From: a virus
Taxonomy: Duplodnaviria > Caudoviricetes
Length of the DNA: 54,448 bases
Reading direction: 5' to 3' (one strand)
Virus record (IMG/VR): IMGVR_UViG_3300017971_000337
Span: 1 to 54,448 of that record
Shown: positions 1 to 54,448 of the stretch, one piece after another
Layout of the letters: each line of letters begins with the position of its first letter
How positions within the stretch are numbered: position 1 is the stretch's first letter
Notes under the pieces: model-generated
Seen by the model: the letters and a program-made list of their open reading frames with translations, nothing else
What the model was told of the DNA's origin: nothing
The model's database searches: none
Made by a program: the position numbers and the translations under genes

Positions 1-14
1 AAGAGGTTTGCGGT
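1..14 (+). repeat. Terminal overlap AAGAGGTTTGCGGT, identical to 54435-54448
   Basis: Direct comparison of the two ends; an ORF reads in frame across the join. Confidence 0.9.
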
Positions 15-309
15 TGTCGTCAATGGTAAGAACCATTATGTACCAAAGGGATACAATTTCAAACGGTCAGGACCGGAATTGTGGATGGGAGAAATACCGA
101 CACTCGGGCCGATAACACCCCCAATAATATTTCATGATTGGTGTTACGACAACGAGCTGTACGGCAGAAAGGAATGTGACGACATTATGAATAGCTTTAT
201 GTATATGTTGGACATCCCTGATTTTCAAAGAAGAAGGATCTACTTTGGAGTAAGGACAGGAGGTTACTTTCTATTTAAAGACCATTCCTGGGAATGGTTG
301 AGGAGCTGA
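1..309 (+). CDS. 3' part of a DUF1353-like protein whose gene starts at 54339 and crosses the circular junction
   Basis: Joined translation MYLSSVGTHA...KRFAVVVNGKNHYVPKGYNF...IIFHDWCY...RKECDDI...IYFGVRTGG matches the DUF1353 pattern (VP.G, HD..Y, R..AD, Y..VR.GG). Confidence 0.75.
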   Translation, partial: KRFAVVVNGKNHYVPKGYNFKRSGPELWMGEIPTLGPITPPIIFHDWCYDNELYGRKECDDIMNSFMYMLDIPDFQRRRIYFGVRTGGYFLFKDHSWEWLRS

Positions 310-310
310 T

Positions 311-664
311 ATGTTTATACTTAAGAAAAGAGTTAAGCATTATGTGACAGCGAAAGAAAAGGTTATCAGAGAAAGGCTGGAAAAGAAATATGAAAAACGA
401 GTTGGAAGGTTGAAGAAGAAACACAAAGAAGAATTGGACAAGGTGTATAAGGAAATGGCTAACTACCATAAAGCGTATGAAATGTTCAAGGCTGACAAAG
501 AGTTTTTCAAATTCTTTAGAGAGTCAATGTCTCCACAGATAAAAGCATATATGGAAAAGCTTTCTATAGTTGCCGGACATCTAAACGAAGGCGAATCTCG
601 AACTTTTCTAAGCGACAATAGGGAGGGAAAGATAAAGAACCTTATGTCTTCGGAGTTAGAATAA
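311..664 (+). CDS. Hypothetical protein, basic coiled coil
   Basis: 117-aa ORF with GAGGAG RBS, directly after the previous stop and ending before a terminator hairpin. Confidence 0.7.
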   Translation: MFILKKRVKHYVTAKEKVIRERLEKKYEKRVGRLKKKHKEELDKVYKEMANYHKAYEMFKADKEFFKFFRESMSPQIKAYMEKLSIVAGHLNEGESRTFLSDNREGKIKNLMSSELE

Positions 665-665
665 C

Positions 666-696
666 AAAAAAGGGGAGGGCTTTCAAACCCTCCCCA
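666..696 (-). terminator. Intrinsic terminator between the convergent gene blocks
   Basis: GGGGAGGG/CCCTCCCC stem; the A-run at 666-671 gives a U-tract on the minus strand. Confidence 0.75.
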
Positions 697-724
697 CAAC
701 TCCCGGAGAACCACTCATGAAAAA

Positions 725-910
725 TCACTTAGAGTATTCAATCTCAACAAAGGGCTTCCATTCAATCTGGAAGCCTTCTTTTTCTGTACAGCTCCATCTA
801 ATACTGAGAGCGGTTATCAGTATCAGGCTGTATATAATCAACCTCCTGAACCTTATCTTCGGCTGTTTCCCAAAGAAAAATTCAAGTATCATCATTATCT
901 TATCTTTCAT
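725..910 (-). CDS. Small membrane protein of the lysis module
   Basis: One hydrophobic helix (LIIYSLILITALSI); ATGA overlap with the endolysin stop. Confidence 0.55.
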   Translation of the reverse strand: MKDKIMMILEFFFGKQPKIRFRRLIIYSLILITALSIRWSCTEKEGFQIEWKPFVEIEYSK

Positions 911-1524
911 AACATCTCCGCTATTCGTCTCGCTATTGAACCTTCTTCAAATAAGTAATAAGAATATAAAGTATGCTTATTTGCCTTATATTCGTCAGAA
1001 ATCATTATATATCCCATGTATTGTTGAAATTCCTTTTCGTTTGCGATAACTTGACAACCGGCAGAATTCCTTCCTATGTAAGAGAAGTTATTGTCGAAAG
1101 CCGGATGTAAGTTACAAGCGAACCATCCACGATATATTTTCTTCTTGAACCTGTACTTTTTATCAAGTCTCTTTACGGTCTGTCTCTTCGTTCCGTGTCT
1201 GCCTCTCCAACCGTTTATAAGACCTATACACCTTCTTGCATGAGAACCGACCATCCATATTTTATGCTGTAATCCAGAGCACATAACAGCTGTTCCATTC
1301 GCATTCATAGGTTTCTTTTCAATGTAATAAGGGCTCGGGTCTGTCGTTCCTTTAAATAGATACATTTCATTTTCACAGAGCAGTCCTATTGTATCATTAT
1401 AAACACCTTTCTCGATACCGGAGTAATCCCTTATACCAAAGGGATTGCACTCATTGAACTCGTAACCTTCTTTGTCCAGGAATTCGTACATAGACTGTAT
1501 TTCTTCTTTGCTATCAACAATCAT
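907..1524 (-). CDS. Putative endolysin, L,D-transpeptidase (YkuD)-like cysteine enzyme
   Basis: NLHPA...SAGCQV His/Ser-x-Gly-Cys motif; TTDPS motif; position after a holin-like gene; likely start 1524 behind a GGAGGA RBS (ORF track starts at 1566). Confidence 0.6.
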   Translation of the reverse strand: MIVDSKEEIQSMYEFLDKEGYEFNECNPFGIRDYSGIEKGVYNDTIGLLCENEMYLFKGTTDPSPYYIEKKPMNANGTAVMCSGLQHKIWMVGSHARRCIGLINGWRGRHGTKRQTVKRLDKKYRFKKKIYRGWFACNLHPAFDNNFSYIGRNSAGCQVIANEKEFQQYMGYIMISDEYKANKHTLYSYYLFEEGSIARRIAEML

Positions 1525-1750
1525 CCTTCTTCCTCCTTTCTTTACAACTTTCTTTACAGTTTTCAAATGATGTTTGAAGAGTTGCTACATCCAAACAATT
1601 CTTAGCCACTTTTTTATTAGTCTCCTTAAGGTCTGACCTCAAAGAAGCCAATAGATAATTTCCAAGTGCTAAAAGAATAGCCGAAACAATAGCAATCCAA
1701 AAACTAGAATCATTATGATTTGCACTGTCCACAATTTTACTAACATCCAT
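1514..1750 (-). CDS. Holin-like membrane protein
   Basis: One TM helix followed by a coiled coil and charged C-terminus; AGGAGG RBS; directly upstream of the endolysin. Confidence 0.55.
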   Translation of the reverse strand: MDVSKIVDSANHNDSSFWIAIVSAILLALGNYLLASLRSDLKETNKKVAKNCLDVATLQTSFENCKESCKERRKKDDC

Positions 1751-1758
1751 TCGTCCTC

Positions 1759-4700
1759 CTACAATAAACTATTGAGCCTGACATTACTGCTCGCTGGTAC
1801 AGTTACAACATTGTCTATTCCCAATAACGGAATTGAAATTTGAACTACTGCGCCCTGAACAATATCCCAATAAGCATATCCTGTGGTAGAATTGTATGTA
1901 ACATCAACCGTATCTCCTATATGAGAGTAACTACCTGAGTCATATGGCAGCTCTATTATCTCCGCTGTCCCTTCTAATGTTGAAGGGAGTGTTCCTCCTG
2001 TACTTTGTGGTAGTATCCATTCGTAAACTTGACAATCGTCTGGATTCGCTGGGGTGTTCGGTTGTAAAGCTGTTCCTGTATATGTTTCACTTTCTGTCCC
2101 ATCTACGACCAGGGTCTGGTTAGAGAATGAATAACCGGCTTTTCGCATTTTCACTGTATATGTACCGTCGTCTAAATTAAAGACAGCTTGTCCGCTTGCG
2201 TTGGAAACCTTTCTTGCATAGATAACTGTTCCGGCATTGTCCCAAATCTCAACGAAAGCCTCTACAATATTGTTTGAATCACCGTCTTGTAGTGTTATGG
2301 TCACTTCATTTGAACCATCTATGTTGTCGCTAGTCCAAGCTTCATCCCCTCTATCCCTTATGGCTTCATTGGAATCTGTCGCAGGGTTGAATGTTCCTAC
2401 AGCAGTCGCAAGAGTGTATGCCTTAGACATCAATCCCTTCAGCTTATCAATAATGTCCGTTTGATTAGCGAGTGTTGCATCACTTCCTGCTCCTGTTATC
2501 CAGGCTGAGTCACCTCGGTCCCTAATAGCCTGTAATGAATCTGTTGCCTCATTGAACGCTGACCAGTCTCCACTCGCTGAAGCTAACATCGCGATGATAG
2601 AATTATCAACAGGGTCATCTCCATCGGCTACTGCTACAAGATGGTCAAGCTTTATGTCTGATAGAGCTGTAGTGACTTGAGCCTTGACCTGTGCTAAGGA
2701 ATGTTCATGGGCTGGGTATATTACATATCCAGTTGTCGTATCAGGTGTGACATCCCAATTAATTTCTACTGTCGCTATCTTTGTTGAACCGTCGTAAGCT
2801 GTTATCAGTCTTATCTGGTCTGCGCCAGTACCAGAACGGATAAATACAAGTTGTCCAACATACGCATTATTTGCGGAACTTCCAAGAGCATTCAATGTAA
2901 TCGTATTAGAGCTTCCGCCTTGAGCTAATCCTTCATTTACATGTTCTCGACCGGCATCAGCATAGACAATAAACTCACTTGTTGCATCTGGATTAACTTT
3001 CCAATCACGGTCAACGGTTGCAGTCTTTGTCGCGCCGTCATATTCTAAAATAATTCTTGACTGTCCTGCACCTGTTCCAGAAATAATTGCAATTAAAGAT
3101 GGGTCATAAGCTCCATCTGTTCCACTTGCTCCGGCATCTAGCTGTAATTGATTTGTTCCGGTTCCTGGTCCCTGAGCTGTTCCAGACCAGACAATAGTTC
3201 CTGCCAATTCTCTTAATCTTCGCCCTGCACTTGTTGATATATTATGTGTCGCTCCAGTTAGTATCTCATCCCATACTCCGTCGCTCGTATTTTCTACACT
3301 TGTCGTTTCATCATTAACGGTTGTCCCTGAACTTGTATCAGTCAGGGAAGAACTAACTCCGTAAAGATTAACGGTCGTTGTCGCTGTTCCGGAAATTGTT
3401 ATAGGACCAGTGACTCCAACCATTTGAACTGTTCCTGCTCCGCTTAAGACAAAGGTCGCGGATCTAAAGATTCCACGGAGTTCTACATTTGCTCCAGCTG
3501 TCGTAAAGGTTTGACCTCCTCCCGCTAGACATTCATGCGATACCGTACAATCTGAATCCAAGGTATAGCTCGCCCCACCTGTCCAGGCTCTGTTATTTAT
3601 ACCTGTCGCAGATCCTAGCCCTGAAAAGTCAAGGGTTGGTGTTCCGCTCCCAGGTACAATGGAAAAGCAGTTATGAAATACATATTGACCAGCTGACCCT
3701 CCTGTAAAGGTTCCAGAGTTATCGCCGAAACCGCACATGTGGAATTTTCCATACGGAACAGTGACTGCCCCGAACATACATTTCTCCCAGGATACAGACG
3801 CTCCTACACTTGTTCCTATCCCGGTAACATCCGCTCCATGGAAATGACAATCTCCGATATCTTGTCCGTTAAGGATTAAAGACCAGTCCTCTCCATGAAA
3901 TATGTAATTATTAAAGGTAGATGCAAGGGTTACAGAACTCTTTGGAGCGACCGTAACCCTCTTTAATCCGGTGCTAGCCGACAATGTAACAATCGCCGCA
4001 ATTGTTGATACAGGGTTATCTGCTGTTCCATCTACTCCAGGAACAGTATTGGTGTTAGAGACATTCGTGTCCAACCACAAAGAACCATTATCGTACCCAG
4101 AATTTCCAGAAGCAAAAGATAAGAATATCTGGTCTATGGCAAGAGTCGCAGATGTTAGAGTATAGGCTCCATCTGTAAAGCGAACACGAACCTTTCCCTT
4201 ATCAGCTCCTGTTCCAACCATATTAACAAACAGATTAAAGCTGAATACTGTATTAGAAGAAGCAACTTGTCCGTTTATCGTACCTATTTGAACCCAGCTT
4301 GTCGCAACCCAATCATATCCATAAACTTCTAGGTCATCATTTATACCGTTTAGATAACCGGTCATTACGCATGAGATAGGTATTCCGGAGCCGACATTGA
4401 ACTCATAGTACAAATCCATTTCTCCGCCGACATCAGTGTGCTCATGGTTCGTTCCATCCAAAGCTTCAGTGTCAGATACAGTTCCAGAAGATTGTGTTCC
4501 GGTCGTTAAGTTATAACTATCAGCAGGACGATTAGTCGCTGCTCCAACATTTGCTATGCTTGAAATCTGGTCTTCTATATCATCAAGGGTGTCTTCCGGG
4601 TCACGGTAGATTCCAGAAGGAACAACATATCTATCGCTCAATGTCGCGCCTCCATCGGCCACTGCAACATACTCTTCAGTGTTATCATAAGACCCTGAGA

Positions 4701-4851
4701 AATCATACTTATACACTCCCGAGGAACCTATCTCAGTCATTGCCGCTCCTGTGACAACCTGTACGCTATCACTAATTCGATAAATATCTATGGTCGGGCT
4801 CAGCCCAGTCACAAGTGCGTTGTTTTGTTTAAATCCTACAACGAAATACAT
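1759..4851 (-). CDS. Large tail fibre/minor virion protein with internal repeats
   Basis: 1030 aa, G/T/S/D-rich; beta-helix-like middle; two tandem ~85-aa repeats (SGTGA.Q.R.I..YDG.TK.ATV...W...PD.T); Ig-like C-terminus; last gene of the tail module. Confidence 0.7.
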   Translation of the reverse strand: MYFVVGFKQNNALVTGLSPTIDIYRISDSVQVVTGAAMTEIGSSGVYKYDFSGSYDNTEEYVAVADGGATLSDRYVVPSGIYRDPEDTLDDIEDQISSIANVGAATNRPADSYNLTTGTQSSGTVSDTEALDGTNHEHTDVGGEMDLYYEFNVGSGIPISCVMTGYLNGINDDLEVYGYDWVATSWVQIGTINGQVASSNTVFSFNLFVNMVGTGADKGKVRVRFTDGAYTLTSATLAIDQIFLSFASGNSGYDNGSLWLDTNVSNTNTVPGVDGTADNPVSTIAAIVTLSASTGLKRVTVAPKSSVTLASTFNNYIFHGEDWSLILNGQDIGDCHFHGADVTGIGTSVGASVSWEKCMFGAVTVPYGKFHMCGFGDNSGTFTGGSAGQYVFHNCFSIVPGSGTPTLDFSGLGSATGINNRAWTGGASYTLDSDCTVSHECLAGGGQTFTTAGANVELRGIFRSATFVLSGAGTVQMVGVTGPITISGTATTTVNLYGVSSSLTDTSSGTTVNDETTSVENTSDGVWDEILTGATHNISTSAGRRLRELAGTIVWSGTAQGPGTGTNQLQLDAGASGTDGAYDPSLIAIISGTGAGQSRIILEYDGATKTATVDRDWKVNPDATSEFIVYADAGREHVNEGLAQGGSSNTITLNALGSSANNAYVGQLVFIRSGTGADQIRLITAYDGSTKIATVEINWDVTPDTTTGYVIYPAHEHSLAQVKAQVTTALSDIKLDHLVAVADGDDPVDNSIIAMLASASGDWSAFNEATDSLQAIRDRGDSAWITGAGSDATLANQTDIIDKLKGLMSKAYTLATAVGTFNPATDSNEAIRDRGDEAWTSDNIDGSNEVTITLQDGDSNNIVEAFVEIWDNAGTVIYARKVSNASGQAVFNLDDGTYTVKMRKAGYSFSNQTLVVDGTESETYTGTALQPNTPANPDDCQVYEWILPQSTGGTLPSTLEGTAEIIELPYDSGSYSHIGDTVDVTYNSTTGYAYWDIVQGAVVQISIPLLGIDNVVTVPASSNVRLNSLL

Positions 4852-4867
4852 GATATACCTCCAGTAA

Positions 4868-6199
4868 TCACCCCGTATAAGTTAATTTAAAAGTTAAAGT
4901 TTCTCCCATATAATTTGTTAATGTAACATTATTAGAATCATCAATTTCTATTTGACAATGCATTGCCCTCATCACAAAAAAGTATGGTTTATCATCTGCT
5001 AAATTTCTATATGTTATAAAGAAACACCCACCACTCGCTCCAGTAACACAACCGTATCCATCGAAGTCTCCGGCTGGCATCCCCAAAGTAAAGTTCCCTC
5101 CACCTTTTATCGGTTGCCCTTTTCCATACAGTATTCCGGTCGCACTCCATCCCGCAATATCTTGGAAAGTTAAGGCATGATTAAGGTCATTCCACGCCAT
5201 ACATCTAACTGTTCTATCGCCGACTCCACCATCTATTGACGACCTTCCACAATCATAAATAGAACTACCAGATATCTTATAATAGAAAATCACTAAGTCT
5301 CCTCCGCCTGACGCTCCTACAAAGACAAAACTATCAGAGTTAATCGGCAACATAGAGTACTTCGTACCAGCAGCCTGACTCGCTTCAATGCTGGTATCGC
5401 TAACTCCAGCAGACAACGACGACTTATTTGAAGCATCGTATGTCCTTACTTTAAAGGTTGATACATCATTATATCCAATGACTAAAGTCTCATCCTCAAG
5501 TATCGTACAACAAAGACCGGCAACAGTCGCGGCATTATTTGCCTCAGCCCAAGATTGTGATGAAAGGTTGGAATCAAAAACCTCATAATATAAATCCTGT
5601 GATGTTCCTTCATAAACTAAAATAAATCCTGAGTTGTCTGGATAAACTGCTATATCTAGTTCATCGCAAGCTGTATTGCCAGAGGTTGGAGTTGATGGTC
5701 CATGCTGTGATACACCGGCATTGGAGAATATTTCAATAGCAATAACACCTCCATCTTCCCAGGCAACAACAAACTCATCACCCATTGCTCTAACTGTCAT
5801 ATTACTTAAGTCTGTTCCTCCAGATGCAATAGTTGTCTCGGAGACTGCGGCTGTCCAATCACTCTGTTGATAGATTGTAAAAAACAAACTTGTCGATACA
5901 GAATAAACTACACAAATATTTCCATTACTCAATTCACAACAACATAATTTGTCTTCTCCATTAGCTCCTGTACTACCAAGAGCGGAATCTTTAATTATTG
6001 TAGGAATTTTTTCAACTATATAATCAGAAGAAATTGTTGGAGCATTTTTCACAAAACTATTTTCAATAGTTTGTGCTAAAATTCCTGGGGTAGAATTACT
6101 TTGTGCATGATTAAAAGACAAAGTCGATTTATTAGCAACAGACCCAGAAGTTTCAATAAAACTGACTTGTTCTCTGGTCTTAGCATATCCATGACTCAT
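4868..6199 (-). CDS. Putative tail receptor-binding protein, beta-propeller-like; paralogue of 6210-7640
   Basis: Shares N-terminal (SGSV...H....STP.I.AQ.IEN) and C-terminal (IEI.D.NNV) segments and CELSNGNI with its neighbour; start 6199 has a GGAGG RBS. Confidence 0.6.
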   Translation of the reverse strand: MSHGYAKTREQVSFIETSGSVANKSTLSFNHAQSNSTPGILAQTIENSFVKNAPTISSDYIVEKIPTIIKDSALGSTGANGEDKLCCCELSNGNICVVYSVSTSLFFTIYQQSDWTAAVSETTIASGGTDLSNMTVRAMGDEFVVAWEDGGVIAIEIFSNAGVSQHGPSTPTSGNTACDELDIAVYPDNSGFILVYEGTSQDLYYEVFDSNLSSQSWAEANNAATVAGLCCTILEDETLVIGYNDVSTFKVRTYDASNKSSLSAGVSDTSIEASQAAGTKYSMLPINSDSFVFVGASGGGDLVIFYYKISGSSIYDCGRSSIDGGVGDRTVRCMAWNDLNHALTFQDIAGWSATGILYGKGQPIKGGGNFTLGMPAGDFDGYGCVTGASGGCFFITYRNLADDKPYFFVMRAMHCQIEIDDSNNVTLTNYMGETLTFKLTYTG

Positions 6200-6209
6200 T
6201 ATTTTCCTC

Positions 6210-7640
6210 CTATACTCCAACCACTGTGGCTTTTATAGTTCTAGTTTTGTTTGACCAGTTCCAAACCTTTACATTATTTGCATCAATAATTTCTATAACA
6301 AAATGTTCTTTTCTTATTAACGAATAATATAATTTATTACTATCAGAAGTATTTCTGCCTATTAAAGCAAAACCTCCTGTTATTGGAATCGCTCGACCAT
6401 ATTCATAAGCAACACCTCCAATAGAATAATCTCCGTTATTATAATAAAAACCATTCTTATCAAATAAATTTATCATCGGAACATTTGTTGGGTCTGGTCT
6501 TCCAGCTGATGCAGTAGTACAAACAATTAAAGAATCTCCATAACTATTTATACAACCTCCCCAATAAGGAAAACCATTTGCCTCTGTTGTCATTGTAGTT
6601 GAAATTTGAACTATAGTTCTATTTGCTCCAGTTCCTTGTAATTCCATTTGATGAATAGCAAGTTGGTCTTGTGGGTCAGTATAACATAACCAAGTAAATC
6701 TATTATTATCATCTGGATTAACTCCCATCCAAACATGAAATATATAATATTCTAGCCATGTTGGACTAAAATAACTTCCGCCAGAATAAGCATCAGTTGG
6801 AGTTGCAGGAGTTGAACAATCATAAACATAAAATCTTGGAACTGCTGAAGTGTCTTCTGCATAACCAACTACTAAAAGTTCTTCATCTGTAACATATCCA
6901 AAATTATTTGCACAACCCCATGTTCCAGTCGGACAAATTATACTTGATACAGCTGAACCTGAAGTTGAGTCATATATTCTAAAACAACCATTGTCAGCAT
7001 TAACATCTGCTGAATTTCCGCAAAAAATAAAAGCAAAATGGTCTTGGTCAGGAAACAATGCTAAAGAACAATATCCATCTGCATGTGCATAATTTCCTGA
7101 GGCAACTGTAACTGTAGAAACTGCAGTTGTTCCATCATTATTAAGTATAATAAATTTATAAGCATCTCCATCTATATCATAATATCCAACAATAAAAGTT
7201 TCATCTTCTGGGACAGAAATCATTTGAATAAATTTAACTGCATTAGTTTGAATTGCAGTTTCAGACTTTATTTCTACATCAGTAAAAGGATTTATAATTT
7301 TTATATATAAATCATTATCTGCATCTAATCTATAAGCGAATGCTATATTTCCATTTGATAATTCACAAGCACAAGCCATATCCCAAATATAAGCATGAGA
7401 ACCTGCTTCAACTCCTCCACTACTAACTGAAGTAAAAATTTTTTCTTGTTTAAAATCTCTACTTTCATTTCTATCTAAACATTTATAAACAATATCATTT
7501 TCAATATATTGTGCCATTATTAAAGGAGTAGAATGACTTCTGTTATGTTCATAGTCTAAAGAACTTCCATGGTCAACACTTCCAGAAACCGCATTTTTAA
7601 TATATTCTTTTTCTACTCCACCTGTTAATCCTTGAGCCAT
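6210..7640 (-). CDS. Putative tail receptor-binding protein, beta-propeller-like
   Basis: 476 aa of beta-rich repeats; GGAGG RBS; tail module; AT-rich. Confidence 0.6.
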   Translation of the reverse strand: MAQGLTGGVEKEYIKNAVSGSVDHGSSLDYEHNRSHSTPLIMAQYIENDIVYKCLDRNESRDFKQEKIFTSVSSGGVEAGSHAYIWDMACACELSNGNIAFAYRLDADNDLYIKIINPFTDVEIKSETAIQTNAVKFIQMISVPEDETFIVGYYDIDGDAYKFIILNNDGTTAVSTVTVASGNYAHADGYCSLALFPDQDHFAFIFCGNSADVNADNGCFRIYDSTSGSAVSSIICPTGTWGCANNFGYVTDEELLVVGYAEDTSAVPRFYVYDCSTPATPTDAYSGGSYFSPTWLEYYIFHVWMGVNPDDNNRFTWLCYTDPQDQLAIHQMELQGTGANRTIVQISTTMTTEANGFPYWGGCINSYGDSLIVCTTASAGRPDPTNVPMINLFDKNGFYYNNGDYSIGGVAYEYGRAIPITGGFALIGRNTSDSNKLYYSLIRKEHFVIEIIDANNVKVWNWSNKTRTIKATVVGV

Positions 7641-7649
7641 AATATCCTC

Positions 7650-7982
7650 CTATGAATGCTCACTTCCAAAAGCTGAAAAAACAACATCAGCATGATTTGC
7701 CCTAACTAAAATAGAATGTGTTGCTTCCATAACTAATCCTGCTGTCACAATAAAAGTATCATTAGCCGGGATAGGTAAATCATAATAAATATAATCATCA
7801 TTACTAACTGTTCCAATTGCTCCAGGAACAAGAGCTACTCGGAAAAGTCTTTCTGAAGTCCCAATATTACAAACTACAATACTGGAAATAATAGTTTCTG
7901 TATCTGCTCCTACTGTATAAAGTGAAGTATCAGTATCAGCCACGACTACTGTGCTTCCAAGTCTTTTATAGTTTATTGACAT
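7650..7982 (-). CDS. Small virion/tail protein
   Basis: 110-aa beta-rich ORF (LYTV...T.ISSIVVCN...FG.E) of a type common beside tail fibres. Confidence 0.6.
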   Translation of the reverse strand: MSINYKRLGSTVVVADTDTSLYTVGADTETIISSIVVCNIGTSERLFRVALVPGAIGTVSNDDYIYYDLPIPANDTFIVTAGLVMEATHSILVRANHADVVFSAFGSEHS

Positions 7983-7983
7983 A

Positions 7984-8913
7984 CTATGCCCCCATTAATA
8001 AAAATATATCTACCCCACTTGGAGTAGCTGCTAGCTCATCAATCGCACTTTGTTCATCCGTTGCCGATAATCCGCTTGTTCTATTATCATACCGGTCTCC
8101 ATAGTTATTCCAAGTTCCTGCGGAGTAATTTATTGTTCCAGAACACCCATAAGAATTTAGTGTACCTCCATTGACTGTTAAGTTCCCTCCAAGAGTACAG
8201 TTCCTGGCAGTTAAAGTCATTCCGGCTGTAAGAGTTATCGGTCCTCCAAAGGTTACATCTTTACAGGTATAAGTCCCACTCCCGAAGACATTCACACTAA
8301 ATGATGTATTGTTAAAGTCCCCTCCGTTCAAGTTTATACTTACAAGAACTCCACTGAATTCTGAACCATAAATATTTGAAGAAGCAGGTAAAGATAAAGT
8401 AGTTCCAAGACCAAAATATGTGGCATTGAATGTCCATAAATCATTCAAAGAGGATAAATCTAATGTCCCCCTCATAATTCCATTCAATATCGCTATGTCT
8501 CCATCTGATGGAGTCCCGCCTCCAAGAATACATTTCCATAAGACTAGTGCCTGACTAGAACCCATCGTTAAATTGGTTATATAGCAATTTTCAACGATAT
8601 ATTCATACACATCAGCGACCCAGGCTCCTTCAGAAGTTATCTGTCCTGTCAGACGGGTTCCAGAATTGTGACCGACTATTCTTATATAGGACGGAACAGC
8701 AATGTTATCAGAATAAGTTCCTGCTGGCATATAGATAGCCCATGGATTTGTGCTCCCTGGACTTTGTGTCTTAGCATAAGTTATTGCGTTCGCTACAGAA
8801 GAATATCTTTTACCTGTTATCTCAGGCAAACTTGTATTCACAAGCAAAACATTTTCAACTTCCCAAGAGGAACTGGCCTCCTGGTTCATTGCTATTTGTG
8901 CTCCTGTATTCAT
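7984..8913 (-). CDS. Tail-associated beta-helix (pectin-lyase-like) protein
   Basis: YSSVANAI...IYMPAGTY.DNI N-terminal motif followed by Gly/Asn/Thr coils; AGGAGG RBS. Confidence 0.6.
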   Translation of the reverse strand: MNTGAQIAMNQEASSSWEVENVLLVNTSLPEITGKRYSSVANAITYAKTQSPGSTNPWAIYMPAGTYSDNIAVPSYIRIVGHNSGTRLTGQITSEGAWVADVYEYIVENCYITNLTMGSSQALVLWKCILGGGTPSDGDIAILNGIMRGTLDLSSLNDLWTFNATYFGLGTTLSLPASSNIYGSEFSGVLVSINLNGGDFNNTSFSVNVFGSGTYTCKDVTFGGPITLTAGMTLTARNCTLGGNLTVNGGTLNSYGCSGTINYSAGTWNNYGDRYDNRTSGLSATDEQSAIDELAATPSGVDIFLLMGA

Positions 8914-8922
8914 TTCTTCCTC

Positions 8923-10371
8923 CTAAGCCGATGGCGTTCCAGAAAGGGAATTAGAAAAAGCTGATTTATTAAATCTCGTATCGTAACTCTTAACTTTAAC
9001 ATGGTACTCCGTTCCATTGTTTAATTGTCTTAGATAAGTATACGCATATCCATCTACTGTAGATGGGTTCTTAACATCTATAGGGCTTCTTCCCAAATGA
9101 CAGAATTCATTTTTCCATTCCCCTTTCGTTGAAGTTATAAAAACTTCATACCCAACATGGTCTGCTTCTTGTGACTGTGTCCACTTAACAAGTACTCCTT
9201 CGTCTACTCCGTCTACTGAAATCAATTCCACTGGTTCTGGCGGAGTACTATCACGAACAGCTACATTTATTGGCAGGTTCAAGAAGTACGCACTCACAGT
9301 TATTGTTCTTTTATCCCTGTCCCTGGCTAGCTTTATTATTTTAACAGGTTCCCTTGAGAAATAAGCGAAGCTGAGGTCTAACTGTTCGAATAGTCTAAGC
9401 TCTTCCCATCGTCCTGAGCTGTTATCTAACTGAAAAGTTATCTTATATTTAATGTTTTTATTCTCGTCTAACATTAAATCCCCAGCCCAACCGGCTCCAG
9501 CTGAGTTTGCATACAATATCTTATAATCTGAGGAACTTGTTTCGTCCTTAGAATCCTTTGGAACAAGGAAAGTTCTTACCAAATCGTAAGTGGATTGCGA
9601 ACTAGCATCAGAACCTGTCGCGGTTGCGATTGTACCAGAATTGTCGTATTTTACGACATAATCGTTAATTAACTGGTCTTCTACTGTATCTATTTCAAAA
9701 TTCCTTTCTTGTATATCGTCATCATCTATCTCTGTACCTATCTGTCCATTCCAATCTTGGTACTGGATTAAATAAAATTTTTCATTCTCGCAATAGAAAG
9801 AACACCTGGACATCCTACAAAGTTCCTGGATAACAGCCTTGCATTTCTTCCCATCGTCCTTCGTGAATACTACATCCACCCAAGCTGTTTCTGTCGTTTG
9901 TATATCTATAGCTTCTTGAAAAGAACCGTCATCTATATAAGTTGCCTCATCCAAGCCCATCGCAGTCGTCAATATGTTCTTAACAGCTTCTGCTGGTGTT
10001 TCATTTCCCCCTGCTGTATTGTCATAGACACAAACAGTTTCAATCAAGTCTTGCATCACATTGGAACCTGTGACCTTGATAGCACTATTTCTATCACTGA
10101 CAGCTATCTTTTTTATCCTTCCACGAAAAGCATAACCTTCTATGTCGCTGTCGTAAACATCTAAGTCAGTGTTCCACCAGTCAACTCCATAGAACAAACT
10201 GCCGGAATAGAACGGATTGTAACTGTCCTTGTCAGTGTCGTCCAAAGTAACTTCGAACTTAGAAGCTACAGAAAAGGTTCCATTAAAATCCACAGACACA
10301 TCTTGCTTGTCGTAAGATAATACATCTTCGTCCGGAACAGCATATCCATTTAGAGTATACTCCCTGCTCAT
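8923..10371 (-). CDS. Tail tip/baseplate hub-like protein with a C-terminal fibronectin type III domain
   Basis: C-terminal V.W.....D..GY.V...L.NGTEY.VKVKSYD...N.S FN3 pattern; second gene after the tape measure. Confidence 0.7.
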   Translation of the reverse strand: MSREYTLNGYAVPDEDVLSYDKQDVSVDFNGTFSVASKFEVTLDDTDKDSYNPFYSGSLFYGVDWWNTDLDVYDSDIEGYAFRGRIKKIAVSDRNSAIKVTGSNVMQDLIETVCVYDNTAGGNETPAEAVKNILTTAMGLDEATYIDDGSFQEAIDIQTTETAWVDVVFTKDDGKKCKAVIQELCRMSRCSFYCENEKFYLIQYQDWNGQIGTEIDDDDIQERNFEIDTVEDQLINDYVVKYDNSGTIATATGSDASSQSTYDLVRTFLVPKDSKDETSSSDYKILYANSAGAGWAGDLMLDENKNIKYKITFQLDNSSGRWEELRLFEQLDLSFAYFSREPVKIIKLARDRDKRTITVSAYFLNLPINVAVRDSTPPEPVELISVDGVDEGVLVKWTQSQEADHVGYEVFITSTKGEWKNEFCHLGRSPIDVKNPSTVDGYAYTYLRQLNNGTEYHVKVKSYDTRFNKSAFSNSLSGTPSA

Positions 10372-13124
10372 AATTCAAACTTCCTTGCGAATACAAATTT
10401 TACCTTACTTCTTCCGTCTGCTGAGTGCATCCAATAGTCTGAGAACTCTGAGAAATCTGAATTCCAAAGAATGTAATAGGTGTTATATGTATTCGGGGAA
10501 GTTGTCGGCTGACAATATATCCTAACTTCCGCCTCGTTTTGACTCCATACAGTCAGTAAGTCATCGTAATATGTTTTGTCAATGTCCATCCATTCTAGTG
10601 GAAGGTACTCTGTCTGGGCTGTCTTCTTAGATGTTATAGAACCGTCCCTCTTAACCCTATTAGTCGCATCCACTGGCTTTAGATAAGGCTTCATGGATAT
10701 CGGCTTCGGTACAGTTATGGAACTCCATGTTGTCTGGGATCCTACATATCTTACATCGTATGCTCCAGCATTCCTTGTATCGTCTGCTAATCCGTATGCG
10801 GGGGAATTAGCGAAGTATCCCTCAACGGTTGTCTTTATATGTAAATCAATATCGCCCGGAGTAACCTGTCCTTCATTTATATACAATGGATTAGCCAGTA
10901 TCGTGGATGTACCGTTTGTCACTCCGCTTGTGGTGTCTGTGATTATAGTATAGGTGATAGTTATAGTTGTATCCGCATAGATACCGTAACCTGTATTGCC
11001 ATGGATATTATTATTCTTAACAACCTCGTTAGAACCATTGTTGTTCTGTAGTCGTAGACCTGCATTACAATCAAATATATCATTATGTTCTACTGTTATA
11101 TCTCCGCTACTAGCAGCTGCCCCATTGATATTGACTGCGTAATCTTCTGATATCCAATAGAAAATATTGTCTTGAACAATACAATCATTGACACCTGTTC
11201 CAAGGTATATTCCTGCATCGCTAGAATAGAATAGGTTATTGTAAAAATCACATTCGTTGTCTCCACTCACCAAGAAACAATCTGTACTAGATTCATAACA
11301 AGAACCATCATGCATGGAGCTCCATTTCAAAGTCAATTTAGCTGAGTTTATATTAAACAACTTTTCAAGAGTGAAAGAGTTTTCTAAATCAAATTCAATT
11401 CCGTTCACTGTACTTGCAACACTGACTTTCACAAAGGAAGTTGTTGGGGGTTCCGTTATAACAAACTCTCCTACATCGCTGGCATTATCATCCTGATAAC
11501 AGGTTACAAACTTATACCCGGAAAGCCAGGCGGAAGAACCATACTTGCACCAAGAAGAATCTTCATAGGTCAATGGACCAACAACCCCTTCCCCATCATC
11601 TGTATAGATGGCATACATTCCTCTTCTCGACGCAGATAGTTCCTGCCAAGTTACTCCGAAGTATCCATCTTGCATCTTAAAAGCATCTTGATATACAGTG
11701 ACATACAGACCTTCCACTTCCGTTCTAGCTACAACCTGTACTCCTGCGGGATTATAAATTTTAAAATTTGCAGAAGAACTATCGTTAGCATCCCGATAGA
11801 AAATTGCCCAGTTACCATTGCTTAATTCACAACATCCCATATCAGCGATAGCACTACTATCAAATACTGTCGGGGATACAATTTCCACTCCATCTTCGTC
11901 ATATATGACAAATTTCCCTTTATTACTGTCATCCGTATCGCTATAACAATTAACGACATTTCCATTGTTTATCTTGCAAGCTGTATTATAGTTCGGTCTG
12001 TTAGGTGTAAACTCTGTTGCGGAAACCACTGGAGTACCATCTTCTTCGTAAATAGCGTACATCCCATTGGTTAGGTTAGAATCCCTATAGAATACAATCC
12101 AATCTGTATTGTCTAGCACAGTTACGCTGAAATCAGAAGCACTGGCGTTCTGTATTTGTGTTTCGCCTACGACTGAAGAACCTGTATTAGTTCTTATTTG
12201 AAATTTTGGTCTGAGAGAATCATCATTATCTCTATAGCAACAGACCCAATTCCCATTGTCTAATGCGGCAACCTGTAGATAAGTAGTGTGGGCTCCAACA
12301 AAGACAGTCGGACCAGCGACATTGTTTCCATCTGCATCATAGATAACATAAGTGCCTTGATTAGAATTAGAAACATCCCTATAGACGCACACCCAATTCC
12401 CATTTCCAAGAACAGCCACATCTATATAATCTGTTGTCCCACCTTCAAACTGCGTTGGTCCAATCTTATGAGTACTCTCTATAAAACTTGAGCCAAATAC
12501 TCCAGAAGGTTTTATTGTTGGAGACTGTCCTACTGCCGCATAGACACCCTGGAAATTCCCCGTGAATTCAAAAGCGTCTTCTTCGTATGTTCCACTATCT
12601 AATATAACAACCTTCTGATGAGTAGCATCGCAAACTGAAATAGCACCGGAAGCCCCAGTCAAAGTTAATTTTGGAGCAGCTTGAGTGCCCGCATTAGAAT
12701 CATCACCAGTCTTAGAAACAAATATACTGTTCGCATCTGCCGGAGTGTACCCTAACAAGCGAGATTGAATCTTTGGTGTTTGTCCAGTCGCCGCATAGAC
12801 GCCTTCAAAATAAGCATTAGAATAACCGCTCAGGTCTTCATTATAAGTTACAGAGTCTAGCACCAGCACCTTTGTCTGTGTGATAGTACACTCATTAATC
12901 CCTTTTAGAATTGTTTTGTATGGATTGGACTGAGAACCATCACCGGTTGTATCATCACCGGTTGTATCGCTGACAAATATACTGTTCGCATCGGCGTAAA
13001 CATAAGAAGCTTCGTCTATAGTCGTGCCTGCGTCGGTTCCTATAGTATTTACAGGAAATGCGAACTTATTAACGACCGGACTATATTCTAGAGTTATAAA
13101 TTCATCGGATGCATATGCTTGCAT
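10368..13124 (-). CDS. Distal tail-associated multidomain protein (duplicated N-terminal module, propeller repeats, parallel beta-helix)
   Basis: ADANSIFVS..GDD occurs twice; repeated L.NGNW...Y.D blades; N-rich beta-helix; follows the tape measure. Confidence 0.65.
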   Translation of the reverse strand: MQAYASDEFITLEYSPVVNKFAFPVNTIGTDAGTTIDEASYVYADANSIFVSDTTGDDTTGDGSQSNPYKTILKGINECTITQTKVLVLDSVTYNEDLSGYSNAYFEGVYAATGQTPKIQSRLLGYTPADANSIFVSKTGDDSNAGTQAAPKLTLTGASGAISVCDATHQKVVILDSGTYEEDAFEFTGNFQGVYAAVGQSPTIKPSGVFGSSFIESTHKIGPTQFEGGTTDYIDVAVLGNGNWVCVYRDVSNSNQGTYVIYDADGNNVAGPTVFVGAHTTYLQVAALDNGNWVCCYRDNDDSLRPKFQIRTNTGSSVVGETQIQNASASDFSVTVLDNTDWIVFYRDSNLTNGMYAIYEEDGTPVVSATEFTPNRPNYNTACKINNGNVVNCYSDTDDSNKGKFVIYDEDGVEIVSPTVFDSSAIADMGCCELSNGNWAIFYRDANDSSSANFKIYNPAGVQVVARTEVEGLYVTVYQDAFKMQDGYFGVTWQELSASRRGMYAIYTDDGEGVVGPLTYEDSSWCKYGSSAWLSGYKFVTCYQDDNASDVGEFVITEPPTTSFVKVSVASTVNGIEFDLENSFTLEKLFNINSAKLTLKWSSMHDGSCYESSTDCFLVSGDNECDFYNNLFYSSDAGIYLGTGVNDCIVQDNIFYWISEDYAVNINGAAASSGDITVEHNDIFDCNAGLRLQNNNGSNEVVKNNNIHGNTGYGIYADTTITITYTIITDTTSGVTNGTSTILANPLYINEGQVTPGDIDLHIKTTVEGYFANSPAYGLADDTRNAGAYDVRYVGSQTTWSSITVPKPISMKPYLKPVDATNRVKRDGSITSKKTAQTEYLPLEWMDIDKTYYDDLLTVWSQNEAEVRIYCQPTTSPNTYNTYYILWNSDFSEFSDYWMHSADGRSKVKFVFARKFEL

Positions 13125-13133
13125 GTCTTTCCT

Positions 13134-15395
13134 CTACTTTAATAAGGTATCTTCACTAAATAAGTCTGCTCCCATCCTTCTAGCTACATCATTGAGCCTG
13201 GGAACAACTGATTCAGCTACAAATTCATCGCTCATAACATTCCCAGAAATGTTTATATTGACATCTGGAGTCCTTTGTCCAGCTGTTGGGTCTTGATTGA
13301 GGGCACGAAGTAGCCCTGCATTCTGTCTTGTTGCTTCCGCTGTCATAACAGCTTCATTAGAACCTATATAGGCAAGACTATGGTCGTTAGGTACATATCC
13401 TGATTCAAACTTAGGAACATGTCCAGTCCTATATGTTGGAGGTTCAGGCTTCGGGGGAAGAGGCTGAGCCTTTATTAACTGTACTTGCTTAGCACCAAGC
13501 CCGCCGACTAGAGCCGCGAGCATAAAATTCAATGGAGGAAAGGCGGATGCCAATGCTTTCGTGACAGCTTGTGCTGTATTGATAAGAGCTGCAACGATAC
13601 TTATCTTCTTCCCTGATTTGGCTTGTTCATATTGGAGTAAAGCTGTACGATATGCCCTTTCAGCATCCAGCTTTTTCTTTTCTCGTTCGTATTTTTTATC
13701 AATGGCTTCTCTAGCAGCTGCTCTTTCTTCATCATTCATTTCAGAATTTTCAAGGTTCTCGACTTCTGCTTCGTACTGTTCATTTAGTGCATTCATCCTA
13801 GCGTTCAGTTCCAGATTCAGGTGCGCCATCCTATTCTGATATCCCATTGCATGTATATTTTGAATCTGACTTGCGAGGTCACTAGTGATAGCAAGAGTTT
13901 GACCGGCTATATTTGTAAAGTTTTTTATCTCGAGTTCTTCTTTCTTCTGTGCATAAGCCTTGTCTATAGCACTAAGTTCCTCCTGATGTCCCTTGTACAT
14001 CTCCTTCATCTTTTCATATTTTATTCTTTCCGCTTCGAGTTCAGCTCCAGACCTATCTCCTATATATGCTAGGTATTGACCGAGGTCAGGTTTTGGCGGA
14101 GCCGGTCCCTTTGGACCTTTGTCTGGTCCTCCACCAGGAGACTTTTTCCTTATTTTATCAAGGGTTTTATCATATTCTTTCGTCTTTCCATTGATACGGT
14201 CAAGTTCATTTTGATAATCTTCAAGAACCTTAGACACAGACATATATCCATCGGCGACACCCTGTTGGGCATCAGCAAGTTTCTGTGTTTCGTCTCTCCA
14301 TTTTCCAAAGATGTCAAGTTCTATACGACCAAATCCCATATTGATAAGGTCCTGCACCTTTTTGCCCTGTCTATGGAGTCTATATAGCCCTTGAGTGTAC
14401 TGTTCCAGAGAAACATTTCTTTCTTCCGCGTAACCTTTCACCTTCCAACGAAGTTCTTCGACCACCCTCATTTGCTTTTCTAAGTCTTGAACTTTGTTTT
14501 CTTTAGAAAGCCAGGTGTCTAATAGGCGGATAAGAGTCGCGACAGAAAGAATAGCTTTAGAAACTTGCCTTAAAAATCCTATCAGTATCCCGGAACCACC
14601 TGTATCAACACTCTGGAATGCTTTGACAAGTTGTCTTAAGGAAGGTATAAAAAGTTTTCCTACATCTTCATAGAAATCTCCAAGAGTGTTCTGAAGGGCT
14701 TGCCAGCCTGTTCCACTTTCTCTAAGAGCCCTTGCAACTCCACCGAATTGTGTTTGTAATTCTCCCAAGATAACTTTCTGAGCTGAAGCTACATCGCCGG
14801 TTGCAACGAAACCTTTAATCATGTCCACTTGCGTCTCAGATAGTTGAACCCCAACCCTGCTAAGAGCCGCGACACCTTTCACTGGGTCATTGAGAGCTTT
14901 TCCAAGTTGTATAGCTGAGCTCTTAAGGTCTGTTCCCATTGCCGCAGACATGTCCAACATGATTTCTGTGGCGGCGGGAAACACATCCTTACCAATTTTA
15001 GTAAAGGTCAATAGTAGGTTTTGACCCATTATAGTTGTTTCATCACCGAAATCTGTAACAGCCTGGAGGTCAGAAGCCATCTTCTTAACTTCTTTTGCGG
15101 TCAGCCCAGCTGCATTCTTTGTACTCTTAAGAACAGCATTCAATTGGGCTTCGGCTTTCACCTGTACCATCGTAACTTCAGCGACCTTCTTGAATATTTT
15201 TGTCAAAGCAAGAGCGCCGACGGCAACTGCCGCAAAACCTGCCTTTAGACCGCCCAGGGACGACCTCATACCTTTCGTAGATTTCTTGGCTGTTTTTTCA
15301 AGATGCTTAATCTTCTTTTCAGATTCCGTCATCTTAGCTTTGAGTTGTTTATTCTCAGCCTTTAGATGTAGTAGCAGTTCGTTTCCTTTTGCCAT
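13134..15395 (-). CDS. Tail tape measure protein
   Basis: Ala/Leu helical protein with the typical LQ.VT.FGDE...LLTFTKI...A.QLGKALNDP..G..AL.RVG motif; follows the tail chaperone. Confidence 0.92.
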   Translation of the reverse strand: MAKGNELLLHLKAENKQLKAKMTESEKKIKHLEKTAKKSTKGMRSSLGGLKAGFAAVAVGALALTKIFKKVAEVTMVQVKAEAQLNAVLKSTKNAAGLTAKEVKKMASDLQAVTDFGDETTIMGQNLLLTFTKIGKDVFPAATEIMLDMSAAMGTDLKSSAIQLGKALNDPVKGVAALSRVGVQLSETQVDMIKGFVATGDVASAQKVILGELQTQFGGVARALRESGTGWQALQNTLGDFYEDVGKLFIPSLRQLVKAFQSVDTGGSGILIGFLRQVSKAILSVATLIRLLDTWLSKENKVQDLEKQMRVVEELRWKVKGYAEERNVSLEQYTQGLYRLHRQGKKVQDLINMGFGRIELDIFGKWRDETQKLADAQQGVADGYMSVSKVLEDYQNELDRINGKTKEYDKTLDKIRKKSPGGGPDKGPKGPAPPKPDLGQYLAYIGDRSGAELEAERIKYEKMKEMYKGHQEELSAIDKAYAQKKEELEIKNFTNIAGQTLAITSDLASQIQNIHAMGYQNRMAHLNLELNARMNALNEQYEAEVENLENSEMNDEERAAAREAIDKKYEREKKKLDAERAYRTALLQYEQAKSGKKISIVAALINTAQAVTKALASAFPPLNFMLAALVGGLGAKQVQLIKAQPLPPKPEPPTYRTGHVPKFESGYVPNDHSLAYIGSNEAVMTAEATRQNAGLLRALNQDPTAGQRTPDVNINISGNVMSDEFVAESVVPRLNDVARRMGADLFSEDTLLK

Positions 15396-15465
15396 TACTT
15401 TTTTATCCTAAAATCCTTGGAATTTTTCTTAGCTTTGTTCTCACTCTCTTTGAGTTCTTTCTCTT

Positions 15466-16131
15466 TTATGACATTGTACTCTGTTCCGCGAATATGTCTA
15501 AGACTTCTTTGGGATATGGTTTCTCTGAGTACTTTGGCATAACCACCTTTTTCTTTACTGTCTTCGAAGATTGAGTAGGTGGCGAGGACTTGCTTTTCCT
15601 CGGTTGTTCTTCGCCTATGAAATTCTTCATTAGTGCCCCCAAGTTTTTTTTAACTACATCAAAGTTGAACACAAATAGTAGAAACAATAGGTGAACAACT
15701 TCATCGCCCTTCATAATCTTCAGGGCTTTCTTTGCTTTTTTCTTTGAATGTTTGAGCTTTACGGTTCCTCTTTTCTTTGTGGATACAAATACCCACTTGC
15801 TAACAAATTCAATTGTGTCCTTTTGAAACTTTCTAAAGTCTTCATTGGCTTCAAATATTTTTACATGAGCGACTATTTTTTCTATCGCGCCCGGATCTCT
15901 ATAGTTAAGTGCGGTCAAGAAATCTAAATCAATAAAGACTTTGTAATACTCTTGCAACATATAAGACATGTCGTGTAAGAACTTATCGTATTCACCAAAG
16001 TAGACGGGAGTTGTAATAAGCAAGTATTTATTGACCTTGAACACGAAAGGCTTTTCTCGGATTATATCAAGGTCAGTAAATTTATCTTGCAATAATTCTT
16101 TAAGGCTGTATTTATCTTTAGAATTAAACAT
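15466..16131 (-). CDS. Tail assembly chaperone (G; GT form made by -1 frameshift)
   Basis: Between tail tube and tape measure; likely start MFNSKDKY at 16131; slippery A-run at VVKKN. Confidence 0.75.
   Translation of the reverse strand: MFNSKDKYSLKELLQDKFTDLDIIREKPFVFKVNKYLLITTPVYFGEYDKFLHDMSYMLQEYYKVFIDLDFLTALNYRDPGAIEKIVAHVKIFEANEDFRKFQKDTIEFVSKWVFVSTKKRGTVKLKHSKKKAKKALKIMKGDEVVHLLFLLFVFNFDVVKKNLGALMKNFIGEEQPRKSKSSPPTQSSKTVKKKVVMPKYSEKPYPKEVLDIFAEQSTMS
15643..15651 (-). other. Programmed -1 ribosomal frameshift site (A AAA AAC)
   Basis: Minus strand reads GTT AAA AAA AAC; the -1 frame is open to a TAA at 15397-15395 that overlaps the tape-measure ATG (TAATG). Confidence 0.8.
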
Positions 16132-16135
16132 GAGC

Positions 16136-16735
16136 TTAACTTGAACTTGCAGCAGCTGGCCACGCCCAGAATGCAATGTTGTCCTGAGTAGCATATGCCG
16201 CATTGTAGTCCCAAGTTGGATTTGTTGTTAAGGGAGTAGAATCCTTTTGAGCTATTCCTTTGAAAGGAATGGACGCATGCTCTTCCCCGCCCAACATAAC
16301 TTCGAAAGCCTCAGCGGTGATCTGGAGCCTTCTTATGTAAAGCCGAAGTTCGTTACCGTCTACAGTTTGCCCGATTAAAATCATTGATGGAAATACCGGC
16401 GATGGAGCCGTAGATCCCATCATAACCCTGCGATATGTACCAGAAGTATCATATCTTCTTTGTGAAACAAGAGCAAGAGTTTCTGGTTGTAACTGTTTTA
16501 AAGAAGTTTCAATTTCAAATTCCTGATTGATAATGTCCCTTCTTATTTCAGTTCGTGGGATACCAGTCTTATAAATGGCATACTCCACAGTTTGGCGCCA
16601 CGCCTTTTCTGCATCCAAATAACCAATGCCAAGATCCCCATTTCCATCATGAAAATTGAGATAGACGGCAGGGTCATAGAGAAACATATAATTGTCGTCA
16701 TCGCCAAAATTAGTAGTTGTTATGTTTAGACTCAT
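16136..16735 (-). CDS. Major tail (tube) protein
   Basis: 199-aa beta-rich protein with DLGIGY motif; AAGGAG RBS; upstream of chaperone and tape measure. Confidence 0.75.
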   Translation of the reverse strand: MSLNITTTNFGDDDNYMFLYDPAVYLNFHDGNGDLGIGYLDAEKAWRQTVEYAIYKTGIPRTEIRRDIINQEFEIETSLKQLQPETLALVSQRRYDTSGTYRRVMMGSTAPSPVFPSMILIGQTVDGNELRLYIRRLQITAEAFEVMLGGEEHASIPFKGIAQKDSTPLTTNPTWDYNAAYATQDNIAFWAWPAAASSS

Positions 16736-16755
16736 TTTAGTCTCCTTAAAATGAT

Positions 16756-17076
16756 TTATATTGAGTTCTTAAGGCTTCCAGCCTTATGTAGCTCCAAAAA
16801 TTTTTCGGGTGTGACTCCTTTGTCATCGACATAATAATCACAAGGAGGTTTTCCCATCACTAGACTATGGTATGGAACATTGTATTCTTCCAGAAGGGCT
16901 TTCGTATCCATAAGATGCTTCCAATGTCTACCTGTTTGTACCACTATCGTATTCCCTTGATAGTACAATTCCCTAATGACTGCTATGATTTTCTCCCTCG
17001 CACCTATAAGAGTGTACTTATCCTCATGAAAAGAAGTGAAGAAAATAGTGTCATCCAAGTCAAAACATATATTCAC
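16756..17076 (-). CDS. HAD-family phosphatase, capsule-biosynthesis type
   Basis: FDLDDTI motif I, TGR motif II, GKP..DYYVDDK motifs III/IV. Confidence 0.88.
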   Translation of the reverse strand: MNICFDLDDTIFFTSFHEDKYTLIGAREKIIAVIRELYYQGNTIVVQTGRHWKHLMDTKALLEEYNVPYHSLVMGKPPCDYYVDDKGVTPEKFLELHKAGSLKNSI

Positions 17077-17888
17077 TTTCTAAGCATCTCCCTCTTTTCC
17101 TTTTCACATTCAAGTATTACTCTACTACCATAAAACCCGAGGGCTTTTTCTGCATCTCTGACCTTTTCAACCATGGAAAACATTTCTGCAGGGTTCAAGG
17201 AACTCTTATGGTCGCTTCCCCAGAGATTCTTATCTAAGGTGATGTGCTTTTCTATCCAGGTTATCCCTGCATATATCGGTAAAATAGTATTGTATATCCC
17301 ATCGTCATGACCGGAATACCCTATCTGCTTCGTGGGATACTTGTTCTGTAGCCAATGAATATAATTCAAGTTCAAGTTTTCTATCTTAGTCGGGTACTCC
17401 GCGACCGAATGGAGTAGTACATCTGGATTCCCAACCTTTACAGCTTGTTCTATTTCCTCTTCAGAACTCATCCCAGTGCTCATAATCACCGTTTTATATT
17501 TTAATCTACAGAAAGCTAACAGGTCAATATCGGTTATAAGAGCGGAAGGTATCTTAACTGTATCACAGAATTCCGCCATAAACCCAGCGCTGTCCAAGTC
17601 CCAGACAGAGCTGAACCATTTTATCTTATGAAGTTTACAGATGGAATTTATCTTTTCGTACTCCCTGTAATTAAATTCTATCTTCTTCTTATACTTTAAA
17701 TATGTCATTTCGCCCCAAGGTGTCGCCCTTGGAAGATCCTTTTTATCATCGGGAACGCATATATCAGGGTTCCTCTTTTGAAACTTAACATAATTGAATC
17801 CAGCGATGGCTGACAAAGTTATTAACTTCCTTGCTACTTCTAAGTCTCCATTGTGATTGATGCCTATTTCTGCAACTAGATTTATCAT
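17073..17888 (-). CDS. neuB: N-acetylneuraminate/nonulosonate(-9-phosphate) synthase, lacking the C-terminal SAF domain
   Basis: AEIGINHNGD, VKFQKR, KIPS, STGMS, GYSGH, IEKHITLD..LWGSDH..SL motifs. Confidence 0.93.
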   Translation of the reverse strand: MINLVAEIGINHNGDLEVARKLITLSAIAGFNYVKFQKRNPDICVPDDKKDLPRATPWGEMTYLKYKKKIEFNYREYEKINSICKLHKIKWFSSVWDLDSAGFMAEFCDTVKIPSALITDIDLLAFCRLKYKTVIMSTGMSSEEEIEQAVKVGNPDVLLHSVAEYPTKIENLNLNYIHWLQNKYPTKQIGYSGHDDGIYNTILPIYAGITWIEKHITLDKNLWGSDHKSSLNPAEMFSMVEKVRDAEKALGFYGSRVILECEKEKREMLRK

Positions 17889-19129
17889 TTTACATTCTCA
17901 TTTATTATGAATTTTATCTTGCCTGAGATGGACTTCTCTAGCCTGTCCACATAATTGAATTTTACTTTCAGCCCTTTGCATATCTCCAAGACTACTTCCA
18001 TCAACTTGTCTTCATCCGCGAAACCGTATGTATCCCCTTTAACAATATTAACTGTAATGAGGTTGTCCTTCTGCACTAGTTGAAAACATTTATAGTCTAT
18101 GAAAGTTCCATCAGACTTAGTTACATGAGACATGTGATGTAATAAGAATGATGGAGACACCAGCCCTTCTTTAGAAACTATAAAGTCGTTGTCCCTTCCC
18201 TGAACCTTTATAATTGGAAGCTCTCTCCCACAGGAACACTTCTTATCAGTTCTAAATAGCTTATCTCCATTCTTATACCTTATAAACGGTGAAGCTAAAT
18301 TCCATATATCAGTTACAATCATGTTATCTTCTTCGTCTGATTGTAGAATAGCCCTTTCCATTGTTTCATGCATCCCTTCTTGTCGTTCACAGTCCCATGC
18401 ACTGGAACCTCCGTCACAACAAACATATTCTTCGAACACCTTTCCGTGAAAAGCCAGCTCTATTGTCTTTCTTACTTCCGGGTAGAGCTGTTCTGCTATT
18501 AAGTTTATAGAAGGTATCTCTATTCTATAGTTGTTATCAATAATCCAATTCGCTAGGATGTATGCTGTTGATACATAAGACCGTAACTGTACAGGCTGAA
18601 AAGCCCTTATATCGTCTAATGTGCGCCTTATATTCCGCCTTTCTACATCACCCTGTATAGTTAATAAGAGCTTTCCTTTTCCTACACTCCCTCGGGCAGA
18701 ACAGACAACCGCTCTCTTGTCTTTTGACTGGTCATAACCGCTCCATATCCATCCACGATTATGCTTCTTAGCTCTCATATCCTTCGTCAAGTTGTCTTCA
18801 TGGTATATAAGAGGCTCGCCTGTACTACCTCCAGTCCTCATGTTAGTGCTTATATGCTTCTTATCAACCCAATCATTATATTGTTGAAGCTCCTTCTTTG
18901 TAATCACTGGAAGCTTTTCCAAGTCTTCAATCTCTTTTATACTGTTTATGTCAATTCCATGTTTATTATACAGCTTGTGATAGCCTCGCACATTAAAGTA
19001 TGCATGCTTTACAATCATACGCATCAATTCAGTCTGGAAGCTTCGAAGCTTTTCGTAACTCCAATATTGCGTTTCCAATAGGTCAATCAATTCCCCTTCT
19101 CCTCTTAGCTTCTCGAATAGCCATATCAA
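17885..19129 (-). CDS. Phenylacetate-CoA ligase/CapK-like adenylate-forming enzyme
   Basis: LPVITK, TGGSTGEP, PFIRY..GD, CSCGR..P, GR..D and SGK motifs; true start may be TTG at about 19090. Confidence 0.88.
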   Translation of the reverse strand: MIWLFEKLRGEGELIDLLETQYWSYEKLRSFQTELMRMIVKHAYFNVRGYHKLYNKHGIDINSIKEIEDLEKLPVITKKELQQYNDWVDKKHISTNMRTGGSTGEPLIYHEDNLTKDMRAKKHNRGWIWSGYDQSKDKRAVVCSARGSVGKGKLLLTIQGDVERRNIRRTLDDIRAFQPVQLRSYVSTAYILANWIIDNNYRIEIPSINLIAEQLYPEVRKTIELAFHGKVFEEYVCCDGGSSAWDCERQEGMHETMERAILQSDEEDNMIVTDIWNLASPFIRYKNGDKLFRTDKKCSCGRELPIIKVQGRDNDFIVSKEGLVSPSFLLHHMSHVTKSDGTFIDYKCFQLVQKDNLITVNIVKGDTYGFADEDKLMEVVLEICKGLKVKFNYVDRLEKSISGKIKFIINENVK

Positions 19130-19790
19130 AATAATGTCTAGCCTCTATGTGATTGCCAGCTATTCGCGTGGAAATCCCTTTGTCTGTGTACCTGTAAAAA
19201 TACAACTCTTTGTCCAAGTGTGCAAGTCCACCGACCTCTTCCATCTTCAATGTTATGTCCCTGTCCGCTGCTCTTAATTGTTTTGGGTTAAATCTTGCGG
19301 ACTTATTATAGTAGTGCTTACTGAACACCTTGAAATGACTAATAGCATGTTCATCGTACAGTATTGAACCACCTTTAGGAATCCTATTCCTCTTAACCTT
19401 AAGAACTTCTAAGTTTTTATCGCAATGAAAATAGTTAGAAAACATCAGACCACACATAGAACATTTCTTTGCGAACGCAAACATTTCTGCCAGTGCATCA
19501 TTAGTAAGTACATCATCACTATCCAGGATACCTATTAACTTTCCCTTCGCCTTCTCGAAAGCTATAAGGTGTCCATTAGACACTCCCATATTAGTTGGCA
19601 TCTTTACCAGGGTTATCCTATCGTCCTTGAAACTGTTTACAACTTCCACGGAATTATCTGTGGAACCGTCATCTACAATTATCAACTGCCAATTTTCATG
19701 TGTCTGTTCTAATACAGACCTTATGGCTTGACCGATATATTCGCCCTTATTATAATTCGTCATAGAGATAGAAAACAGATTATCGTCCAT
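19083..19790 (-). CDS. Glycosyltransferase family 2
   Basis: YN...YI..AI.SVL.QT, VDDGSTD and LDSDD motifs. Confidence 0.93.
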   Translation of the reverse strand: MDDNLFSISMTNYNKGEYIGQAIRSVLEQTHENWQLIIVDDGSTDNSVEVVNSFKDDRITLVKMPTNMGVSNGHLIAFEKAKGKLIGILDSDDVLTNDALAEMFAFAKKCSMCGLMFSNYFHCDKNLEVLKVKRNRIPKGGSILYDEHAISHFKVFSKHYYNKSARFNPKQLRAADRDITLKMEEVGGLAHLDKELYFYRYTDKGISTRIAGNHIEARHYFDMAIREAKRRRGID

Positions 19791-20697
19791 AAAACCTACT
19801 CAATTTTCCTTGATTTGAATGTATAACTTTACTTATCGTTCTTGGATATTCGCAGATACCGTGAAATATCGCCCATGAACATGGACATATTTCTGATTCG
19901 CACTTCCCTTTCCTATGTAACTGTATAGTTTCAAGGTCGTCTGGGAACACCCCAAACTCTATATTGCCTTTCCCACCACAACTTCTTATCTTCCAATTGC
20001 TGTCCACTACTAAAAAATCGACACCACTAGAACATTGTCTACCCTTAACTCCCCATCGTTTATAAGATTCATTCCAATGTTCCCAGGATATGTACTCACT
20101 GTTTTCTAGCTTATACATAATGTCCTTTGGAGGAAACACTAATCCATCTTCATAAGGGCTTAACTTCAAATCCCTGTAGTGCATCATCTTTATCTTAAGG
20201 TTGAATACCATTGCCATCCAAAGTATATGGTCTATGTGCTCATAGTAACTTGGATGTAGAACCATCATCGGCCAAACAGTTATGCCTTTATTCAAAAATC
20301 TTCGAGCCCTCTGGAATACCACCAGAACTTTGTCCAATCGCATGAGCTCCTTCCAATGAATTGAAAACCATATTGCCAGGTTGTTTGAATCTGGACACTC
20401 CAACATCTTGTCCCATTTATTAGCCAACAAGTTTGAATTCACTACGACTGGGTACTCTTCCATCAAGCCTGTGAAAATATTAAAAGCCCAGGGATAATTT
20501 ATTGGTTCCCCGATACTGCAAAAATGAAAACAAATATGTTCGTTCGGTACTACTTCAGCCAACTTCTTAAAGTCTTCGACCGTAACTTTTTTAAATGGAG
20601 CTTTTCTTCTTTTGTCAGTCTTCCGTACATAACAGTATTCGCATTTCATGTTACAAGGTGCAGGGAATTCAGTTAGAATTATTGACCTTGATTCCAT
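19780..20697 (-). CDS. Radical SAM protein with a C-terminal Cys-rich (SPASM/twitch-like) region
   Basis: CNMKCEYC motif, GEP motif, C-terminal C..G...C...C....C.C. Confidence 0.85.
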   Translation of the reverse strand: MESRSIILTEFPAPCNMKCEYCYVRKTDKRRKAPFKKVTVEDFKKLAEVVPNEHICFHFCSIGEPINYPWAFNIFTGLMEEYPVVVNSNLLANKWDKMLECPDSNNLAIWFSIHWKELMRLDKVLVVFQRARRFLNKGITVWPMMVLHPSYYEHIDHILWMAMVFNLKIKMMHYRDLKLSPYEDGLVFPPKDIMYKLENSEYISWEHWNESYKRWGVKGRQCSSGVDFLVVDSNWKIRSCGGKGNIEFGVFPDDLETIQLHRKGKCESEICPCSWAIFHGICEYPRTISKVIHSNQGKLSRFYGR

Positions 20698-21619
20698 CGA
20701 TAATAAGCCTCCTATGTGATTCGCACTCGAAAAAGTTCAATAGGTCTATGTCCTTATCATTATTTATAAAGTCCTTGAGCCACTTTGTGTACTTAATAAA
20801 CATTTCTTTACTATAATGTGCCCACGAAATGTTCCAGCTCTTACTATTTAATGTGTCTAACATCGGCTGTAACTTATAAGGCTGTATATCATTATCAGTT
20901 ATTGTATACCCTGTATGTTCTGTATATTCCGCCTCAGTGTCCATTTTAACGAAATAACCGTAACTACTAAAATTATTTTTGAAAAGGAAATTCCCAAGAC
21001 CATAATAAATAGATTTTCCCTTATAAGTTTCGTATGCAGATGGAACATGGTTGTGATGCCACACTATAAGATCGACACCAAGGTCCACCAGATACCGGCT
21101 AACATATTGTTGATAAGGATTTGGATAAGGAAAACCTTCATTGCCTCCATGTAGAATTACAATTTTAGTTTCTGCTTTACACTCTAAGACCTGTTTGACA
21201 AGCTCTAGCATGTCCCAGGTGAATATAAAACCTTGTCCGCCCTCGTTTTCGCACATATTAAATAGTGCTACACCATCCACTATCAACGGTTCAGGTAGTA
21301 CTCCTAGACAAGCGAAGCCATAATACTCTAACAGGTTACAAGTTTTCGCTAATCCTATGTTACCAAAGTCAAAAGAATGATTGTTAGCAAGGCAACAGAC
21401 TATCCCAGCCTCCAATTTCAATAGGTCTAAATACTTTGGGTCGATGAACAGGTTCGGTCCTTGCTTTTGCCTTGGATATGTATTGTCCAGGCTCCCTTCA
21501 AAATTAGTTACAAACAAATCGCTATGATTAAATTGATTATAAAATTTTCCATACACTTCTTTCGGGTCTACACTATTCAAATGAACTGGATAAAAGTCCC
21601 CTGTAAAAATTATTTTCAT
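20669..21619 (-). CDS. CapA/PGA_cap-like metallophosphoesterase
   Basis: GD, NFEG, LANNH.FDFG, HGG.E, HH.H and YGLGNF motifs. Confidence 0.88.
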   Translation of the reverse strand: MKIIFTGDFYPVHLNSVDPKEVYGKFYNQFNHSDLFVTNFEGSLDNTYPRQKQGPNLFIDPKYLDLLKLEAGIVCCLANNHSFDFGNIGLAKTCNLLEYYGFACLGVLPEPLIVDGVALFNMCENEGGQGFIFTWDMLELVKQVLECKAETKIVILHGGNEGFPYPNPYQQYVSRYLVDLGVDLIVWHHNHVPSAYETYKGKSIYYGLGNFLFKNNFSSYGYFVKMDTEAEYTEHTGYTITDNDIQPYKLQPMLDTLNSKSWNISWAHYSKEMFIKYTKWLKDFINNDKDIDLLNFFECESHRRLIIDGIKVNNSN

Positions 21620-22449
21620 AGCTCCTCATAGATATTTATAAATTCTTTAACGATTTGTTTTGGATGCCAATAGGTTTCCATCCATAGCCTATTAGACCTT
21701 CCTATCGCCTGTATATAATCCCTTCCGGCTCCAAGTATTTCCCGAAGACCCTGTTCCAAAGAAGAAATGTGGAGGTGAAAGAAAGGGCTCCCGTTAGAAC
21801 CGCTCACCCTTTTCAATACATCCTCGACCTCTGGACTCATATGGCATATAGTTAATTTCCCAAGAGCTAATCCCTCAAGCCCTGAACGATGAAAGCTCCC
21901 TGTTATACACTCATCGATTATTATGTCACATGTCTGTTTTCTTTTAAGGCATTCGTCCAAAGGAACCTTATTTATAATATCAACTTCTATCTTAAATTCG
22001 TTCTGTATCTTTGTCAGTATCTCCTTTGTTTTTTCGTACCCTTTATTGTTCCAGTTATTTTCATCGGCTATCTTTGACGGGGAATAGCCGATTTTAATCG
22101 GGGTATTTACATTATATAACAGGTTGTATTCTGCTGTTTCAAAATTCAAAACATTCCTAACGACTTTACAATCCTTGTACTCTGGCAATGTCGCGTGATA
22201 CTGAGAGATAACTGTCTTGTCATAAGGGTAGTCTAACATCACTCGTTCTGGTTCTGAATGATATTGTATCAGTTGCTTTCCCTTACAAGTAAAAAAATTA
22301 TTATGAAAATGAAGAATATCACAATCTCTACCATCTAATTCCTTCCCTTTTAATACCTCACTAGAGTGTTCACTATATGTATTTATTGCCTTGGACAATT
22401 CGTCCGGAGCCCACGCTATTGGCGTTTGCTTAACCTGTAAGATTTTCAT
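21616..22449 (-). CDS. Glycosyltransferase, GT-B (GT4-like)
   Basis: HFH, NKG, DIIIDE...G....SGLEGLALGK..I and terminal F...Y..L motifs. Confidence 0.75.
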   Translation of the reverse strand: MKILQVKQTPIAWAPDELSKAINTYSEHSSEVLKGKELDGRDCDILHFHNNFFTCKGKQLIQYHSEPERVMLDYPYDKTVISQYHATLPEYKDCKVVRNVLNFETAEYNLLYNVNTPIKIGYSPSKIADENNWNNKGYEKTKEILTKIQNEFKIEVDIINKVPLDECLKRKQTCDIIIDECITGSFHRSGLEGLALGKLTICHMSPEVEDVLKRVSGSNGSPFFHLHISSLEQGLREILGAGRDYIQAIGRSNRLWMETYWHPKQIVKEFINIYEEL

Positions 22450-23767
22450 TCCTATAAACTACCTCGTCGTGTCCATTTGGTTTAAAGGTACACTTAACCC
22501 AATCCGCTTCATAGTTATAATTGTGGGCGGTTGATATCCCAGGTGTCTGTCTATACGGATCTTTGTTCTTAAAGAAATCAAATCCCATCAAGTGAAGACT
22601 GTTGAAAGTTCCAGCCCAGTATAGTAACCTTATAATTGAAAACCCTGTCGTTGGGATTATCCTATTGATATGGCTGTACTCTCTGAATATTTTATGATCA
22701 TAGAACCATTTTCTTCTCAAGATATATTCTTGCTTTCCTGGTTCAACCTTCTCTTTTATAAAGTGTCTCCAGTATGGATACTTCTTATTACAACATATTA
22801 TTCTTAAGTCGCATGGAACATCCATATTATAGTCTTGTAAATAAGTTGTGGCATGGATATTCGTCTTTTCCCCAGTGTTTTCCGGGTCTATTATGAAAGA
22901 ATTAAATCGTACAACTATATCATAACTGTCTATGTACTCACCCTCACCGCTATCCCTGACCATTCCTGAATTTGCTACACAGATTATATCCTTCTTTCTA
23001 ATGTATTCCCGGAATTCGTTTAGCTCCATAAACTTGAATTGCTTTTCGCGCATTGAATCCACATCCCTTATTTGAATGTTCGGGTCTAACGGTTTTATCT
23101 GTTCTTTGTAGGAACCCTTTATTTCTACTGGAGGTTCCAGCTGTTTCAATTCTTTCGGTGTATCTACATCCAATACATTTCTTATGGGGTAAAAAATTGT
23201 ATCCTTATTGTACAGATTCTTCTTTAAATTCGGTAATTCAAAGACATAAGAAACAAAAATGAAATGACTAATCTCGAACACCTTTGGATAATCTTGTCTA
23301 CGATACAGGTTGTGCTTTACAAGTTGTCTACCTTTTCCGCCTTCTTCTTCATACATATATAAATATGGATGAGTTCCCTCTATGTTCTTTTTACATAGCA
23401 AACTCTTACACTTATTCTGTTCAAAGAACCTTAGAGCGCCTCGTATATCTTCTATCGTACGTTCTGGATATGTTAAGTACAGTAAAACGATTATATCATC
23501 AGGCTTGAGTTTCTTCATTTTGACAACATCCAATAAGACATCCTTTGGATTGGAATCATCTTGATGAACCTTTTTGGTATTCCTATACAATACAGAATAT
23601 CCAACATTCCTAACAAGTTTCAGGATTTCCATGTCATTAGTTGTGATTATGACATTACTCTTGGTCAATCCCTTGACCGATTCCAAAGTGTAATGGATAA
23701 GCTTCCTGTTCTTGAAAGGAATTCCCTTGGAACCTTGTCTAGCCGGTATAACATAATAGACCATCAC
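22430..23767 (-). CDS. neuA: CMP-sialic acid synthetase (NeuA-like) fused to a GT29-like sialyltransferase domain
   Basis: N-terminal IPARQGSKGIP.KN, YPER, RRQD and DVDT; C-terminal sialylmotif L (CVANSG...S..GEYIDSYDIVVRFN...TGEKT), S (PTTG...LHLMGF) and VS (HNYNYE). Confidence 0.88.
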   Translation of the reverse strand: MMVYYVIPARQGSKGIPFKNRKLIHYTLESVKGLTKSNVIITTNDMEILKLVRNVGYSVLYRNTKKVHQDDSNPKDVLLDVVKMKKLKPDDIIVLLYLTYPERTIEDIRGALRFFEQNKCKSLLCKKNIEGTHPYLYMYEEEGGKGRQLVKHNLYRRQDYPKVFEISHFIFVSYVFELPNLKKNLYNKDTIFYPIRNVLDVDTPKELKQLEPPVEIKGSYKEQIKPLDPNIQIRDVDSMREKQFKFMELNEFREYIRKKDIICVANSGMVRDSGEGEYIDSYDIVVRFNSFIIDPENTGEKTNIHATTYLQDYNMDVPCDLRIICCNKKYPYWRHFIKEKVEPGKQEYILRRKWFYDHKIFREYSHINRIIPTTGFSIIRLLYWAGTFNSLHLMGFDFFKNKDPYRQTPGISTAHNYNYEADWVKCTFKPNGHDEVVYRNENLTG

Positions 23768-24597
23768 ACCACCTCTTCCATCGGAATGTACTCAAAAAAA
23801 TCTAGTCCACTATCTGGAGTACAACAAATTATTCTGTCCTTCCACGGAAGAAACTTCTTAAACATTTCAATCTTTGCATCACACCATTCTTGATTCAAAT
23901 AATTTTTTCTATTGTTCAGCCCTTCATCATTATAAGAATGAACATTCCCATCATTCGCTTCCAGGTATTCCTTTGTTGGAGGCTTCATGTCAAATCCAAA
24001 TAGGTATATTTTGCTAGCATCCATTATGATTGCAAGGTTTAGAGCGGCGAGCCCGGAAAGGCTTCCGCTGTACAGACCTAGATTATAGTCTGTTTGTGGT
24101 TCTCCTTTATTTATTGCAAATTCAAATGTACTAGAACGGAAATCCTTATGCTTCCACCCTGTTCTATACGCACAGAATATCATGCCTCTATAGTTTTTAA
24201 TTTCCGTCTGAGCTTGTTTCCACATCACCTCGTCTATAAAAAGCATCGCGTCAGCATCAGGGCAATCTTTGACGGAATGATTGAGGACGATTGTAAATTC
24301 TTTCTTAAACCTGTTATGGTCGAAGCCCTTTAAACTTCGTCCACTCCCCACTATAAAGACTTTTTTACCGGTCAATAGCCCTGAAACTTTTTCGGCTGTT
24401 TCCAATTCACCCTGTTCCATCAACCTGTTTACAGTTTCCTTGTCAGGAATGAAGTGTCCTTTCTTAATTAACTTATAACACTCCTCCAAGGGGAGTTGTC
24501 TAAACTCTTTACAGGTCTCGAAGGTTACACTCCTATCGTTATAGAAGTGCGTATAGTATTTCCCTGGTCCGTTATATTGTACTTTCCCAAATATCAT
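23764..24597 (-). CDS. Sialyltransferase-fold protein (Maf/DUF115/GT42-like)
   Basis: VFIVGSGRSL, TIVLN and SG.AALNLA...A.KIYLFGFDM motifs, with a later HSY. Confidence 0.7.
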   Translation of the reverse strand: MIFGKVQYNGPGKYYTHFYNDRSVTFETCKEFRQLPLEECYKLIKKGHFIPDKETVNRLMEQGELETAEKVSGLLTGKKVFIVGSGRSLKGFDHNRFKKEFTIVLNHSVKDCPDADAMLFIDEVMWKQAQTEIKNYRGMIFCAYRTGWKHKDFRSSTFEFAINKGEPQTDYNLGLYSGSLSGLAALNLAIIMDASKIYLFGFDMKPPTKEYLEANDGNVHSYNDEGLNNRKNYLNQEWCDAKIEMFKKFLPWKDRIICCTPDSGLDFFEYIPMEEVV

Positions 24598-25067
24598 ACT
24601 GGACCTTCGGAGAAAAATTCTATGGTAGTTTCGGCAGCTGCCACAAAAAATTTATCCTGGTCACCAGTCGCATCAAGTATTTCAATGTTGATTGTAAATT
24701 CTGGAAGGACTCCACGCACTACACCTCCGAGAGTCCTGTCTGATTTAATCGCTTCCCAAAGGTCATCAGAAAAGTCTAAGATACCTTTCTTACCTGTCGC
24801 TGTATGTCCCATGACTGCCCTGTTCATTTCCATAGACCTTGTCGCGAACTGAATAACGATGGGATAGATTTTTCTTTCCATCTGTGTGAAAGGTACATTG
24901 TCCACTTTTTCATAGCGAACACCATCTGGAACCAAGTTCCAAAACGGAAAACGATTTAGCTGAATAAGTTCAATTACATTTTCAGCCGTATGACCGGAAT
25001 CATAAGCATAGTCCAGTCCAGAATAACTGAGTAGTTGCCCGGATAAAGCATTTATCACATCTTTCAT
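24594..25067 (-). CDS. Tail terminator/completion protein
   Basis: DRTLGGVV motif, size and position after the neck genes. Confidence 0.7.
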   Translation of the reverse strand: MKDVINALSGQLLSYSGLDYAYDSGHTAENVIELIQLNRFPFWNLVPDGVRYEKVDNVPFTQMERKIYPIVIQFATRSMEMNRAVMGHTATGKKGILDFSDDLWEAIKSDRTLGGVVRGVLPEFTINIEILDATGDQDKFFVAAAETTIEFFSEGPV

Positions 25068-25618
25068 TTTTTATATGACTCCAATGATTTTCTTAACCAC
25101 TTATATGTAAAGTTGGCGTGGGTTGTTCCATCATTAAATTTCCTTACATCCATCTTTAAAAAGCTGTTAAGCCTTAACATCGTATATCTAAACAGAGGCC
25201 TCGCAGGTTGGCTTCCGTCCTTTTTCCCATAATGAAATACCATCGCATAAGGATAACCCTTCTTAGAACGAACAACATTCTGGTTCAGTTCCCATGTCAG
25301 GCTCTTAGAGGTTACTTTCTTTTTAGCCTGTTCCATGGAGCCCTTCTTCATAAGACCTGTTCTAACTCCTATGCCCGATGGATAGCCCTTCTTTATTTTC
25401 GCGTCCAAGTATTTCTCGGAAAGCTTCTGCCATTTCTTATGGCTATCTTGTATCTCATCTAGCTCATAGTCAATAAATTCCTTAATTTTTGGGATAACTG
25501 CCAGCCAGAGCGGTTTCGCATCGCCTGTCCCTCGCTGAACTTCTTCCAACCATTTTATAACAGCCTCTTTGCTATCTATGTCTAAGTCTATACTTATCCC
25601 GTCTTTCTTTTCAGCCAT
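25064..25618 (-). CDS. Virion morphogenesis protein (Mu gpG/P2 gpS-like)
   Basis: W..LS..Y...K, TG.M and YA..H.G......PARP motifs. Confidence 0.8.
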   Translation of the reverse strand: MAEKKDGISIDLDIDSKEAVIKWLEEVQRGTGDAKPLWLAVIPKIKEFIDYELDEIQDSHKKWQKLSEKYLDAKIKKGYPSGIGVRTGLMKKGSMEQAKKKVTSKSLTWELNQNVVRSKKGYPYAMVFHYGKKDGSQPARPLFRYTMLRLNSFLKMDVRKFNDGTTHANFTYKWLRKSLESYKK

Positions 25619-26097
25619 CAGTTTTCAAACCTGTCATCCTTAACATCTTCGTCCGCTCCATCAGGTATAAATCCTTCAACACCTTTCCTTCTATAGAACT
25701 TCTGATTGTAAAGGGTGCTCGTCTTCTTTGGATAAGATTTAACTGTATAGTCGGTTGTCCCATCTGAGATCTTAACCTTTCCTGTCAATACTTTCTCAAG
25801 AAGGGAATTATACATGTCGCTATAATACTGTACATCATCAACATCCTTAACCCTTCTGGAAGCTCCAAAGTAATAGACAAGACTCAGTTCTACTGCCTTG
25901 TATAGAGTCAACATATTCAAAACAGTAGAACTATTTCCTATCGTTGTTATCTGTGCCGAGGTTAGAACATCACTCAAGTCAACTTCTACTGTTTGCTCCG
26001 CTTCTTTTATCCGGTGCCTAAGGTCTGTGTCCAATACCTCAGTGGAATCATCGAATTTCTTATTTGATTTTCTTATGTCGTTAACTGTGCAAGTCAT
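25618..26097 (-). CDS. Head-tail adaptor (Mu gp36/DUF1320-like)
   Basis: CTV.DI...I.EA...V...L and Y...LE.V..G motifs; directly after the capsid gene. Confidence 0.7.
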   Translation of the reverse strand: MTCTVNDIRKSNKKFDDSTEVLDTDLRHRIKEAEQTVEVDLSDVLTSAQITTIGNSSTVLNMLTLYKAVELSLVYYFGASRRVKDVDDVQYYSDMYNSLLEKVLTGKVKISDGTTDYTVKSYPKKTSTLYNQKFYRRKGVEGFIPDGADEDVKDDRFEN

Positions 26098-26110
26098 GTT
26101 TCACCTCTTT

Positions 26111-26142
26111 AAAATAAAGGACTGGCGGTTTCCCGCCAGCCC
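26111..26142 (-). terminator. Intrinsic terminator after the major capsid gene
   Basis: Minus strand GGGCTGGCGGGAAACCGCCAGTCC followed by a T-rich tract. Confidence 0.8.
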
Positions 26143-26150
26143 AATAGTGA

Positions 26151-27104
26151 TTAGCCGATAACATTTTGGAGTAAGTACCAGCAGCTCAGGTCAGCTTCAA
26201 GTATATCATAATCCCATTCGGTTATGATTTTCTTTCCCCTCGGGTTAGTGAGTATTTCTTTGGATACCTTCATGCCGTCGTACTGCATGGTCAGTATTCC
26301 AAATACATCCTCTGCCTGAGGTCTTGGAGGTACATAACCTATAAGAATATCTTTGCCCCAAGTTGCAGACAAGCTTCTTGTCTGTCCTTTTTCCGCAGTG
26401 TTATACCTGCCATCGGATATAACTACCCGAAGACCTTTAATAACAGGCGGAAGCCCAACGAGTTGCATTATCTGTCCCTGGAATTGTGATTTCATGTACG
26501 CCATTGGATCGGTGTACTTGATATCCTGTATCCAAGACAGCTTCGCGAAATACAGAGCAGCCTCAAACGGTATAACGATAGTATTCGCCTTGGCTCCTGT
26601 ATTGTCGTATATAGAAGTGACGGCTGTAATAATATCGTCTTCCATTGTTGGAGAGCTCTCATCCAGTCTTCCATTCGCGACAGAATCCACATCCGTGGTA
26701 TTTGTTACCTTAGATGTGTCCGTTAAAATCGCGGCAACCCTTGTCTCATGCTTAAGCTTGAGGCGATGGGTGAGCTTGTTAGTTTCCCTCTGCTCCAGCT
26801 TAATAACTCCTTTCTTGCTCGCGTTCCGGAGTTCCTTTTCTGTTAAGGTGCTTGAGAGGGCTTTCCTGGTTGTTCTATAAGAATAAGGTGTTCCCAGCGC
26901 AAAGTCAACTTCATTTGCAGGGGATCCTTCCGCTTCGTCTGATACCTGGTCCATTGCTCCCTGGTCGTCAACAAAAACATAATCGCTGAAATATTCAACG
27001 CCGACTATTGGAGCTACTACACTTCCAATCAAATTTCCGTTTGGATAAGCGAGTGCTAGATTAGTCAGGTAATCATCGTATCTTACTGTTCCTTTTGTAC
27101 TCAT
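26151..27104 (-). CDS. Major capsid protein
   Basis: 317 aa; D.YLTNLA.AY.N...I...VAP.V.V start and YLLQNV end, typical of lambda-E-like capsids; AAGGAGG RBS; own terminator. Confidence 0.88.
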   Translation of the reverse strand: MSTKGTVRYDDYLTNLALAYPNGNLIGSVVAPIVGVEYFSDYVFVDDQGAMDQVSDEAEGSPANEVDFALGTPYSYRTTRKALSSTLTEKELRNASKKGVIKLEQRETNKLTHRLKLKHETRVAAILTDTSKVTNTTDVDSVANGRLDESSPTMEDDIITAVTSIYDNTGAKANTIVIPFEAALYFAKLSWIQDIKYTDPMAYMKSQFQGQIMQLVGLPPVIKGLRVVISDGRYNTAEKGQTRSLSATWGKDILIGYVPPRPQAEDVFGILTMQYDGMKVSKEILTNPRGKKIITEWDYDILEADLSCWYLLQNVIG

Positions 27105-27137
27105 AACTTATTTTATCCTCCTTAGATTATGATTGGT

Positions 27138-27563
27138 TTACGACTGGTTAAAGTCGCCGATGTAGTATCGCTGTATTAAAACGGGAATGATGTCACCGGA
27201 CACCCCAGCCTTCATTGCATGACCGAAAATGTAAACACCATCAGAAGTCGTATGCTTGACGCCTACTCCTCCGGTAGATGCAATTATCCTGTCATCCTGT
27301 GCGACTGTCCCACCAAGTTCAACATATGCTACTCCCTCATAGACTAACTGAATCGGGTCGTTCTCAGCATAAGTTGTTTTTCCGTTCTCAGATGCATCAC
27401 CGGTTACGCCGACTGGAAACTGACTTCCAGCTGTCGCGGCAATAACTTCAGTAGCATCACCTGAATCCTTTTGACAAATTCTATAAGGGCTAATAGCAGC
27501 TCCTGCGTTGCAGGGCATCATCTTCTTATCCCTTTCTTCTGTTCTTCCTTCGGCAAATGCCAT
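27138..27563 (-). CDS. Capsid decoration/cement protein (DUF2190-like)
   Basis: G.AYVE.GG.V...D.I.....G.G...G.A...GVSGDII.V motif; lies between protease and capsid. Confidence 0.8.
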   Translation of the reverse strand: MAFAEGRTEERDKKMMPCNAGAAISPYRICQKDSGDATEVIAATAGSQFPVGVTGDASENGKTTYAENDPIQLVYEGVAYVELGGTVAQDDRIIASTGGVGVKHTTSDGVYIFGHAMKAGVSGDIIPVLIQRYYIGDFNQS

Positions 27564-27587
27564 AAAAAATTTCCTCCTGTCTTAGAT

Positions 27588-29069
27588 TTACGCCAGCTCT
27601 TCGCCAGCTTTCATAAGGGCTTCATGCCTGTCTAGCCCTTCAGCTTTTTGAATTTCAGCTGCTCTTTCATCGATTTTGCTTTTCCTGTCATTTTCCCGAC
27701 TGAAGTGCTCTACATCGGTACTTGTCAGGTCGCTAAAATCTACCTTTCCAGGACATATCTCAAAGAATTTTTCAATGTACTCAGAAATCGGTCGCTTAAT
27801 CTCGACTTCCTCTTCGTCCACTTTCTTTGTTAGAAGAATTACTTCTTCAGACGCCTTGGACATAAGGACAGGCTTCCAGTATTCAACAACATTCTTTGGA
27901 ACTCCGCTGTTGATAGCCTTCGAGCAAATGGCTTCTGCCGTTTTCTTCTTTGTGTCTGCCTTCAAGGTTTCAAGGTCAGAAAAGAATTTCTTCTGCTCTT
28001 CGTCCTTGTCAACAAGCTGTTTCTTCAAATCATTGATTTGGTTTTCGAAGCTTGTCTTAAGTTCAACTACCTGGGACAAAGGAACAACCTGATTCTTGTC
28101 TTCCTTTTTGTCCTCAACGGGTGTGATGTCTATGCTCTTGTCTTCCTTTTCTTTCTTAGAAAAGAATTCTGTAATTCCAGTGACAATCTTCTGAGCAAAG
28201 CTTTCATCCATTGCGGGTACATCTTTTGACTTGTCGTCATTTTGCTTGGACATGTTGTCCTCCTCTATTATTAAATTTCCACCATACTCCAGAGCCTTGC
28301 TCATATGCACATCAGAAATATGCATCAATGATGGTTTATTAGTTAAGACAATTCGTTTAATAAATTTTTTACCTGTATCCCTCCAATTCATAACAACTTC
28401 CGGAGAGATAGAACGAAAGTATTTCCCACTGAATAGAAACTCCTTAAGTTTCTTAGGGACATCCGTGATGTCACAAAAAATAGCCTTCCCTTCTTTTCTT
28501 AGATTAGACAACAATCCAAGGTTTGGAAGTTCTTCATAGGGACTTGTTTTCTTTCCTAGTAGTTCCTTCAGCATGAGCTGTTCATCAGAATGACTAACTC
28601 CTACATTCGGTACCACCTTCTTAGAAAGTATATTCTTATTTCCAAGCTCCACGATATCCTCAAGGTCACGCTCCGTGAACTTAAGATTGTGTGAATTCTT
28701 GAACAGGTTAAAAATTTCTATGTTCTTTACTGTCGTCGTGTCGCCGTTAAAAACATCGGTCACCGTTGACATGTCCTTTTTTGTCTCCTTATCTGGAGCA
28801 TCGTCCTTTTTACCGTCGCCTGCTTTTTTATCATCACTCGCAGGTTCAAACAAAGACGGCTTCTTGCCTTGCTTAGACAACCATTCCTTGGACAGCTCCA
28901 CAGAAAACTTGTCTTTGGGAAATCTAAAGGACTGTATCTTAACTATGTCCTCATCCTTTAAGCTTCCTCCGTAAATCTGTATGCCATTTTCAAGTTCTTT
29001 CAACATTCGCAGTTCCGCGAACTTATCTGGCTCTTCCATTCTAGCTGTATGGAAATTTGGGTACGGCAT
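27588..29069 (-). CDS. Prohead protease/scaffold protein (Mu gpI-like)
   Basis: MPYPN.H.AR..P..F N-terminal domain; H...G...Y..ISPE...LTNKP protease motifs; coiled-coil C-terminus. Confidence 0.8.
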   Translation of the reverse strand: MPYPNFHTARMEEPDKFAELRMLKELENGIQIYGGSLKDEDIVKIQSFRFPKDKFSVELSKEWLSKQGKKPSLFEPASDDKKAGDGKKDDAPDKETKKDMSTVTDVFNGDTTTVKNIEIFNLFKNSHNLKFTERDLEDIVELGNKNILSKKVVPNVGVSHSDEQLMLKELLGKKTSPYEELPNLGLLSNLRKEGKAIFCDITDVPKKLKEFLFSGKYFRSISPEVVMNWRDTGKKFIKRIVLTNKPSLMHISDVHMSKALEYGGNLIIEEDNMSKQNDDKSKDVPAMDESFAQKIVTGITEFFSKKEKEDKSIDITPVEDKKEDKNQVVPLSQVVELKTSFENQINDLKKQLVDKDEEQKKFFSDLETLKADTKKKTAEAICSKAINSGVPKNVVEYWKPVLMSKASEEVILLTKKVDEEEVEIKRPISEYIEKFFEICPGKVDFSDLTSTDVEHFSRENDRKSKIDERAAEIQKAEGLDRHEALMKAGEELA

Positions 29070-29079
29070 AATTAACCTC

Positions 29080-31350
29080 CTAGCATTCTAAGCAACAGAA
29101 TGTTTTTAAATCAATTTTATCACCGACCTTCGCGGTTACATTATCGACGGTCATAGGTTTTCCTTTCTTATTAGTTGTTAAGTCCGTGTCTTCTATAGCT
29201 GGATTGTCTATATCTTCTTTTGTGATTGGCAACCAGAAGCATCTACAATTATAGTGTATCGGTGTTTGATACTTCTCAACGACTGGTGAGTTTTCAGGTA
29301 CAATCAATCCATCAAGTTCAGCGCACAATTCACAAACCTTGTCATCCATGATAGCGGAAAACTGTACTCGCTGAATTTCTTTTTCCTTTGGAATAAGTCC
29401 CTTCGCTACCAGTTTTTTATTTGCCTTTCTGTAATCGTAGTTCGCTTTGTCCAAAGTAAATCCAGTTTCAACTTCTCCAAGAAGCGGAACCTTCTTCTCT
29501 ACATAATCTTCCCCGACCTTTCCAAGCCTTTCTAACATTTCGGCTTTTGCCAGACCGGATGATATGTCAGTACTCACTTGATATTTTATTGCATTACTTA
29601 AATCGTCAATAAACTTGGAACCTGTTATATCTGTCCTAAATCCAAGGAAGGCTGTCTTCGTGTCGGTGTTCGCAAGATTAGCCCTCCCTTCTACGGAACC
29701 CTTTACGCTGGTATGGGTATGGTCATAAACCTGTTCTAAGAACTCTCTTATATGTTTTCTAAACTTGCCTTTCTTAACAACTATATTCTTAACTAACGAC
29801 GCGACCTTTTCCGTTCCGTAGTTTTTATCCAGATACCTGGAAATCCTCTCTATCTGGAACTCAACCTCGGCTTTCATCTTTTCTTGAAATTCTTTGTTAA
29901 GCTGGTCAAGGGTAGAACTCAGTTCCGCGAGTTTACATTGTTCTTCTCTAGCTGTAAGAGGCCTCCATCTGAGGGCGGACAGTTTTCCTTCTTTAATCTT
30001 GATATCTTTTGCTATGATATCTTTTATTTCATCGGACTCTTCTCCCTTTTTGTCCTCGCCATTTTCTTTGGCTTCTATTTCTTTTATCTCATCTATGTCT
30101 TCTTCGACCGGCTCTTCAGAAATTTCCTCAGGTGTTTCTTCTGGTATTTCTTCTTCCTCTTCTTCAGGTTCTTCCAGCGGGATACCTGTTTTATCAATTA
30201 GCCATTGTTGTTCTACACCGAACACTCCCTTATCTACTAATTTCTCAGCAATCTTTTCAGCTAGCTCTTTACTGTCATCATCAATTTTCCCTGGCTTAAT
30301 CTTCAGGGTAATTTCCGGGTCGAAGTTAAGTTCCTTCCAATGAGGGACAACATATCTATCGATACTATCAACAATATCATCTAGAACAGCTTGTCTCCTA
30401 AGCACAAACATATTCTGGAAGCTTTCAACGGAAGCCCTTGAACCTATCTCTCCCTGGGTTAGAGCCTTTTCTGGAATAACGAGGCCTCGTAAAATCATTT
30501 GGTCTAAGTAGTTCGCCCTTTCTATGAAAGGATTTGTTTTATCATTCATGTCCAGGTATTCAATTTCCCAGAGCTTGTTTCCCTTTTCATCAGTCGCCGA
30601 AGGTATAGCGACAACCGTCCCTTCCATGATTCCGTCCAGTAAATTAAGCATTACATCCTGGTTGTCCGTCTCAGAATCTGATACTGTCGTTTTCCCATCC
30701 GGATAATAACCTTTTAAGATACCTGTTCCCTTCCTTTCTAAGTACCTCATGTGAAACTGTCTGTTAAGATTCGCGTCGTACCAATAAGGGTAGATGGATT
30801 CCTGGGCTGATATCCCATAATAATTGCCGGATTCAAAATCGTTTACAAAGACCAGAGGCTTTCTGTCCTTAACAAGTACATCCACCTCGTTTCCGTTTAT
30901 GTTCTGCTGAAATCCCTTGAAACTGCCGTTTGGCTCGGTTAGGATCTTAATAGTTTCCCCGTCCAATCCTTTCGGCTCCTTTAATAAAATCCCTTCAAAG
31001 GTTTTCATTTTATCTTCTTCGTAGTATTTCAGTTTCCCTGGCTTGTACCGTAACTCCATCGCCTTAAATCCAAAGTCCAAGCATTCACTCCCTTCTACAA
31101 ACATCCTTTTCCATATCTGCTTAAACATAGCTTCTGTGACCATTTTAGCTTCTTCGTCTTCTTCGCATTCCACTACGAAAGGGATATCTGACAAGCCGAG
31201 CTTGATAAATTTTAATCCCATCCAGCACATAGGATACACTCGCATCTTTTTATACTGGTCTACTGTACGGTCACTGCAGTATTGGAGTTCATCTCCCAAT
31301 CCCCATGACCCGTCGCCATAATGAGTTATTTCTTTTAATAGATTTGCCAT
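29080..31350 (-). CDS. Portal protein (DUF935/Mu gp29-like) fused through an acidic linker to a Mu gpF-like head morphogenesis domain
   Basis: Follows TerL; YG.S....IY..W, ERKG and GS.A portal motifs; poly-E linker; SAIMD..VC.LC..LDG...P.HYNCRC. Confidence 0.85.
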   Translation of the reverse strand: MANLLKEITHYGDGSWGLGDELQYCSDRTVDQYKKMRVYPMCWMGLKFIKLGLSDIPFVVECEEDEEAKMVTEAMFKQIWKRMFVEGSECLDFGFKAMELRYKPGKLKYYEEDKMKTFEGILLKEPKGLDGETIKILTEPNGSFKGFQQNINGNEVDVLVKDRKPLVFVNDFESGNYYGISAQESIYPYWYDANLNRQFHMRYLERKGTGILKGYYPDGKTTVSDSETDNQDVMLNLLDGIMEGTVVAIPSATDEKGNKLWEIEYLDMNDKTNPFIERANYLDQMILRGLVIPEKALTQGEIGSRASVESFQNMFVLRRQAVLDDIVDSIDRYVVPHWKELNFDPEITLKIKPGKIDDDSKELAEKIAEKLVDKGVFGVEQQWLIDKTGIPLEEPEEEEEEIPEETPEEISEEPVEEDIDEIKEIEAKENGEDKKGEESDEIKDIIAKDIKIKEGKLSALRWRPLTAREEQCKLAELSSTLDQLNKEFQEKMKAEVEFQIERISRYLDKNYGTEKVASLVKNIVVKKGKFRKHIREFLEQVYDHTHTSVKGSVEGRANLANTDTKTAFLGFRTDITGSKFIDDLSNAIKYQVSTDISSGLAKAEMLERLGKVGEDYVEKKVPLLGEVETGFTLDKANYDYRKANKKLVAKGLIPKEKEIQRVQFSAIMDDKVCELCAELDGLIVPENSPVVEKYQTPIHYNCRCFWLPITKEDIDNPAIEDTDLTTNKKGKPMTVDNVTAKVGDKIDLKTFCCLEC

Positions 31351-31362
31351 ATTTGTTTTCTT

Positions 31363-32643
31363 TTATGTTGGTAGATTTGAAACCTTAGACCTTCGCCGGT
31401 CATTGAACTGACTAGTCTTTGGAGCCACTACTCTCTGACGGCTTTTCCAAAGATGTTCCGTCGCGTATCTTACTCCTGCTATTGTGTCGTCATCTATTTC
31501 AACAAATTCATTTTCTACTATTGTTCCGTCTTTCAATTCTCTTCTTTTATACTTAGGAAATTCCCGAACGGCATTTGGACAGTTAGTTTTATGGATATTG
31601 ATTTCGTAGTTCTTTATAAAATCTATTCCGTCCTTCAAAGAACCTTTTCCCTTCTTGGAACCAACAATGTTGAATCCAGCTTGTTTGAATTCCTTTATCC
31701 TATCCGGCTCAGCACTATCAGCTACAATTAACAGGTTCTTATCGAATCCCGCCGACTCGACCTTTTCCACAAACTCGCTGTTCGTTAGTCCTTTAAAATA
31801 TAATTCGTAATATATAAACAGCTTGTCTTCCCGGAATCCCACTCGCATTAAAGTCGCGGCATGGACGAAACCGAAATCCATTCCGTTACAAAGTGATTCC
31901 AGGGATGTGTCATCGTAATTAAAATCCCATGCTTTAATGTTATTGAATACCCGAGCCGTTGATATGATTCCCCATTCACCGAGAGCGTATACAGTATAAT
32001 AGTAATTATCAACGGTTTCGTAGCTTTCTATGAGTAGTCTGTCTTCTTCGGTTAAGAATTTATTGTCTTTATAGGTTGTCTTTAAAATGAAAACATTATC
32101 ATGCTGTATATCAAAGAATCTCTTCTTAATCCAATGGTCAGCGTCGATGGGATTGAACGATAGGATTATAAACTTAAGAAGCTTGGATTGTCCCCGGAGC
32201 CTTAATCGTAATTGATTAAAATCTTTTTCTTTTATTTCACTGGCCTCTTCCACCCAGATAACGGTCAACGGTCCTGTCTTAAAGGTCGTGGACTTGAGCT
32301 TCTCTACATTGTCCAGCCCTTTAAAAATAATCTGGTTCCCATTGATACAGGTTATTTTCTCACCGCCATGTGAACGGTTTATTTTGAACAGGTCTTGTAT
32401 CTCCCAGTCGTTGATTACTTTACAAAGTTCCGCGAAGGTGGAATCATTATTTGTCGCCGCAATGTACCGGACAACCATAACATTAAATCCAATGAATGTC
32501 ATTAGTCCGGTGATAAGTTTCTGCGCAACGAAGACGGACTTTCCGCTGGAAGCTCCTCCATAATATATTTGTATAGGGTCGTCCAGGTATAGATGCGGAA
32601 AGTACACATCATTAAAAACTTCACGATGGATATTAACTTGCAT
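31363..32643 (-). CDS. terL: Terminase large subunit (PBSX/SPP1-like)
   Basis: YGGASSGKS Walker A, WVEEASE Walker B, SFNP, GMDFG and ADSAEP motifs. Confidence 0.95.
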   Translation of the reverse strand: MQVNIHREVFNDVYFPHLYLDDPIQIYYGGASSGKSVFVAQKLITGLMTFIGFNVMVVRYIAATNNDSTFAELCKVINDWEIQDLFKINRSHGGEKITCINGNQIIFKGLDNVEKLKSTTFKTGPLTVIWVEEASEIKEKDFNQLRLRLRGQSKLLKFIILSFNPIDADHWIKKRFFDIQHDNVFILKTTYKDNKFLTEEDRLLIESYETVDNYYYTVYALGEWGIISTARVFNNIKAWDFNYDDTSLESLCNGMDFGFVHAATLMRVGFREDKLFIYYELYFKGLTNSEFVEKVESAGFDKNLLIVADSAEPDRIKEFKQAGFNIVGSKKGKGSLKDGIDFIKNYEINIHKTNCPNAVREFPKYKRRELKDGTIVENEFVEIDDDTIAGVRYATEHLWKSRQRVVAPKTSQFNDRRRSKVSNLPT

Positions 32644-32972
32644 CAGTCCTTAACTACTCTGACTGTGATTATGCTGTCCTTCTTTTTCGCTTCGAAGAAA
32701 TCCGGGTAGAGTACTTCTGCCATATCCATGGTGGCTTTATAGCTCAGCCCTTCATTATCAGAATCCATAAATGTCCTAAGGTTCTGTATCACCCTTTCCC
32801 TCTCCTCGATTAAAAACAATTCAAGCCGGGACTGAAATTCTTTGTCCGTATCAAGTACAGCCCTTTCGTCTTCGGTTACACCAGCCTTCTTGTAGGACAT
32901 ATCTTTGTCGAATGTTTTCTTATAGCTGTTAACGACCAGCTCTTTCTTTTCAGTTAGTTCCCGGTTTTCCAT
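32643..32972 (-). CDS. Putative terminase small subunit
   Basis: Small helical protein overlapping the TerL start; likely start MENRELTEKK at 32972; C-terminal ITVRVV strand. Confidence 0.65.
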   Translation of the reverse strand: MENRELTEKKELVVNSYKKTFDKDMSYKKAGVTEDERAVLDTDKEFQSRLELFLIEERERVIQNLRTFMDSDNEGLSYKATMDMAEVLYPDFFEAKKKDSIITVRVVKD

Positions 32973-33241
32973 CGTGTTATCAAATCTTCCTATATAACTA
33001 CCTATACATAATATACAATAAATGTAAATGATTAAACAAGAAAAAGTTATCATCTTTAATTTTATGTATAGTATTAAAGTAACTACCGAAATGCACGCGA
33101 CTGAACATTATTCTGTGACGCCTGGAAACAAGATAAGGCTGTCGCCGGGATAAGGGTTTTATATACAAGTATAGATTAGATTCCGTCACATCCGCTTATA
33201 TCCATCGTAATTTATTCCAAAAAGCCGGTATAGACAAAAAA

Positions 33242-33688
33242 TGTACTCAATGTACTCATAATGTACTCATCTAAAAACAGGTAAAATTTGGTAACCGTCA
33301 ATATATAAGGAAACAAATAATTATTTTTGTATAGTTTGAGTACAATGAGTACAATAGTACAGACAAAAATATGGAGAGTTGAAATTTTCCAGATTTCTGG
33401 AGGGCTGAAATTAGCGATATAGTGTACTCATTGTACTCACTACACTATACAAATATTTAGTGTGATAACCGTAACTACTGGACTGTCCAGGGTTTACATT
33501 CCCAACCAGCTGGTTGGACATTGAGTACAACCTGAGTACAATGAGTACAAAATCCTATTCAAAAGTTGACCGTCAAAAATTATTATTTGTTAGGGTGACA
33601 ACCGTAACTACTGGACTGTCCAGGGTTTACAGCCCTAACAAAAAACGGGTGATAGGGCGAAATTTCAGCCCTTTATAGATGTACTCAC
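33242..33688. repeat. Array of about 11 TGTACTCA/TGAGTACA octamers in alternating-orientation clusters
   Basis: Cores at 33243, 33252, 33263 (fwd); 33337, 33346 (rev); 33424, 33433 (fwd); 33522, 33533, 33542 (rev); 33681 (fwd). Confidence 0.9.
33467..33631 (+). repeat. 32-bp exact direct repeat AACCGTAACTACTGGACTGTCCAGGGTTTACA (33467-33498 and 33600-33631)
   Basis: Read directly; each copy contains a CTGGA-CTG-TCCAG inverted repeat. Confidence 0.9.
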
Positions 33689-33758
33689 AACATCACTATT
33701 GACAAAATGACTATCAATAATTACTACTCATTTCCACAAAACTGCTCACTCGTCTAAG

Positions 33759-33819
33759 TACCACTTTTTCGTCGCGAAGCGAAAAAAGTGGTATCAATAT
33801 AATTAGATTATGATAGAGT
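33759..33819 (+). promoter_or_regulatory. Early promoter 1 with an upstream ACTTTTT-N-AAAAAAGT palindrome
   Basis: TACCACTTTTT...AAAAAGTGGTA inverted repeat, then TGnTAGAGT extended -10-like element. Confidence 0.5.
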
Positions 33820-33854
33820 GATATCATAACAAATTTAAGAAAAAGGAGAACAAA

Positions 33855-34157
33855 ATGAACGATTTTAAGAGAGAAAAATTTAATAAACAATTTAAGGAAA
33901 ATGACGAGTTAGTAGCAGTTATTTGGGAAGGCGGAAGACGGCTATTAGTATGCGATAAGGTTACCGGCTACAAAGTAACCGTAAACCGCGACTACGATGA
34001 AATGGAAGAGTACGATAACAATAACTTTTATTTTTTTGGACAGCTTTTATTGATAGCCGTTGAACAGCACCAGAGGCGCGAACATAACCGTAAAGTTAGA
34101 AATTACAGAGAATTAAAGAGACTTATGAAAGTAATTAAAAACGAACTTAATAAGTAG
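33855..34157 (+). CDS. Early hypothetical protein
   Basis: AAGGAG RBS; 100 aa; first gene of the plus-strand block. Confidence 0.75.
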   Translation: MNDFKREKFNKQFKENDELVAVIWEGGRRLLVCDKVTGYKVTVNRDYDEMEEYDNNNFYFFGQLLLIAVEQHQRREHNRKVRNYRELKRLMKVIKNELNK

Positions 34158-34191
34158 TAAAAATTTAATAACAAAAAAGGAGAAATGAACA

Positions 34192-34362
34192 ATGAAAACT
34201 AACAAACAAATTAACAATTTAACCGCTCACGATTTAATAACCATTGAGATGGCACTTGAAAAGTATTTAGACAATACTACCAGCGAGAAATTGAGGGATG
34301 CCATACAGGGTACACTTAACAGAGTAACCGACATAGCAAACATAGAGATAGTAAATAAGTAG
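34192..34362 (+). CDS. Early hypothetical protein, 56 aa (MKTNKQINNLTAHDLITIEMALEKY...), not in the ORF track
   Basis: Manual translation; AAGGAG RBS; followed by a terminator. Confidence 0.7.
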   Translation: MKTNKQINNLTAHDLITIEMALEKYLDNTTSEKLRDAIQGTLNRVTDIANIEIVNK

Positions 34363-34388
34363 TAACCATTTTAATTTTTTTGAGGCGA

Positions 34389-34419
34389 ATACCCTGTACC
34401 GAGTACAGGGTATTTTTTT
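34389..34419 (+). terminator. Intrinsic terminator
   Basis: ATACCCTGTAC-CGA-GTACAGGGTAT followed by a T-run. Confidence 0.8.
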
Positions 34420-34670
34420 GCACCGATTTACCTGTAAACCGACGAAAACCACCGAAATTAGCGTATTTTACCTTATATAACCGGATATAAGGGCTTTTAT
34501 TTACGGGGTAACCCTATTATACCTGGTAACCTTTTAAAAGCCCTCAGATCCGCTGTATTCCAGCCTAATTTACTGAAAATTAGCAATTTTAACCAAATAT
34601 GTACCCTATACCCGAAATACCGGAAAATTTCGGTATTTATACCGGCTCCCGGCTGTACCTGTAAAAAAGC

Positions 34671-34729
34671 CACTTTTTTACCGGTCAGGGAAAAAAGTGC
34701 TAGCCGAACTTTCTTTTTATGAGTATATT
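34671..34729 (+). promoter_or_regulatory. Early promoter 2 with an upstream palindrome
   Basis: CACTTTTTT-N11-AAAAAAGTG, then TAGCCG-17 bp-TATATT. Confidence 0.55.
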
Positions 34730-34778
34730 GATTATAGAGTTAAGAAACAAAAACCAAAGAACAAAGGAGACAAGAACC

Positions 34779-35069
34779 ATGACAACAATAACCTACAAAA
34801 AAGCTACTACTAACGATAACAGAAGCTGGAAGAAAATTACGAAGAGGGCACGAATTATAAGATGGGCATACTATAACAAGTATAAAACCATTAAAAAGGG
34901 CGCACAGGAGCTGGGACAGAGCGAAAGCCGTTTTATGGGAATGTTGAACGGACTACAGAGAGCCGGTTACATAACCTTTACAAAGACCGAGAGCGGGAAA
35001 GCTGTAAACCTGCGATTAACCCAAAGCGCATACTACGCACGGTATTATATAACCAGCGGGATAGCGTAA
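34779..35069 (+). CDS. Early protein, possible winged helix-turn-helix
   Basis: TIKKGAQELGQSESRF..ML..LQRAGYI..T pattern; AAGGAG RBS before ATG 34779. Confidence 0.6.
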   Translation: MTTITYKKATTNDNRSWKKITKRARIIRWAYYNKYKTIKKGAQELGQSESRFMGMLNGLQRAGYITFTKTESGKAVNLRLTQSAYYARYYITSGIA

Positions 35070-35101
35070 ATTTTACCCGAACCGCCCAGCCCGAGCTGGG
35101 A

Positions 35102-35145
35102 GGTTTATAAGGGTTTTTTAACCTGTTAAAAAACCCTTATAAACC
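35102..35145. repeat. Perfect 21-bp inverted repeat with a 2-nt spacer
   Basis: GGTTTATAAGGGTTTTTTAAC-CT-GTTAAAAAACCCTTATAAACC. Confidence 0.9.
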
Positions 35146-35204
35146 GTTGACTTAAGGACGGTAAAAATTACTTAACAAAAAAATTTATTTAAAGGAGGCC
35201 ACTG

Positions 35205-35678
35205 ATGGCTGATAACAACAAAAAAGACGTAAAGGTAGACCCCAAAGAGGCAGCGAAAAAAGCGAAGAAGGAAGCACGCAAAAAAGCGAAGAAAGAGGCG
35301 TACGACCTGATTAAGCAGACTATTGAGGGGATTAAGGACCCACAGGTTAAGGAAAAGGCGATTAACGCACTTAAGGTTGTGAGGCCGAGCCTTTACGGTA
35401 TAGTAAGAGCCGGGAGCGCCACAGCTGACTTTATAGCCCACGTTGTAGAGGCTGGAAAGCCGGTGAGCGAAGTGGACATTTTTAACACCTTTAAAATGGG
35501 ACGCAAGGAATGCGCAGGGCACATACGGAAGAGCCTGAGAAAAGCCGAACCCAAAGACAGAACCTGGATAGCCTTTAATAAGGATAAGGGCGAATATACG
35601 GTTATGGGAACAGGCGAAAAGGCACCCGAAGGGTGGACAGGTTATGTACCGGCTGAAGAGGAAATTGACCTGAAGTAA
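35205..35678 (+). CDS. Early basic protein with a Lys/Ala-rich N-terminus, possibly DNA-binding
   Basis: AAGGAGG RBS; KEAAKKAKKEARKKAKKE segment; followed by a terminator. Confidence 0.75.
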   Translation: MADNNKKDVKVDPKEAAKKAKKEARKKAKKEAYDLIKQTIEGIKDPQVKEKAINALKVVRPSLYGIVRAGSATADFIAHVVEAGKPVSEVDIFNTFKMGRKECAGHIRKSLRKAEPKDRTWIAFNKDKGEYTVMGTGEKAPEGWTGYVPAEEEIDLK

Positions 35679-35700
35679 GATACCCTAACATTTATTGCGA

Positions 35701-35732
35701 AATAGCCGGTTATTTTAACCGGCTATTTTTTT
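35701..35732 (+). terminator. Intrinsic terminator
   Basis: AATAGCCGGTTA-TTT-TAACCGGCTATT followed by a T-run. Confidence 0.8.
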
Positions 35733-35972
35733 GCATATTTTTACCTGTACCACCAGCCCTTCCTACCTGTTCCCCTGTTCGGGGATTTTTTACGACCCAT
35801 ATTAGCGGACCTGACGGAACCGAAATTAAAGAGGGTGTAATTACCTATTGCGCCTCCCTGGGAGGCCTCACATCCGCTGTGAGGGACGAGTTTTTAGAGA
35901 GCTGTTCCCAGGCGACCGGCTGAAATAATACCTATTCATATTTTTGTATTTGACTATGAAAATAAAACGGTG

Positions 35973-36031
35973 ACTTTTTTACTATATATAGTAAAAAAGT
36001 TCTTTACAGATTTAAGGCTATATGCGATAAT
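35973..36031 (+). promoter_or_regulatory. Early promoter 3 (sigma70-type) with a perfect 28-bp palindrome just upstream of -35
   Basis: ACTTTTTTACTATATATAGTAAAAAAGT, then TTTACA-17 bp-(TGn)GATAAT. Confidence 0.7.
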
Positions 36032-36095
36032 TGGACTCGGGGACTATACCCGAGGAACTAACGAACAATAAAATTTGAACAACGAAGGAGGAAAA

Positions 36096-36623
36096 ATGAA
36101 CAGTAACGATTTAACCCATACAGGTGACCCAGCTGAGCTGTACGAGATAGCTGAGAATAGCCTGAGGGAATGGATGGCGAAAGCCAAAGAGGAATACCCT
36201 CAGCTTGACCTGTCTTTGCCAACCTTAGACTTTACAATAAAGGGCAAGACAGCCGGACAGGCGAGGCCGAGGGAAAATAGGATAAGGCTTAACTTTATAT
36301 TATTCAAAGAGAACCTTAAAGACTTTGTAGAGAACACTATACCACACGAGCTAGCACACCTTATATCGTATGCACTGTACGGAAGAGCCGGTAACGGACA
36401 TGGCAACTACTGGAAACTTGTTATGATAAATTTGGGACTGGAGCCGGACAGATGCCATAACTACGACGTAACCAATGCCACTGTAAGAACAGTTAAGCGG
36501 ATGTACGAGTATACCTGTAATTGCAGTGAGCCCCATATGTTAACCAAAATAAAACATAACCGGATACAACGAGGCGGAGTATATGTTTGCAGAAGGTGTA
36601 ACGAAAGATTAAAGGAGGCGTAA
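36096..36623 (+). CDS. SprT-like zinc metalloprotease
   Basis: AG.A, TIPHELAH, HG..WK and C-terminal Y.C.C...C..C motifs; AAGGAGG RBS. Confidence 0.9.
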   Translation: MNSNDLTHTGDPAELYEIAENSLREWMAKAKEEYPQLDLSLPTLDFTIKGKTAGQARPRENRIRLNFILFKENLKDFVENTIPHELAHLISYALYGRAGNGHGNYWKLVMINLGLEPDRCHNYDVTNATVRTVKRMYEYTCNCSEPHMLTKIKHNRIQRGGVYVCRRCNERLKEA

Positions 36624-36624
36624 A

Positions 36625-36804
36625 ATGGAGAATAAGAAACTATTAGTTACGGCTATTAACAGGCAAAACTGGACAGCTGTCGCGATACTTAACAGACAGC
36701 CGTCCTGGGACGAGAGGCAAGAACTTACGAAGTTAGTCTTTGAGCTGTTCTGCTTAAAATACGGACAGGAGCCTGACAGTTACAAATATTATGTAGAAGC
36801 TTAA
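36625..36804 (+). CDS. Hypothetical protein, 59 aa (MENKKLLVTAINRQ...), not in the ORF track
   Basis: Manual translation; AAGGAGG RBS. Confidence 0.65.
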   Translation: MENKKLLVTAINRQNWTAVAILNRQPSWDERQELTKLVFELFCLKYGQEPDSYKYYVEA

Positions 36805-36811
36805 TAGCCCG

Positions 36812-36844
36812 ATATACCCTGTATACTGTATACAGGGTATATTT
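36812..36844 (+). terminator. Hairpin related to the 34389 terminator
   Basis: ATATACCCTGTATAC-T-GTATACAGGGTATAT. Confidence 0.55.
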
Positions 36845-36877
36845 AGAGGCACGATTTCAAAAAGGAGAAAATGAACA

Positions 36878-37153
36878 ATGAAAAAAGAACAACGAAAACA
36901 GCCTCGTGACATGGACGGGGATTATATTTACGGACTAGACCCGGACGATGTACAACCTGACCCGATGGCTGGACTATACAATTATGTAAACCGGAGGGGA
37001 GTGAGACACCTTGTAGAAATAGGACAACCGAGAGCCCTCTGCGGGAGTTTTATAGGCAAGAACAACCACGAGGCTATTATAAAGCCAACCGAGTGGGAAT
37101 ACTGTGAAGCCTGTACGATTAAGATGGAGGTGAGGGCGGATGGAAACTGTTAG
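36878..37153 (+). CDS. Hypothetical protein, possible Zn-binding (H...LCG...C..C)
   Basis: AAGGAG RBS; Cys/His pattern. Confidence 0.65.
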   Translation: MKKEQRKQPRDMDGDYIYGLDPDDVQPDPMAGLYNYVNRRGVRHLVEIGQPRALCGSFIGKNNHEAIIKPTEWEYCEACTIKMEVRADGNC

Positions 37154-37610
37154 AATAGAAACCTTGGAGTTCGCCGGTAACGAATACCCGAAATACCACT
37201 ACAAGACAAAGGAGTTTGGACAGGCGACCTATATACTCGGTCGCTGTGCAGACGAAGGTATCCGGGCGGATTTCTTTAATGAAGGAGTAGGATTGTACGC
37301 GAAAACAAAAATAGATTATTTTACTGACATCGTTGTGGAAAGCCTGAAGTACATAGACAAGAAGGCTGAAGAGCCCAAAGGGAATTCGGTTAAGTACAAG
37401 ATGGACAAGGCAATAGCCGGTTACATGCAGTTAGAATATATCCGGCGGAATGTTGGACACCAATGGGTGATGTACACGACGGAAAGTAAGATAGAACAAA
37501 TAATTTTGAATATATTTTTAAAGAAAATATATAGACCTTTTCGTTACAGGGTATTCCGTACTCTTAAGGAGATGGTCGAACATCTTGAAGAAAAAGGAGT
37601 AGTGATATGA
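37140..37610 (+). CDS. Hypothetical protein
   Basis: GGAGG RBS; overlaps its neighbours in an operon. Confidence 0.7.
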   Translation: METVRIETLEFAGNEYPKYHYKTKEFGQATYILGRCADEGIRADFFNEGVGLYAKTKIDYFTDIVVESLKYIDKKAEEPKGNSVKYKMDKAIAGYMQLEYIRRNVGHQWVMYTTESKIEQIILNIFLKKIYRPFRYRVFRTLKEMVEHLEEKGVVI

Positions 37611-37864
37611 CAGAACAATTACAGCCGGAGTATGAGGCGGAAGACAATTCCTTATGCCCGTTTATAAAGACGACTTTAATCGTCTACGGTCCATTACAGG
37701 AATCTAGTCCGCTTCAAACACAAAAAATTCCAATCGTTCCAGTCGCACACGAACAGCATTTATTGACTTGTAAAGAAGTGAAGTGCAAATCGTGGAACAG
37801 GTTAACGAAGGAATGTAAATTAATCGAAGGGAGGAAAATAACTGAAGTCACTCCAGTTATGTAA
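37607..37864 (+). CDS. Hypothetical Cys-containing protein
   Basis: CPF...C....C..W......C pattern; ATGA overlap. Confidence 0.65.
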   Translation: MTEQLQPEYEAEDNSLCPFIKTTLIVYGPLQESSPLQTQKIPIVPVAHEQHLLTCKEVKCKSWNRLTKECKLIEGRKITEVTPVM

Positions 37865-37873
37865 AAAGGAACC

Positions 37874-38212
37874 ATGGGAACAGAAGCGATTGATGAGTAC
37901 ATAAACAACAAAGGAAGAATAACAGCAAACGACTTAATGGATTTTTTTGGATGTGAAAGATTAATCAATAAGAAATGGGCGAAGGTATTCAAAGAAAAAG
38001 GAGTACCGAGCCAGGGAAAGAAAAGAGAAATAAGGTTTGACGGAATAAAAGAAATGAACGAACTACTGAGCAAAGGAATTACGATTAAGCAAATAGCAGA
38101 GACTATAATTCTTTTGGAGGTAGAAAATTTTGAAAATATTGGAAGAAGAAACCATATCCGTAAACGGAAAGGAATGGTGGTTCGTTCATCAATTCGCAAA
38201 AATAACAGGTAG
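37874..38212 (+). CDS. Hypothetical protein
   Basis: AAGGA RBS; operon position. Confidence 0.55.
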   Translation: MGTEAIDEYINNKGRITANDLMDFFGCERLINKKWAKVFKEKGVPSQGKKREIRFDGIKEMNELLSKGITIKQIAETIILLEVENFENIGRRNHIRKRKGMVVRSSIRKNNR

Positions 38213-38438
38213 AAAGGAGCAAGCGATAAGGGTTTTGATATCCAAAGGAAACTTGATAAGGAAACTGAAAACCTTAGACTTTGGAGGAAAGCCCTTAATC
38301 GCTGCGGAAGAATTGTTTGAATTCCCGTTCGTTATGTCGGGTAGACAACCGGACGGGATGATTTGTTACGAGCAGTATGTTTTGGAAAACGGACAATTAA
38401 AAATCAGGGAGAAATGTGTGAATAGACAATGTCAATAA
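38130..38438 (+). CDS. Possible HTH DNA-binding protein (excisionase/MerR-like)
   Basis: V.QFAK.TGR....IR.LI..G pattern; GGAGG RBS before a TTG start. Confidence 0.55.
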   Translation: MKILEEETISVNGKEWWFVHQFAKITGRKEQAIRVLISKGNLIRKLKTLDFGGKPLIAAEELFEFPFVMSGRQPDGMICYEQYVLENGQLKIREKCVNRQCQ

Positions 38439-40036
38439 ACCAACTGCAGGTACAAGAATTCATGAGTTTCTTTACCGGCTCCCAGCATAACTTCGGCGAA
38501 TACATTTATGGTTCAAAGAAGGGAAAAGGGAATAAGTTGGAAGGACAAGCACGGTCCGTCACAAATAAGTTAATAACCATAGAGGAATACAAGAATCATT
38601 TGGAAGGCAAGAAAGGACTCGGTATCATACCGATAATGGAAAACAGCAAATGCAAATTCGCGGTGATAGATGTAGATATATATGACAGGGATTTAACAAT
38701 GTATCTAGATGCTATACAGCGAGGCGATTTTCCACTCGTACCCTTCCGTAGTAAGAGCGGTGGTTTACATATCTATATGTTCCTTGACAAGGAAGTATCG
38801 GCAAAAAAGGTCGTTGAAATTATGCGACGGTTTTCTTTTTTATTATCCATAGAAGCACTGGTACGGGATGAAAAAAATTCATCGGTAGAAGTGTTCCCTA
38901 AGCAAACGAAACTTAAGAAAGGCGATGTTGGGAACTGGATTAATCTACCTTATTATAACAGTGGGGAGTCGACACAGAAAGCGTTGAAGGACGGAAAAGA
39001 ATTATCGCTCAATGAAGCCCTTCTCTATATTAAAGAGAAACAAACATCCTTAACAGAAGCACAAGAGTTTTTAAAGGACATTGCTTATAGTGATGCACCA
39101 CCCTGTCTACAAACACTATATTTCTTGAATCCGTTTGACAAGGGAGCAGGAAGAAATAATTTCCTCTTTTCTTTTGGGGTATACCTTAAGAAAAAGGACG
39201 AGGACTTTTTCGAACAAAATCTACAGGAGGTCAACCAGAGCATAAGATATTCTTTGAAAGAGGGCGAGGTCGAGAAAACAATTTTGTCTTCGCTCAGAAA
39301 GAAGGATTATATTTACAGGTGCAAGGAATCACCTTGCGTAGATTTTTGTCACAAGAAAGAGTGCAAGAAGAGGGAGTACGGTATTGGTAAGAACGAAGGA
39401 TATTTTTCTTCTGTAGAAGTTGGACAGCTGTACCAGTACAAAACTCAACAACCATACTATGAATGGGAGGTTAGACTACAAGGACAAGACGACTTTAAGA
39501 TGTTACGGTTTAAGACAGAAGATGAGATAATAAAACAGGATGCTTTTTTACGGTTATGTATGCGGGAGCTCCATGAGATACCTTCCAAGCTCAAACAGAT
39601 GGAATGGTTCAACAAAGTTAATCAGGCTCTGAAGGAAATTAAAACAATAGATGTCAGTGCCGAGGACGATACATCACCGCTCATGCTGTTAAAGAATTTT
39701 GTCTTGGAATTTTTAACCCAGAGGGCGATGGCAGAAACTAAAGACCAGATACTAGCGAAGCGAGTGTTCTATGATGAAGTTTCAGGCGTCTACCTGTTCA
39801 GGGTGAAGGACTTAACCGAATATCTTTATGTACAGAAACAGTTCAAGTATTTCTCTCCGGGCGAATTACACGGAATTCTTCGGGAATTTCACTGTATTTA
39901 CAAGAAAATAAATACTGAATCGCGGAGACAGATTCGCGTCGCAGGTTTCCACAGAAAGGATTTGAATTTTGAGGATACAACCGGAGTAGGAAAATTTGAG
40001 CCAGACTTTTCAGAATATTCAAAGGAGGATTTCTAG
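38429..40036 (+). CDS. Archaeo-eukaryotic primase (AEP/prim-pol) with a PriCT-like domain
   Basis: HL.G..G.G, IDVD, RSKSGG.H.Y, EVFPKQ, GNWINLPY, PPCL and GRNN motifs; Cys cluster. Confidence 0.88.
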   Translation: MSINQLQVQEFMSFFTGSQHNFGEYIYGSKKGKGNKLEGQARSVTNKLITIEEYKNHLEGKKGLGIIPIMENSKCKFAVIDVDIYDRDLTMYLDAIQRGDFPLVPFRSKSGGLHIYMFLDKEVSAKKVVEIMRRFSFLLSIEALVRDEKNSSVEVFPKQTKLKKGDVGNWINLPYYNSGESTQKALKDGKELSLNEALLYIKEKQTSLTEAQEFLKDIAYSDAPPCLQTLYFLNPFDKGAGRNNFLFSFGVYLKKKDEDFFEQNLQEVNQSIRYSLKEGEVEKTILSSLRKKDYIYRCKESPCVDFCHKKECKKREYGIGKNEGYFSSVEVGQLYQYKTQQPYYEWEVRLQGQDDFKMLRFKTEDEIIKQDAFLRLCMRELHEIPSKLKQMEWFNKVNQALKEIKTIDVSAEDDTSPLMLLKNFVLEFLTQRAMAETKDQILAKRVFYDEVSGVYLFRVKDLTEYLYVQKQFKYFSPGELHGILREFHCIYKKINTESRRQIRVAGFHRKDLNFEDTTGVGKFEPDFSEYSKEDF

Positions 40037-40171
40037 ATGGATTATACAGGGTTTATATGGCTCGGTGTTATCGTTGCGATCATAGTCTTTCTTTGTATTC
40101 AAAGAAGGAGATATCACAAGCGATATCTAAAAACAAGGGACGTAAAGAATGCCAAGTATCTTGGATTCTAA
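40037..40171 (+). CDS. Small single-TM protein, 44 aa (MDYTGFIWLGVIVAIIVFLCIQRRR...), not in the ORF track
   Basis: Manual translation; AAGGAGG RBS; hydrophobic helix followed by a basic tail. Confidence 0.6.
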   Translation: MDYTGFIWLGVIVAIIVFLCIQRRRYHKRYLKTRDVKNAKYLGF

Positions 40172-40192
40172 TAATAAATTAAGGAGAACACT

Positions 40193-40603
40193 ATGAACAA
40201 AGAACTAGAAGCAATGGGATTAACAGCAAAAGATCTAGCCGATTTCTTAATCGGATGTGAAAGGGAAATGTCAGTAAGGATTCCACAGAAAATGACAGCG
40301 GATGAAGCGATGGAAAACCCTGAACTGATTTCAGTTGTGCTTGCAGAAGTAGTCTATGAAAGGGTTATGACAAATGAGAAAACATTCAAACTTGTTTGTC
40401 TGCTCGCTACTTATCGCATGATTGATATTATTTCAAAGGGCATAATCCGTTCTATGAAGCAAGCTCCATTCGTTTGTACCGTAAAGGATGTTCCGGAAGA
40501 ACTTAAAAAAGATCTACTCAAGGCACTGGATGAAAGCGACATGCCAATGGAAGTTAAGCAAGACCTTATCAACCAGTTGGAGCCTGTTAATGAACAATCT
40601 TAA
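40193..40603 (+). CDS. Hypothetical protein
   Basis: AAGGAG RBS; 136 aa. Confidence 0.7.
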   Translation: MNKELEAMGLTAKDLADFLIGCEREMSVRIPQKMTADEAMENPELISVVLAEVVYERVMTNEKTFKLVCLLATYRMIDIISKGIIRSMKQAPFVCTVKDVPEELKKDLLKALDESDMPMEVKQDLINQLEPVNEQS

Positions 40604-41990
40604 AATGATATTCGGCGCTCCAGGTTGCGGGAAAACAACCTATCTAATAACACTACTGGAAAGCCTCTTGCAAGAGTATGAACCGAATGAAATTGCGTTC
40701 GTTTCGTTTACTCGTAAAGGTAGTTATGAAGGTAGAGACAGGGCGATAGAACAGTTTGGATTTAAAGAAGAAGACTTTCCTTACTTCAGAACAATCCATT
40801 CTATTGCCTTCCGCGAACTTGGTGTCAGTAAGTACGAAATGATTTCTAAGAGACACTACAGAGATTTTTCCAAGGCGATGGGAATGAATTTTCTTGGATA
40901 CTATACAGAGGACTTGATAAATAACGACGATAAATATCTCTTTTTTTGCTCGTTATACCGAAATAATCCTCACATGGCGGACAGGCTCGCATTGGAAATA
41001 AACTGGGAAACATTTCGTATGGTTAACAGGAACTATCAAAGATACAAAAAGGAGTTAGGAATTTTGGACTTTGATGATTTACTGGTGGAGTTTGTACAGT
41101 CGCGTCAATCGTTACCAGTTAAGGTCGCTATTATAGATGAAGCCCAGGATTTAACTTCTTTGCAATGGCAGTTTTGTGAGTTGGCATTCAAAGGATGTGA
41201 AAAGGTTTACGTCGCAGGTGATGACGACCAGGCTATCTACGAATGGAGTGGAGCCGATATAAAAAGGTTTCTAAGCATGACAGATAGTAGTTATGTTCAT
41301 ATCTTGGACAAGTCTTGGAGACTAAGAAGTAACATCCTTCAGTTTTCTAAGAAAGTTGCAAAGAAGATTAGCCATAGGGTACAGAAAGACTTCTGGCCAA
41401 GGGATGAAGGCGGAACGATACAATTTTATAATCGTTTGGAGGATGTCACTTTCAATAGTGAAGAATCCTACTACCTGTTATCCCGGAACAACTATTTCCT
41501 AAGAGGGTACACGGAACACCTTATGAAGAAGGGACTCGTGTTCCATCACAAGAATAAGTTGTCGGTGGACAAGGACAAGTACGAGGCTGTCAAACGGTTT
41601 GAATACTTAAGGAAAACAAATGTTGGAGCTATAAAGAGCGATAAATCTTTGAAGCCGTATCTACGAAAAGATAGGTCATACAATGCACCGTGGTATGAGG
41701 TGTTTGACATGGACATTAAGGAAAGCAATTATTTCCGAGACCTGTTCAGAGATAAGACCGATGTTAATCAGAGTAAGATAATGGTCAACACTATCCACGG
41801 AGTAAAGGGTGGCGAAGCCGATAATGTAGTTCTAAAGCTGGACATCACAAGGAATGTTTCCAAGGCTGTAGAACAAAACATGGACGCCGAGCTGAGATGT
41901 TTATATGTCGCGCTGACTCGGGCGAAACGACATCTACACATTGTTCACAGTAATTCTAAATTTAGTTGCAGAGGCCTCCTAGACGAGTAA
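40590..41990 (+). CDS. UvrD/Rep-like SF1 helicase
   Basis: GAPGCGKTT, TIHS, IDEAQD, GDDDQAIY, TIHGVKGGEA and YVALTRAK motifs; likely start 40590. Confidence 0.93.
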   Translation: MNNLKMIFGAPGCGKTTYLITLLESLLQEYEPNEIAFVSFTRKGSYEGRDRAIEQFGFKEEDFPYFRTIHSIAFRELGVSKYEMISKRHYRDFSKAMGMNFLGYYTEDLINNDDKYLFFCSLYRNNPHMADRLALEINWETFRMVNRNYQRYKKELGILDFDDLLVEFVQSRQSLPVKVAIIDEAQDLTSLQWQFCELAFKGCEKVYVAGDDDQAIYEWSGADIKRFLSMTDSSYVHILDKSWRLRSNILQFSKKVAKKISHRVQKDFWPRDEGGTIQFYNRLEDVTFNSEESYYLLSRNNYFLRGYTEHLMKKGLVFHHKNKLSVDKDKYEAVKRFEYLRKTNVGAIKSDKSLKPYLRKDRSYNAPWYEVFDMDIKESNYFRDLFRDKTDVNQSKIMVNTIHGVKGGEADNVVLKLDITRNVSKAVEQNMDAELRCLYVALTRAKRHLHIVHSNSKFSCRGLLDE

Positions 41991-42029
41991 AACCGAGGTT
42001 TTATATGCATCTAGAAAAAGGAGAAATTC

Positions 42030-42947
42030 ATGGACGCATACAGTTTATTGAAAGACGAAAACTATATGATAGGTATTCCCACCAGGGCACGAACACATCT
42101 TATAGACAAGAAAGTTGGTGTATGGAAATACTTTTTAAGAGAACCTTTCAACAAGAAAGAATTCCCAGTCGTTGCATTCGTAAGGGAATCGGAAAGGGAA
42201 ATGTACAGGGAAGCATTGAAGGGAACTTATGTAGAAATAGTCGTTGTAAGTGATGAAATAAATATAGCGACTAAAAGGAACTTGATTTACAAGCACGCTA
42301 GAACTTGTGGAAAGGAACACGTCTTTATAGTTAATGATGACGTTGATTTTTATTTTCGCAAGGAAGAACTGAGTTCTAAGTACACAAACAAGTACGATGA
42401 ACTGATGGAAAAGAAAGTCGTGGAAAAGATATTCTTGGAATGCATCTACCTGTGCAATAGTAAATTCCCAATCAGTGGATTGCCGTTGAAACAAGGTAGT
42501 CAGGACGCGAAGTATTGGTTCGAAAAGAACAGGCAGATTATACATCTACAATGCTATCATGTTCCGACATTGGAAAAGGAAGAAATAGAACATGACGGAA
42601 TGGGTGTATGTGGTATGTCAGACAGATGGGTTCAACTTTCTTTACATGAAAGAGGGTATAGAACAGTATCTAACTTTCGTTACGCAGTGGGCGACATGGG
42701 AACAGGTAGACCGGGAGGCTGTACAGAGTTTAGGACGCCTGAACTTGTCACAGAAGCAGCTCGTGCGGTTAAGGAAAGATTCCCAGAAGTTACTCAACTT
42801 AAAAGAAAGGCGAATGGTGTTTGGGACACTCCCAGGATTGATTGCACTATAAGGTTAAAGAAGTATCTGGAGGAAGGGGAACAGCCGTTTATTCCTTCCG
42901 TACCTTTATTAGACAAGTGGAAAAGGGAGAAGAGCTACAATGGATAA
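42030..42947 (+). CDS. DNA-base glycosyltransferase-like protein (TAGT/GREB1-like GT-A fold)
   Basis: IPT.AR, NDD.DF, D.WVQL.L..RGY and GGC..FRT motifs; context of DNA modification genes. Confidence 0.7.
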   Translation: MDAYSLLKDENYMIGIPTRARTHLIDKKVGVWKYFLREPFNKKEFPVVAFVRESEREMYREALKGTYVEIVVVSDEINIATKRNLIYKHARTCGKEHVFIVNDDVDFYFRKEELSSKYTNKYDELMEKKVVEKIFLECIYLCNSKFPISGLPLKQGSQDAKYWFEKNRQIIHLQCYHVPTLEKEEIEHDGMGVCGMSDRWVQLSLHERGYRTVSNFRYAVGDMGTGRPGGCTEFRTPELVTEAARAVKERFPEVTQLKRKANGVWDTPRIDCTIRLKKYLEEGEQPFIPSVPLLDKWKREKSYNG

Positions 42948-44226
42948 GGAAGTGATATTTATAAATATGCCGAAACCGTTTTTGAAACAGCCCGATGCTC
43001 AGGCTCCGTTAGGTATCCTTTATTTAGCCTCTATTATGGAAAATATTGGGGTTTCAGTACAGGTTAAAAACTACGCTGGATATACAGACGCTGACGCCCT
43101 CACAGATTTACCAAGGGCTAATATGTACGGGATAACGGTTGTCAGTATGGAGATCCCTCGTGCGAACATGTTCGCCCGTCTGATTAAGATAAAGTATCCA
43201 GACGCGAAGGTAATCCTCGGTGGTCCTGGAATATTTTCTTTGGAAGCTTTAGACTGGATTGAAGGCAGTATAGATGGAGTTTGCGCAGGCGAAGGGGAAC
43301 GGATAGTTGGTAAAATATACAAGGATTGTTTGAAAGGGGAAGTGGAGCGGTTCTACCGAGGTGAAAAGGTCGGTAACTTAGACACGATACCTTTCCCAGC
43401 AAGACACTTGATGGAAGGGAAACAGGGTGGAAACATCTTTGCGAATAACAAACAATACATGGACGGGGAGAGCGCTGTCATTACTTCATCTCGTGGTTGC
43501 AATCACAGGTGTTCATTCTGTTCTGCCCCATCGCTTAATCCAAAGATTCGTTTCCGTAGCGAGGACAATGTTGTATCGGAAATAGCACATGTCATGGCTG
43601 AGTACGGCATTAAACAGTTCAGGTTCTCAGATGATTCCTTTACAGCTAGCAAGCGTAGAGTGTTATCGTTATGTGAAAAGCTCGGGCCACTGAATATCGC
43701 GTGGAGAATTTCCTGTAGAGTTAAACCATTGGACGAGGACATGTTAAGAGCGATGAAGGACGCTGGATGTAAGGAGCTGTCATTTGGGATAGAGTCGTTT
43801 GACGATGATGTCCTTAACGGTTTAAACAAGGGTACGACCGGTTTTGAAAACGCTGAGGCTCTGCATCTTGCAGACAAGGTTGGGTTCGATGTCCGTGTTC
43901 TGTTTATGATACGAACACCTTTCCAGACAAGGAATACAGTAGAAAAGAATCAATGGTGGATTAGACGAGTGCCCTTTACTGTCATAGCCTGTACGAGCTA
44001 TGTTCCTATTCCTGGAAGCGATGTATGGAATAACCCAGACAAGTATGGCGTGGAAATACTGAGCCGTGACTTGAACGATTACAACTTTTATATGTTCGGT
44101 CCGGAAGGGAAACACGATTTGAAACCGTTGATAAAACTTGTAGATAGACCTCTAGACGAGTTCATGGCCGAATCTGAGGACTTTAGAAATTGGCTAATAA
44201 ATATTCAAAATGTAAACAGGGGATAA
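42940..44226 (+). CDS. Cobalamin-binding radical SAM enzyme (class B methyltransferase-like)
   Basis: PLGILYLAS, GGP, GEGE, SRGCNHRCSFC, F.DDSF and GIES motifs. Confidence 0.92.
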   Translation: MDKEVIFINMPKPFLKQPDAQAPLGILYLASIMENIGVSVQVKNYAGYTDADALTDLPRANMYGITVVSMEIPRANMFARLIKIKYPDAKVILGGPGIFSLEALDWIEGSIDGVCAGEGERIVGKIYKDCLKGEVERFYRGEKVGNLDTIPFPARHLMEGKQGGNIFANNKQYMDGESAVITSSRGCNHRCSFCSAPSLNPKIRFRSEDNVVSEIAHVMAEYGIKQFRFSDDSFTASKRRVLSLCEKLGPLNIAWRISCRVKPLDEDMLRAMKDAGCKELSFGIESFDDDVLNGLNKGTTGFENAEALHLADKVGFDVRVLFMIRTPFQTRNTVEKNQWWIRRVPFTVIACTSYVPIPGSDVWNNPDKYGVEILSRDLNDYNFYMFGPEGKHDLKPLIKLVDRPLDEFMAESEDFRNWLINIQNVNRG

Positions 44227-44229
44227 CAG

Positions 44230-45081
44230 ATGGAACCAAGAGAGAAAATGCTTCACGCTTTTTTAGAGTCCGCTCTGGAAAGGCACAGGACATACAAAAA
44301 TAAAGAGGCGGGAAAGCCTCTCCCATGGAGTTCATGGGAAATTTACCAAAACTATTTTTTCTGCAATGTCTTTAGACAGTACGATAAATGTTCTAAATGG
44401 ATAATTGAAAAGATAGTTCCATTCAAACGATGGGATTTGCTTATCCTTTACAGGTTTATTTCTACCTGGAATACCTTTATGGAAATAGAAGAGACCTGTA
44501 AACTGGACGATATACAGGGGATTCATGATTTACTGGAAGAGAAGTATCACACAAAGGAAAAGATATTTTCTTCTTGCTTCATTCGCAATCCCCGTATCCC
44601 AGGCGGATGGACACAGACTTGGAGAGTACCCTTCGTTCTAATTGAAGAACTGAAAAGGGACAAGTTTGACCCGAGTGACTTTTCAACATTGAAAGAGCTA
44701 ACAGAGTACCTTAAAATGTACCCTGGCGTAGGAGGGTTTATGGGTTATGAATATGCTTGCGACCTGGAGTACACTGACATGTTCAATCCAATGGATAAGC
44801 ACACTTGGGCTAACAGAGGTCCAGGTGCCAATCGTGGAATGAGCTTAGTCTTTCTTGGACACTCTCGTAAAAAGTTTCCAAAGAAAGCATGGATAGAAGG
44901 GCTAGAAAGGCTGTTCTTTGAAATGCAACAAGCATTTGGAGAAGAATTCCCTGAAGAAGAAATAACTATGAGGGAAGTTGAACACTGGCTTTGTGAGTTT
45001 CAAAAGTTCGTTAAGTACATGAACCTTATGAATACAGGGACAAAGTGCAAGCATAGAAAATATTATGGGAGGGGAGAATGA
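44230..45081 (+). CDS. 5-hmdU DNA kinase-like protein (aGPT-Pplase1/HMUDK helical family)
   Basis: ER......K..G...PWS, FCNVFR..D, G.GGF..YE...DL.Y, GPGA.RG and EVEHWLCEF.K motifs. Confidence 0.8.
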   Translation: MEPREKMLHAFLESALERHRTYKNKEAGKPLPWSSWEIYQNYFFCNVFRQYDKCSKWIIEKIVPFKRWDLLILYRFISTWNTFMEIEETCKLDDIQGIHDLLEEKYHTKEKIFSSCFIRNPRIPGGWTQTWRVPFVLIEELKRDKFDPSDFSTLKELTEYLKMYPGVGGFMGYEYACDLEYTDMFNPMDKHTWANRGPGANRGMSLVFLGHSRKKFPKKAWIEGLERLFFEMQQAFGEEFPEEEITMREVEHWLCEFQKFVKYMNLMNTGTKCKHRKYYGRGE

Positions 45082-45629
45082 AATTTGAGGATTACCTTGT
45101 AAAGTACAATACTCTTAAGAGCATTAAGAGATTCAACATGGAAACAGTCTCAGACCCACAGGATTTGTGTGGTCATGGATATAGTGTAGGAACCCTGTTC
45201 TATCTTCTATGTAAAGAATACAATGTTGAAATTTCTGCTTCGGTTCTATTTTTGGTAATGAACCATGATTTCGCCGAAACTTATACAGGTGATTTAAACA
45301 AACAAATCAAAGACAAGAACAAGCATACGAAAACTGCCTGGGAAATAATTGAAAACAGTTCCCTTCCTGGGCATCTCTTAGGGTATACAGACACTCAGAT
45401 AAGACAATCATTGAACGATTGTCAGTTCTTGATGTTCCAACTTGCGGATGCCTTGGACGCTTTCCTTTATTGTCACAGGGAAGTAGCAAAAGGCAATTCG
45501 TTGTTGATAAATGCAAAGAACTACTATCATCAAAAAGTAGGAAAGCTGTTTTGTGAAGTGGGCAATCCAGCTGAGCAAGTAGAATTGCTAACAAAATTCA
45601 TAAAAGGAGAACTAAAATGTACCTGGTAG
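45078..45629 (+). CDS. HD-domain deoxynucleotide phosphohydrolase (YfbR-like)
   Basis: L..I.RF, H...V, HD.AE.YTGD and AD.LD motifs. Confidence 0.85.
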   Translation: MKFEDYLVKYNTLKSIKRFNMETVSDPQDLCGHGYSVGTLFYLLCKEYNVEISASVLFLVMNHDFAETYTGDLNKQIKDKNKHTKTAWEIIENSSLPGHLLGYTDTQIRQSLNDCQFLMFQLADALDAFLYCHREVAKGNSLLINAKNYYHQKVGKLFCEVGNPAEQVELLTKFIKGELKCTW

Positions 45630-46405
45630 AAGACAATTTTAATGAAGCCTATTTGGCATTGGCTGATACACTTGTTAACCACCCGGACTATCGTACAGTG
45701 AACAGGAAGGGTGAACGAGTGTATGAAATCTTAAATGCCTCTTTCCAAGTATTGGATCCGAGAAATTGCTTTGCAACTTGTCGGGAAATGTCTTTAAAGT
45801 ATTTGGAAGGCGAGCTGTATTTCTATGGGAGCGGGAGCCCGAGGCTCTATGACATAGCACAACATGCACCCTTCTGGGAAAACTGCACAGATGATGGATG
45901 GAGTGTTAATAGTAATTATGGAAAGCTGTTATTGCATGATGTTAACGCAAGGAACTGGACTCAATATGAGTATGTCTTAAGGACCTTGGCGAAGAACCCT
46001 AACAGTAAAAAAGCTGTCGCGGTTATCTATAGGGATTTCCATGCGTATCCAAGTAATGATAACCCTTGCACGATGTACTTACAATTCTTTATCCGTGAAA
46101 ATAGGTTGCATATCTTTGTTAAGATGCGGTCATCAGACATCTGGTTCGGTCTGCCTTATGATGTGCCTTTCTTTACGCTAATCTTATGCAAGCTTCATAA
46201 GGATTTACAGGCTCTTGGACATAAAGACTTGGAGCTTGGTACTTACAACCATCAGTCAGGGAGCCAACATCTATACGAAAGAAACCTTGGAAAGATACAG
46301 GACATGTTGGACGAGGATTTCCGGGAAGAACCGAGTGTTCAAAAAGGGTTATTTGACCGGTTTATTTTACCCTATATCAGCGAAACTATAGACGAGAGGG
46401 AATAA
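45617..46405 (+). CDS. Thymidylate synthase-family pyrimidine hydroxymethylase/methylase
   Basis: NSNYG, D.PC, MRSSD.WFG.PYD and GS.HLYE motifs; Asp where thymidylate synthase has its dUMP-selecting Asn. Confidence 0.88.
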   Translation: MYLVEDNFNEAYLALADTLVNHPDYRTVNRKGERVYEILNASFQVLDPRNCFATCREMSLKYLEGELYFYGSGSPRLYDIAQHAPFWENCTDDGWSVNSNYGKLLLHDVNARNWTQYEYVLRTLAKNPNSKKAVAVIYRDFHAYPSNDNPCTMYLQFFIRENRLHIFVKMRSSDIWFGLPYDVPFFTLILCKLHKDLQALGHKDLELGTYNHQSGSQHLYERNLGKIQDMLDEDFREEPSVQKGLFDRFILPYISETIDERE

Positions 46406-46406
46406 C

Positions 46407-46898
46407 ATGGAAAACTATATTGACTTAGAACTTGTTGACCAATTTTTTGAAAGGGCTCATTATCAAGCATCTCTCGCTGTTTGCATGAAGAAAAAAGTTG
46501 GCGCTGTCATGGTGAACAATATGTCCGGCGAAATAGTTGGAAAGGGCTTCGGCGGAGCGAAAGAACCCTGTAAAGAATGTGTCCGTAAAAAGTTGGACTG
46601 GCAACAGGACGGATGTTGGGCTGTTCACTCTGAGCTCAGGGCTATATTTAATTTCTTTGAGCGAAACGGATTTCACACTTCACTTCCATTTGCGATGATG
46701 TTTGTAACTCATGGTCCCTGCGACCAATGTATTAAATATATGCACTATTTTGGAATACCCATAATAGCATACGACATTGAATACCACAATGACTACTCTA
46801 AATGGGACGGAAAAGTGCGTATATTTCAGAAGGAAGAATTGAAAAAAGAAATAAAGGAGGCAAGAGAAGATGCAAAAACTTACTTACCACCAGTTTAA
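46407..46898 (+). CDS. dCMP deaminase-family protein
   Basis: C.K.KVGA, HSE.RA and PC..C zinc motifs. Confidence 0.88.
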   Translation: MENYIDLELVDQFFERAHYQASLAVCMKKKVGAVMVNNMSGEIVGKGFGGAKEPCKECVRKKLDWQQDGCWAVHSELRAIFNFFERNGFHTSLPFAMMFVTHGPCDQCIKYMHYFGIPIIAYDIEYHNDYSKWDGKVRIFQKEELKKEIKEAREDAKTYLPPV

Positions 46899-48714
46899 AG
46901 ATGACAAGTTGATAGCTGTAGATATTGAAACGAAAGACCCAGACCTTATCAAAAAGGGTCCTTCCGTGTATAGAGGCGGAGGTTACATCGTTGGCGTTTC
47001 TTTTGCGAACGCTGATATCTCGGAGTACTATCCACTCAGGCACCCGGACACGGACGACGATACAAGGGTTAAGAATCTCAAGTACATAGAAGAACAACTT
47101 TCTTCAGATAACAGGAAGGTGTTTGCTAATGGAATGTACGACCTGGATTGGCTGGAGAATTGGGAAAAGATACCTGTGAAGGGTACGATTGACGATGTAC
47201 AGTGGGCGGAACCGCTCTTAGATGAATATCGTTCAAGTTACTCCTTAAATTCACTGGCTGAAAAGTATTTAGAAAGGGAAAAGATACCGGACGGTATAGC
47301 CGAATATTGCGTACAGCAGGGTTGGATAAAACAGGGTGCAAAGGGAGCTATCAACCATCTATGGAGGGTTCCTTATAATGTTGTTAGACCTTATGCTGAG
47401 ATGGATACAAGATTGACATACGATGTGTTCGTAAAGCAACTACCTATATTGGAACAGCAGAACCTGACAGACCTGTATAGTTTGGAAACTAGTCTATACC
47501 CTTTATTGCTAAATATGCGCAGGGTCGGTGTACGGCTTGATTCAAGCAATCTTATGGATACAGGTATGAAACTGTCAGATATCGCATACGACATGGGACA
47601 GGAACTGGAAAAGATTCTTGGAAGGGAAGTGAATGTAAACAGTAAACATGACATGACAGACCTGTTTAATGCTGTTAAGATTCCTATCCGTTATCATCCA
47701 CCAACAGAAAAAATGATGATGGACGGGGAGACAAGAGGCAATCCCAGGTTCGATAAAGAAACACTCGGGCGAATAGACCATCCAGTTTGTAAACAGGTTC
47801 TTGAGCTGAGGCACATAACAACCTTACTGAATATGTTCATACATCCTTACACTGAACAGATTGTCGATAACAGGTTACATGGACAATTTCATCCGTTAAG
47901 GAATGATGATTATGGAACGGTCAGTGGACGGTTTTCAAGTTCCAATCCTAACTTGCAACAAGTTAGTGGACGTAACGAAGAAGAACATGTCCACGGAGGA
48001 AGTGAAATCTTAAGTGGACAAGTCATAAGGAAATTGTTCTTGCCCGAAGAAGGGTGTGACTGGTTGAAAGTAGATTGGAATCAAATTGAATACAGGTTGA
48101 TAGCACACTACGCACAGGGTGAAGGAGCTGATACAATTCGCAAAAGATACAGGGACAATCCAGAAACGGATTACCACGCTGAGCTCATGGAAATGACTGG
48201 AATCGAAAGCAGGAAAACAATTAAGACGCTGAACTTTGGAGCTGCGTATGGAATGGGAGTCGCAACAATGGCTAAGAAGTATGGTTGGAATGAAAGGGAA
48301 GCGAATGCGGTCTACAAGATGTATCATAGTAAAGTCCCGTTTGTTAAGGAAACGAGTAAACGAGTATCATTGAGGGCTAAAAAGCTCGGGTATATAAGGA
48401 CGATACTTGACCGGCGAGCGAGGCTTTCTAACCCGAATAAAGCATATGTTATGTTTAATCGGCTGATACAGGGTGGAGCTGCAGACCTTATGAAAAAGGC
48501 GATGTCTGATGCCTGGAAGGAAGGCGTCTTTAATGTCTTAATCCCGCACATAACAGTCCATGATGAGCTGGATTGTAGTGTTCCTAAGACAAAGGAGGGA
48601 AAGGAAGCTGTTCAGCATCTAAAATATGTGATGGAAAATTGCGTGGAATTACGAGTACCTGTTATCGCCGATTGCGAAATGGGACCAAATTGGGGCGAAC
48701 TGGAGGCGATATGA
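46870..48714 (+). CDS. polA: DNA polymerase, family A, with 3'-5' exonuclease
   Basis: DIET, GRFSSSNPNLQQ, DWNQIEYR (motif A), KTLNFG..YG (motif B), TVHDEL (motif C). Confidence 0.95.
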   Translation: MQKLTYHQFKDDKLIAVDIETKDPDLIKKGPSVYRGGGYIVGVSFANADISEYYPLRHPDTDDDTRVKNLKYIEEQLSSDNRKVFANGMYDLDWLENWEKIPVKGTIDDVQWAEPLLDEYRSSYSLNSLAEKYLEREKIPDGIAEYCVQQGWIKQGAKGAINHLWRVPYNVVRPYAEMDTRLTYDVFVKQLPILEQQNLTDLYSLETSLYPLLLNMRRVGVRLDSSNLMDTGMKLSDIAYDMGQELEKILGREVNVNSKHDMTDLFNAVKIPIRYHPPTEKMMMDGETRGNPRFDKETLGRIDHPVCKQVLELRHITTLLNMFIHPYTEQIVDNRLHGQFHPLRNDDYGTVSGRFSSSNPNLQQVSGRNEEEHVHGGSEILSGQVIRKLFLPEEGCDWLKVDWNQIEYRLIAHYAQGEGADTIRKRYRDNPETDYHAELMEMTGIESRKTIKTLNFGAAYGMGVATMAKKYGWNEREANAVYKMYHSKVPFVKETSKRVSLRAKKLGYIRTILDRRARLSNPNKAYVMFNRLIQGGAADLMKKAMSDAWKEGVFNVLIPHITVHDELDCSVPKTKEGKEAVQHLKYVMENCVELRVPVIADCEMGPNWGELEAI

Positions 48715-49388
48715 CGGAATCTAAAAAAGAGAAAAGCTGTTTGGTTACTCAGAATTTGATAAGCTCTATCAATTGGTGTATGTCTGCTCCCAATAGTGTT
48801 ATCAAACCTGAGAAGGGTGGCGATGGACAAATGACATGGAAACAAAAAGCATACGATGACCTGCATAATATTGTAAACAGGGTTAAGACGCCTTTCCCTG
48901 AGCCAGCCAGACAGGGAGTAGAGTTTGAGAAACAGGTATACAAGTGCGCGAGCTCAGTTACAATGAAGGGTTCTAAGAACTTTCAGGAAGTTGTGAATGC
49001 TGTTAAAGGTTATGAGTTCTATCAAAAAGGTGGACTGACTAAACTTATAGGTGGACACCAGTGTTACCTGTACGCGAAGTATGATGCGATAAGAAAGGGC
49101 GATAAGCTGATAGACATTAAGACGACAGCTTCTTACAAGCCTGGGAAGTATCTAAATGGATTTCAGCATAAACTCTATTGCTACATCGCGGACATAGACT
49201 GGTTCAAATATGTTATAGCTGAGTGGGACAAGTATCCAAAGATAAAGGATGTCTATGAGGAAGTGTTTGAAGTCACTGACAAAGAGATGTTGGAGAAGGA
49301 AATTGAGTACACGATTATGGACGCCTTTGAGTTACTGAAAGACCTTAATCTTTGGGATGCATATCGTGAAACCTATTGTCTATACTAA
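48711..49388 (+). CDS. PD-(D/E)XK exonuclease-like protein
   Basis: G..FE, YD......IDIKTT and Q...Y motifs; ATGA overlap with polA. Confidence 0.7.
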   Translation: MTESKKEKSCLVTQNLISSINWCMSAPNSVIKPEKGGDGQMTWKQKAYDDLHNIVNRVKTPFPEPARQGVEFEKQVYKCASSVTMKGSKNFQEVVNAVKGYEFYQKGGLTKLIGGHQCYLYAKYDAIRKGDKLIDIKTTASYKPGKYLNGFQHKLYCYIADIDWFKYVIAEWDKYPKIKDVYEEVFEVTDKEMLEKEIEYTIMDAFELLKDLNLWDAYRETYCLY

Positions 49389-49414
49389 AGAACGAAAGTG
49401 TCCTAGGAAATGTA

Positions 49415-49456
49415 GGAACCAGGGTCGTCTAATAGACGGCTCTTGGTTCTGCTTTT
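49415..49456 (+). terminator. Possible terminator hairpin
   Basis: GAACCAGGGTCGTCTA/TAGACGGCTCTTGGTTC imperfect stem with a short T-run. Confidence 0.45.
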
Positions 49457-49504
49457 ATGAAAATGAAAAGAACTATAAGACTTGTAAATTTTACTGGAGG
49501 AAAG

Positions 49505-49873
49505 ATGGGAAAGAAGAAAAGGAAGAGAAAGGTTAAGAGGCAGGAAACTGAGGGCATTATGCTCCGTAAAAAGTTCCGCTATACCCCGCCAACTCATGTC
49601 TTAAAGGGTGTAGAACTGGATAAGTTCGTAGAGTTCTTGCGAAAAGAAATCGTTGGGAGCTACGGAGTAATGAATCTTGGACAGGTCTTGAGAAGGTTAA
49701 TCACAAGGCATAACTACATGGACAAGGACAATGCTATGAACTACTTACACTATCTCGCAGAGAGAAAGGCTCTAAACCCGATCAAACAGGTGAATACAGG
49801 TAAAAAGAAGGACTTGTACTTTTTAATGGGATTTAAGCCTGAAAATTTTTACGAAGGAGAAAAGGAAAAATGA
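49505..49873 (+). CDS. Hypothetical basic protein
   Basis: GGAGG RBS before ATG 49505; ATGA overlap with the SNF2 gene. Confidence 0.65.
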   Translation: MGKKKRKRKVKRQETEGIMLRKKFRYTPPTHVLKGVELDKFVEFLRKEIVGSYGVMNLGQVLRRLITRHNYMDKDNAMNYLHYLAERKALNPIKQVNTGKKKDLYFLMGFKPENFYEGEKEK

Positions 49874-51516
49874 ACTTAGAAAAAACGAAAGAAGTACCAA
49901 AGATGTATAATCACCAGGAAGAAGCACTACAGTTTATACTACCAAAGAACTATTTCGCATTATTTATGGAACAGGGGACAGGGAAAAGTAAAGTTGTTAT
50001 CGAGAAAGCGTACAGTCTGTGGAATGCACAGGAAATTGATTGTGTGATAATAATCAGTCCAAATGCGGTCAAAGAACAATGGGTTACAGAACAATTCCCA
50101 GAACATTATCCTTCTGAAAAGTGGTACGGAATAGTTTGGCAAGGAAAAGAACCAAAGGCGTTCCAACAAGAATTTGTAAGAGCAGGGCGCGACAAGAAGA
50201 ACCTCTTTGTTTTTTCAATCAATGTGGAGGCGTTCCAGGCGAAAAGAATAGACAAATATGTAGAAGCGTTGATTGAAGATAGAAAATTGATGGTTATTGT
50301 TGACGAAAGCACTAGGATAAAAAACGGAAGAAGAAAGCCGAGACGAGGGAAACGAAAAGGTGCTAAGAGAACAAATAAGATTCTGGATTACTTTAAAGAT
50401 GTGACTCATAAGTGTATCTTAACAGGTACACCGACACCGAACAGTCCTTTCGACCTATGGAGTCAGTTTGAATTTTTACGAAGGGATTATTTTGAAAAGG
50501 ATTTCTTTTATTTCAAGCATCATTATGGGATACTAATACAAAAAGCAACCCAGGAAGGGCGGAGATATACAACAGTCTTAGATGAAAAGTCGTACGCAAT
50601 TATAAAGCACAAGCTGAAACAATTTCCAAAGTTATCACATTCTATACTGGAAGACTTAGCAGCTGCTAATAGGATGAAAGTATCTGACATCATAACAATA
50701 AACAAGATGGAGAAATATACAGGGTATAAGAATCTTAAAGAATTGAAGGATAGGATTAGTCGTGTCACATTTTTTGTTAAGAAACAAGATTGTCTCGACC
50801 TTCCGGACAAGGTTTATGAAAAGTTATATTGCGAAATGAAAGGTACACAGAAGAAGCTGTATAACGACCTAAAAAAGCAGATGTACGCTGAATTTTCGGG
50901 GAAAGAAATAACCGTCGTTAATAAAGTAGTGATGGTTCTACGGCTCCAGATGATAGCCGGAGGCCTCTTCCCCTGTACGGATACGGATATAAAATTGGAC
51001 AAGGATGGAAATGAGTACTTTGATTCTGTATACACCTATGAACCACTGGAAGATAACTGTAAGATGTCTGTACTACTCGGTGACCTGGAAGAAGTTTCTA
51101 AAGATACTCAGATTATAATCTGGGCGAGGTTTAGAGGGGAAATAGACCTCATTGTTAATAACCTGAGGGAAAATGGTTACTCCTGTAGAAGGTATTATGG
51201 CGGGAGTAAGTATGAAGTTATAGACCAGTTCAAGCGGAATGAGTTTAGGATACTTGTAGGAAACCCACAGAAGGGTGGAGAAGGACTCAACCTCCAGAAT
51301 GCAACCCTTCATTACTACTACAGTAATTCATTCAAGGCTGATTCTCGACTACAATCCGAAGACCGAAGCCATCGCATTGGTCAAACAAATAAGGTGACCT
51401 ATAAAGACCTCATTTGTAAGAAGACTGTAGATGAAAGAATATATCAAATCTTAAAGAACAAGGAGGATTTAATAAACTATTTTAGAACAAAGGGTATAGG
51501 AGAGTTTTTAAAATGA
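49870..51516 (+). CDS. SNF2-family (SF2) helicase
   Basis: MEQGTGKS, VDES, LTGTP, GGEGLNL and QSEDR.HRIGQ motifs. Confidence 0.93.
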   Translation: MNLEKTKEVPKMYNHQEEALQFILPKNYFALFMEQGTGKSKVVIEKAYSLWNAQEIDCVIIISPNAVKEQWVTEQFPEHYPSEKWYGIVWQGKEPKAFQQEFVRAGRDKKNLFVFSINVEAFQAKRIDKYVEALIEDRKLMVIVDESTRIKNGRRKPRRGKRKGAKRTNKILDYFKDVTHKCILTGTPTPNSPFDLWSQFEFLRRDYFEKDFFYFKHHYGILIQKATQEGRRYTTVLDEKSYAIIKHKLKQFPKLSHSILEDLAAANRMKVSDIITINKMEKYTGYKNLKELKDRISRVTFFVKKQDCLDLPDKVYEKLYCEMKGTQKKLYNDLKKQMYAEFSGKEITVVNKVVMVLRLQMIAGGLFPCTDTDIKLDKDGNEYFDSVYTYEPLEDNCKMSVLLGDLEEVSKDTQIIIWARFRGEIDLIVNNLRENGYSCRRYYGGSKYEVIDQFKRNEFRILVGNPQKGGEGLNLQNATLHYYYSNSFKADSRLQSEDRSHRIGQTNKVTYKDLICKKTVDERIYQILKNKEDLINYFRTKGIGEFLK

Positions 51517-51866
51517 CAGAAAGTCAAGTGTATCAAAGATTTGTACGACCCGACCTTCAAAGGCGAGACTGTTTCTTTCAAAGGATTGAACAACCACATA
51601 CTCCAGATATTTATATATCAAGGGACGGAAAGGTTCTGTGGGCGGAGTTAAAGGTTATCAATCGTTTACAAAGAGGTACAGTTAAGCCGGACTGGAGAAT
51701 CGGTCAACTACAATGGATAAAAGTGCATGAAGGCTATAACGAAGGACATGTTTGTTTGATCCTTTACTATGATGGCGAAGTTATGTACTTAGAACCAAAA
51801 GAACAATATCAACCGGAGGAACTACAATGTCAGAAGAATCATTATTTCCTGAAACTGGGTCTTTAG
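51513..51866 (+). CDS. VRR-NUC/Holliday junction resolvase-like nuclease
   Basis: ES, R.E....PD, W.ELK and Q..W motifs. Confidence 0.75.
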   Translation: MTESQVYQRFVRPDLQRRDCFFQRIEQPHTPDIYISRDGKVLWAELKVINRLQRGTVKPDWRIGQLQWIKVHEGYNEGHVCLILYYDGEVMYLEPKEQYQPEELQCQKNHYFLKLGL

Positions 51867-52369
51867 TAGATGAAGACATGATGGCGAAGCTATCAAAGGA
51901 ATGTACAAGATTAAACAATTTGGAAAAGGAGGTGATGGAAAAGGAAGAACAGTTAAAAAACCTTAAAAAACAGGTTGAAATCGTCTCTAGGGAGACAATT
52001 CCAGCTATCTTTAATGAGCTGAACCTGTCGTCCTTACAATTATCGACCGGCGAAAAGGTTGAGATTAAGGATGAGCTGAAAGCATCTATAGCACAAAAGA
52101 ACTACCTGGAAGCGTACAAAAATATGGTGGACGCTGAAGGAGGGGATGAAGAAAAAATAGACTCCCTCTTTAAGACTCAAACGGTTATAGATGGGCTGGA
52201 TGATGAGTTACTTGACTTTTTACTGGAAGAAGAAATTACTTACGATGTAAAAAGGTCAATACACCATCAAACACTAAAGAAGTACTGCAAGGAAAGACTT
52301 GAGAAAGGTCTTACGATACCAGATGGTATCTCAACATTTCAGTATCAAGAAACTAAAATAACAAGATAA
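51827..52369 (+). CDS. Conserved phage replication-region coiled-coil protein
   Basis: IP....E......L..G and IH.QTLK....E....G..IP motifs; GGAGG RBS. Confidence 0.65.
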   Translation: MSEESLFPETGSLVDEDMMAKLSKECTRLNNLEKEVMEKEEQLKNLKKQVEIVSRETIPAIFNELNLSSLQLSTGEKVEIKDELKASIAQKNYLEAYKNMVDAEGGDEEKIDSLFKTQTVIDGLDDELLDFLLEEEITYDVKRSIHHQTLKKYCKERLEKGLTIPDGISTFQYQETKITR

Positions 52370-52382
52370 GGAGAAATTAATC

Positions 52383-53132
52383 ATGGCACAAAAGAAAAAT
52401 GGAGCAGTAGCAACAACAGAAACAACAGACGTAGCAATGTTTGATACAGGGATGGGTACAGGTTTTGAAAAGACAGATGCGCAAACATTCAAAACACCAT
52501 TCATAAAAATCCTACAAGCAATGAGCCCGGAGCTCAAGAAAAGTGACGCCAAATATATTCCAGGAGCAGAGCAGGGAATGTTTTGCAACAGCGCAACACA
52601 GGAATTGTATGAAACAATTGATGTCGTGGTACTCAAGGTGGAACACTCCCTTGTAGTTTGGAGACCGGATAGAGGCGGATTTGTTGGACGACACCATAAG
52701 AGCGAAGAAAACAATATTGTTTCTACTCGGGAAGGTGTTAAGAAATGGGATGCGGAAGGAAATGAAGTTGTGGATACAATTGAATTTTTCTGTCTGAACA
52801 TAGACGACCCATCTGACATCTTTATACTGCCAATGTCAACAGCATCTATCAAACATGGAAAAGGATTCGCGACAAGGTTAAGAATGCTGAAAGCAGATGG
52901 AAAACCTGTCAATGTTTCCTGGGCTGGTGTTTGGAAACTTGGAACGGTCGAAGAATCCAATGATAAGGGTTCATGGTTTACAGTCGGGGCGACGCCCAAT
53001 TTTGAAAGGTTTATTACAATGGACGAACGGGACAGCTTTATAAAACCGGCGATAGACCTGTTAAAAACGGCTGAAACCGACTATTCAGCCATGAGCGATG
53101 AAGAAGAAAAAGCGGAGGATGTAGAGTATTAA
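52383..53132 (+). CDS. Putative ssDNA-binding protein
   Basis: G.GFE, PF.KILQ..SPE, GA..G and N.KGSW motifs; acidic C-terminal tail. Confidence 0.65.
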   Translation: MAQKKNGAVATTETTDVAMFDTGMGTGFEKTDAQTFKTPFIKILQAMSPELKKSDAKYIPGAEQGMFCNSATQELYETIDVVVLKVEHSLVVWRPDRGGFVGRHHKSEENNIVSTREGVKKWDAEGNEVVDTIEFFCLNIDDPSDIFILPMSTASIKHGKGFATRLRMLKADGKPVNVSWAGVWKLGTVEESNDKGSWFTVGATPNFERFITMDERDSFIKPAIDLLKTAETDYSAMSDEEEKAEDVEY

Positions 53133-53149
53133 GCTTGAGCCAAATTCTA

Positions 53150-53186
53150 ACTTCCCCTCGCCATCACGGGAGGGGAAGTACTTTTT
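53150..53186 (+). terminator. Intrinsic terminator
   Basis: ACTTCCCCTC...GAGGGGAAGT followed by ACTTTTT. Confidence 0.65.
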
Positions 53187-54215
53187 ATGGAGAAAATTAT
53201 GGGACAAGAAATGAAAATAAGAGGGAAGTTTCCAGTAGAACTTCCTACAGAATATAATCCTGAAATAGGACCAGTCACAGGTTTAGACATAATAAGGGAC
53301 GCAATGCACAGGTTTGAATACTGGGACAGGGCACTTCTATGTCAAGAAAAGATGGATGGCTGGTTTGGTATTTTGATAAAAGAAAACAATAAATGCCGAT
53401 GGGTGCGAGGCTGGAAAGAGTACGGAATGTTGCAAGAAGCACTTAAACAAGTAGAGGAATACCTTCCGGATGATTCTATAGTTGTTTGTGAAGTTATGTA
53501 TGGAACACCATACGGTTCCGCGATGGCTGAACGACTAGGTTACGTTCGTGTATACATCACAGATGTATTGAAGTGGAATGGAAAAGTTGTAGCCGAAGAA
53601 CCAACAGGAAAACGGTTCTTACTTCTATCTGAGTATTTCCGTGGAAGTAACTTTAAAACCAATGGACATCTTTGTCTGGTCAGGACACTTCCATTGAAGG
53701 CAGGTAATCCAGAAGAAAGTAAACGAAAGGCATGGGTCATGTTCAATGATATCTATCGAGAAGGCGGAGAAGGGCTTATCCTTAAGGATATATCGATACC
53801 GTACGTCCTTCGAAGTAAGACAAAGTATATGTGGAAGGTAAAGAAATACGAAGTCAAAAGTTATGTTGTCATGGGGTTTCAGGATTCATCGGCTGTAACT
53901 TATCACGCAAAAGGGATGGAAGTTTCTTCGCTAATAGGAGGTCTCTATGTAGATGGAAAGTTGAAAGAGGCTACAAAGACAAGCGGATTTGACTTTGACT
54001 GGAGAAAGAAGTTTACAGATAACCCTGAAGAGTATATAGGGAAAGTTGTAGATATAGCTGGAAATGAAATCTTTAAAGATGGAGCCATGAGGCATTCCAC
54101 GATGTTGTATTTCCGTCCAGATATATCGCCGAAGGGCTGTACCCTGCACCCAAATGAAGGACAGCCGAAAGAGGGGAAATTTAAGAAACCTCAGGCTGGA
54201 ATACAGCGGATATAA
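53187..54215 (+). CDS. ATP-dependent DNA ligase
   Basis: QEKMDG (motif I), EGLILK (IV), KVK (V); OB-fold ending RH......RPD. Confidence 0.85.
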   Translation: MEKIMGQEMKIRGKFPVELPTEYNPEIGPVTGLDIIRDAMHRFEYWDRALLCQEKMDGWFGILIKENNKCRWVRGWKEYGMLQEALKQVEEYLPDDSIVVCEVMYGTPYGSAMAERLGYVRVYITDVLKWNGKVVAEEPTGKRFLLLSEYFRGSNFKTNGHLCLVRTLPLKAGNPEESKRKAWVMFNDIYREGGEGLILKDISIPYVLRSKTKYMWKVKKYEVKSYVVMGFQDSSAVTYHAKGMEVSSLIGGLYVDGKLKEATKTSGFDFDWRKKFTDNPEEYIGKVVDIAGNEIFKDGAMRHSTMLYFRPDISPKGCTLHPNEGQPKEGKFKKPQAGIQRI

Positions 54216-54284
54216 TGGAATATAATTATATACAGGGTATAAAACCCTTATCTATGGATTTTAGAGACCTGTACGGTCTTTATA

Positions 54285-54313
54285 TTGCGCTCAAAAACTA
54301 ATATATGTATAGT
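54285..54313 (+). promoter_or_regulatory. sigma70-type promoter
   Basis: TTGCGC-17 bp-TATAGT upstream of an AGGAGG RBS and ATG 54339. Confidence 0.55.
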
Positions 54314-54338
54314 AAAAATTAACTAACAGGAGGCACAG

Positions 54339-54448
54339 ATGTATTTATCGTCAGTAGGAACTCACGCTATCCAGATGCCGGCTGAGCCGGTATTCACAAG
54401 ACATCCAAAGAAAAGGAATGTCGGTGTACTTTACAAGAGGTTTGCGGT
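54339..54448 (+). CDS. 5' part of the DUF1353-like gene that continues at position 15
   Basis: AGGAGG RBS; frame stays open to the end and joins frame 1 through the 14-nt overlap. Confidence 0.75.
   Translation, partial: MYLSSVGTHAIQMPAEPVFTRHPKKRNVGVLYKRFA

Follow-up and report, generated by a model that had tools for sequence, protein, structure and literature searches.

The window analysed here, a DNA stretch of 54,448 nt, is a complete 54-kb tailed phage genome, and one of its genes joins a CMP-nonulosonate (NulO) synthetase to a GT29-type transferase in a single polypeptide. We propose that the product is a soluble, cytoplasmic and bifunctional enzyme of the phage, and we consider this proposal probable. 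The ORF can begin at GTG 23767 (445 aa) or at ATG 23764 (444 aa), and the latter form, P0001, provides the residue numbers used throughout. A preliminary description of this DNA had quoted motifs matching sialylmotifs L, S and VS; all of them are present, starting at residues 260 (IICVANSG), 272 (SGEGEYIDSYDIVVRFN), 297 (TGEKT), 371 (PTTGFS), 390 (LHLMGFD) and 414 (HNYNYE), and they align with the ST3Gal-I structure 2wnb. The highest Kyte-Doolittle mean over a 19-residue window is 1.17, in agreement with the absence of a membrane anchor noted there.

From the sequence, we infer that both domains are probably active in the following scheme. The N-terminal domain would convert CTP and a nine-carbon 2-keto-3-deoxy acid sugar, for which the phage itself encodes a NeuB synthase and a HAD phosphatase, into the CMP-sugar. 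The C-terminal GT29-type domain would then transfer the sugar from the CMP-sugar to an acceptor, with H414 of the H-x4-E pair serving as the general base by analogy with the solved GT29 enzymes. The fusion would tether donor synthesis to donor use. The enzyme would act within a module for glycan building that is expressed late, performing one of its steps; this module comprises an MptE-like transferase upstream, a GT1-like enzyme downstream, a GT2 enzyme and sugar-modifying enzymes (Table 1). The analysis shows the identities and folds of the domains, the conservation of the motifs, and the recurrent gene order, while the catalysis, the donor sugar and the acceptor are inferences.

Table 1. 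Positions in the window of the fusion gene, its domains and motifs, and the surrounding cassette
Feature	Position	Strand	Evidence or remark
Fusion gene, putative CMP-NulO synthetase and GT29-type transferase	22430..23767	(-)	stop 22430-22432
Predicted CMP-NulO synthetase domain, residues 1-210	23135..23764	(-)	PF02348, PDB matches, fold
Linker, residues 211-232	23069..23134	(-)	pLDDT <50 at residues 211-220
GT29-type (GT-A variant) transferase domain, residues ~233-444	22433..23068	(-)	PF00777, profile, model
Sialylmotif L equivalent, residues 260-304, IICVANSG...TGEKTNIH	22853..22987	(-)	alignment to ST3Gal-I and ST6Gal1
Sialylmotif S equivalent, residues 371-396, PTTGFS...LHLMGFD	22577..22654	(-)	alignment to 2wnb PSTG...DLYGFG
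Sialylmotif VS equivalent, H414-x4-E419 (HNYNYE)	22508..22525	(-)	alignment to 2wnb VHDGDFE
MptE-like (Maf/GT42-like fold) putative NulO transferase, upstream	23764..24597	(-)	phrog_4603 9.4e-19
GT-B (GT1-like) glycosyltransferase, 277 aa, downstream	21616..22449	(-)	start 20 nt inside the fusion gene
Variable cassette part	17885..21619	(-)	overlapping gene junctions
PGA_cap/CapA-like	20669-21619	(-)	variable cassette part
Radical-SAM-like	19780-20697	(-)	variable cassette part
GT2	19083-19790	(-)	variable cassette part
Adenylate-forming ligase	17885-19129	(-)	variable cassette part
NeuB-type nonulosonate synthase, 271 aa	17073..17888	(-)	PF03102 205.9 bits; PDB 6ncs 3.7e-27
Small HAD-type phosphatase, paired with NeuB	16756..17076	(-)	phrog_1238 3.8e-21; TIGR01689 6.5e-9, below cut-off

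Genomic setting and proposed target

The fusion gene is situated in a tightly packed, putative sugar cassette inside the predicted late structural operon. The cassette runs from the MptE-like transferase through the fusion, the GT1-like gene and the variable part to NeuB and the HAD phosphatase. The stop codon of the MptE-like gene overlaps the ATG of the fusion (TGATG). Between positions 26097 and 16756, genes adjoin or overlap one another, the gaps ranging from -1 to -47 nt. Promoter-like sites (45, against 38.7+/-6.6 in shuffles) and terminator-like sites (10, against 9.1+/-3.3) were not above the shuffled level. The frame consisting of the MCP, neck genes, MptE-like gene, synthetase, a variable part, NeuB, HAD and tail genes is kept in six related loci. 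Neither the phage identity nor the late structural operon appeared in the preliminary description. A host assignment from the terminase and capsid was tried and rejected: the best terminase match to a cultured phage was at 44.8% identity, the hosts were unrelated, and the capsid protein (gene at 26151-27104) gave one weak match.

The upstream MptE-like protein scores 20.2 bits against PF01973, under the cut-off of 34.6. Maf/MptE-like transferases of flagellin glycosylation are soluble and attach Pse or Leg to proteins. The upstream neighbour belongs to this group (phrog_4603), whereas the C-terminal domain of the fusion is GT29-type and not MptE-type. In a relative, P0004, MptE-like, synthetase and GT29 domains are fused in one chain, and its N-terminal domain is 36% identical to the upstream protein (E 1e-47); the insert of another relative, P0081, gave no significant match to that protein (E 0.032). 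Viral loci were gathered with an alignment of eight fusions (described below) as the query, yielding 80 that bear the synthetase. A homologue of the GT1-like protein lies immediately downstream of the GT29 gene in 12 of the 17 viral loci that have a GT29 gene (E 1e-70 to 1e-80), and its Atlas feature score of 0.97 and TM of 0.93 to 'glycosyltransferase family 1' clusters are taken as a lead only.

Within the cassette, we found no flippase, polymerase, lipid-carrier priming enzyme, export gene or identified acceptor, and any target is therefore a guess. Tentatively, we place it on the phage side, in proteins of the virion or in a glycan that the phage builds. A fuller picture, in which a virulent tailed-phage lineage covers its particles in a sialic-acid-like glycan, the late-operon nonulosonate module (NeuB, HAD phosphatase, synthetase and MptE-like transferase) making the sugar and attaching it to capsid or tail proteins and the fused GT29 domain capping a glycan made by the GT1-like and GT2 enzymes, is rather unlikely. 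The same chemistry could possibly, although it is not our first choice, be directed at a host envelope glycan (LPS, LOS, capsule or S-layer), for remodelling such as a superinfection block instead of particle decoration. In a passage of a freshwater virome preprint (10.1101/655167), phage neuA/neuB clusters are taken in this way. Moreover, viral contigs carry the synthetase, NeuB and HAD modules very often, in 80, 71 and 62 of the 80 synthetase-bearing loci, respectively, which fits a general auxiliary function. Lipooligosaccharide is the target of solved GT42 relatives such as CstII. On the other hand, the phage looks virulent, as it encodes a primase, helicases, a polymerase and a ligase of its own and no integrase was present among the 10 plus-strand proteins tested. 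The translational coupling of the cassette into the late structural operon, the neck-tail position kept in the six relatives, and the lack of an export or lipid-carrier gene in the cassette also argue against a host envelope target.

The N-terminal synthetase domain

The N-terminal portion had been described as NeuA-like, and the searches bear this out. The protein scores 30.0 bits against PF02348 (CTP_transf_3), above the cut-off of 22.6, and the N-terminal half matches the CMP-Neu5Ac synthetase 6ifd in a PDB sequence search (6.9e-13). Its fold is of the NeuA type: the best matches are 6ifd, 1eyr, 9t4z, 1qwj and 9ftc (E 4e-14 to 7e-11), and KdsB structures rank below the NeuA-type ones. This half contains PARQGSKG...KN at residue 7, LYRRQDYP at 153 and DVD at 199-201, and it can be aligned to 6ifd, 1eyr and 9ftb across the PARxGSKG..KN loop, the RRQDxP segment and the D-x-D pair, with DVD placed on the DIDT of 6ifd and 1eyr. 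IPARQGSKGIPFKN and DVD match the equivalent 6ifd and 1eyr segments and are invariant in all eight fusions; we take the former to be the nucleotide-binding loop and the latter to be the catalytic D-x-D. Some NeuA proteins have esterase or other extensions, in place of which the phage synthetase bears a C-terminal transferase.

The fold and the nucleotide-binding and catalytic motifs are shared with the bacterial CMP-Neu5Ac, CMP-Kdn and CMP-Pse synthetases, while the identity to 6ifd, 1eyr, 9t4z and 9ftc is 18-24%. The 1eyr segment LLQPTSP corresponds to LLYLTYP in the fusion, where L95, Y99 and P100 are invariant among the eight fusions, and the sugar specificity may therefore differ from that of 1eyr. 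At the equivalog level, the best NCBIfam match of the synthetase was PseF, whose 49.1 bits lie far below the cut-off of 205.7. The NeuB protein was also below both of its cut-offs (TIGR03569, NeuB_NnaB, 200 bits against 399.65; PseI, 148 against 340.25), and neither protein receives a sugar assignment at this level. A Neu5Ac-like sugar is our provisional choice, KDN is a possible donor, and a Leg/Pse-type sugar seems rather unlikely.

The C-terminal GT29-type domain

Single-sequence searches returned almost nothing for the C-terminal half. It had no match in a single-sequence PDB search, tblastn with the whole fusion protein gave a single hit among 50,697 phage records, confined to the synthetase half, a word-indexed protein search with residues 215-445 recovered only the protein itself and P0002, and a viral-contig search with the single fusion protein as the query gave no relatives. 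Profile and fold searches were therefore required. Glyco_transf_29 (PF00777), which the preliminary description had proposed to search together with CTP_transf_3, scored 30.8 bits with the full protein and 32.7 bits with the C-terminal domain alone, above the cut-off of 23, in a match that covers only profile positions 26-105 of 272, that is, motif L. The family profile of the C-terminal domain matched ST3Gal-I (2wnb) at 1.6e-21, spanning motif L through H-x4-E, and the other GT29 structures at 1e-9 to 1e-11. The model of the domain (pLDDT 90.1, pTM 0.90) is predicted to adopt the GT29 fold, the absence of which would, by the preliminary description, have refuted its claim: all 30 PDB matches at E<=1e-3 were GT29 chains.

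The domain shares the GT-A-variant fold with ST3Gal-I (2wnb/2wml), ST6Gal1 (6qvs/4js1), ST6GalNAc2 (6apj) and ST8SiaIII (5bo6), with TM-scores of 0.46-0.61 (TMq) and 15-19% identity, and its motifs L, S and VS, with the H-x4-E pair, line up with theirs. Among 119 relatives, N265, G275, I278, D279, D282, V284, R286, N288 and G298 of motif L are invariant or at least 90% conserved, as are, at the same level of at least 90%, G374, G394 and F395 of motif S and H414 and E419 of motif VS, the histidine of which we take to be catalytic. PF00777 was matched by 109 of these 119 relatives, at best with 3.7e-28. In contrast to the mammalian enzymes, the phage domain has ~210 residues instead of ~270-320, lacks a stem, an anchor and disulfides, has no recognisable motif III, and belongs to a predicted cytoplasmic protein that also contains the donor-making enzyme. 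At the motif III position, the fusion has PYRQ where ST3Gal-I has HYWE, within a weakly conserved stretch whose residues are unmatched in the profile alignment; only an arginine is common in the family consensus, as compared to the four residues, H/Y-Y-aromatic-acidic, that we presume to be the motif.

It is improbable that the domain no longer moves a nonulosonate and is instead a non-catalytic sugar- or CMP-binding module, or a transferase for another ulosonic acid such as Kdo. The apparent lack of conservation of motif III would be consistent with such a loss, as would the fact that motif L alone reaches the Pfam model, and other ulosonic acids are the suspected substrates of GT29-like proteins in plants. 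However, the H-x4-E pair and the residues of motifs L and S are at least 90% conserved in the 119 relatives, the covalent partner is NeuA-type and not KdsB-type, and the same operon encodes a NeuB synthase, all of which argue for retained nonulosonate transfer.

Still less probable is an assignment to the GT42 or MptE-like (DUF115/Maf) group, with the GT29 signal reflecting a similarity of shared fold. CstII and Cst-I are indeed the nearest structures after GT29 in the PDB fold search (E 6.9e-3 to 6e-2), phage MptE-like proteins occur among the BFVD matches (E 5.8e-4, rank 13), and the upstream MptE-like protein gives a weak alignment with the GT29 part of P0004 (E 0.004). Against this, the PF00777 score exceeds the gathering threshold, and even at E<=10 the protein had no Pfam match to GT42 or MptE, while the profile gave merely ~4e-3 for GT42 CstII as compared to its ST3Gal-I value. 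In addition, the top viral structural match is A0A6J5NLG3 from an uncultured Caudovirales phage, automatically named 'Glycosyl transferase family 29' in BFVD/UniProt (E 2.8e-17, TMq 0.78, 26% identity); this protein has 492 aa, and the alignment has only 230 columns, spanning the GT29 domain.

The fusion and its relatives

The full-length model (pTM 0.60) has no defined interdomain interface or fixed orientation, and when the two domains were docked as individual chains, the score was 0.00 (mark 0.32), which counts neither for nor against binding. The fused domains may channel the CMP-sugar, as proposed in the preliminary description.

The identical fusion protein is present on 3 contigs from 3 sources, and both domains occur in a single chain in 8 protein clusters (50% identity), that is, in 7 other representatives, which are 35-54% identical, read through both domains in a single frame and contain a linker comparable to that of the phage protein. 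A GT29-like ORF was found in 17 of the 80 synthetase-bearing viral loci with phmmer and in 22 with the family profile. Of the 17 loci in the phmmer set, 16 have the GT29 gene as a separate ORF that abuts the synthetase gene. In related phages, the same two activities are usually on adjacent, separate genes, and the fusion is rare. In a tree of the GT29 domain, 5 of the 8 fused forms form one clade; this FastTree tree is midpoint-rooted with local supports only, and it contains no eukaryotic sequences and is therefore uninformative on the relation to eukaryotic GT29. That two neighbouring genes were joined artificially by a sequencing or assembly error is hardly credible, since, although the two are separate in all 16 viral loci where they are adjacent and a fused ORF occurs in 0 of 189 fetched loci (80 viral, 29 genomic and 80 metagenomic), the exact protein recurs across sources, the seven further representatives have the same arrangement, and a single clade holds most of the fused forms. 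A metagenome scan yielded 80 loci, which were ranked on the synthetase half, and the contigs encoding the other fusion proteins were absent from them.

Comparison with known systems

A deep search found 310 prokaryote or metagenome relatives at E<=1e-3. Bacterial GT29 proteins without an anchor and without disulfides have been reported earlier (Petit et al. 2018, PMC5811610), and, as far as the main text of that paper goes, they share with the phage domain the sialylmotifs, PF00777, and the absence of a transmembrane anchor and of the motif L/S disulfide cysteines. The consensus of the phage domain family has no conserved cysteine, and the type II anchor and the motif L-S disulfide are both missing; since the bacterial proteins lack them too, their absence excludes the eukaryotic subgroup and not GT29 as a whole. 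The fusion differs from these proteins in being phage-encoded, its cellular relatives found here being mostly from Actinomycetota. The main text contains neither 'phage' nor 'virus', and its passages with 'fusion', 'fused' or 'bifunctional' concern other enzymes; a fused form may be present among its 23 bacterial sequences.

The model-based match to A0A6J5NLG3 shows that public databases already contain predicted GT29-like proteins from phages. Given this automatic annotation in UniProt and the bacterial proteins of 2018, the GT29 fold is not new in a prokaryotic setting. The earlier designation 'eukaryote-type' was correct as to family and fold, whereas the surprise attached to it was overstated. 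In the literature searched, where subscription journals are thinly covered, we found no paper on a phage GT29, no natural synthetase-sialyltransferase fusion and no reported activity for any prokaryotic or phage GT29. The new part is the natural fusion together with its phage setting. A CMP-Neu5Ac synthetase/alpha-2,3-sialyltransferase fusion was reportedly engineered from Neisseria enzymes in the late 1990s for one-pot sialylation; it likewise has both activities in one polypeptide, but it is man-made with a GT52 transferase, whereas the phage protein is natural and GT29-type.

Implications

Animal sialylation depends largely on GT29 enzymes, Golgi proteins that have a membrane anchor and disulfide bonds and are difficult to produce in bacteria. 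A natural, soluble and cysteine-independent GT29 domain joined to its donor-maker is an attractive candidate for one-pot sialylation. The fusion and the recurring synthetase-GT29 pair show that this family is carried and reshuffled by phages, which bears on the debated bacterial origin of the eukaryotic GT29 enzymes. Meanwhile, the conserved position of the module in the structural operon raises the idea that the virions of some environmental phages may be decorated with sugars resembling sialic acid. If such coating is true, this would be the first sialylated phage virion, with a soluble, disulfide-free and self-supplying GT29 enzyme as a by-product, and phages would be a reservoir and a shuttle for a family otherwise tied to eukaryotic Golgi sialylation.

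The two halves of the fusion protein

The fusion gene encodes 445 residues from its GTG start; P0001, the form in the protein collection, has 444 residues and begins at the ATG at 23764. All six motifs quoted in the preliminary description were found in P0001 (residues 260, 272, 297, 371, 390 and 414), and both of the Pfam families named there scored above their cut-offs. CTP_transf_3 matched residues 6–118 (30.0 bits, cut-off 22.6) and Glyco_transf_29 matched residues 232–307 (30.8 bits, cut-off 23; 32.7 bits with the C-terminal 230 residues on their own). The latter match is limited to positions 26–105 of the 272-position profile, corresponding to sialylmotif L. The suggested lack of a membrane anchor also held, since the highest 19-residue Kyte-Doolittle mean is only 1.17, and hydropathy revealed no membrane segment in P0001. 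In the full-length AlphaFold model (mean pLDDT 87.3, pTM 0.60), the pLDDT falls below 50 at linker residues 211–220.

The N-terminal half is NeuA-like, as proposed. In phmmer searches of PDB sequences, it matched the CMP-Neu5Ac synthetase of Vibrio (6ifd, 6.9e-13), Neisseria 1eyr (1.9e-4) and the Aeromonas CMP-Pse synthetase (9ftb, 2.7e-3), and the PARxGSKG..KN loop, the RRQDxP segment and the D-x-D pair all lie inside these alignments. The top PDB folds for the full-length model were CMP-Neu5Ac, CMP-Kdn and CMP-Pse synthetases (E 4e-14 to 7e-11), with Kdo cytidylyltransferases ranking behind them. The top NCBIfam model for the synthetase was PseF, at 49.1 bits, below its cut-off of 205.7. Where the Neisseria CMP-Neu5Ac synthetase has LLQPTSPLRT, the fusion has LLYLTYPERT (P0001 residues 95–102, window ~23467–23481), and none of the eight fusion proteins departs from L95, Y99, P100 and R102. 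This segment may mark a different sugar specificity.

Single-sequence PDB searches with the C-terminal half gave no match. Residues 215–444 were also used in an exhaustive phmmer search of 1.84 billion cluster representatives, in which 310 proteins reached E<=1e-3, 92 of them E<=1e-10 and 7 E<=1e-30. PF00777 was matched by 109 of 119 proteins (the query and the best 118 of the 150 relatives listed; best 3.7e-28). Catalytic-type residues are conserved: in the alignment of the 119 C-domain relatives, R286 and G298 are invariant, while N265, G275, I278, D279, D282, V284 and N288 and, on the motif S/VS side, G374, G394, F395, H414 and E419 show conservation of 90% or more. A family profile built from 125 C-domain sequences matched porcine ST3Gal-I (2wnb) at 1.6e-21 over profile positions 106–285, and the motif L, PSTG...LYGFG and VHDGDFE of 2wnb line up with their counterparts in the window. 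ST6Gal1, ST6GalNAc2 and ST8SiaIII followed (1e-11 to 1e-9), and the bacterial GT42 enzymes CstII and Cst-I were weaker still (4e-3 to 3e-2).

For the model of the C-domain (pLDDT 90.1, pTM 0.90), each of the 30 PDB structures matched at E<=1e-3 is a GT29 chain. This bears out the predicted GT29 fold, whose absence the preliminary description had named as one refuting outcome. The top match was ST6Gal1 (6qvs, 9.1e-8; TMq 0.46–0.61 across the GT29 matches), and CstII came first after the GT29 chains (6.9e-3). Weaker points of this assignment are the 15–19% identity to the solved GT29 enzymes and the lack of a recognisable motif III (PYRQ versus HYWE of 2wnb).

Among the wider relatives, four far larger proteins, P0059 (868 aa), P0070 (1310 aa), P0101 (937 aa) and P0146 (1181 aa), carry a terminal GT29-like domain. 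TPR repeats occur in some of the 119 scanned proteins, with a maximum of 4 for a single TPR family; a hexapeptide acyltransferase, a GT1, a GT2 and an alpha-2,8-polysialyltransferase domain each occur in a single protein.

Fused and unfused relatives

Of the 150 matches listed plus the window's own protein (151 in all), at least eight combine NeuA-like and GT29 domains in one chain: P0001, P0002, P0004, P0005, P0008, P0017, P0044 and P0081. All eight are metagenomic, from 1–3 contigs each, and their sole source name is 'CMP-N-acetylneuraminic acid synthetase'. P0004 (749 aa) bears an extra N-terminal domain 36% identical (E 1e-47) to the MptE-like protein encoded upstream of the fusion, so that two neighbouring genes of the window form one polypeptide there.

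When viral contigs were scanned with the alignment of the eight fusions, 80 loci were kept. Every one has a synthetase ORF and none has a fused ORF. A GT29-like ORF is also present in 17 of them by phmmer and in 22 by the family profile, and in 16 of the 17 it adjoins the synthetase gene, mostly downstream (upstream in three). The gene pair is recurrent. A homologue of the 277-aa GT1-like protein directly follows the GT29 ORF in 12/17 loci (E 1e-70 to 1e-80), and NeuB and HAD phosphatase genes occur in 71/80 and 62/80 loci, respectively. Two viral contigs (L017 and L037, ~9430–11606) have a synthetase gene flanked by two GT29-like ORFs, and each deep branch of the GT29-domain tree is represented by one of the two.

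The prokaryote scan, with one genome per species, yielded 29 loci: five with the synthetase only (three of them archaeal assemblies), 24 restricted to the GT29 domain (chiefly from Cellulomonas, Isoptericola and Streptomyces, but also Falsiroseomonas, Brevundimonas and a Polyangiaceae MAG) and, by phmmer, none with both. Among 80 metagenome loci, a GT29-like ORF was found in three by phmmer and in five by the family profile, and a fused ORF in none. The best cellular match to the N-domain (50% identity) is the synthetase of a Thermoplasmatales archaeon MAG, where an MptE-like gene, the synthetase, a distant GT29-like ORF and NeuB (~7357–13642) follow the order of the phage module; this locus may represent a provirus, or it may give a clue to host range.

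A tree of 191 GT29 domains built with FastTree groups five of the fused forms in one clade and places the other three among unfused forms; its well-supported branches require two or more state changes.

A sugar cassette in the late operon

The window is an entire viral record of 54,448 bases (CheckV completeness 100%). Its minus-strand arm encodes the terminase, portal, scaffold, major capsid, tail-completion, tape measure and tail proteins, and its plus-strand arm a primase, two helicases, a DNA polymerase and a ligase; no integrase was found among ten plus-strand proteins tested. Cultured relatives are distant (terminase identity <=44.8%; one weak capsid match). The replication arm also encodes a 305-aa protein (42030–42947, +) matching phrog_842, 'beta-glucosyl-HMC-alpha-glucosyltransferase', at 6.3e-19, a resemblance by which the phage DNA may be glycosylated too.

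Genes of the sugar cassette
Feature	Position	Strand	Evidence
MptE-like protein	23764–24597	-	phrog_4603 'alpha-2,3-sialyltransferase' 9.4e-19; Pfam MptE-like below cut-off
Fusion (synthetase + GT29)	22430–23767	-	CTP_transf_3 and Glyco_transf_29
277-aa GT-B 'family 1'-like glycosyltransferase	21616–22449	-	Atlas feature score 0.97, TM 0.93 (lead only); no Pfam family
PGA_cap/CapA-like	20669–21619	-	
Radical-SAM-like	19780–20697	-	
GT2	19083–19790	-	
Adenylate-forming ligase	17885–19129	-	
NeuB	17073–17888	-	205.9 bits
Small HAD phosphatase	16756–17076	-	

The cassette has the neck genes on one side and the tape measure gene on the other. From 26097 to 16756 the genes overlap or adjoin (gaps of -1 to -47 nt): the MptE-like stop codon overlaps the ATG of the fusion in TGATG, preceded by GAGG, and the GT1-like gene starts 20 nt within the fusion gene. 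Promoter-like and terminator-like sites were no more frequent than in shuffled sequences. Given this and the gene overlaps, the cassette is best taken for a section of the late operon and not for an independent unit. The sole convincing terminator-like hairpin in 13000–28000 lies directly 3' of the major capsid gene (26119–26142, -; a 10-pair stem with 8 G-C pairs and a T-rich tail), and may attenuate transcription into the neck and sugar genes downstream.

Six related loci (L006, L007, L016, L023, L040 and L042) have a common frame: capsid, 159-aa ORF, tail completion, 157-aa ORF, MptE-like and synthetase, then variable genes, then NeuB, HAD, 199-aa ORF, 245-aa ORF and tape measure, with close NeuB, HAD and tail-gene matches absent from the stretches fetched for L007 and L040. 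L006 holds only the four-gene core (MptE-like, synthetase, NeuB, HAD), and in the window's phage the synthetase-fused GT29 domain and five more genes occupy the variable slot. None of the 80 viral loci has a homologue of the ligase, the radical-SAM-like or the PGA_cap/CapA-like gene; these three genes probably serve to tailor the sugar or glycan in a lineage-specific manner. Immediately upstream of the tape measure gene, the ORFs of 199 and 245 aa (15466–16735, -) share 68 nt, match no family and are kept in relatives (E ~1e-80 and ~1e-50, respectively); they may code for the tail tube and its chaperone or else for a frameshifted pair of chaperones.

Proposed pathway and target

NeuB and the phosphatase would convert a host precursor into a nonulosonate, which the N-domain would activate with CTP to the CMP-sugar and the GT29 domain would hand to a glycan, itself probably made by the GT1-like enzyme, whose gene is tightly linked. 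With its related fold, the MptE-like enzyme would serve as another transferase. NeuC and Pse/Leg pathway genes are absent from the window, and the phosphatase gene is paired with that of NeuB, a pairing compatible with a 9-phosphate route like those for KDN or Neu5Ac-9-P.

As for the target, we lean slightly, and tentatively, towards the phage's own proteins over host envelope glycans, on the basis of the late-operon position, the virulent gene set and the lack of export or lipid-carrier genes in the cassette. MptE/Maf enzymes act in protein glycosylation, and virions of mycobacteriophages are glycosylated. One abstract takes phage glycosyltransferase genes as a sign of capsid glycosylation. 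Host envelope glycans are a possible, somewhat less probable target; the virome literature, in a preprint on phage neuA/neuB clusters (10.1101/655167), favours a change of the host surface.

Bacterial GT29 proteins with all four sialylmotifs, lacking the anchor and the disulfide cysteines, are described in Petit et al. 2018 (PMC5811610). The top viral structural match in BFVD is a phage protein automatically named GT29 (2.8e-17, TMq 0.78), followed by sialyltransferases of poxviruses, herpesviruses and giant viruses. Thus, GT29 outside eukaryotes, and in phages, is not new. The preliminary observation is real and its reading correct in essentials, but the surprise is of another kind than first supposed. 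Neither a phage GT29 nor a naturally occurring synthetase-sialyltransferase fusion is described in the papers searched; a fusion of the Neisseria enzymes was reportedly engineered earlier. What is new is the natural synthetase-GT29 fusion, which came about at least twice from a recurrent phage gene pair, and its setting in a nonulosonate module wired into the structural operon of the phage.

What the first reader, a model, noticed from the sequence alone, without database searches (positions are those of the whole stretch)
33826..37150. Strand-specific elimination of the TC dinucleotide across the early genes
Seen by reading each line: no 5'-TC-3' on the plus strand in 34714-35760 (1,047 nt; two genes plus their spacer) and one (34227) in 33826-34543. 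There are about 4 in the 528-nt SprT gene and 2 in the 276-nt 36878 gene, returning towards normal after about 37.15 kb. Base composition predicts tens per kb. In the TC-free genes Ser is only AGY, and ATC/TTC/GTC/CTC are unused. TC reappears in the promoter-upstream parts of the spacers (34544-34713, from 35761). GA is abundant, so the minus strand is not depleted, which argues against dsDNA restriction. Possible explanations (inference): (a) early mRNAs avoid a UC-specific RNase or RNA-modifying toxin, from the host or from phage shut-off; (b) the non-template strand avoids a TC-specific ssDNA deaminase or DarT-like ADP-ribosyltransferase; (c) the phage hypermodifies pyrimidines in TC context and keeps the genes first read by host RNA polymerase free of the adduct on this strand.
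Basis: partly seen in the sequence, partly recalled or inferred. Interest (0 to 1): 0.88.

Follow-up and report, generated by a model that had tools for sequence, protein, structure and literature searches.

The report
TC-free early transcripts in a phage
A marine-sediment phage has removed almost every 5'-TC-3' from the sense strand of its first few transcription units, and only there, which points to an unknown single-strand-specific enemy (or self-inflicted DNA mark) that acts at the very start of infection.

Summary
The window is a whole 54,448-bp phage genome. On the + strand, no TC starts between 34713 and 35760. That 1,049-nt gap compares with a longest gap of 318 nt for any other dinucleotide. 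The first four rightward genes hold 1 TC against 34.9 expected from synonymous resampling (z -7.0). The next three hold 10 against 31.0.

The purge also acts at codon junctions, in UTRs and in terminators. It stops in the two promoter-bearing spacers, which have normal density, so it follows transcription units. GA, which is TC on the other strand, is normal.

In 11 distinct relatives the homologue of the 157-aa early protein carries 51-89 TC per kb. The trait is therefore specific to this lineage.

The mechanism is unresolved. My best reading (about 0.35) is that the immediate-early mRNAs escape a UC-specific RNA-attacking activity. The rivals are:
- a TC-specific ssDNA enzyme acting on the non-template strand;
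- the phage's own thymidine hypermodification, for which TG/TC contexts have been inferred in other phages (PMC6449724).

Reduced T and raised C at third codon positions argue against a cytosine deaminase. Chance, dsDNA restriction, tRNA effects, mRNA unfolding and Rho avoidance are rejected. I found no published precedent.

The parts
33826..34418 (+). TC-poor transcription unit 1: genes 33855-34157 and 34192-34362, ending in a terminator hairpin plus U-run
   Evidence: 1 TC in 593 nt against 25.9 expected. The hairpin in 34388-34414 folds at -19.7 kcal/mol, z -5.1.
33855..34157 (+). First early gene, 100 aa, an ORFan with 0 TC
   Evidence: 0 TC against 7.4 expected, with 0 of 5,000 resamples as low. 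It matches only itself in 5.8 billion clusters and in 1.84 billion representatives. No Pfam or PHROG hit. The AF2 model has pLDDT 50 and is unusable.
34192..34362 (+). Second early gene, 56 aa, with 1 TC (34227, at a codon junction)
   Evidence: P = 0.022. No family hit.
34419..34543 (+). TC-free stretch downstream of terminator 1
   Evidence: 0 TC in 125 nt against 5.5 expected, P = 0.004. It is unexplained unless there is read-through. It shares a conserved post-terminator module with 35718-35749 (D10).
34544..34712 (+). Spacer with normal TC density, upstream of the unit-2 start
   Evidence: 7 TC in 169 nt against 7.4 expected. It contains a T6/A6 hairpin at 34668-34701.
34713..35735 (+). 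TC-free units 2 and 3: gene 34779-35069 (96 aa), two hairpins at 35085-35145, gene 35205-35678 (157 aa), and a terminator
   Evidence: 0 TC in 1,023 nt against 44.7 expected, Poisson P about 4e-20. The terminator hairpin in 35696-35735 folds at -20.6 kcal/mol, z -5.5.
34779..35069 (+). Early gene of 96 aa with homologues in relatives; its sequence looks like a winged-helix DNA-binding protein (my reading, no family hit)
   Evidence: tblastn gives 39-42% identity to L001 and L003. 0 TC, with 0 of 5,000 resamples as low.
35205..35678 (+). Conserved early gene of 157 aa: a Lys-rich N-terminal helix plus a winged-helix-like C-terminal domain
   Evidence: Homologues at 40-51% identity in 11 distinct relatives. 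0 TC here against 21-34 TC in the homologues. AF2 pLDDT 79. Only weak, non-significant winged-helix fold matches.
35761..36038 (+). Spacer with normal TC density that carries the best sigma-70-like promoter
   Evidence: 10 TC in 278 nt against 12.1 expected. The promoter is TTTACA-17-GATAAT at 36003-36031, matching 10 of 12 positions. The last TC (36037-36038) sits 6-7 nt after the -10 element, at about the expected start site.
36039..37153 (+). TC-poor unit 4: SprT-like gene 36096-36623, gene 36625-36804 and gene 36878-37153
   Evidence: 11 TC in 1,115 nt against 48.7 expected, P about 8e-11. SprT-like PF10263, E = 3e-17.
42030..46898 (+). Thymidine hypermodification cluster (context for rival reading c): TAGT-like glycosyltransferase, B12-type radical SAM, 5-hmdU DNA kinase, HD phosphohydrolase, ThyA-like enzyme and dCMP deaminase
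   Evidence: Pfam hits. The radical SAM is closest to AprD4, 6fd2, E = 7e-16. Relatives carry SPASM radical SAMs and a second TAGT-like gene instead.

Best explanation
The phage has recoded its immediate-early transcription units so that their RNA contains essentially no 5'-UC-3'. I think this protects these first mRNAs from a UC-specific activity that attacks single-stranded RNA and is already present when the DNA enters. That activity would be an endoribonuclease or an RNA-modifying toxin. It could come from the host, or it could be a host-shutoff enzyme brought or made first by the phage.

The products of the UC-free messages would then neutralise or outlast the activity. These products include two lineage-specific ORFans. 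That would explain why the fourth unit needs only a partial purge and why later genes need none.

Shown:
- the purge itself;
- its restriction to one strand;
- its action at the dinucleotide level (codon junctions, UTRs, terminators);
- its fit to promoter and terminator boundaries;
- its absence from relatives.

Inferred:
- that the segments are early transcripts;
- that the target is RNA rather than the non-template DNA strand;
- that an enzyme of this specificity exists.
For: 1. Size. The first four genes hold 1 TC against 34.9 expected (z -7.0) and the next three hold 10 against 31.0 (z -4.5), while GA is 118 against 113.8.

2. Dinucleotide level, not codon or tRNA level. With each gene's own codons permuted, T|C junctions are 1 against 7.0 (P = 0.0018) in the first four genes and 2 against 7.4 (P = 0.007) in the next three. 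The non-coding transcribed parts, including terminators, are also TC-free.

3. Fit to transcription units. Going rightward the density is depleted, normal, depleted, normal, depleted. The spacers 34544-34712 and 35761-36038 have 7 and 10 TC against 7.4 and 12.1 expected. The last TC before unit 4 lies 6-7 nt after the -10 element of the best promoter. That position is inside the open-complex bubble but outside the RNA.

4. Gradient. Going rightward there are three almost clean units, then one about 5-fold depleted, then normal density. This fits a threat that fades as early products accumulate.

5. Cost paid in protein. Ser falls from 6.4% to 2.7% and is AGC in 11 of 11 codons. Conserved Ser, Phe, Ile and Val residues use TC-free codons here but TCN, TTC, ATC and GTC in relatives.

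6. Base attacked. T is lowered and C is raised at third codon positions. This fits an agent that attacks U or T next to C, not one that attacks C.

7. Lineage-specific. The homologue in 11 distinct relatives has TC O/E of 1.15-1.90, and no relative locus has a TC gap above 234 nt. This fits a host-specific or recently acquired agent.

Precedents, recalled and not from any call here: mRNAs without ACA escape MazF; HCV is depleted in UA/UU against RNase L; T4 makes Dmd early against RnlA.
Against: - I know of no UC-specific RNase or RNA-modifying toxin in phage-host conflict, and searches listed none.
- Sequence alone cannot tell RNA from the non-template DNA strand.
- Transcript ends are predicted, not measured. 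No RNA run holds the phage.
- 125 nt beyond terminator 1 are also TC-free, which needs read-through to explain.
- Later genes have normal TC, so an extra assumption is needed: an early countermeasure, or a short-lived agent.
- The phage has its own T-modifying chemistry with a literature-supported TG/TC context (PMC6449724). That gives a rival cause needing no unknown enzyme.
- The evidence is one genome from an uncultured phage with an unknown host.
Confidence: 0.35

Rival explanations
1. Own hypermodification. The phage's 5-hmdU DNA kinase pathway hypermodifies T when C follows it. The sense strand of the units that must be read from the incoming, fully modified parental genome is kept free of the adduct. 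The reason would be either that the adduct on that strand hinders host RNA polymerase, or that it draws a modification-dependent host enzyme when the strand is exposed in the transcription bubble.
For: - The genome carries the full pathway: HMUDK PF18723 (E = 5e-39), a ThyA-like enzyme, dCMP deaminase, HD, a TAGT-like glycosyltransferase and a radical SAM.
- Restriction-resistant sites in M6, ViI and phiW-14 share TG or TC. The authors infer that the kinase prefers T followed by G or C (PMC6449724, abstract and passages read).
- Conversion of 5-hmdU is described as sequence-specific (PMC8989533 and PMC5889632, passages read).
- Phosphorylating hmU templates with 5-HMUDK cut E. coli RNA polymerase output to about 10% of the hmU template level (PMC6457204, passages read).
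- T is lowered at third codon positions, and TG is modestly low at 46 against 63.2, z -3.5.
- The chemistry is lineage-specific: an AprD4-like B12-type radical SAM here, against SPASM radical SAMs plus a second glycosyltransferase in relatives. This could explain why only this phage shows the purge.
- Only pre-replicative genes have to be read from mature modified DNA.
Against: - The purged strand is the non-template strand. The template strand keeps normal TC, seen as GA z +0.8 and CA z -0.9 on the + strand.
[quoted passage not shown] That is a different polymerase.
- TC is present inside the promoter regions, where modified bases matter most for sigma factor binding (PMC4838386, passages read).
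- The replication and modification genes (38.4-48.7 kb) must also be expressed before replication, yet have normal TC.
- Three relatives with a kinase 53-56% identical show no purge.
- The context-controlled test finds no T|G avoidance (17 against 20.6, P = 0.13).
- The modification context in this phage is unknown.
Confidence: 0.25
2. Attack on the non-template DNA strand. A host enzyme specific for single-stranded DNA acts on 5'-TC-3' when the sense strand is exposed in transcription bubbles or R-loops of the heavily transcribed single incoming genome. The enzyme could be a DarT-like thymidine ADP-ribosyltransferase or, less likely, an APOBEC/DddA-like cytosine deaminase. The phage has purged the sites until an early product disarms the enzyme.
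For: - It predicts the same strand, the same fit to transcription units and the same gradient as the RNA reading.
- DarT modifies only ssDNA, at TNTC, on the T directly 5' of C. It does not touch RNA (PMC5179494, passages read). DarTG is described as an anti-phage system in the abstract of PMC11543638 (search listing).
- TC is the classic context of DNA cytosine deaminases. TC depletion is a known footprint of APOBEC3 in papilloma- and polyomaviruses. Transcription raises C-to-T change on the non-transcribed strand in E. coli. All three points are recalled and come from no call here.
Against: - Against a deaminase: C is raised, not lowered, at third positions (0.23 against 0.167), CC O/E is 1.62, and NNC codons are preferred wherever no T precedes.
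- Against canonical DarT: only TNTC would need purging, but every TC context is gone. Four of the 12 residual TC in the transcribed parts are TNTC (read).
- DarT failed on dU-substituted oligonucleotides (PMC5179494), and this phage's T is derived from hmU.
- A TC sits at about -2/-1 of the unit-4 promoter, inside the open-complex bubble.
- During replication the whole genome becomes single-stranded, yet only 3.3 kb is purged.
- One search listed no anti-phage ssDNA cytosine deaminase of this kind (listing only).
Confidence: 0.2
3. Avoidance of Rho-dependent termination. Rho's primary binding sites bind YC dinucleotides in nascent RNA (recalled), so early untranslated or poorly coupled transcripts would shed UC.
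For: The effect is strand-specific and limited to transcripts. Rho is constitutive and acts from time zero. A review of Rho appeared in a search listing (PMC12360218, listing only).
Against: CC, the other YC ligand, is enriched (O/E 1.62, against 1.07 in the rest of the + strand arm), and C content is not lowered (0.179 against 0.164). Rho needs a C-rich tract, not a single site, so a total purge of one dinucleotide is not what this predicts. Relatives do not show it.
Confidence: 0.04
4. Ordinary causes: chance, codon bias or tRNA supply, selection for unstructured mRNA, foreign origin of the segment, or an assembly or sequencing artefact.
For: Early genes show a general shift to C-ending codons, so some codon-usage selection is present.
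Against: - Chance: Poisson P of about 4e-20 and 1.5e-10 for the two clean blocks, and 0 of 5,000 resamples for four genes.
- Codon or tRNA supply: ATT, TTT and GTT are used while ATC, TTC and GTC are not, although the same tRNAs would usually read both (general wobble decoding, from no call). Junctions and non-coding parts are purged too.
- mRNA structure: the folding energy of the four TC-free genes is not weaker than that of resampled controls (z -0.24, +0.51, +0.05, -1.58).
- Foreign origin: two of the genes are syntenic homologues of genes in relatives.
- Artefact: reading frames are intact, and identical pieces occur in runs from other studies.
Confidence: 0.01

Closest known systems
APOBEC3 'footprint': TC depletion in papillomavirus and polyomavirus genomes (recalled, from no call here)
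   Same: A viral genome is depleted in the same dinucleotide, 5'-TC-3'. The depletion is interpreted as escape from a single-strand-specific enzyme and is visible in codon choice.
   Different: In those viruses the depletion is partial and genome-wide or gene-wide. Here it is essentially total, confined to 3.3 kb of four transcription units, and found in a bacteriophage. C is raised elsewhere on the strand, which argues against a cytosine-directed enzyme.
Restriction-site and PAM avoidance in phage genomes (recalled)
   Same: Selection removes a short target sequence from phage DNA, and it is often strongest in what enters or is expressed first.
   Different: Those targets are 4-8 bp and act on double-stranded DNA, so both strands are depleted. 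Here the target is a dinucleotide on one strand only, with GA normal. It follows transcript boundaries.
Site-free mRNAs that escape sequence-specific mRNA interferases, such as ACA-less messages and MazF; also UA/UU depletion against RNase L (recalled)
   Same: This is the proposed logic: an mRNA with no copy of the cleavage motif is immune, so it alone is translated.
   Different: No UC-specific interferase is known to me or appeared. A natural operon-scale purge of a dinucleotide has not, to my knowledge, been described.
Sequence-context-specific thymidine hypermodification (M6, ViI, phiW-14; PMC6449724, PMC8989533, passages read)
   Same: This phage encodes the same kinase family and pathway logic. 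The inferred target context in those phages is T followed by G or C.
   Different: Those papers report no local strand-specific avoidance of the context. Relatives of this phage with the kinase have none either. The context in this phage is unmeasured.
DarT2 ssDNA thymidine ADP-ribosylation at TNTC (PMC5179494, passages read)
   Same: It is single-strand-specific, it modifies the T directly 5' of C, and it belongs to an anti-phage toxin-antitoxin system.
   Different: The known motif is four bases. Here all TC contexts are purged, and TNTC is among the few survivors in unit 4. No phage is reported to have purged DarT sites.

Membership tests
Thymidine-hypermodifying phages (5-hmdU pathway) | 5-hmdU DNA kinase gene | tested here: met
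   PF18723 HMUDK_hel, E = 4.5e-39, at 44230-45081. tblastn finds 92 phage records at under 60% identity, listed rows 27-33%.
Thymidine-hypermodifying phages (5-hmdU pathway) | dUMP hydroxymethylase (ThyA homologue), dCMP deaminase, nucleotide phosphohydrolase and the phage's own DNA polymerase | tested here: met
   PF00303, PF00383, PF12917 and PF00476 hits at 45078-48714. Enzyme activities were not tested.
Thymidine-hypermodifying phages (5-hmdU pathway) | Modified thymidine actually present in virion DNA, and its sequence context | not testable with these tools
   Only Illumina-type contigs are available. This needs LC-MS or native long-read data.
dsDNA restriction-site avoidance | Depletion of the motif and its reverse complement alike | tested here: not met
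   TC is 1 against 34.9 expected, but GA is 118 against 113.8. GA O/E is 0.98.
APOBEC-type cytosine-deaminase footprint | TC depleted with TT or TA gain, and no enrichment of C in other contexts on the same strand | tested here: inconclusive
   TT O/E is 1.77, which fits. However, C at third positions rises from 0.167 to 0.23, CC O/E is 1.62, and AGC is used 11 of 11 times over AGT. This fits selection against T-before-C better than C-to-T decay.
DarT2 target avoidance | Purge limited to the four-base motif TNTC | tested here: not met
   All TC contexts are absent from units 1-3. Four of the 12 residual TC in transcribed parts are TNTC: 36213, 36366, 36680 and 36857 (read).
Site-free mRNA escaping an mRNA interferase | Depletion coextensive with the transcript, from +1 to the terminator | tested here: inconclusive
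   It fits predicted promoters and verified terminator hairpins. The transcript ends are predictions, and 125 nt past terminator 1 are also TC-free.
Site-free mRNA escaping an mRNA interferase | A cognate nuclease with that specificity exists in the host or the phage | not testable with these tools
   The host is unknown. The early proteins have no family hits, and g33855 is an ORFan. Large virion proteins show no RNase, ART or deaminase domain.
Rho (rut) avoidance | Loss of YC and of C-richness in the nascent RNA | tested here: not met
   CC is enriched (O/E 1.62) and C content is 0.179 against 0.164.

The most novel reading that the evidence does not exclude
Some bacteria of marine sediments, or the phage itself as a host-shutoff weapon, possess a nucleic-acid-attacking enzyme of a kind not yet described. 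It would recognise nothing more than 5'-U/T-C-3' on a single strand and would act from the first seconds of infection. This phage would then have answered by completely recoding its immediate-early operons, Ser codons and amino-acid content included. That would be a natural 'site-free message' strategy. The two TC-free ORFan genes at the head of the region (33855-34362) would be the countermeasure, or the weapon together with its inhibitor.
Probability: 0.5. Interest if true: 0.9.

Novelty: new variant of a known kind. Interest (0 to 1): 0.8.

Why it matters
Motif avoidance has repeatedly revealed what a virus is escaping: restriction sites, PAMs, CpG against ZAP, and TC against APOBEC3 (these examples are recalled). 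This footprint is unusually clean. It is a dinucleotide, on one strand, in four transcription units, at close to 100% depletion, in a phage whose relatives lack it.

It implies an agent with dinucleotide specificity acting on single-stranded nucleic acid at the very start of infection. No such agent is known in bacteria.

If the cause is instead the phage's own chemistry, this would be the first genomic evidence of two things. One is that thymidine hypermodification has a TC context. The other is that phages arrange their sequence so that host polymerase can read modified parental DNA.

Either way, it gives a simple and transferable screen for new defence or anti-defence biology: strand-specific runs free of a given k-mer in early regions.

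Tried and rejected
Searches for closer relatives
- blastn of 33000-38500 against 50,697 phage records found no match.
- Single-protein scans of IMG/VR with g35205 and g33855 found no relative.
- Homologues of g35205 were found only by local tblastn in loci fetched with the primase and by an alignment-based metagenome scan. All are at most 51% identical. No close relative was available to date the purge.

Sequencing runs
- No RNA holder was listed.
- Laying contigs of X1-X4 gave no informative variation. X1 and X2 look like one data set, and the only early-region difference is 33916 C>T, which makes no TC.

Early protein function
- The AF2 model of g33855 has pLDDT 50 and was not searched further.
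- The atlas search gave no usable hit.
- The g35205 model gave only non-significant winged-helix matches, best E = 0.15.
- Pfam and PHROGs found nothing for 6 of the 7 early proteins.
- No tRNA and no Rfam family were found in the genome.

Hypotheses tested and dropped
- TG co-depletion, as a 'T before G or C' signature. TG is low against genome-wide usage (z -3.5) but not in the context-controlled permutation (P = 0.13). I do not claim it.
- Unstructured-mRNA selection.
- Rho avoidance.
- tRNA or codon supply.
- Type III CRISPR adaptation or PAM. Type III-A shows no PAM (PMC13575424, passages read), and a PAM would deplete both strands.
- A comparable purge of another k-mer in relatives. None was found in 7 loci of at least 7 kb. 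The one outlier, L017 8515-9033, is a tandem pentapeptide-repeat gene.

Literature
- Searches for a precedent listed none. I saw only listings for those.
- Supplementary tables of PMC6449724 and PMC8989533 were not available. They hold restriction results and kinase contexts and may bear on reading c.

Not done
- A survey of cultured HMUDK phages for TC-free runs.
- A complex prediction for g33855 with g34192, because I make no binding claim.

Full report
What the window is

The 54,448-bp window is the whole contig of its assembly, and it is a tailed-phage genome.
- Genes from 460 to 33,053 run leftward. They include a Mu-type portal, a terminase large subunit, a tape-measure protein, a beta-helix tail protein and a nonulosonic-acid glycosylation cluster.
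- An 800-bp intergenic region full of short repeats follows (33,054-33,854).
- Everything from 33,855 onward runs rightward. First come seven small genes. Then come an AEP primase, a UvrD-type helicase, a thymidine-hypermodification cluster, DNA polymerase A, an SNF2 helicase and a ligase. The hypermodification cluster holds a TAGT-like glycosyltransferase, a B12-type radical SAM, a 5-hmdU DNA kinase, an HD hydrolase, a ThyA-like enzyme and a dCMP deaminase.
- The seven small genes sit where early genes sit in such genomes. They have strong Shine-Dalgarno sites, sigma-70-like promoters and hairpin-plus-U terminators. That they are 'early' is an inference.

The observation

No TC starts between 34,713 and 35,760. 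The four longest TC gaps in the genome (1049, 403, 317 and 314 nt) all lie in 33.8-36.7 kb. No other dinucleotide has a gap above 318 nt anywhere.

On the coding strand, the 51 ORFs outside the region have TC O/E of 0.68-1.29. The seven early genes have 0, 0.16, 0, 0, 0.18, 0.52 and 0.20.

I resampled synonymous codons from genome-wide usage, 5,000 times per gene.
- For four genes the observed count was never reached.
- The P values were 0.022 for the 56-aa gene and 0.009 for the 91-aa gene.
- The 59-aa gene alone is not significant (P = 0.36).

Pooled, the first four genes have 1 TC against 34.9 expected (z -7.0). The next three have 10 against 31.0 (z -4.5). GA is 118 against 113.8.

What level the selection acts on

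It is not codon or tRNA selection.
- Ser is AGC in 11 of 11 codons.
- ATC, TTC, GTC and CTC are absent, while ATT, TTT, GTT and CTT are used.
- When each gene's own codons are permuted among synonymous sites, T|C codon junctions are still too few. The counts are 1 against 7.0 (P = 0.0018) in the first four genes and 2 against 7.4 (P = 0.007) in the next three.
- Untranslated leaders, the 135-nt gap between genes 34779 and 35205, and both terminator hairpins are also TC-free.
- The proteins have paid for this. Ser drops from 6.4% to 2.7%.

Other rival causes also fail.
- The four TC-free mRNAs are not predicted to fold more weakly than resampled controls. Selection for open mRNA is therefore not the cause.
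- TG is low against genome-wide usage (z -3.5), but not when context is controlled (P = 0.13). I do not count TG as co-depleted.
- At third codon positions T falls from 0.316 to 0.21 and C rises from 0.167 to 0.23, and CC is enriched.

Where it starts and stops

Taking 43.7 TC per kb (the + strand from 38,429 to the end) as reference, one search gives this series:

| Segment | Coordinates | TC observed | TC expected |
|---|---|---|---|
| Unit 1 | 33,826-34,418 | 1 | 25.9 |
| After terminator 1 | next 125 nt | 0 | 5.5 |
| Spacer | 34,544-34,712 | 7 | 7.4 |
| Units 2 and 3 | 34,713-35,735 | 0 | 44.7 |
| Spacer | 35,761-36,038 | 10 | 12.1 |
| Unit 4 | 36,039-37,153 | 11 | 48.7 |
| Next segment | next 1,275 nt | 42 | 55.7 |

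The depletion therefore switches off in exactly the two spacers that carry the next promoter, and on again downstream. The best promoter match is TTTACA-17-GATAAT at 36,003-36,031. Its last upstream TC is at 36,037-36,038, about where transcription should start.

This pattern rules out a contiguous-domain cause such as an origin-proximal replication effect or a first-entering DNA segment as such. It ties the purge to the transcribed sense strand.

Relatives

Four IMG/VR contigs and thirteen metagenome loci encode a homologue of the 157-aa early protein at 40-51% identity. Four of the metagenome loci duplicate the IMG/VR contigs.
- In the 11 distinct relatives analysed, that gene has 51-89 TC per kb (O/E 1.15-1.90). 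No locus has a TC gap longer than 234 nt.
- No other di- or trinucleotide shows a comparable run in the 7 loci of at least 7 kb. The one outlier is a tandem-repeat gene.
- At conserved residues the relatives use TCA, TTC, ATC and GTC where this phage uses AGC, TTT, ATA/ATT and GTG/GTT.
- Three relatives with long loci carry the glycosyltransferase, kinase, HD, ThyA-like, deaminase and polymerase genes. They have SPASM radical SAM enzymes and a second TAGT-like gene where this phage has an AprD4-like B12-type radical SAM.
- The first two genes of the region are absent from the relatives. The first is an ORFan in two very large protein collections.

The purge is thus a derived trait of this lineage. 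It could go with a different host, with newly acquired early genes, or with a different modification chemistry. The same genotype turns up in contigs of sediment and seawater runs from other studies, with no informative variation.

Weighing the mechanisms

A single-strand agent is required. I commit to the RNA reading, at about 0.35 confidence: early messages free of UC escape a UC-specific RNase or RNA-modifying toxin present at time zero. Its points in favour are these:
- It fits the boundaries most directly, including a TC that lies inside the open-complex bubble but outside the RNA.
- It fits the gradient across the four units.
- It fits the T-down, C-up shift.
- It fits the lineage specificity.
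- The logic has recalled precedents (ACA-less mRNAs and MazF; UA/UU and RNase L; early Dmd against RnlA).

Its weakness is that no such enzyme is known, and my searches listed none.

The non-template-DNA reading (0.2) predicts the same geometry. Its deaminase form is disfavoured by the rise in C. Its DarT form has a real precedent for 'T before C, ssDNA only' (PMC5179494), but it should spare TC that is not in TNTC.

The own-modification reading (0.25) needs no unknown enzyme and has real support.
- Resistant restriction sites in M6, ViI and phiW-14 implicate T followed by G or C (PMC6449724).
- Conversion of 5-hmdU is said to be sequence-specific (PMC8989533, PMC5889632).
- Kinase treatment of hmU templates depresses E. 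coli transcription (PMC6457204).

Four things count against it.
- It predicts trouble on the template strand or in promoters (PMC4838386, PMC11550810), yet the template strand and the promoters keep their TC.
- The replication genes, which must also be read from parental DNA, are not purged.
- Relatives with the kinase are not purged.
- The modification context in this phage is unknown.

Rho avoidance (0.04) fails because CC is enriched. Chance, codon bias, foreign origin and artefact are excluded by the calls above.

Novelty and verdict

Motif avoidance is a known kind of viral adaptation. I found no precedent in any listing for this combination of features:
- an almost total purge of a dinucleotide;
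- on one strand only;
- bounded by transcription units;
- in a phage.

Noticed in passing
window 33231-33690: Arrays of an 8-nt word in alternating orientation. In 33.2-33.7 kb there are six copies of TGTACTCA and five copies of its complement TGAGTACA, out of 11 and 7 copies genome-wide. A 50-nt direct repeat is also present (33457-33506 and 33590-33639, 90% identical). They lie between the terminase genes and the early genes, and could be iterons of an origin, a pac site or operators.
   Followed up: partly
window 17073-24597 (- strand): A glycosylation cluster sits among the late genes. It holds NeuB (nonulosonic acid synthase, E = 8.5e-61), a cytidylyltransferase fused to a GT29 sialyltransferase-like domain, a GT2, PGA_cap, a radical SAM and a weak MptE-like hit. 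It may decorate virion proteins or host surface with a sialic-acid-like sugar.
   Followed up: partly
window 42940-44226: The radical SAM of the thymidine-hypermodification cluster has a B12-binding-type N-terminal domain. Its closest solved relative is AprD4, annotated as a putative apramycin biosynthetic oxidoreductase (6fd2, E = 7e-16). Relatives carry one or two SPASM radical SAMs and a second TAGT-like gene instead. The final base modification therefore probably differs between these phages.
   Followed up: partly
window 33758-33794, 34668-34701, 35102-35145, 35972-36000: A T6...A6 hairpin or palindrome lies upstream of each putative early promoter (for example CCACTTTTT...AAAAAGTGG). One is a perfect 21-nt-arm palindrome at 35102-35145. 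A conserved module, TATTTTTTTGCA-N-TTTACCTGTA, follows both terminators (34405-34436 and 35718-35749). These may be regulator sites.
   Followed up: partly
window 33855-34157: The first early gene is a true ORFan. It matched only itself in the 5.8-billion-cluster word search and in the 1.84-billion-representative HMMER search.
   Followed up: yes
window 39358-39639: A 371-nt contig in runs X1 and X2 differs at 46 of 282 aligned positions inside the primase gene. A strain about 84% identical appears to co-occur with this phage, but no such variant piece was listed for the early region.
   Followed up: no
L017 8530-8970: A relative carries a tandem 15-nt repeat that encodes a pentapeptide-repeat protein in its early region. 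Such proteins can be DNA mimics (recalled).
   Followed up: no
L001-L016, homologues of window 35205-35678: In the relatives, T|C codon junctions in this gene exceed the simple expectation (summed 106 against about 59 over 11 loci). TC there is, if anything, favoured, which is the opposite of this phage. The expectation is crude and I did not control it further.
   Followed up: partly
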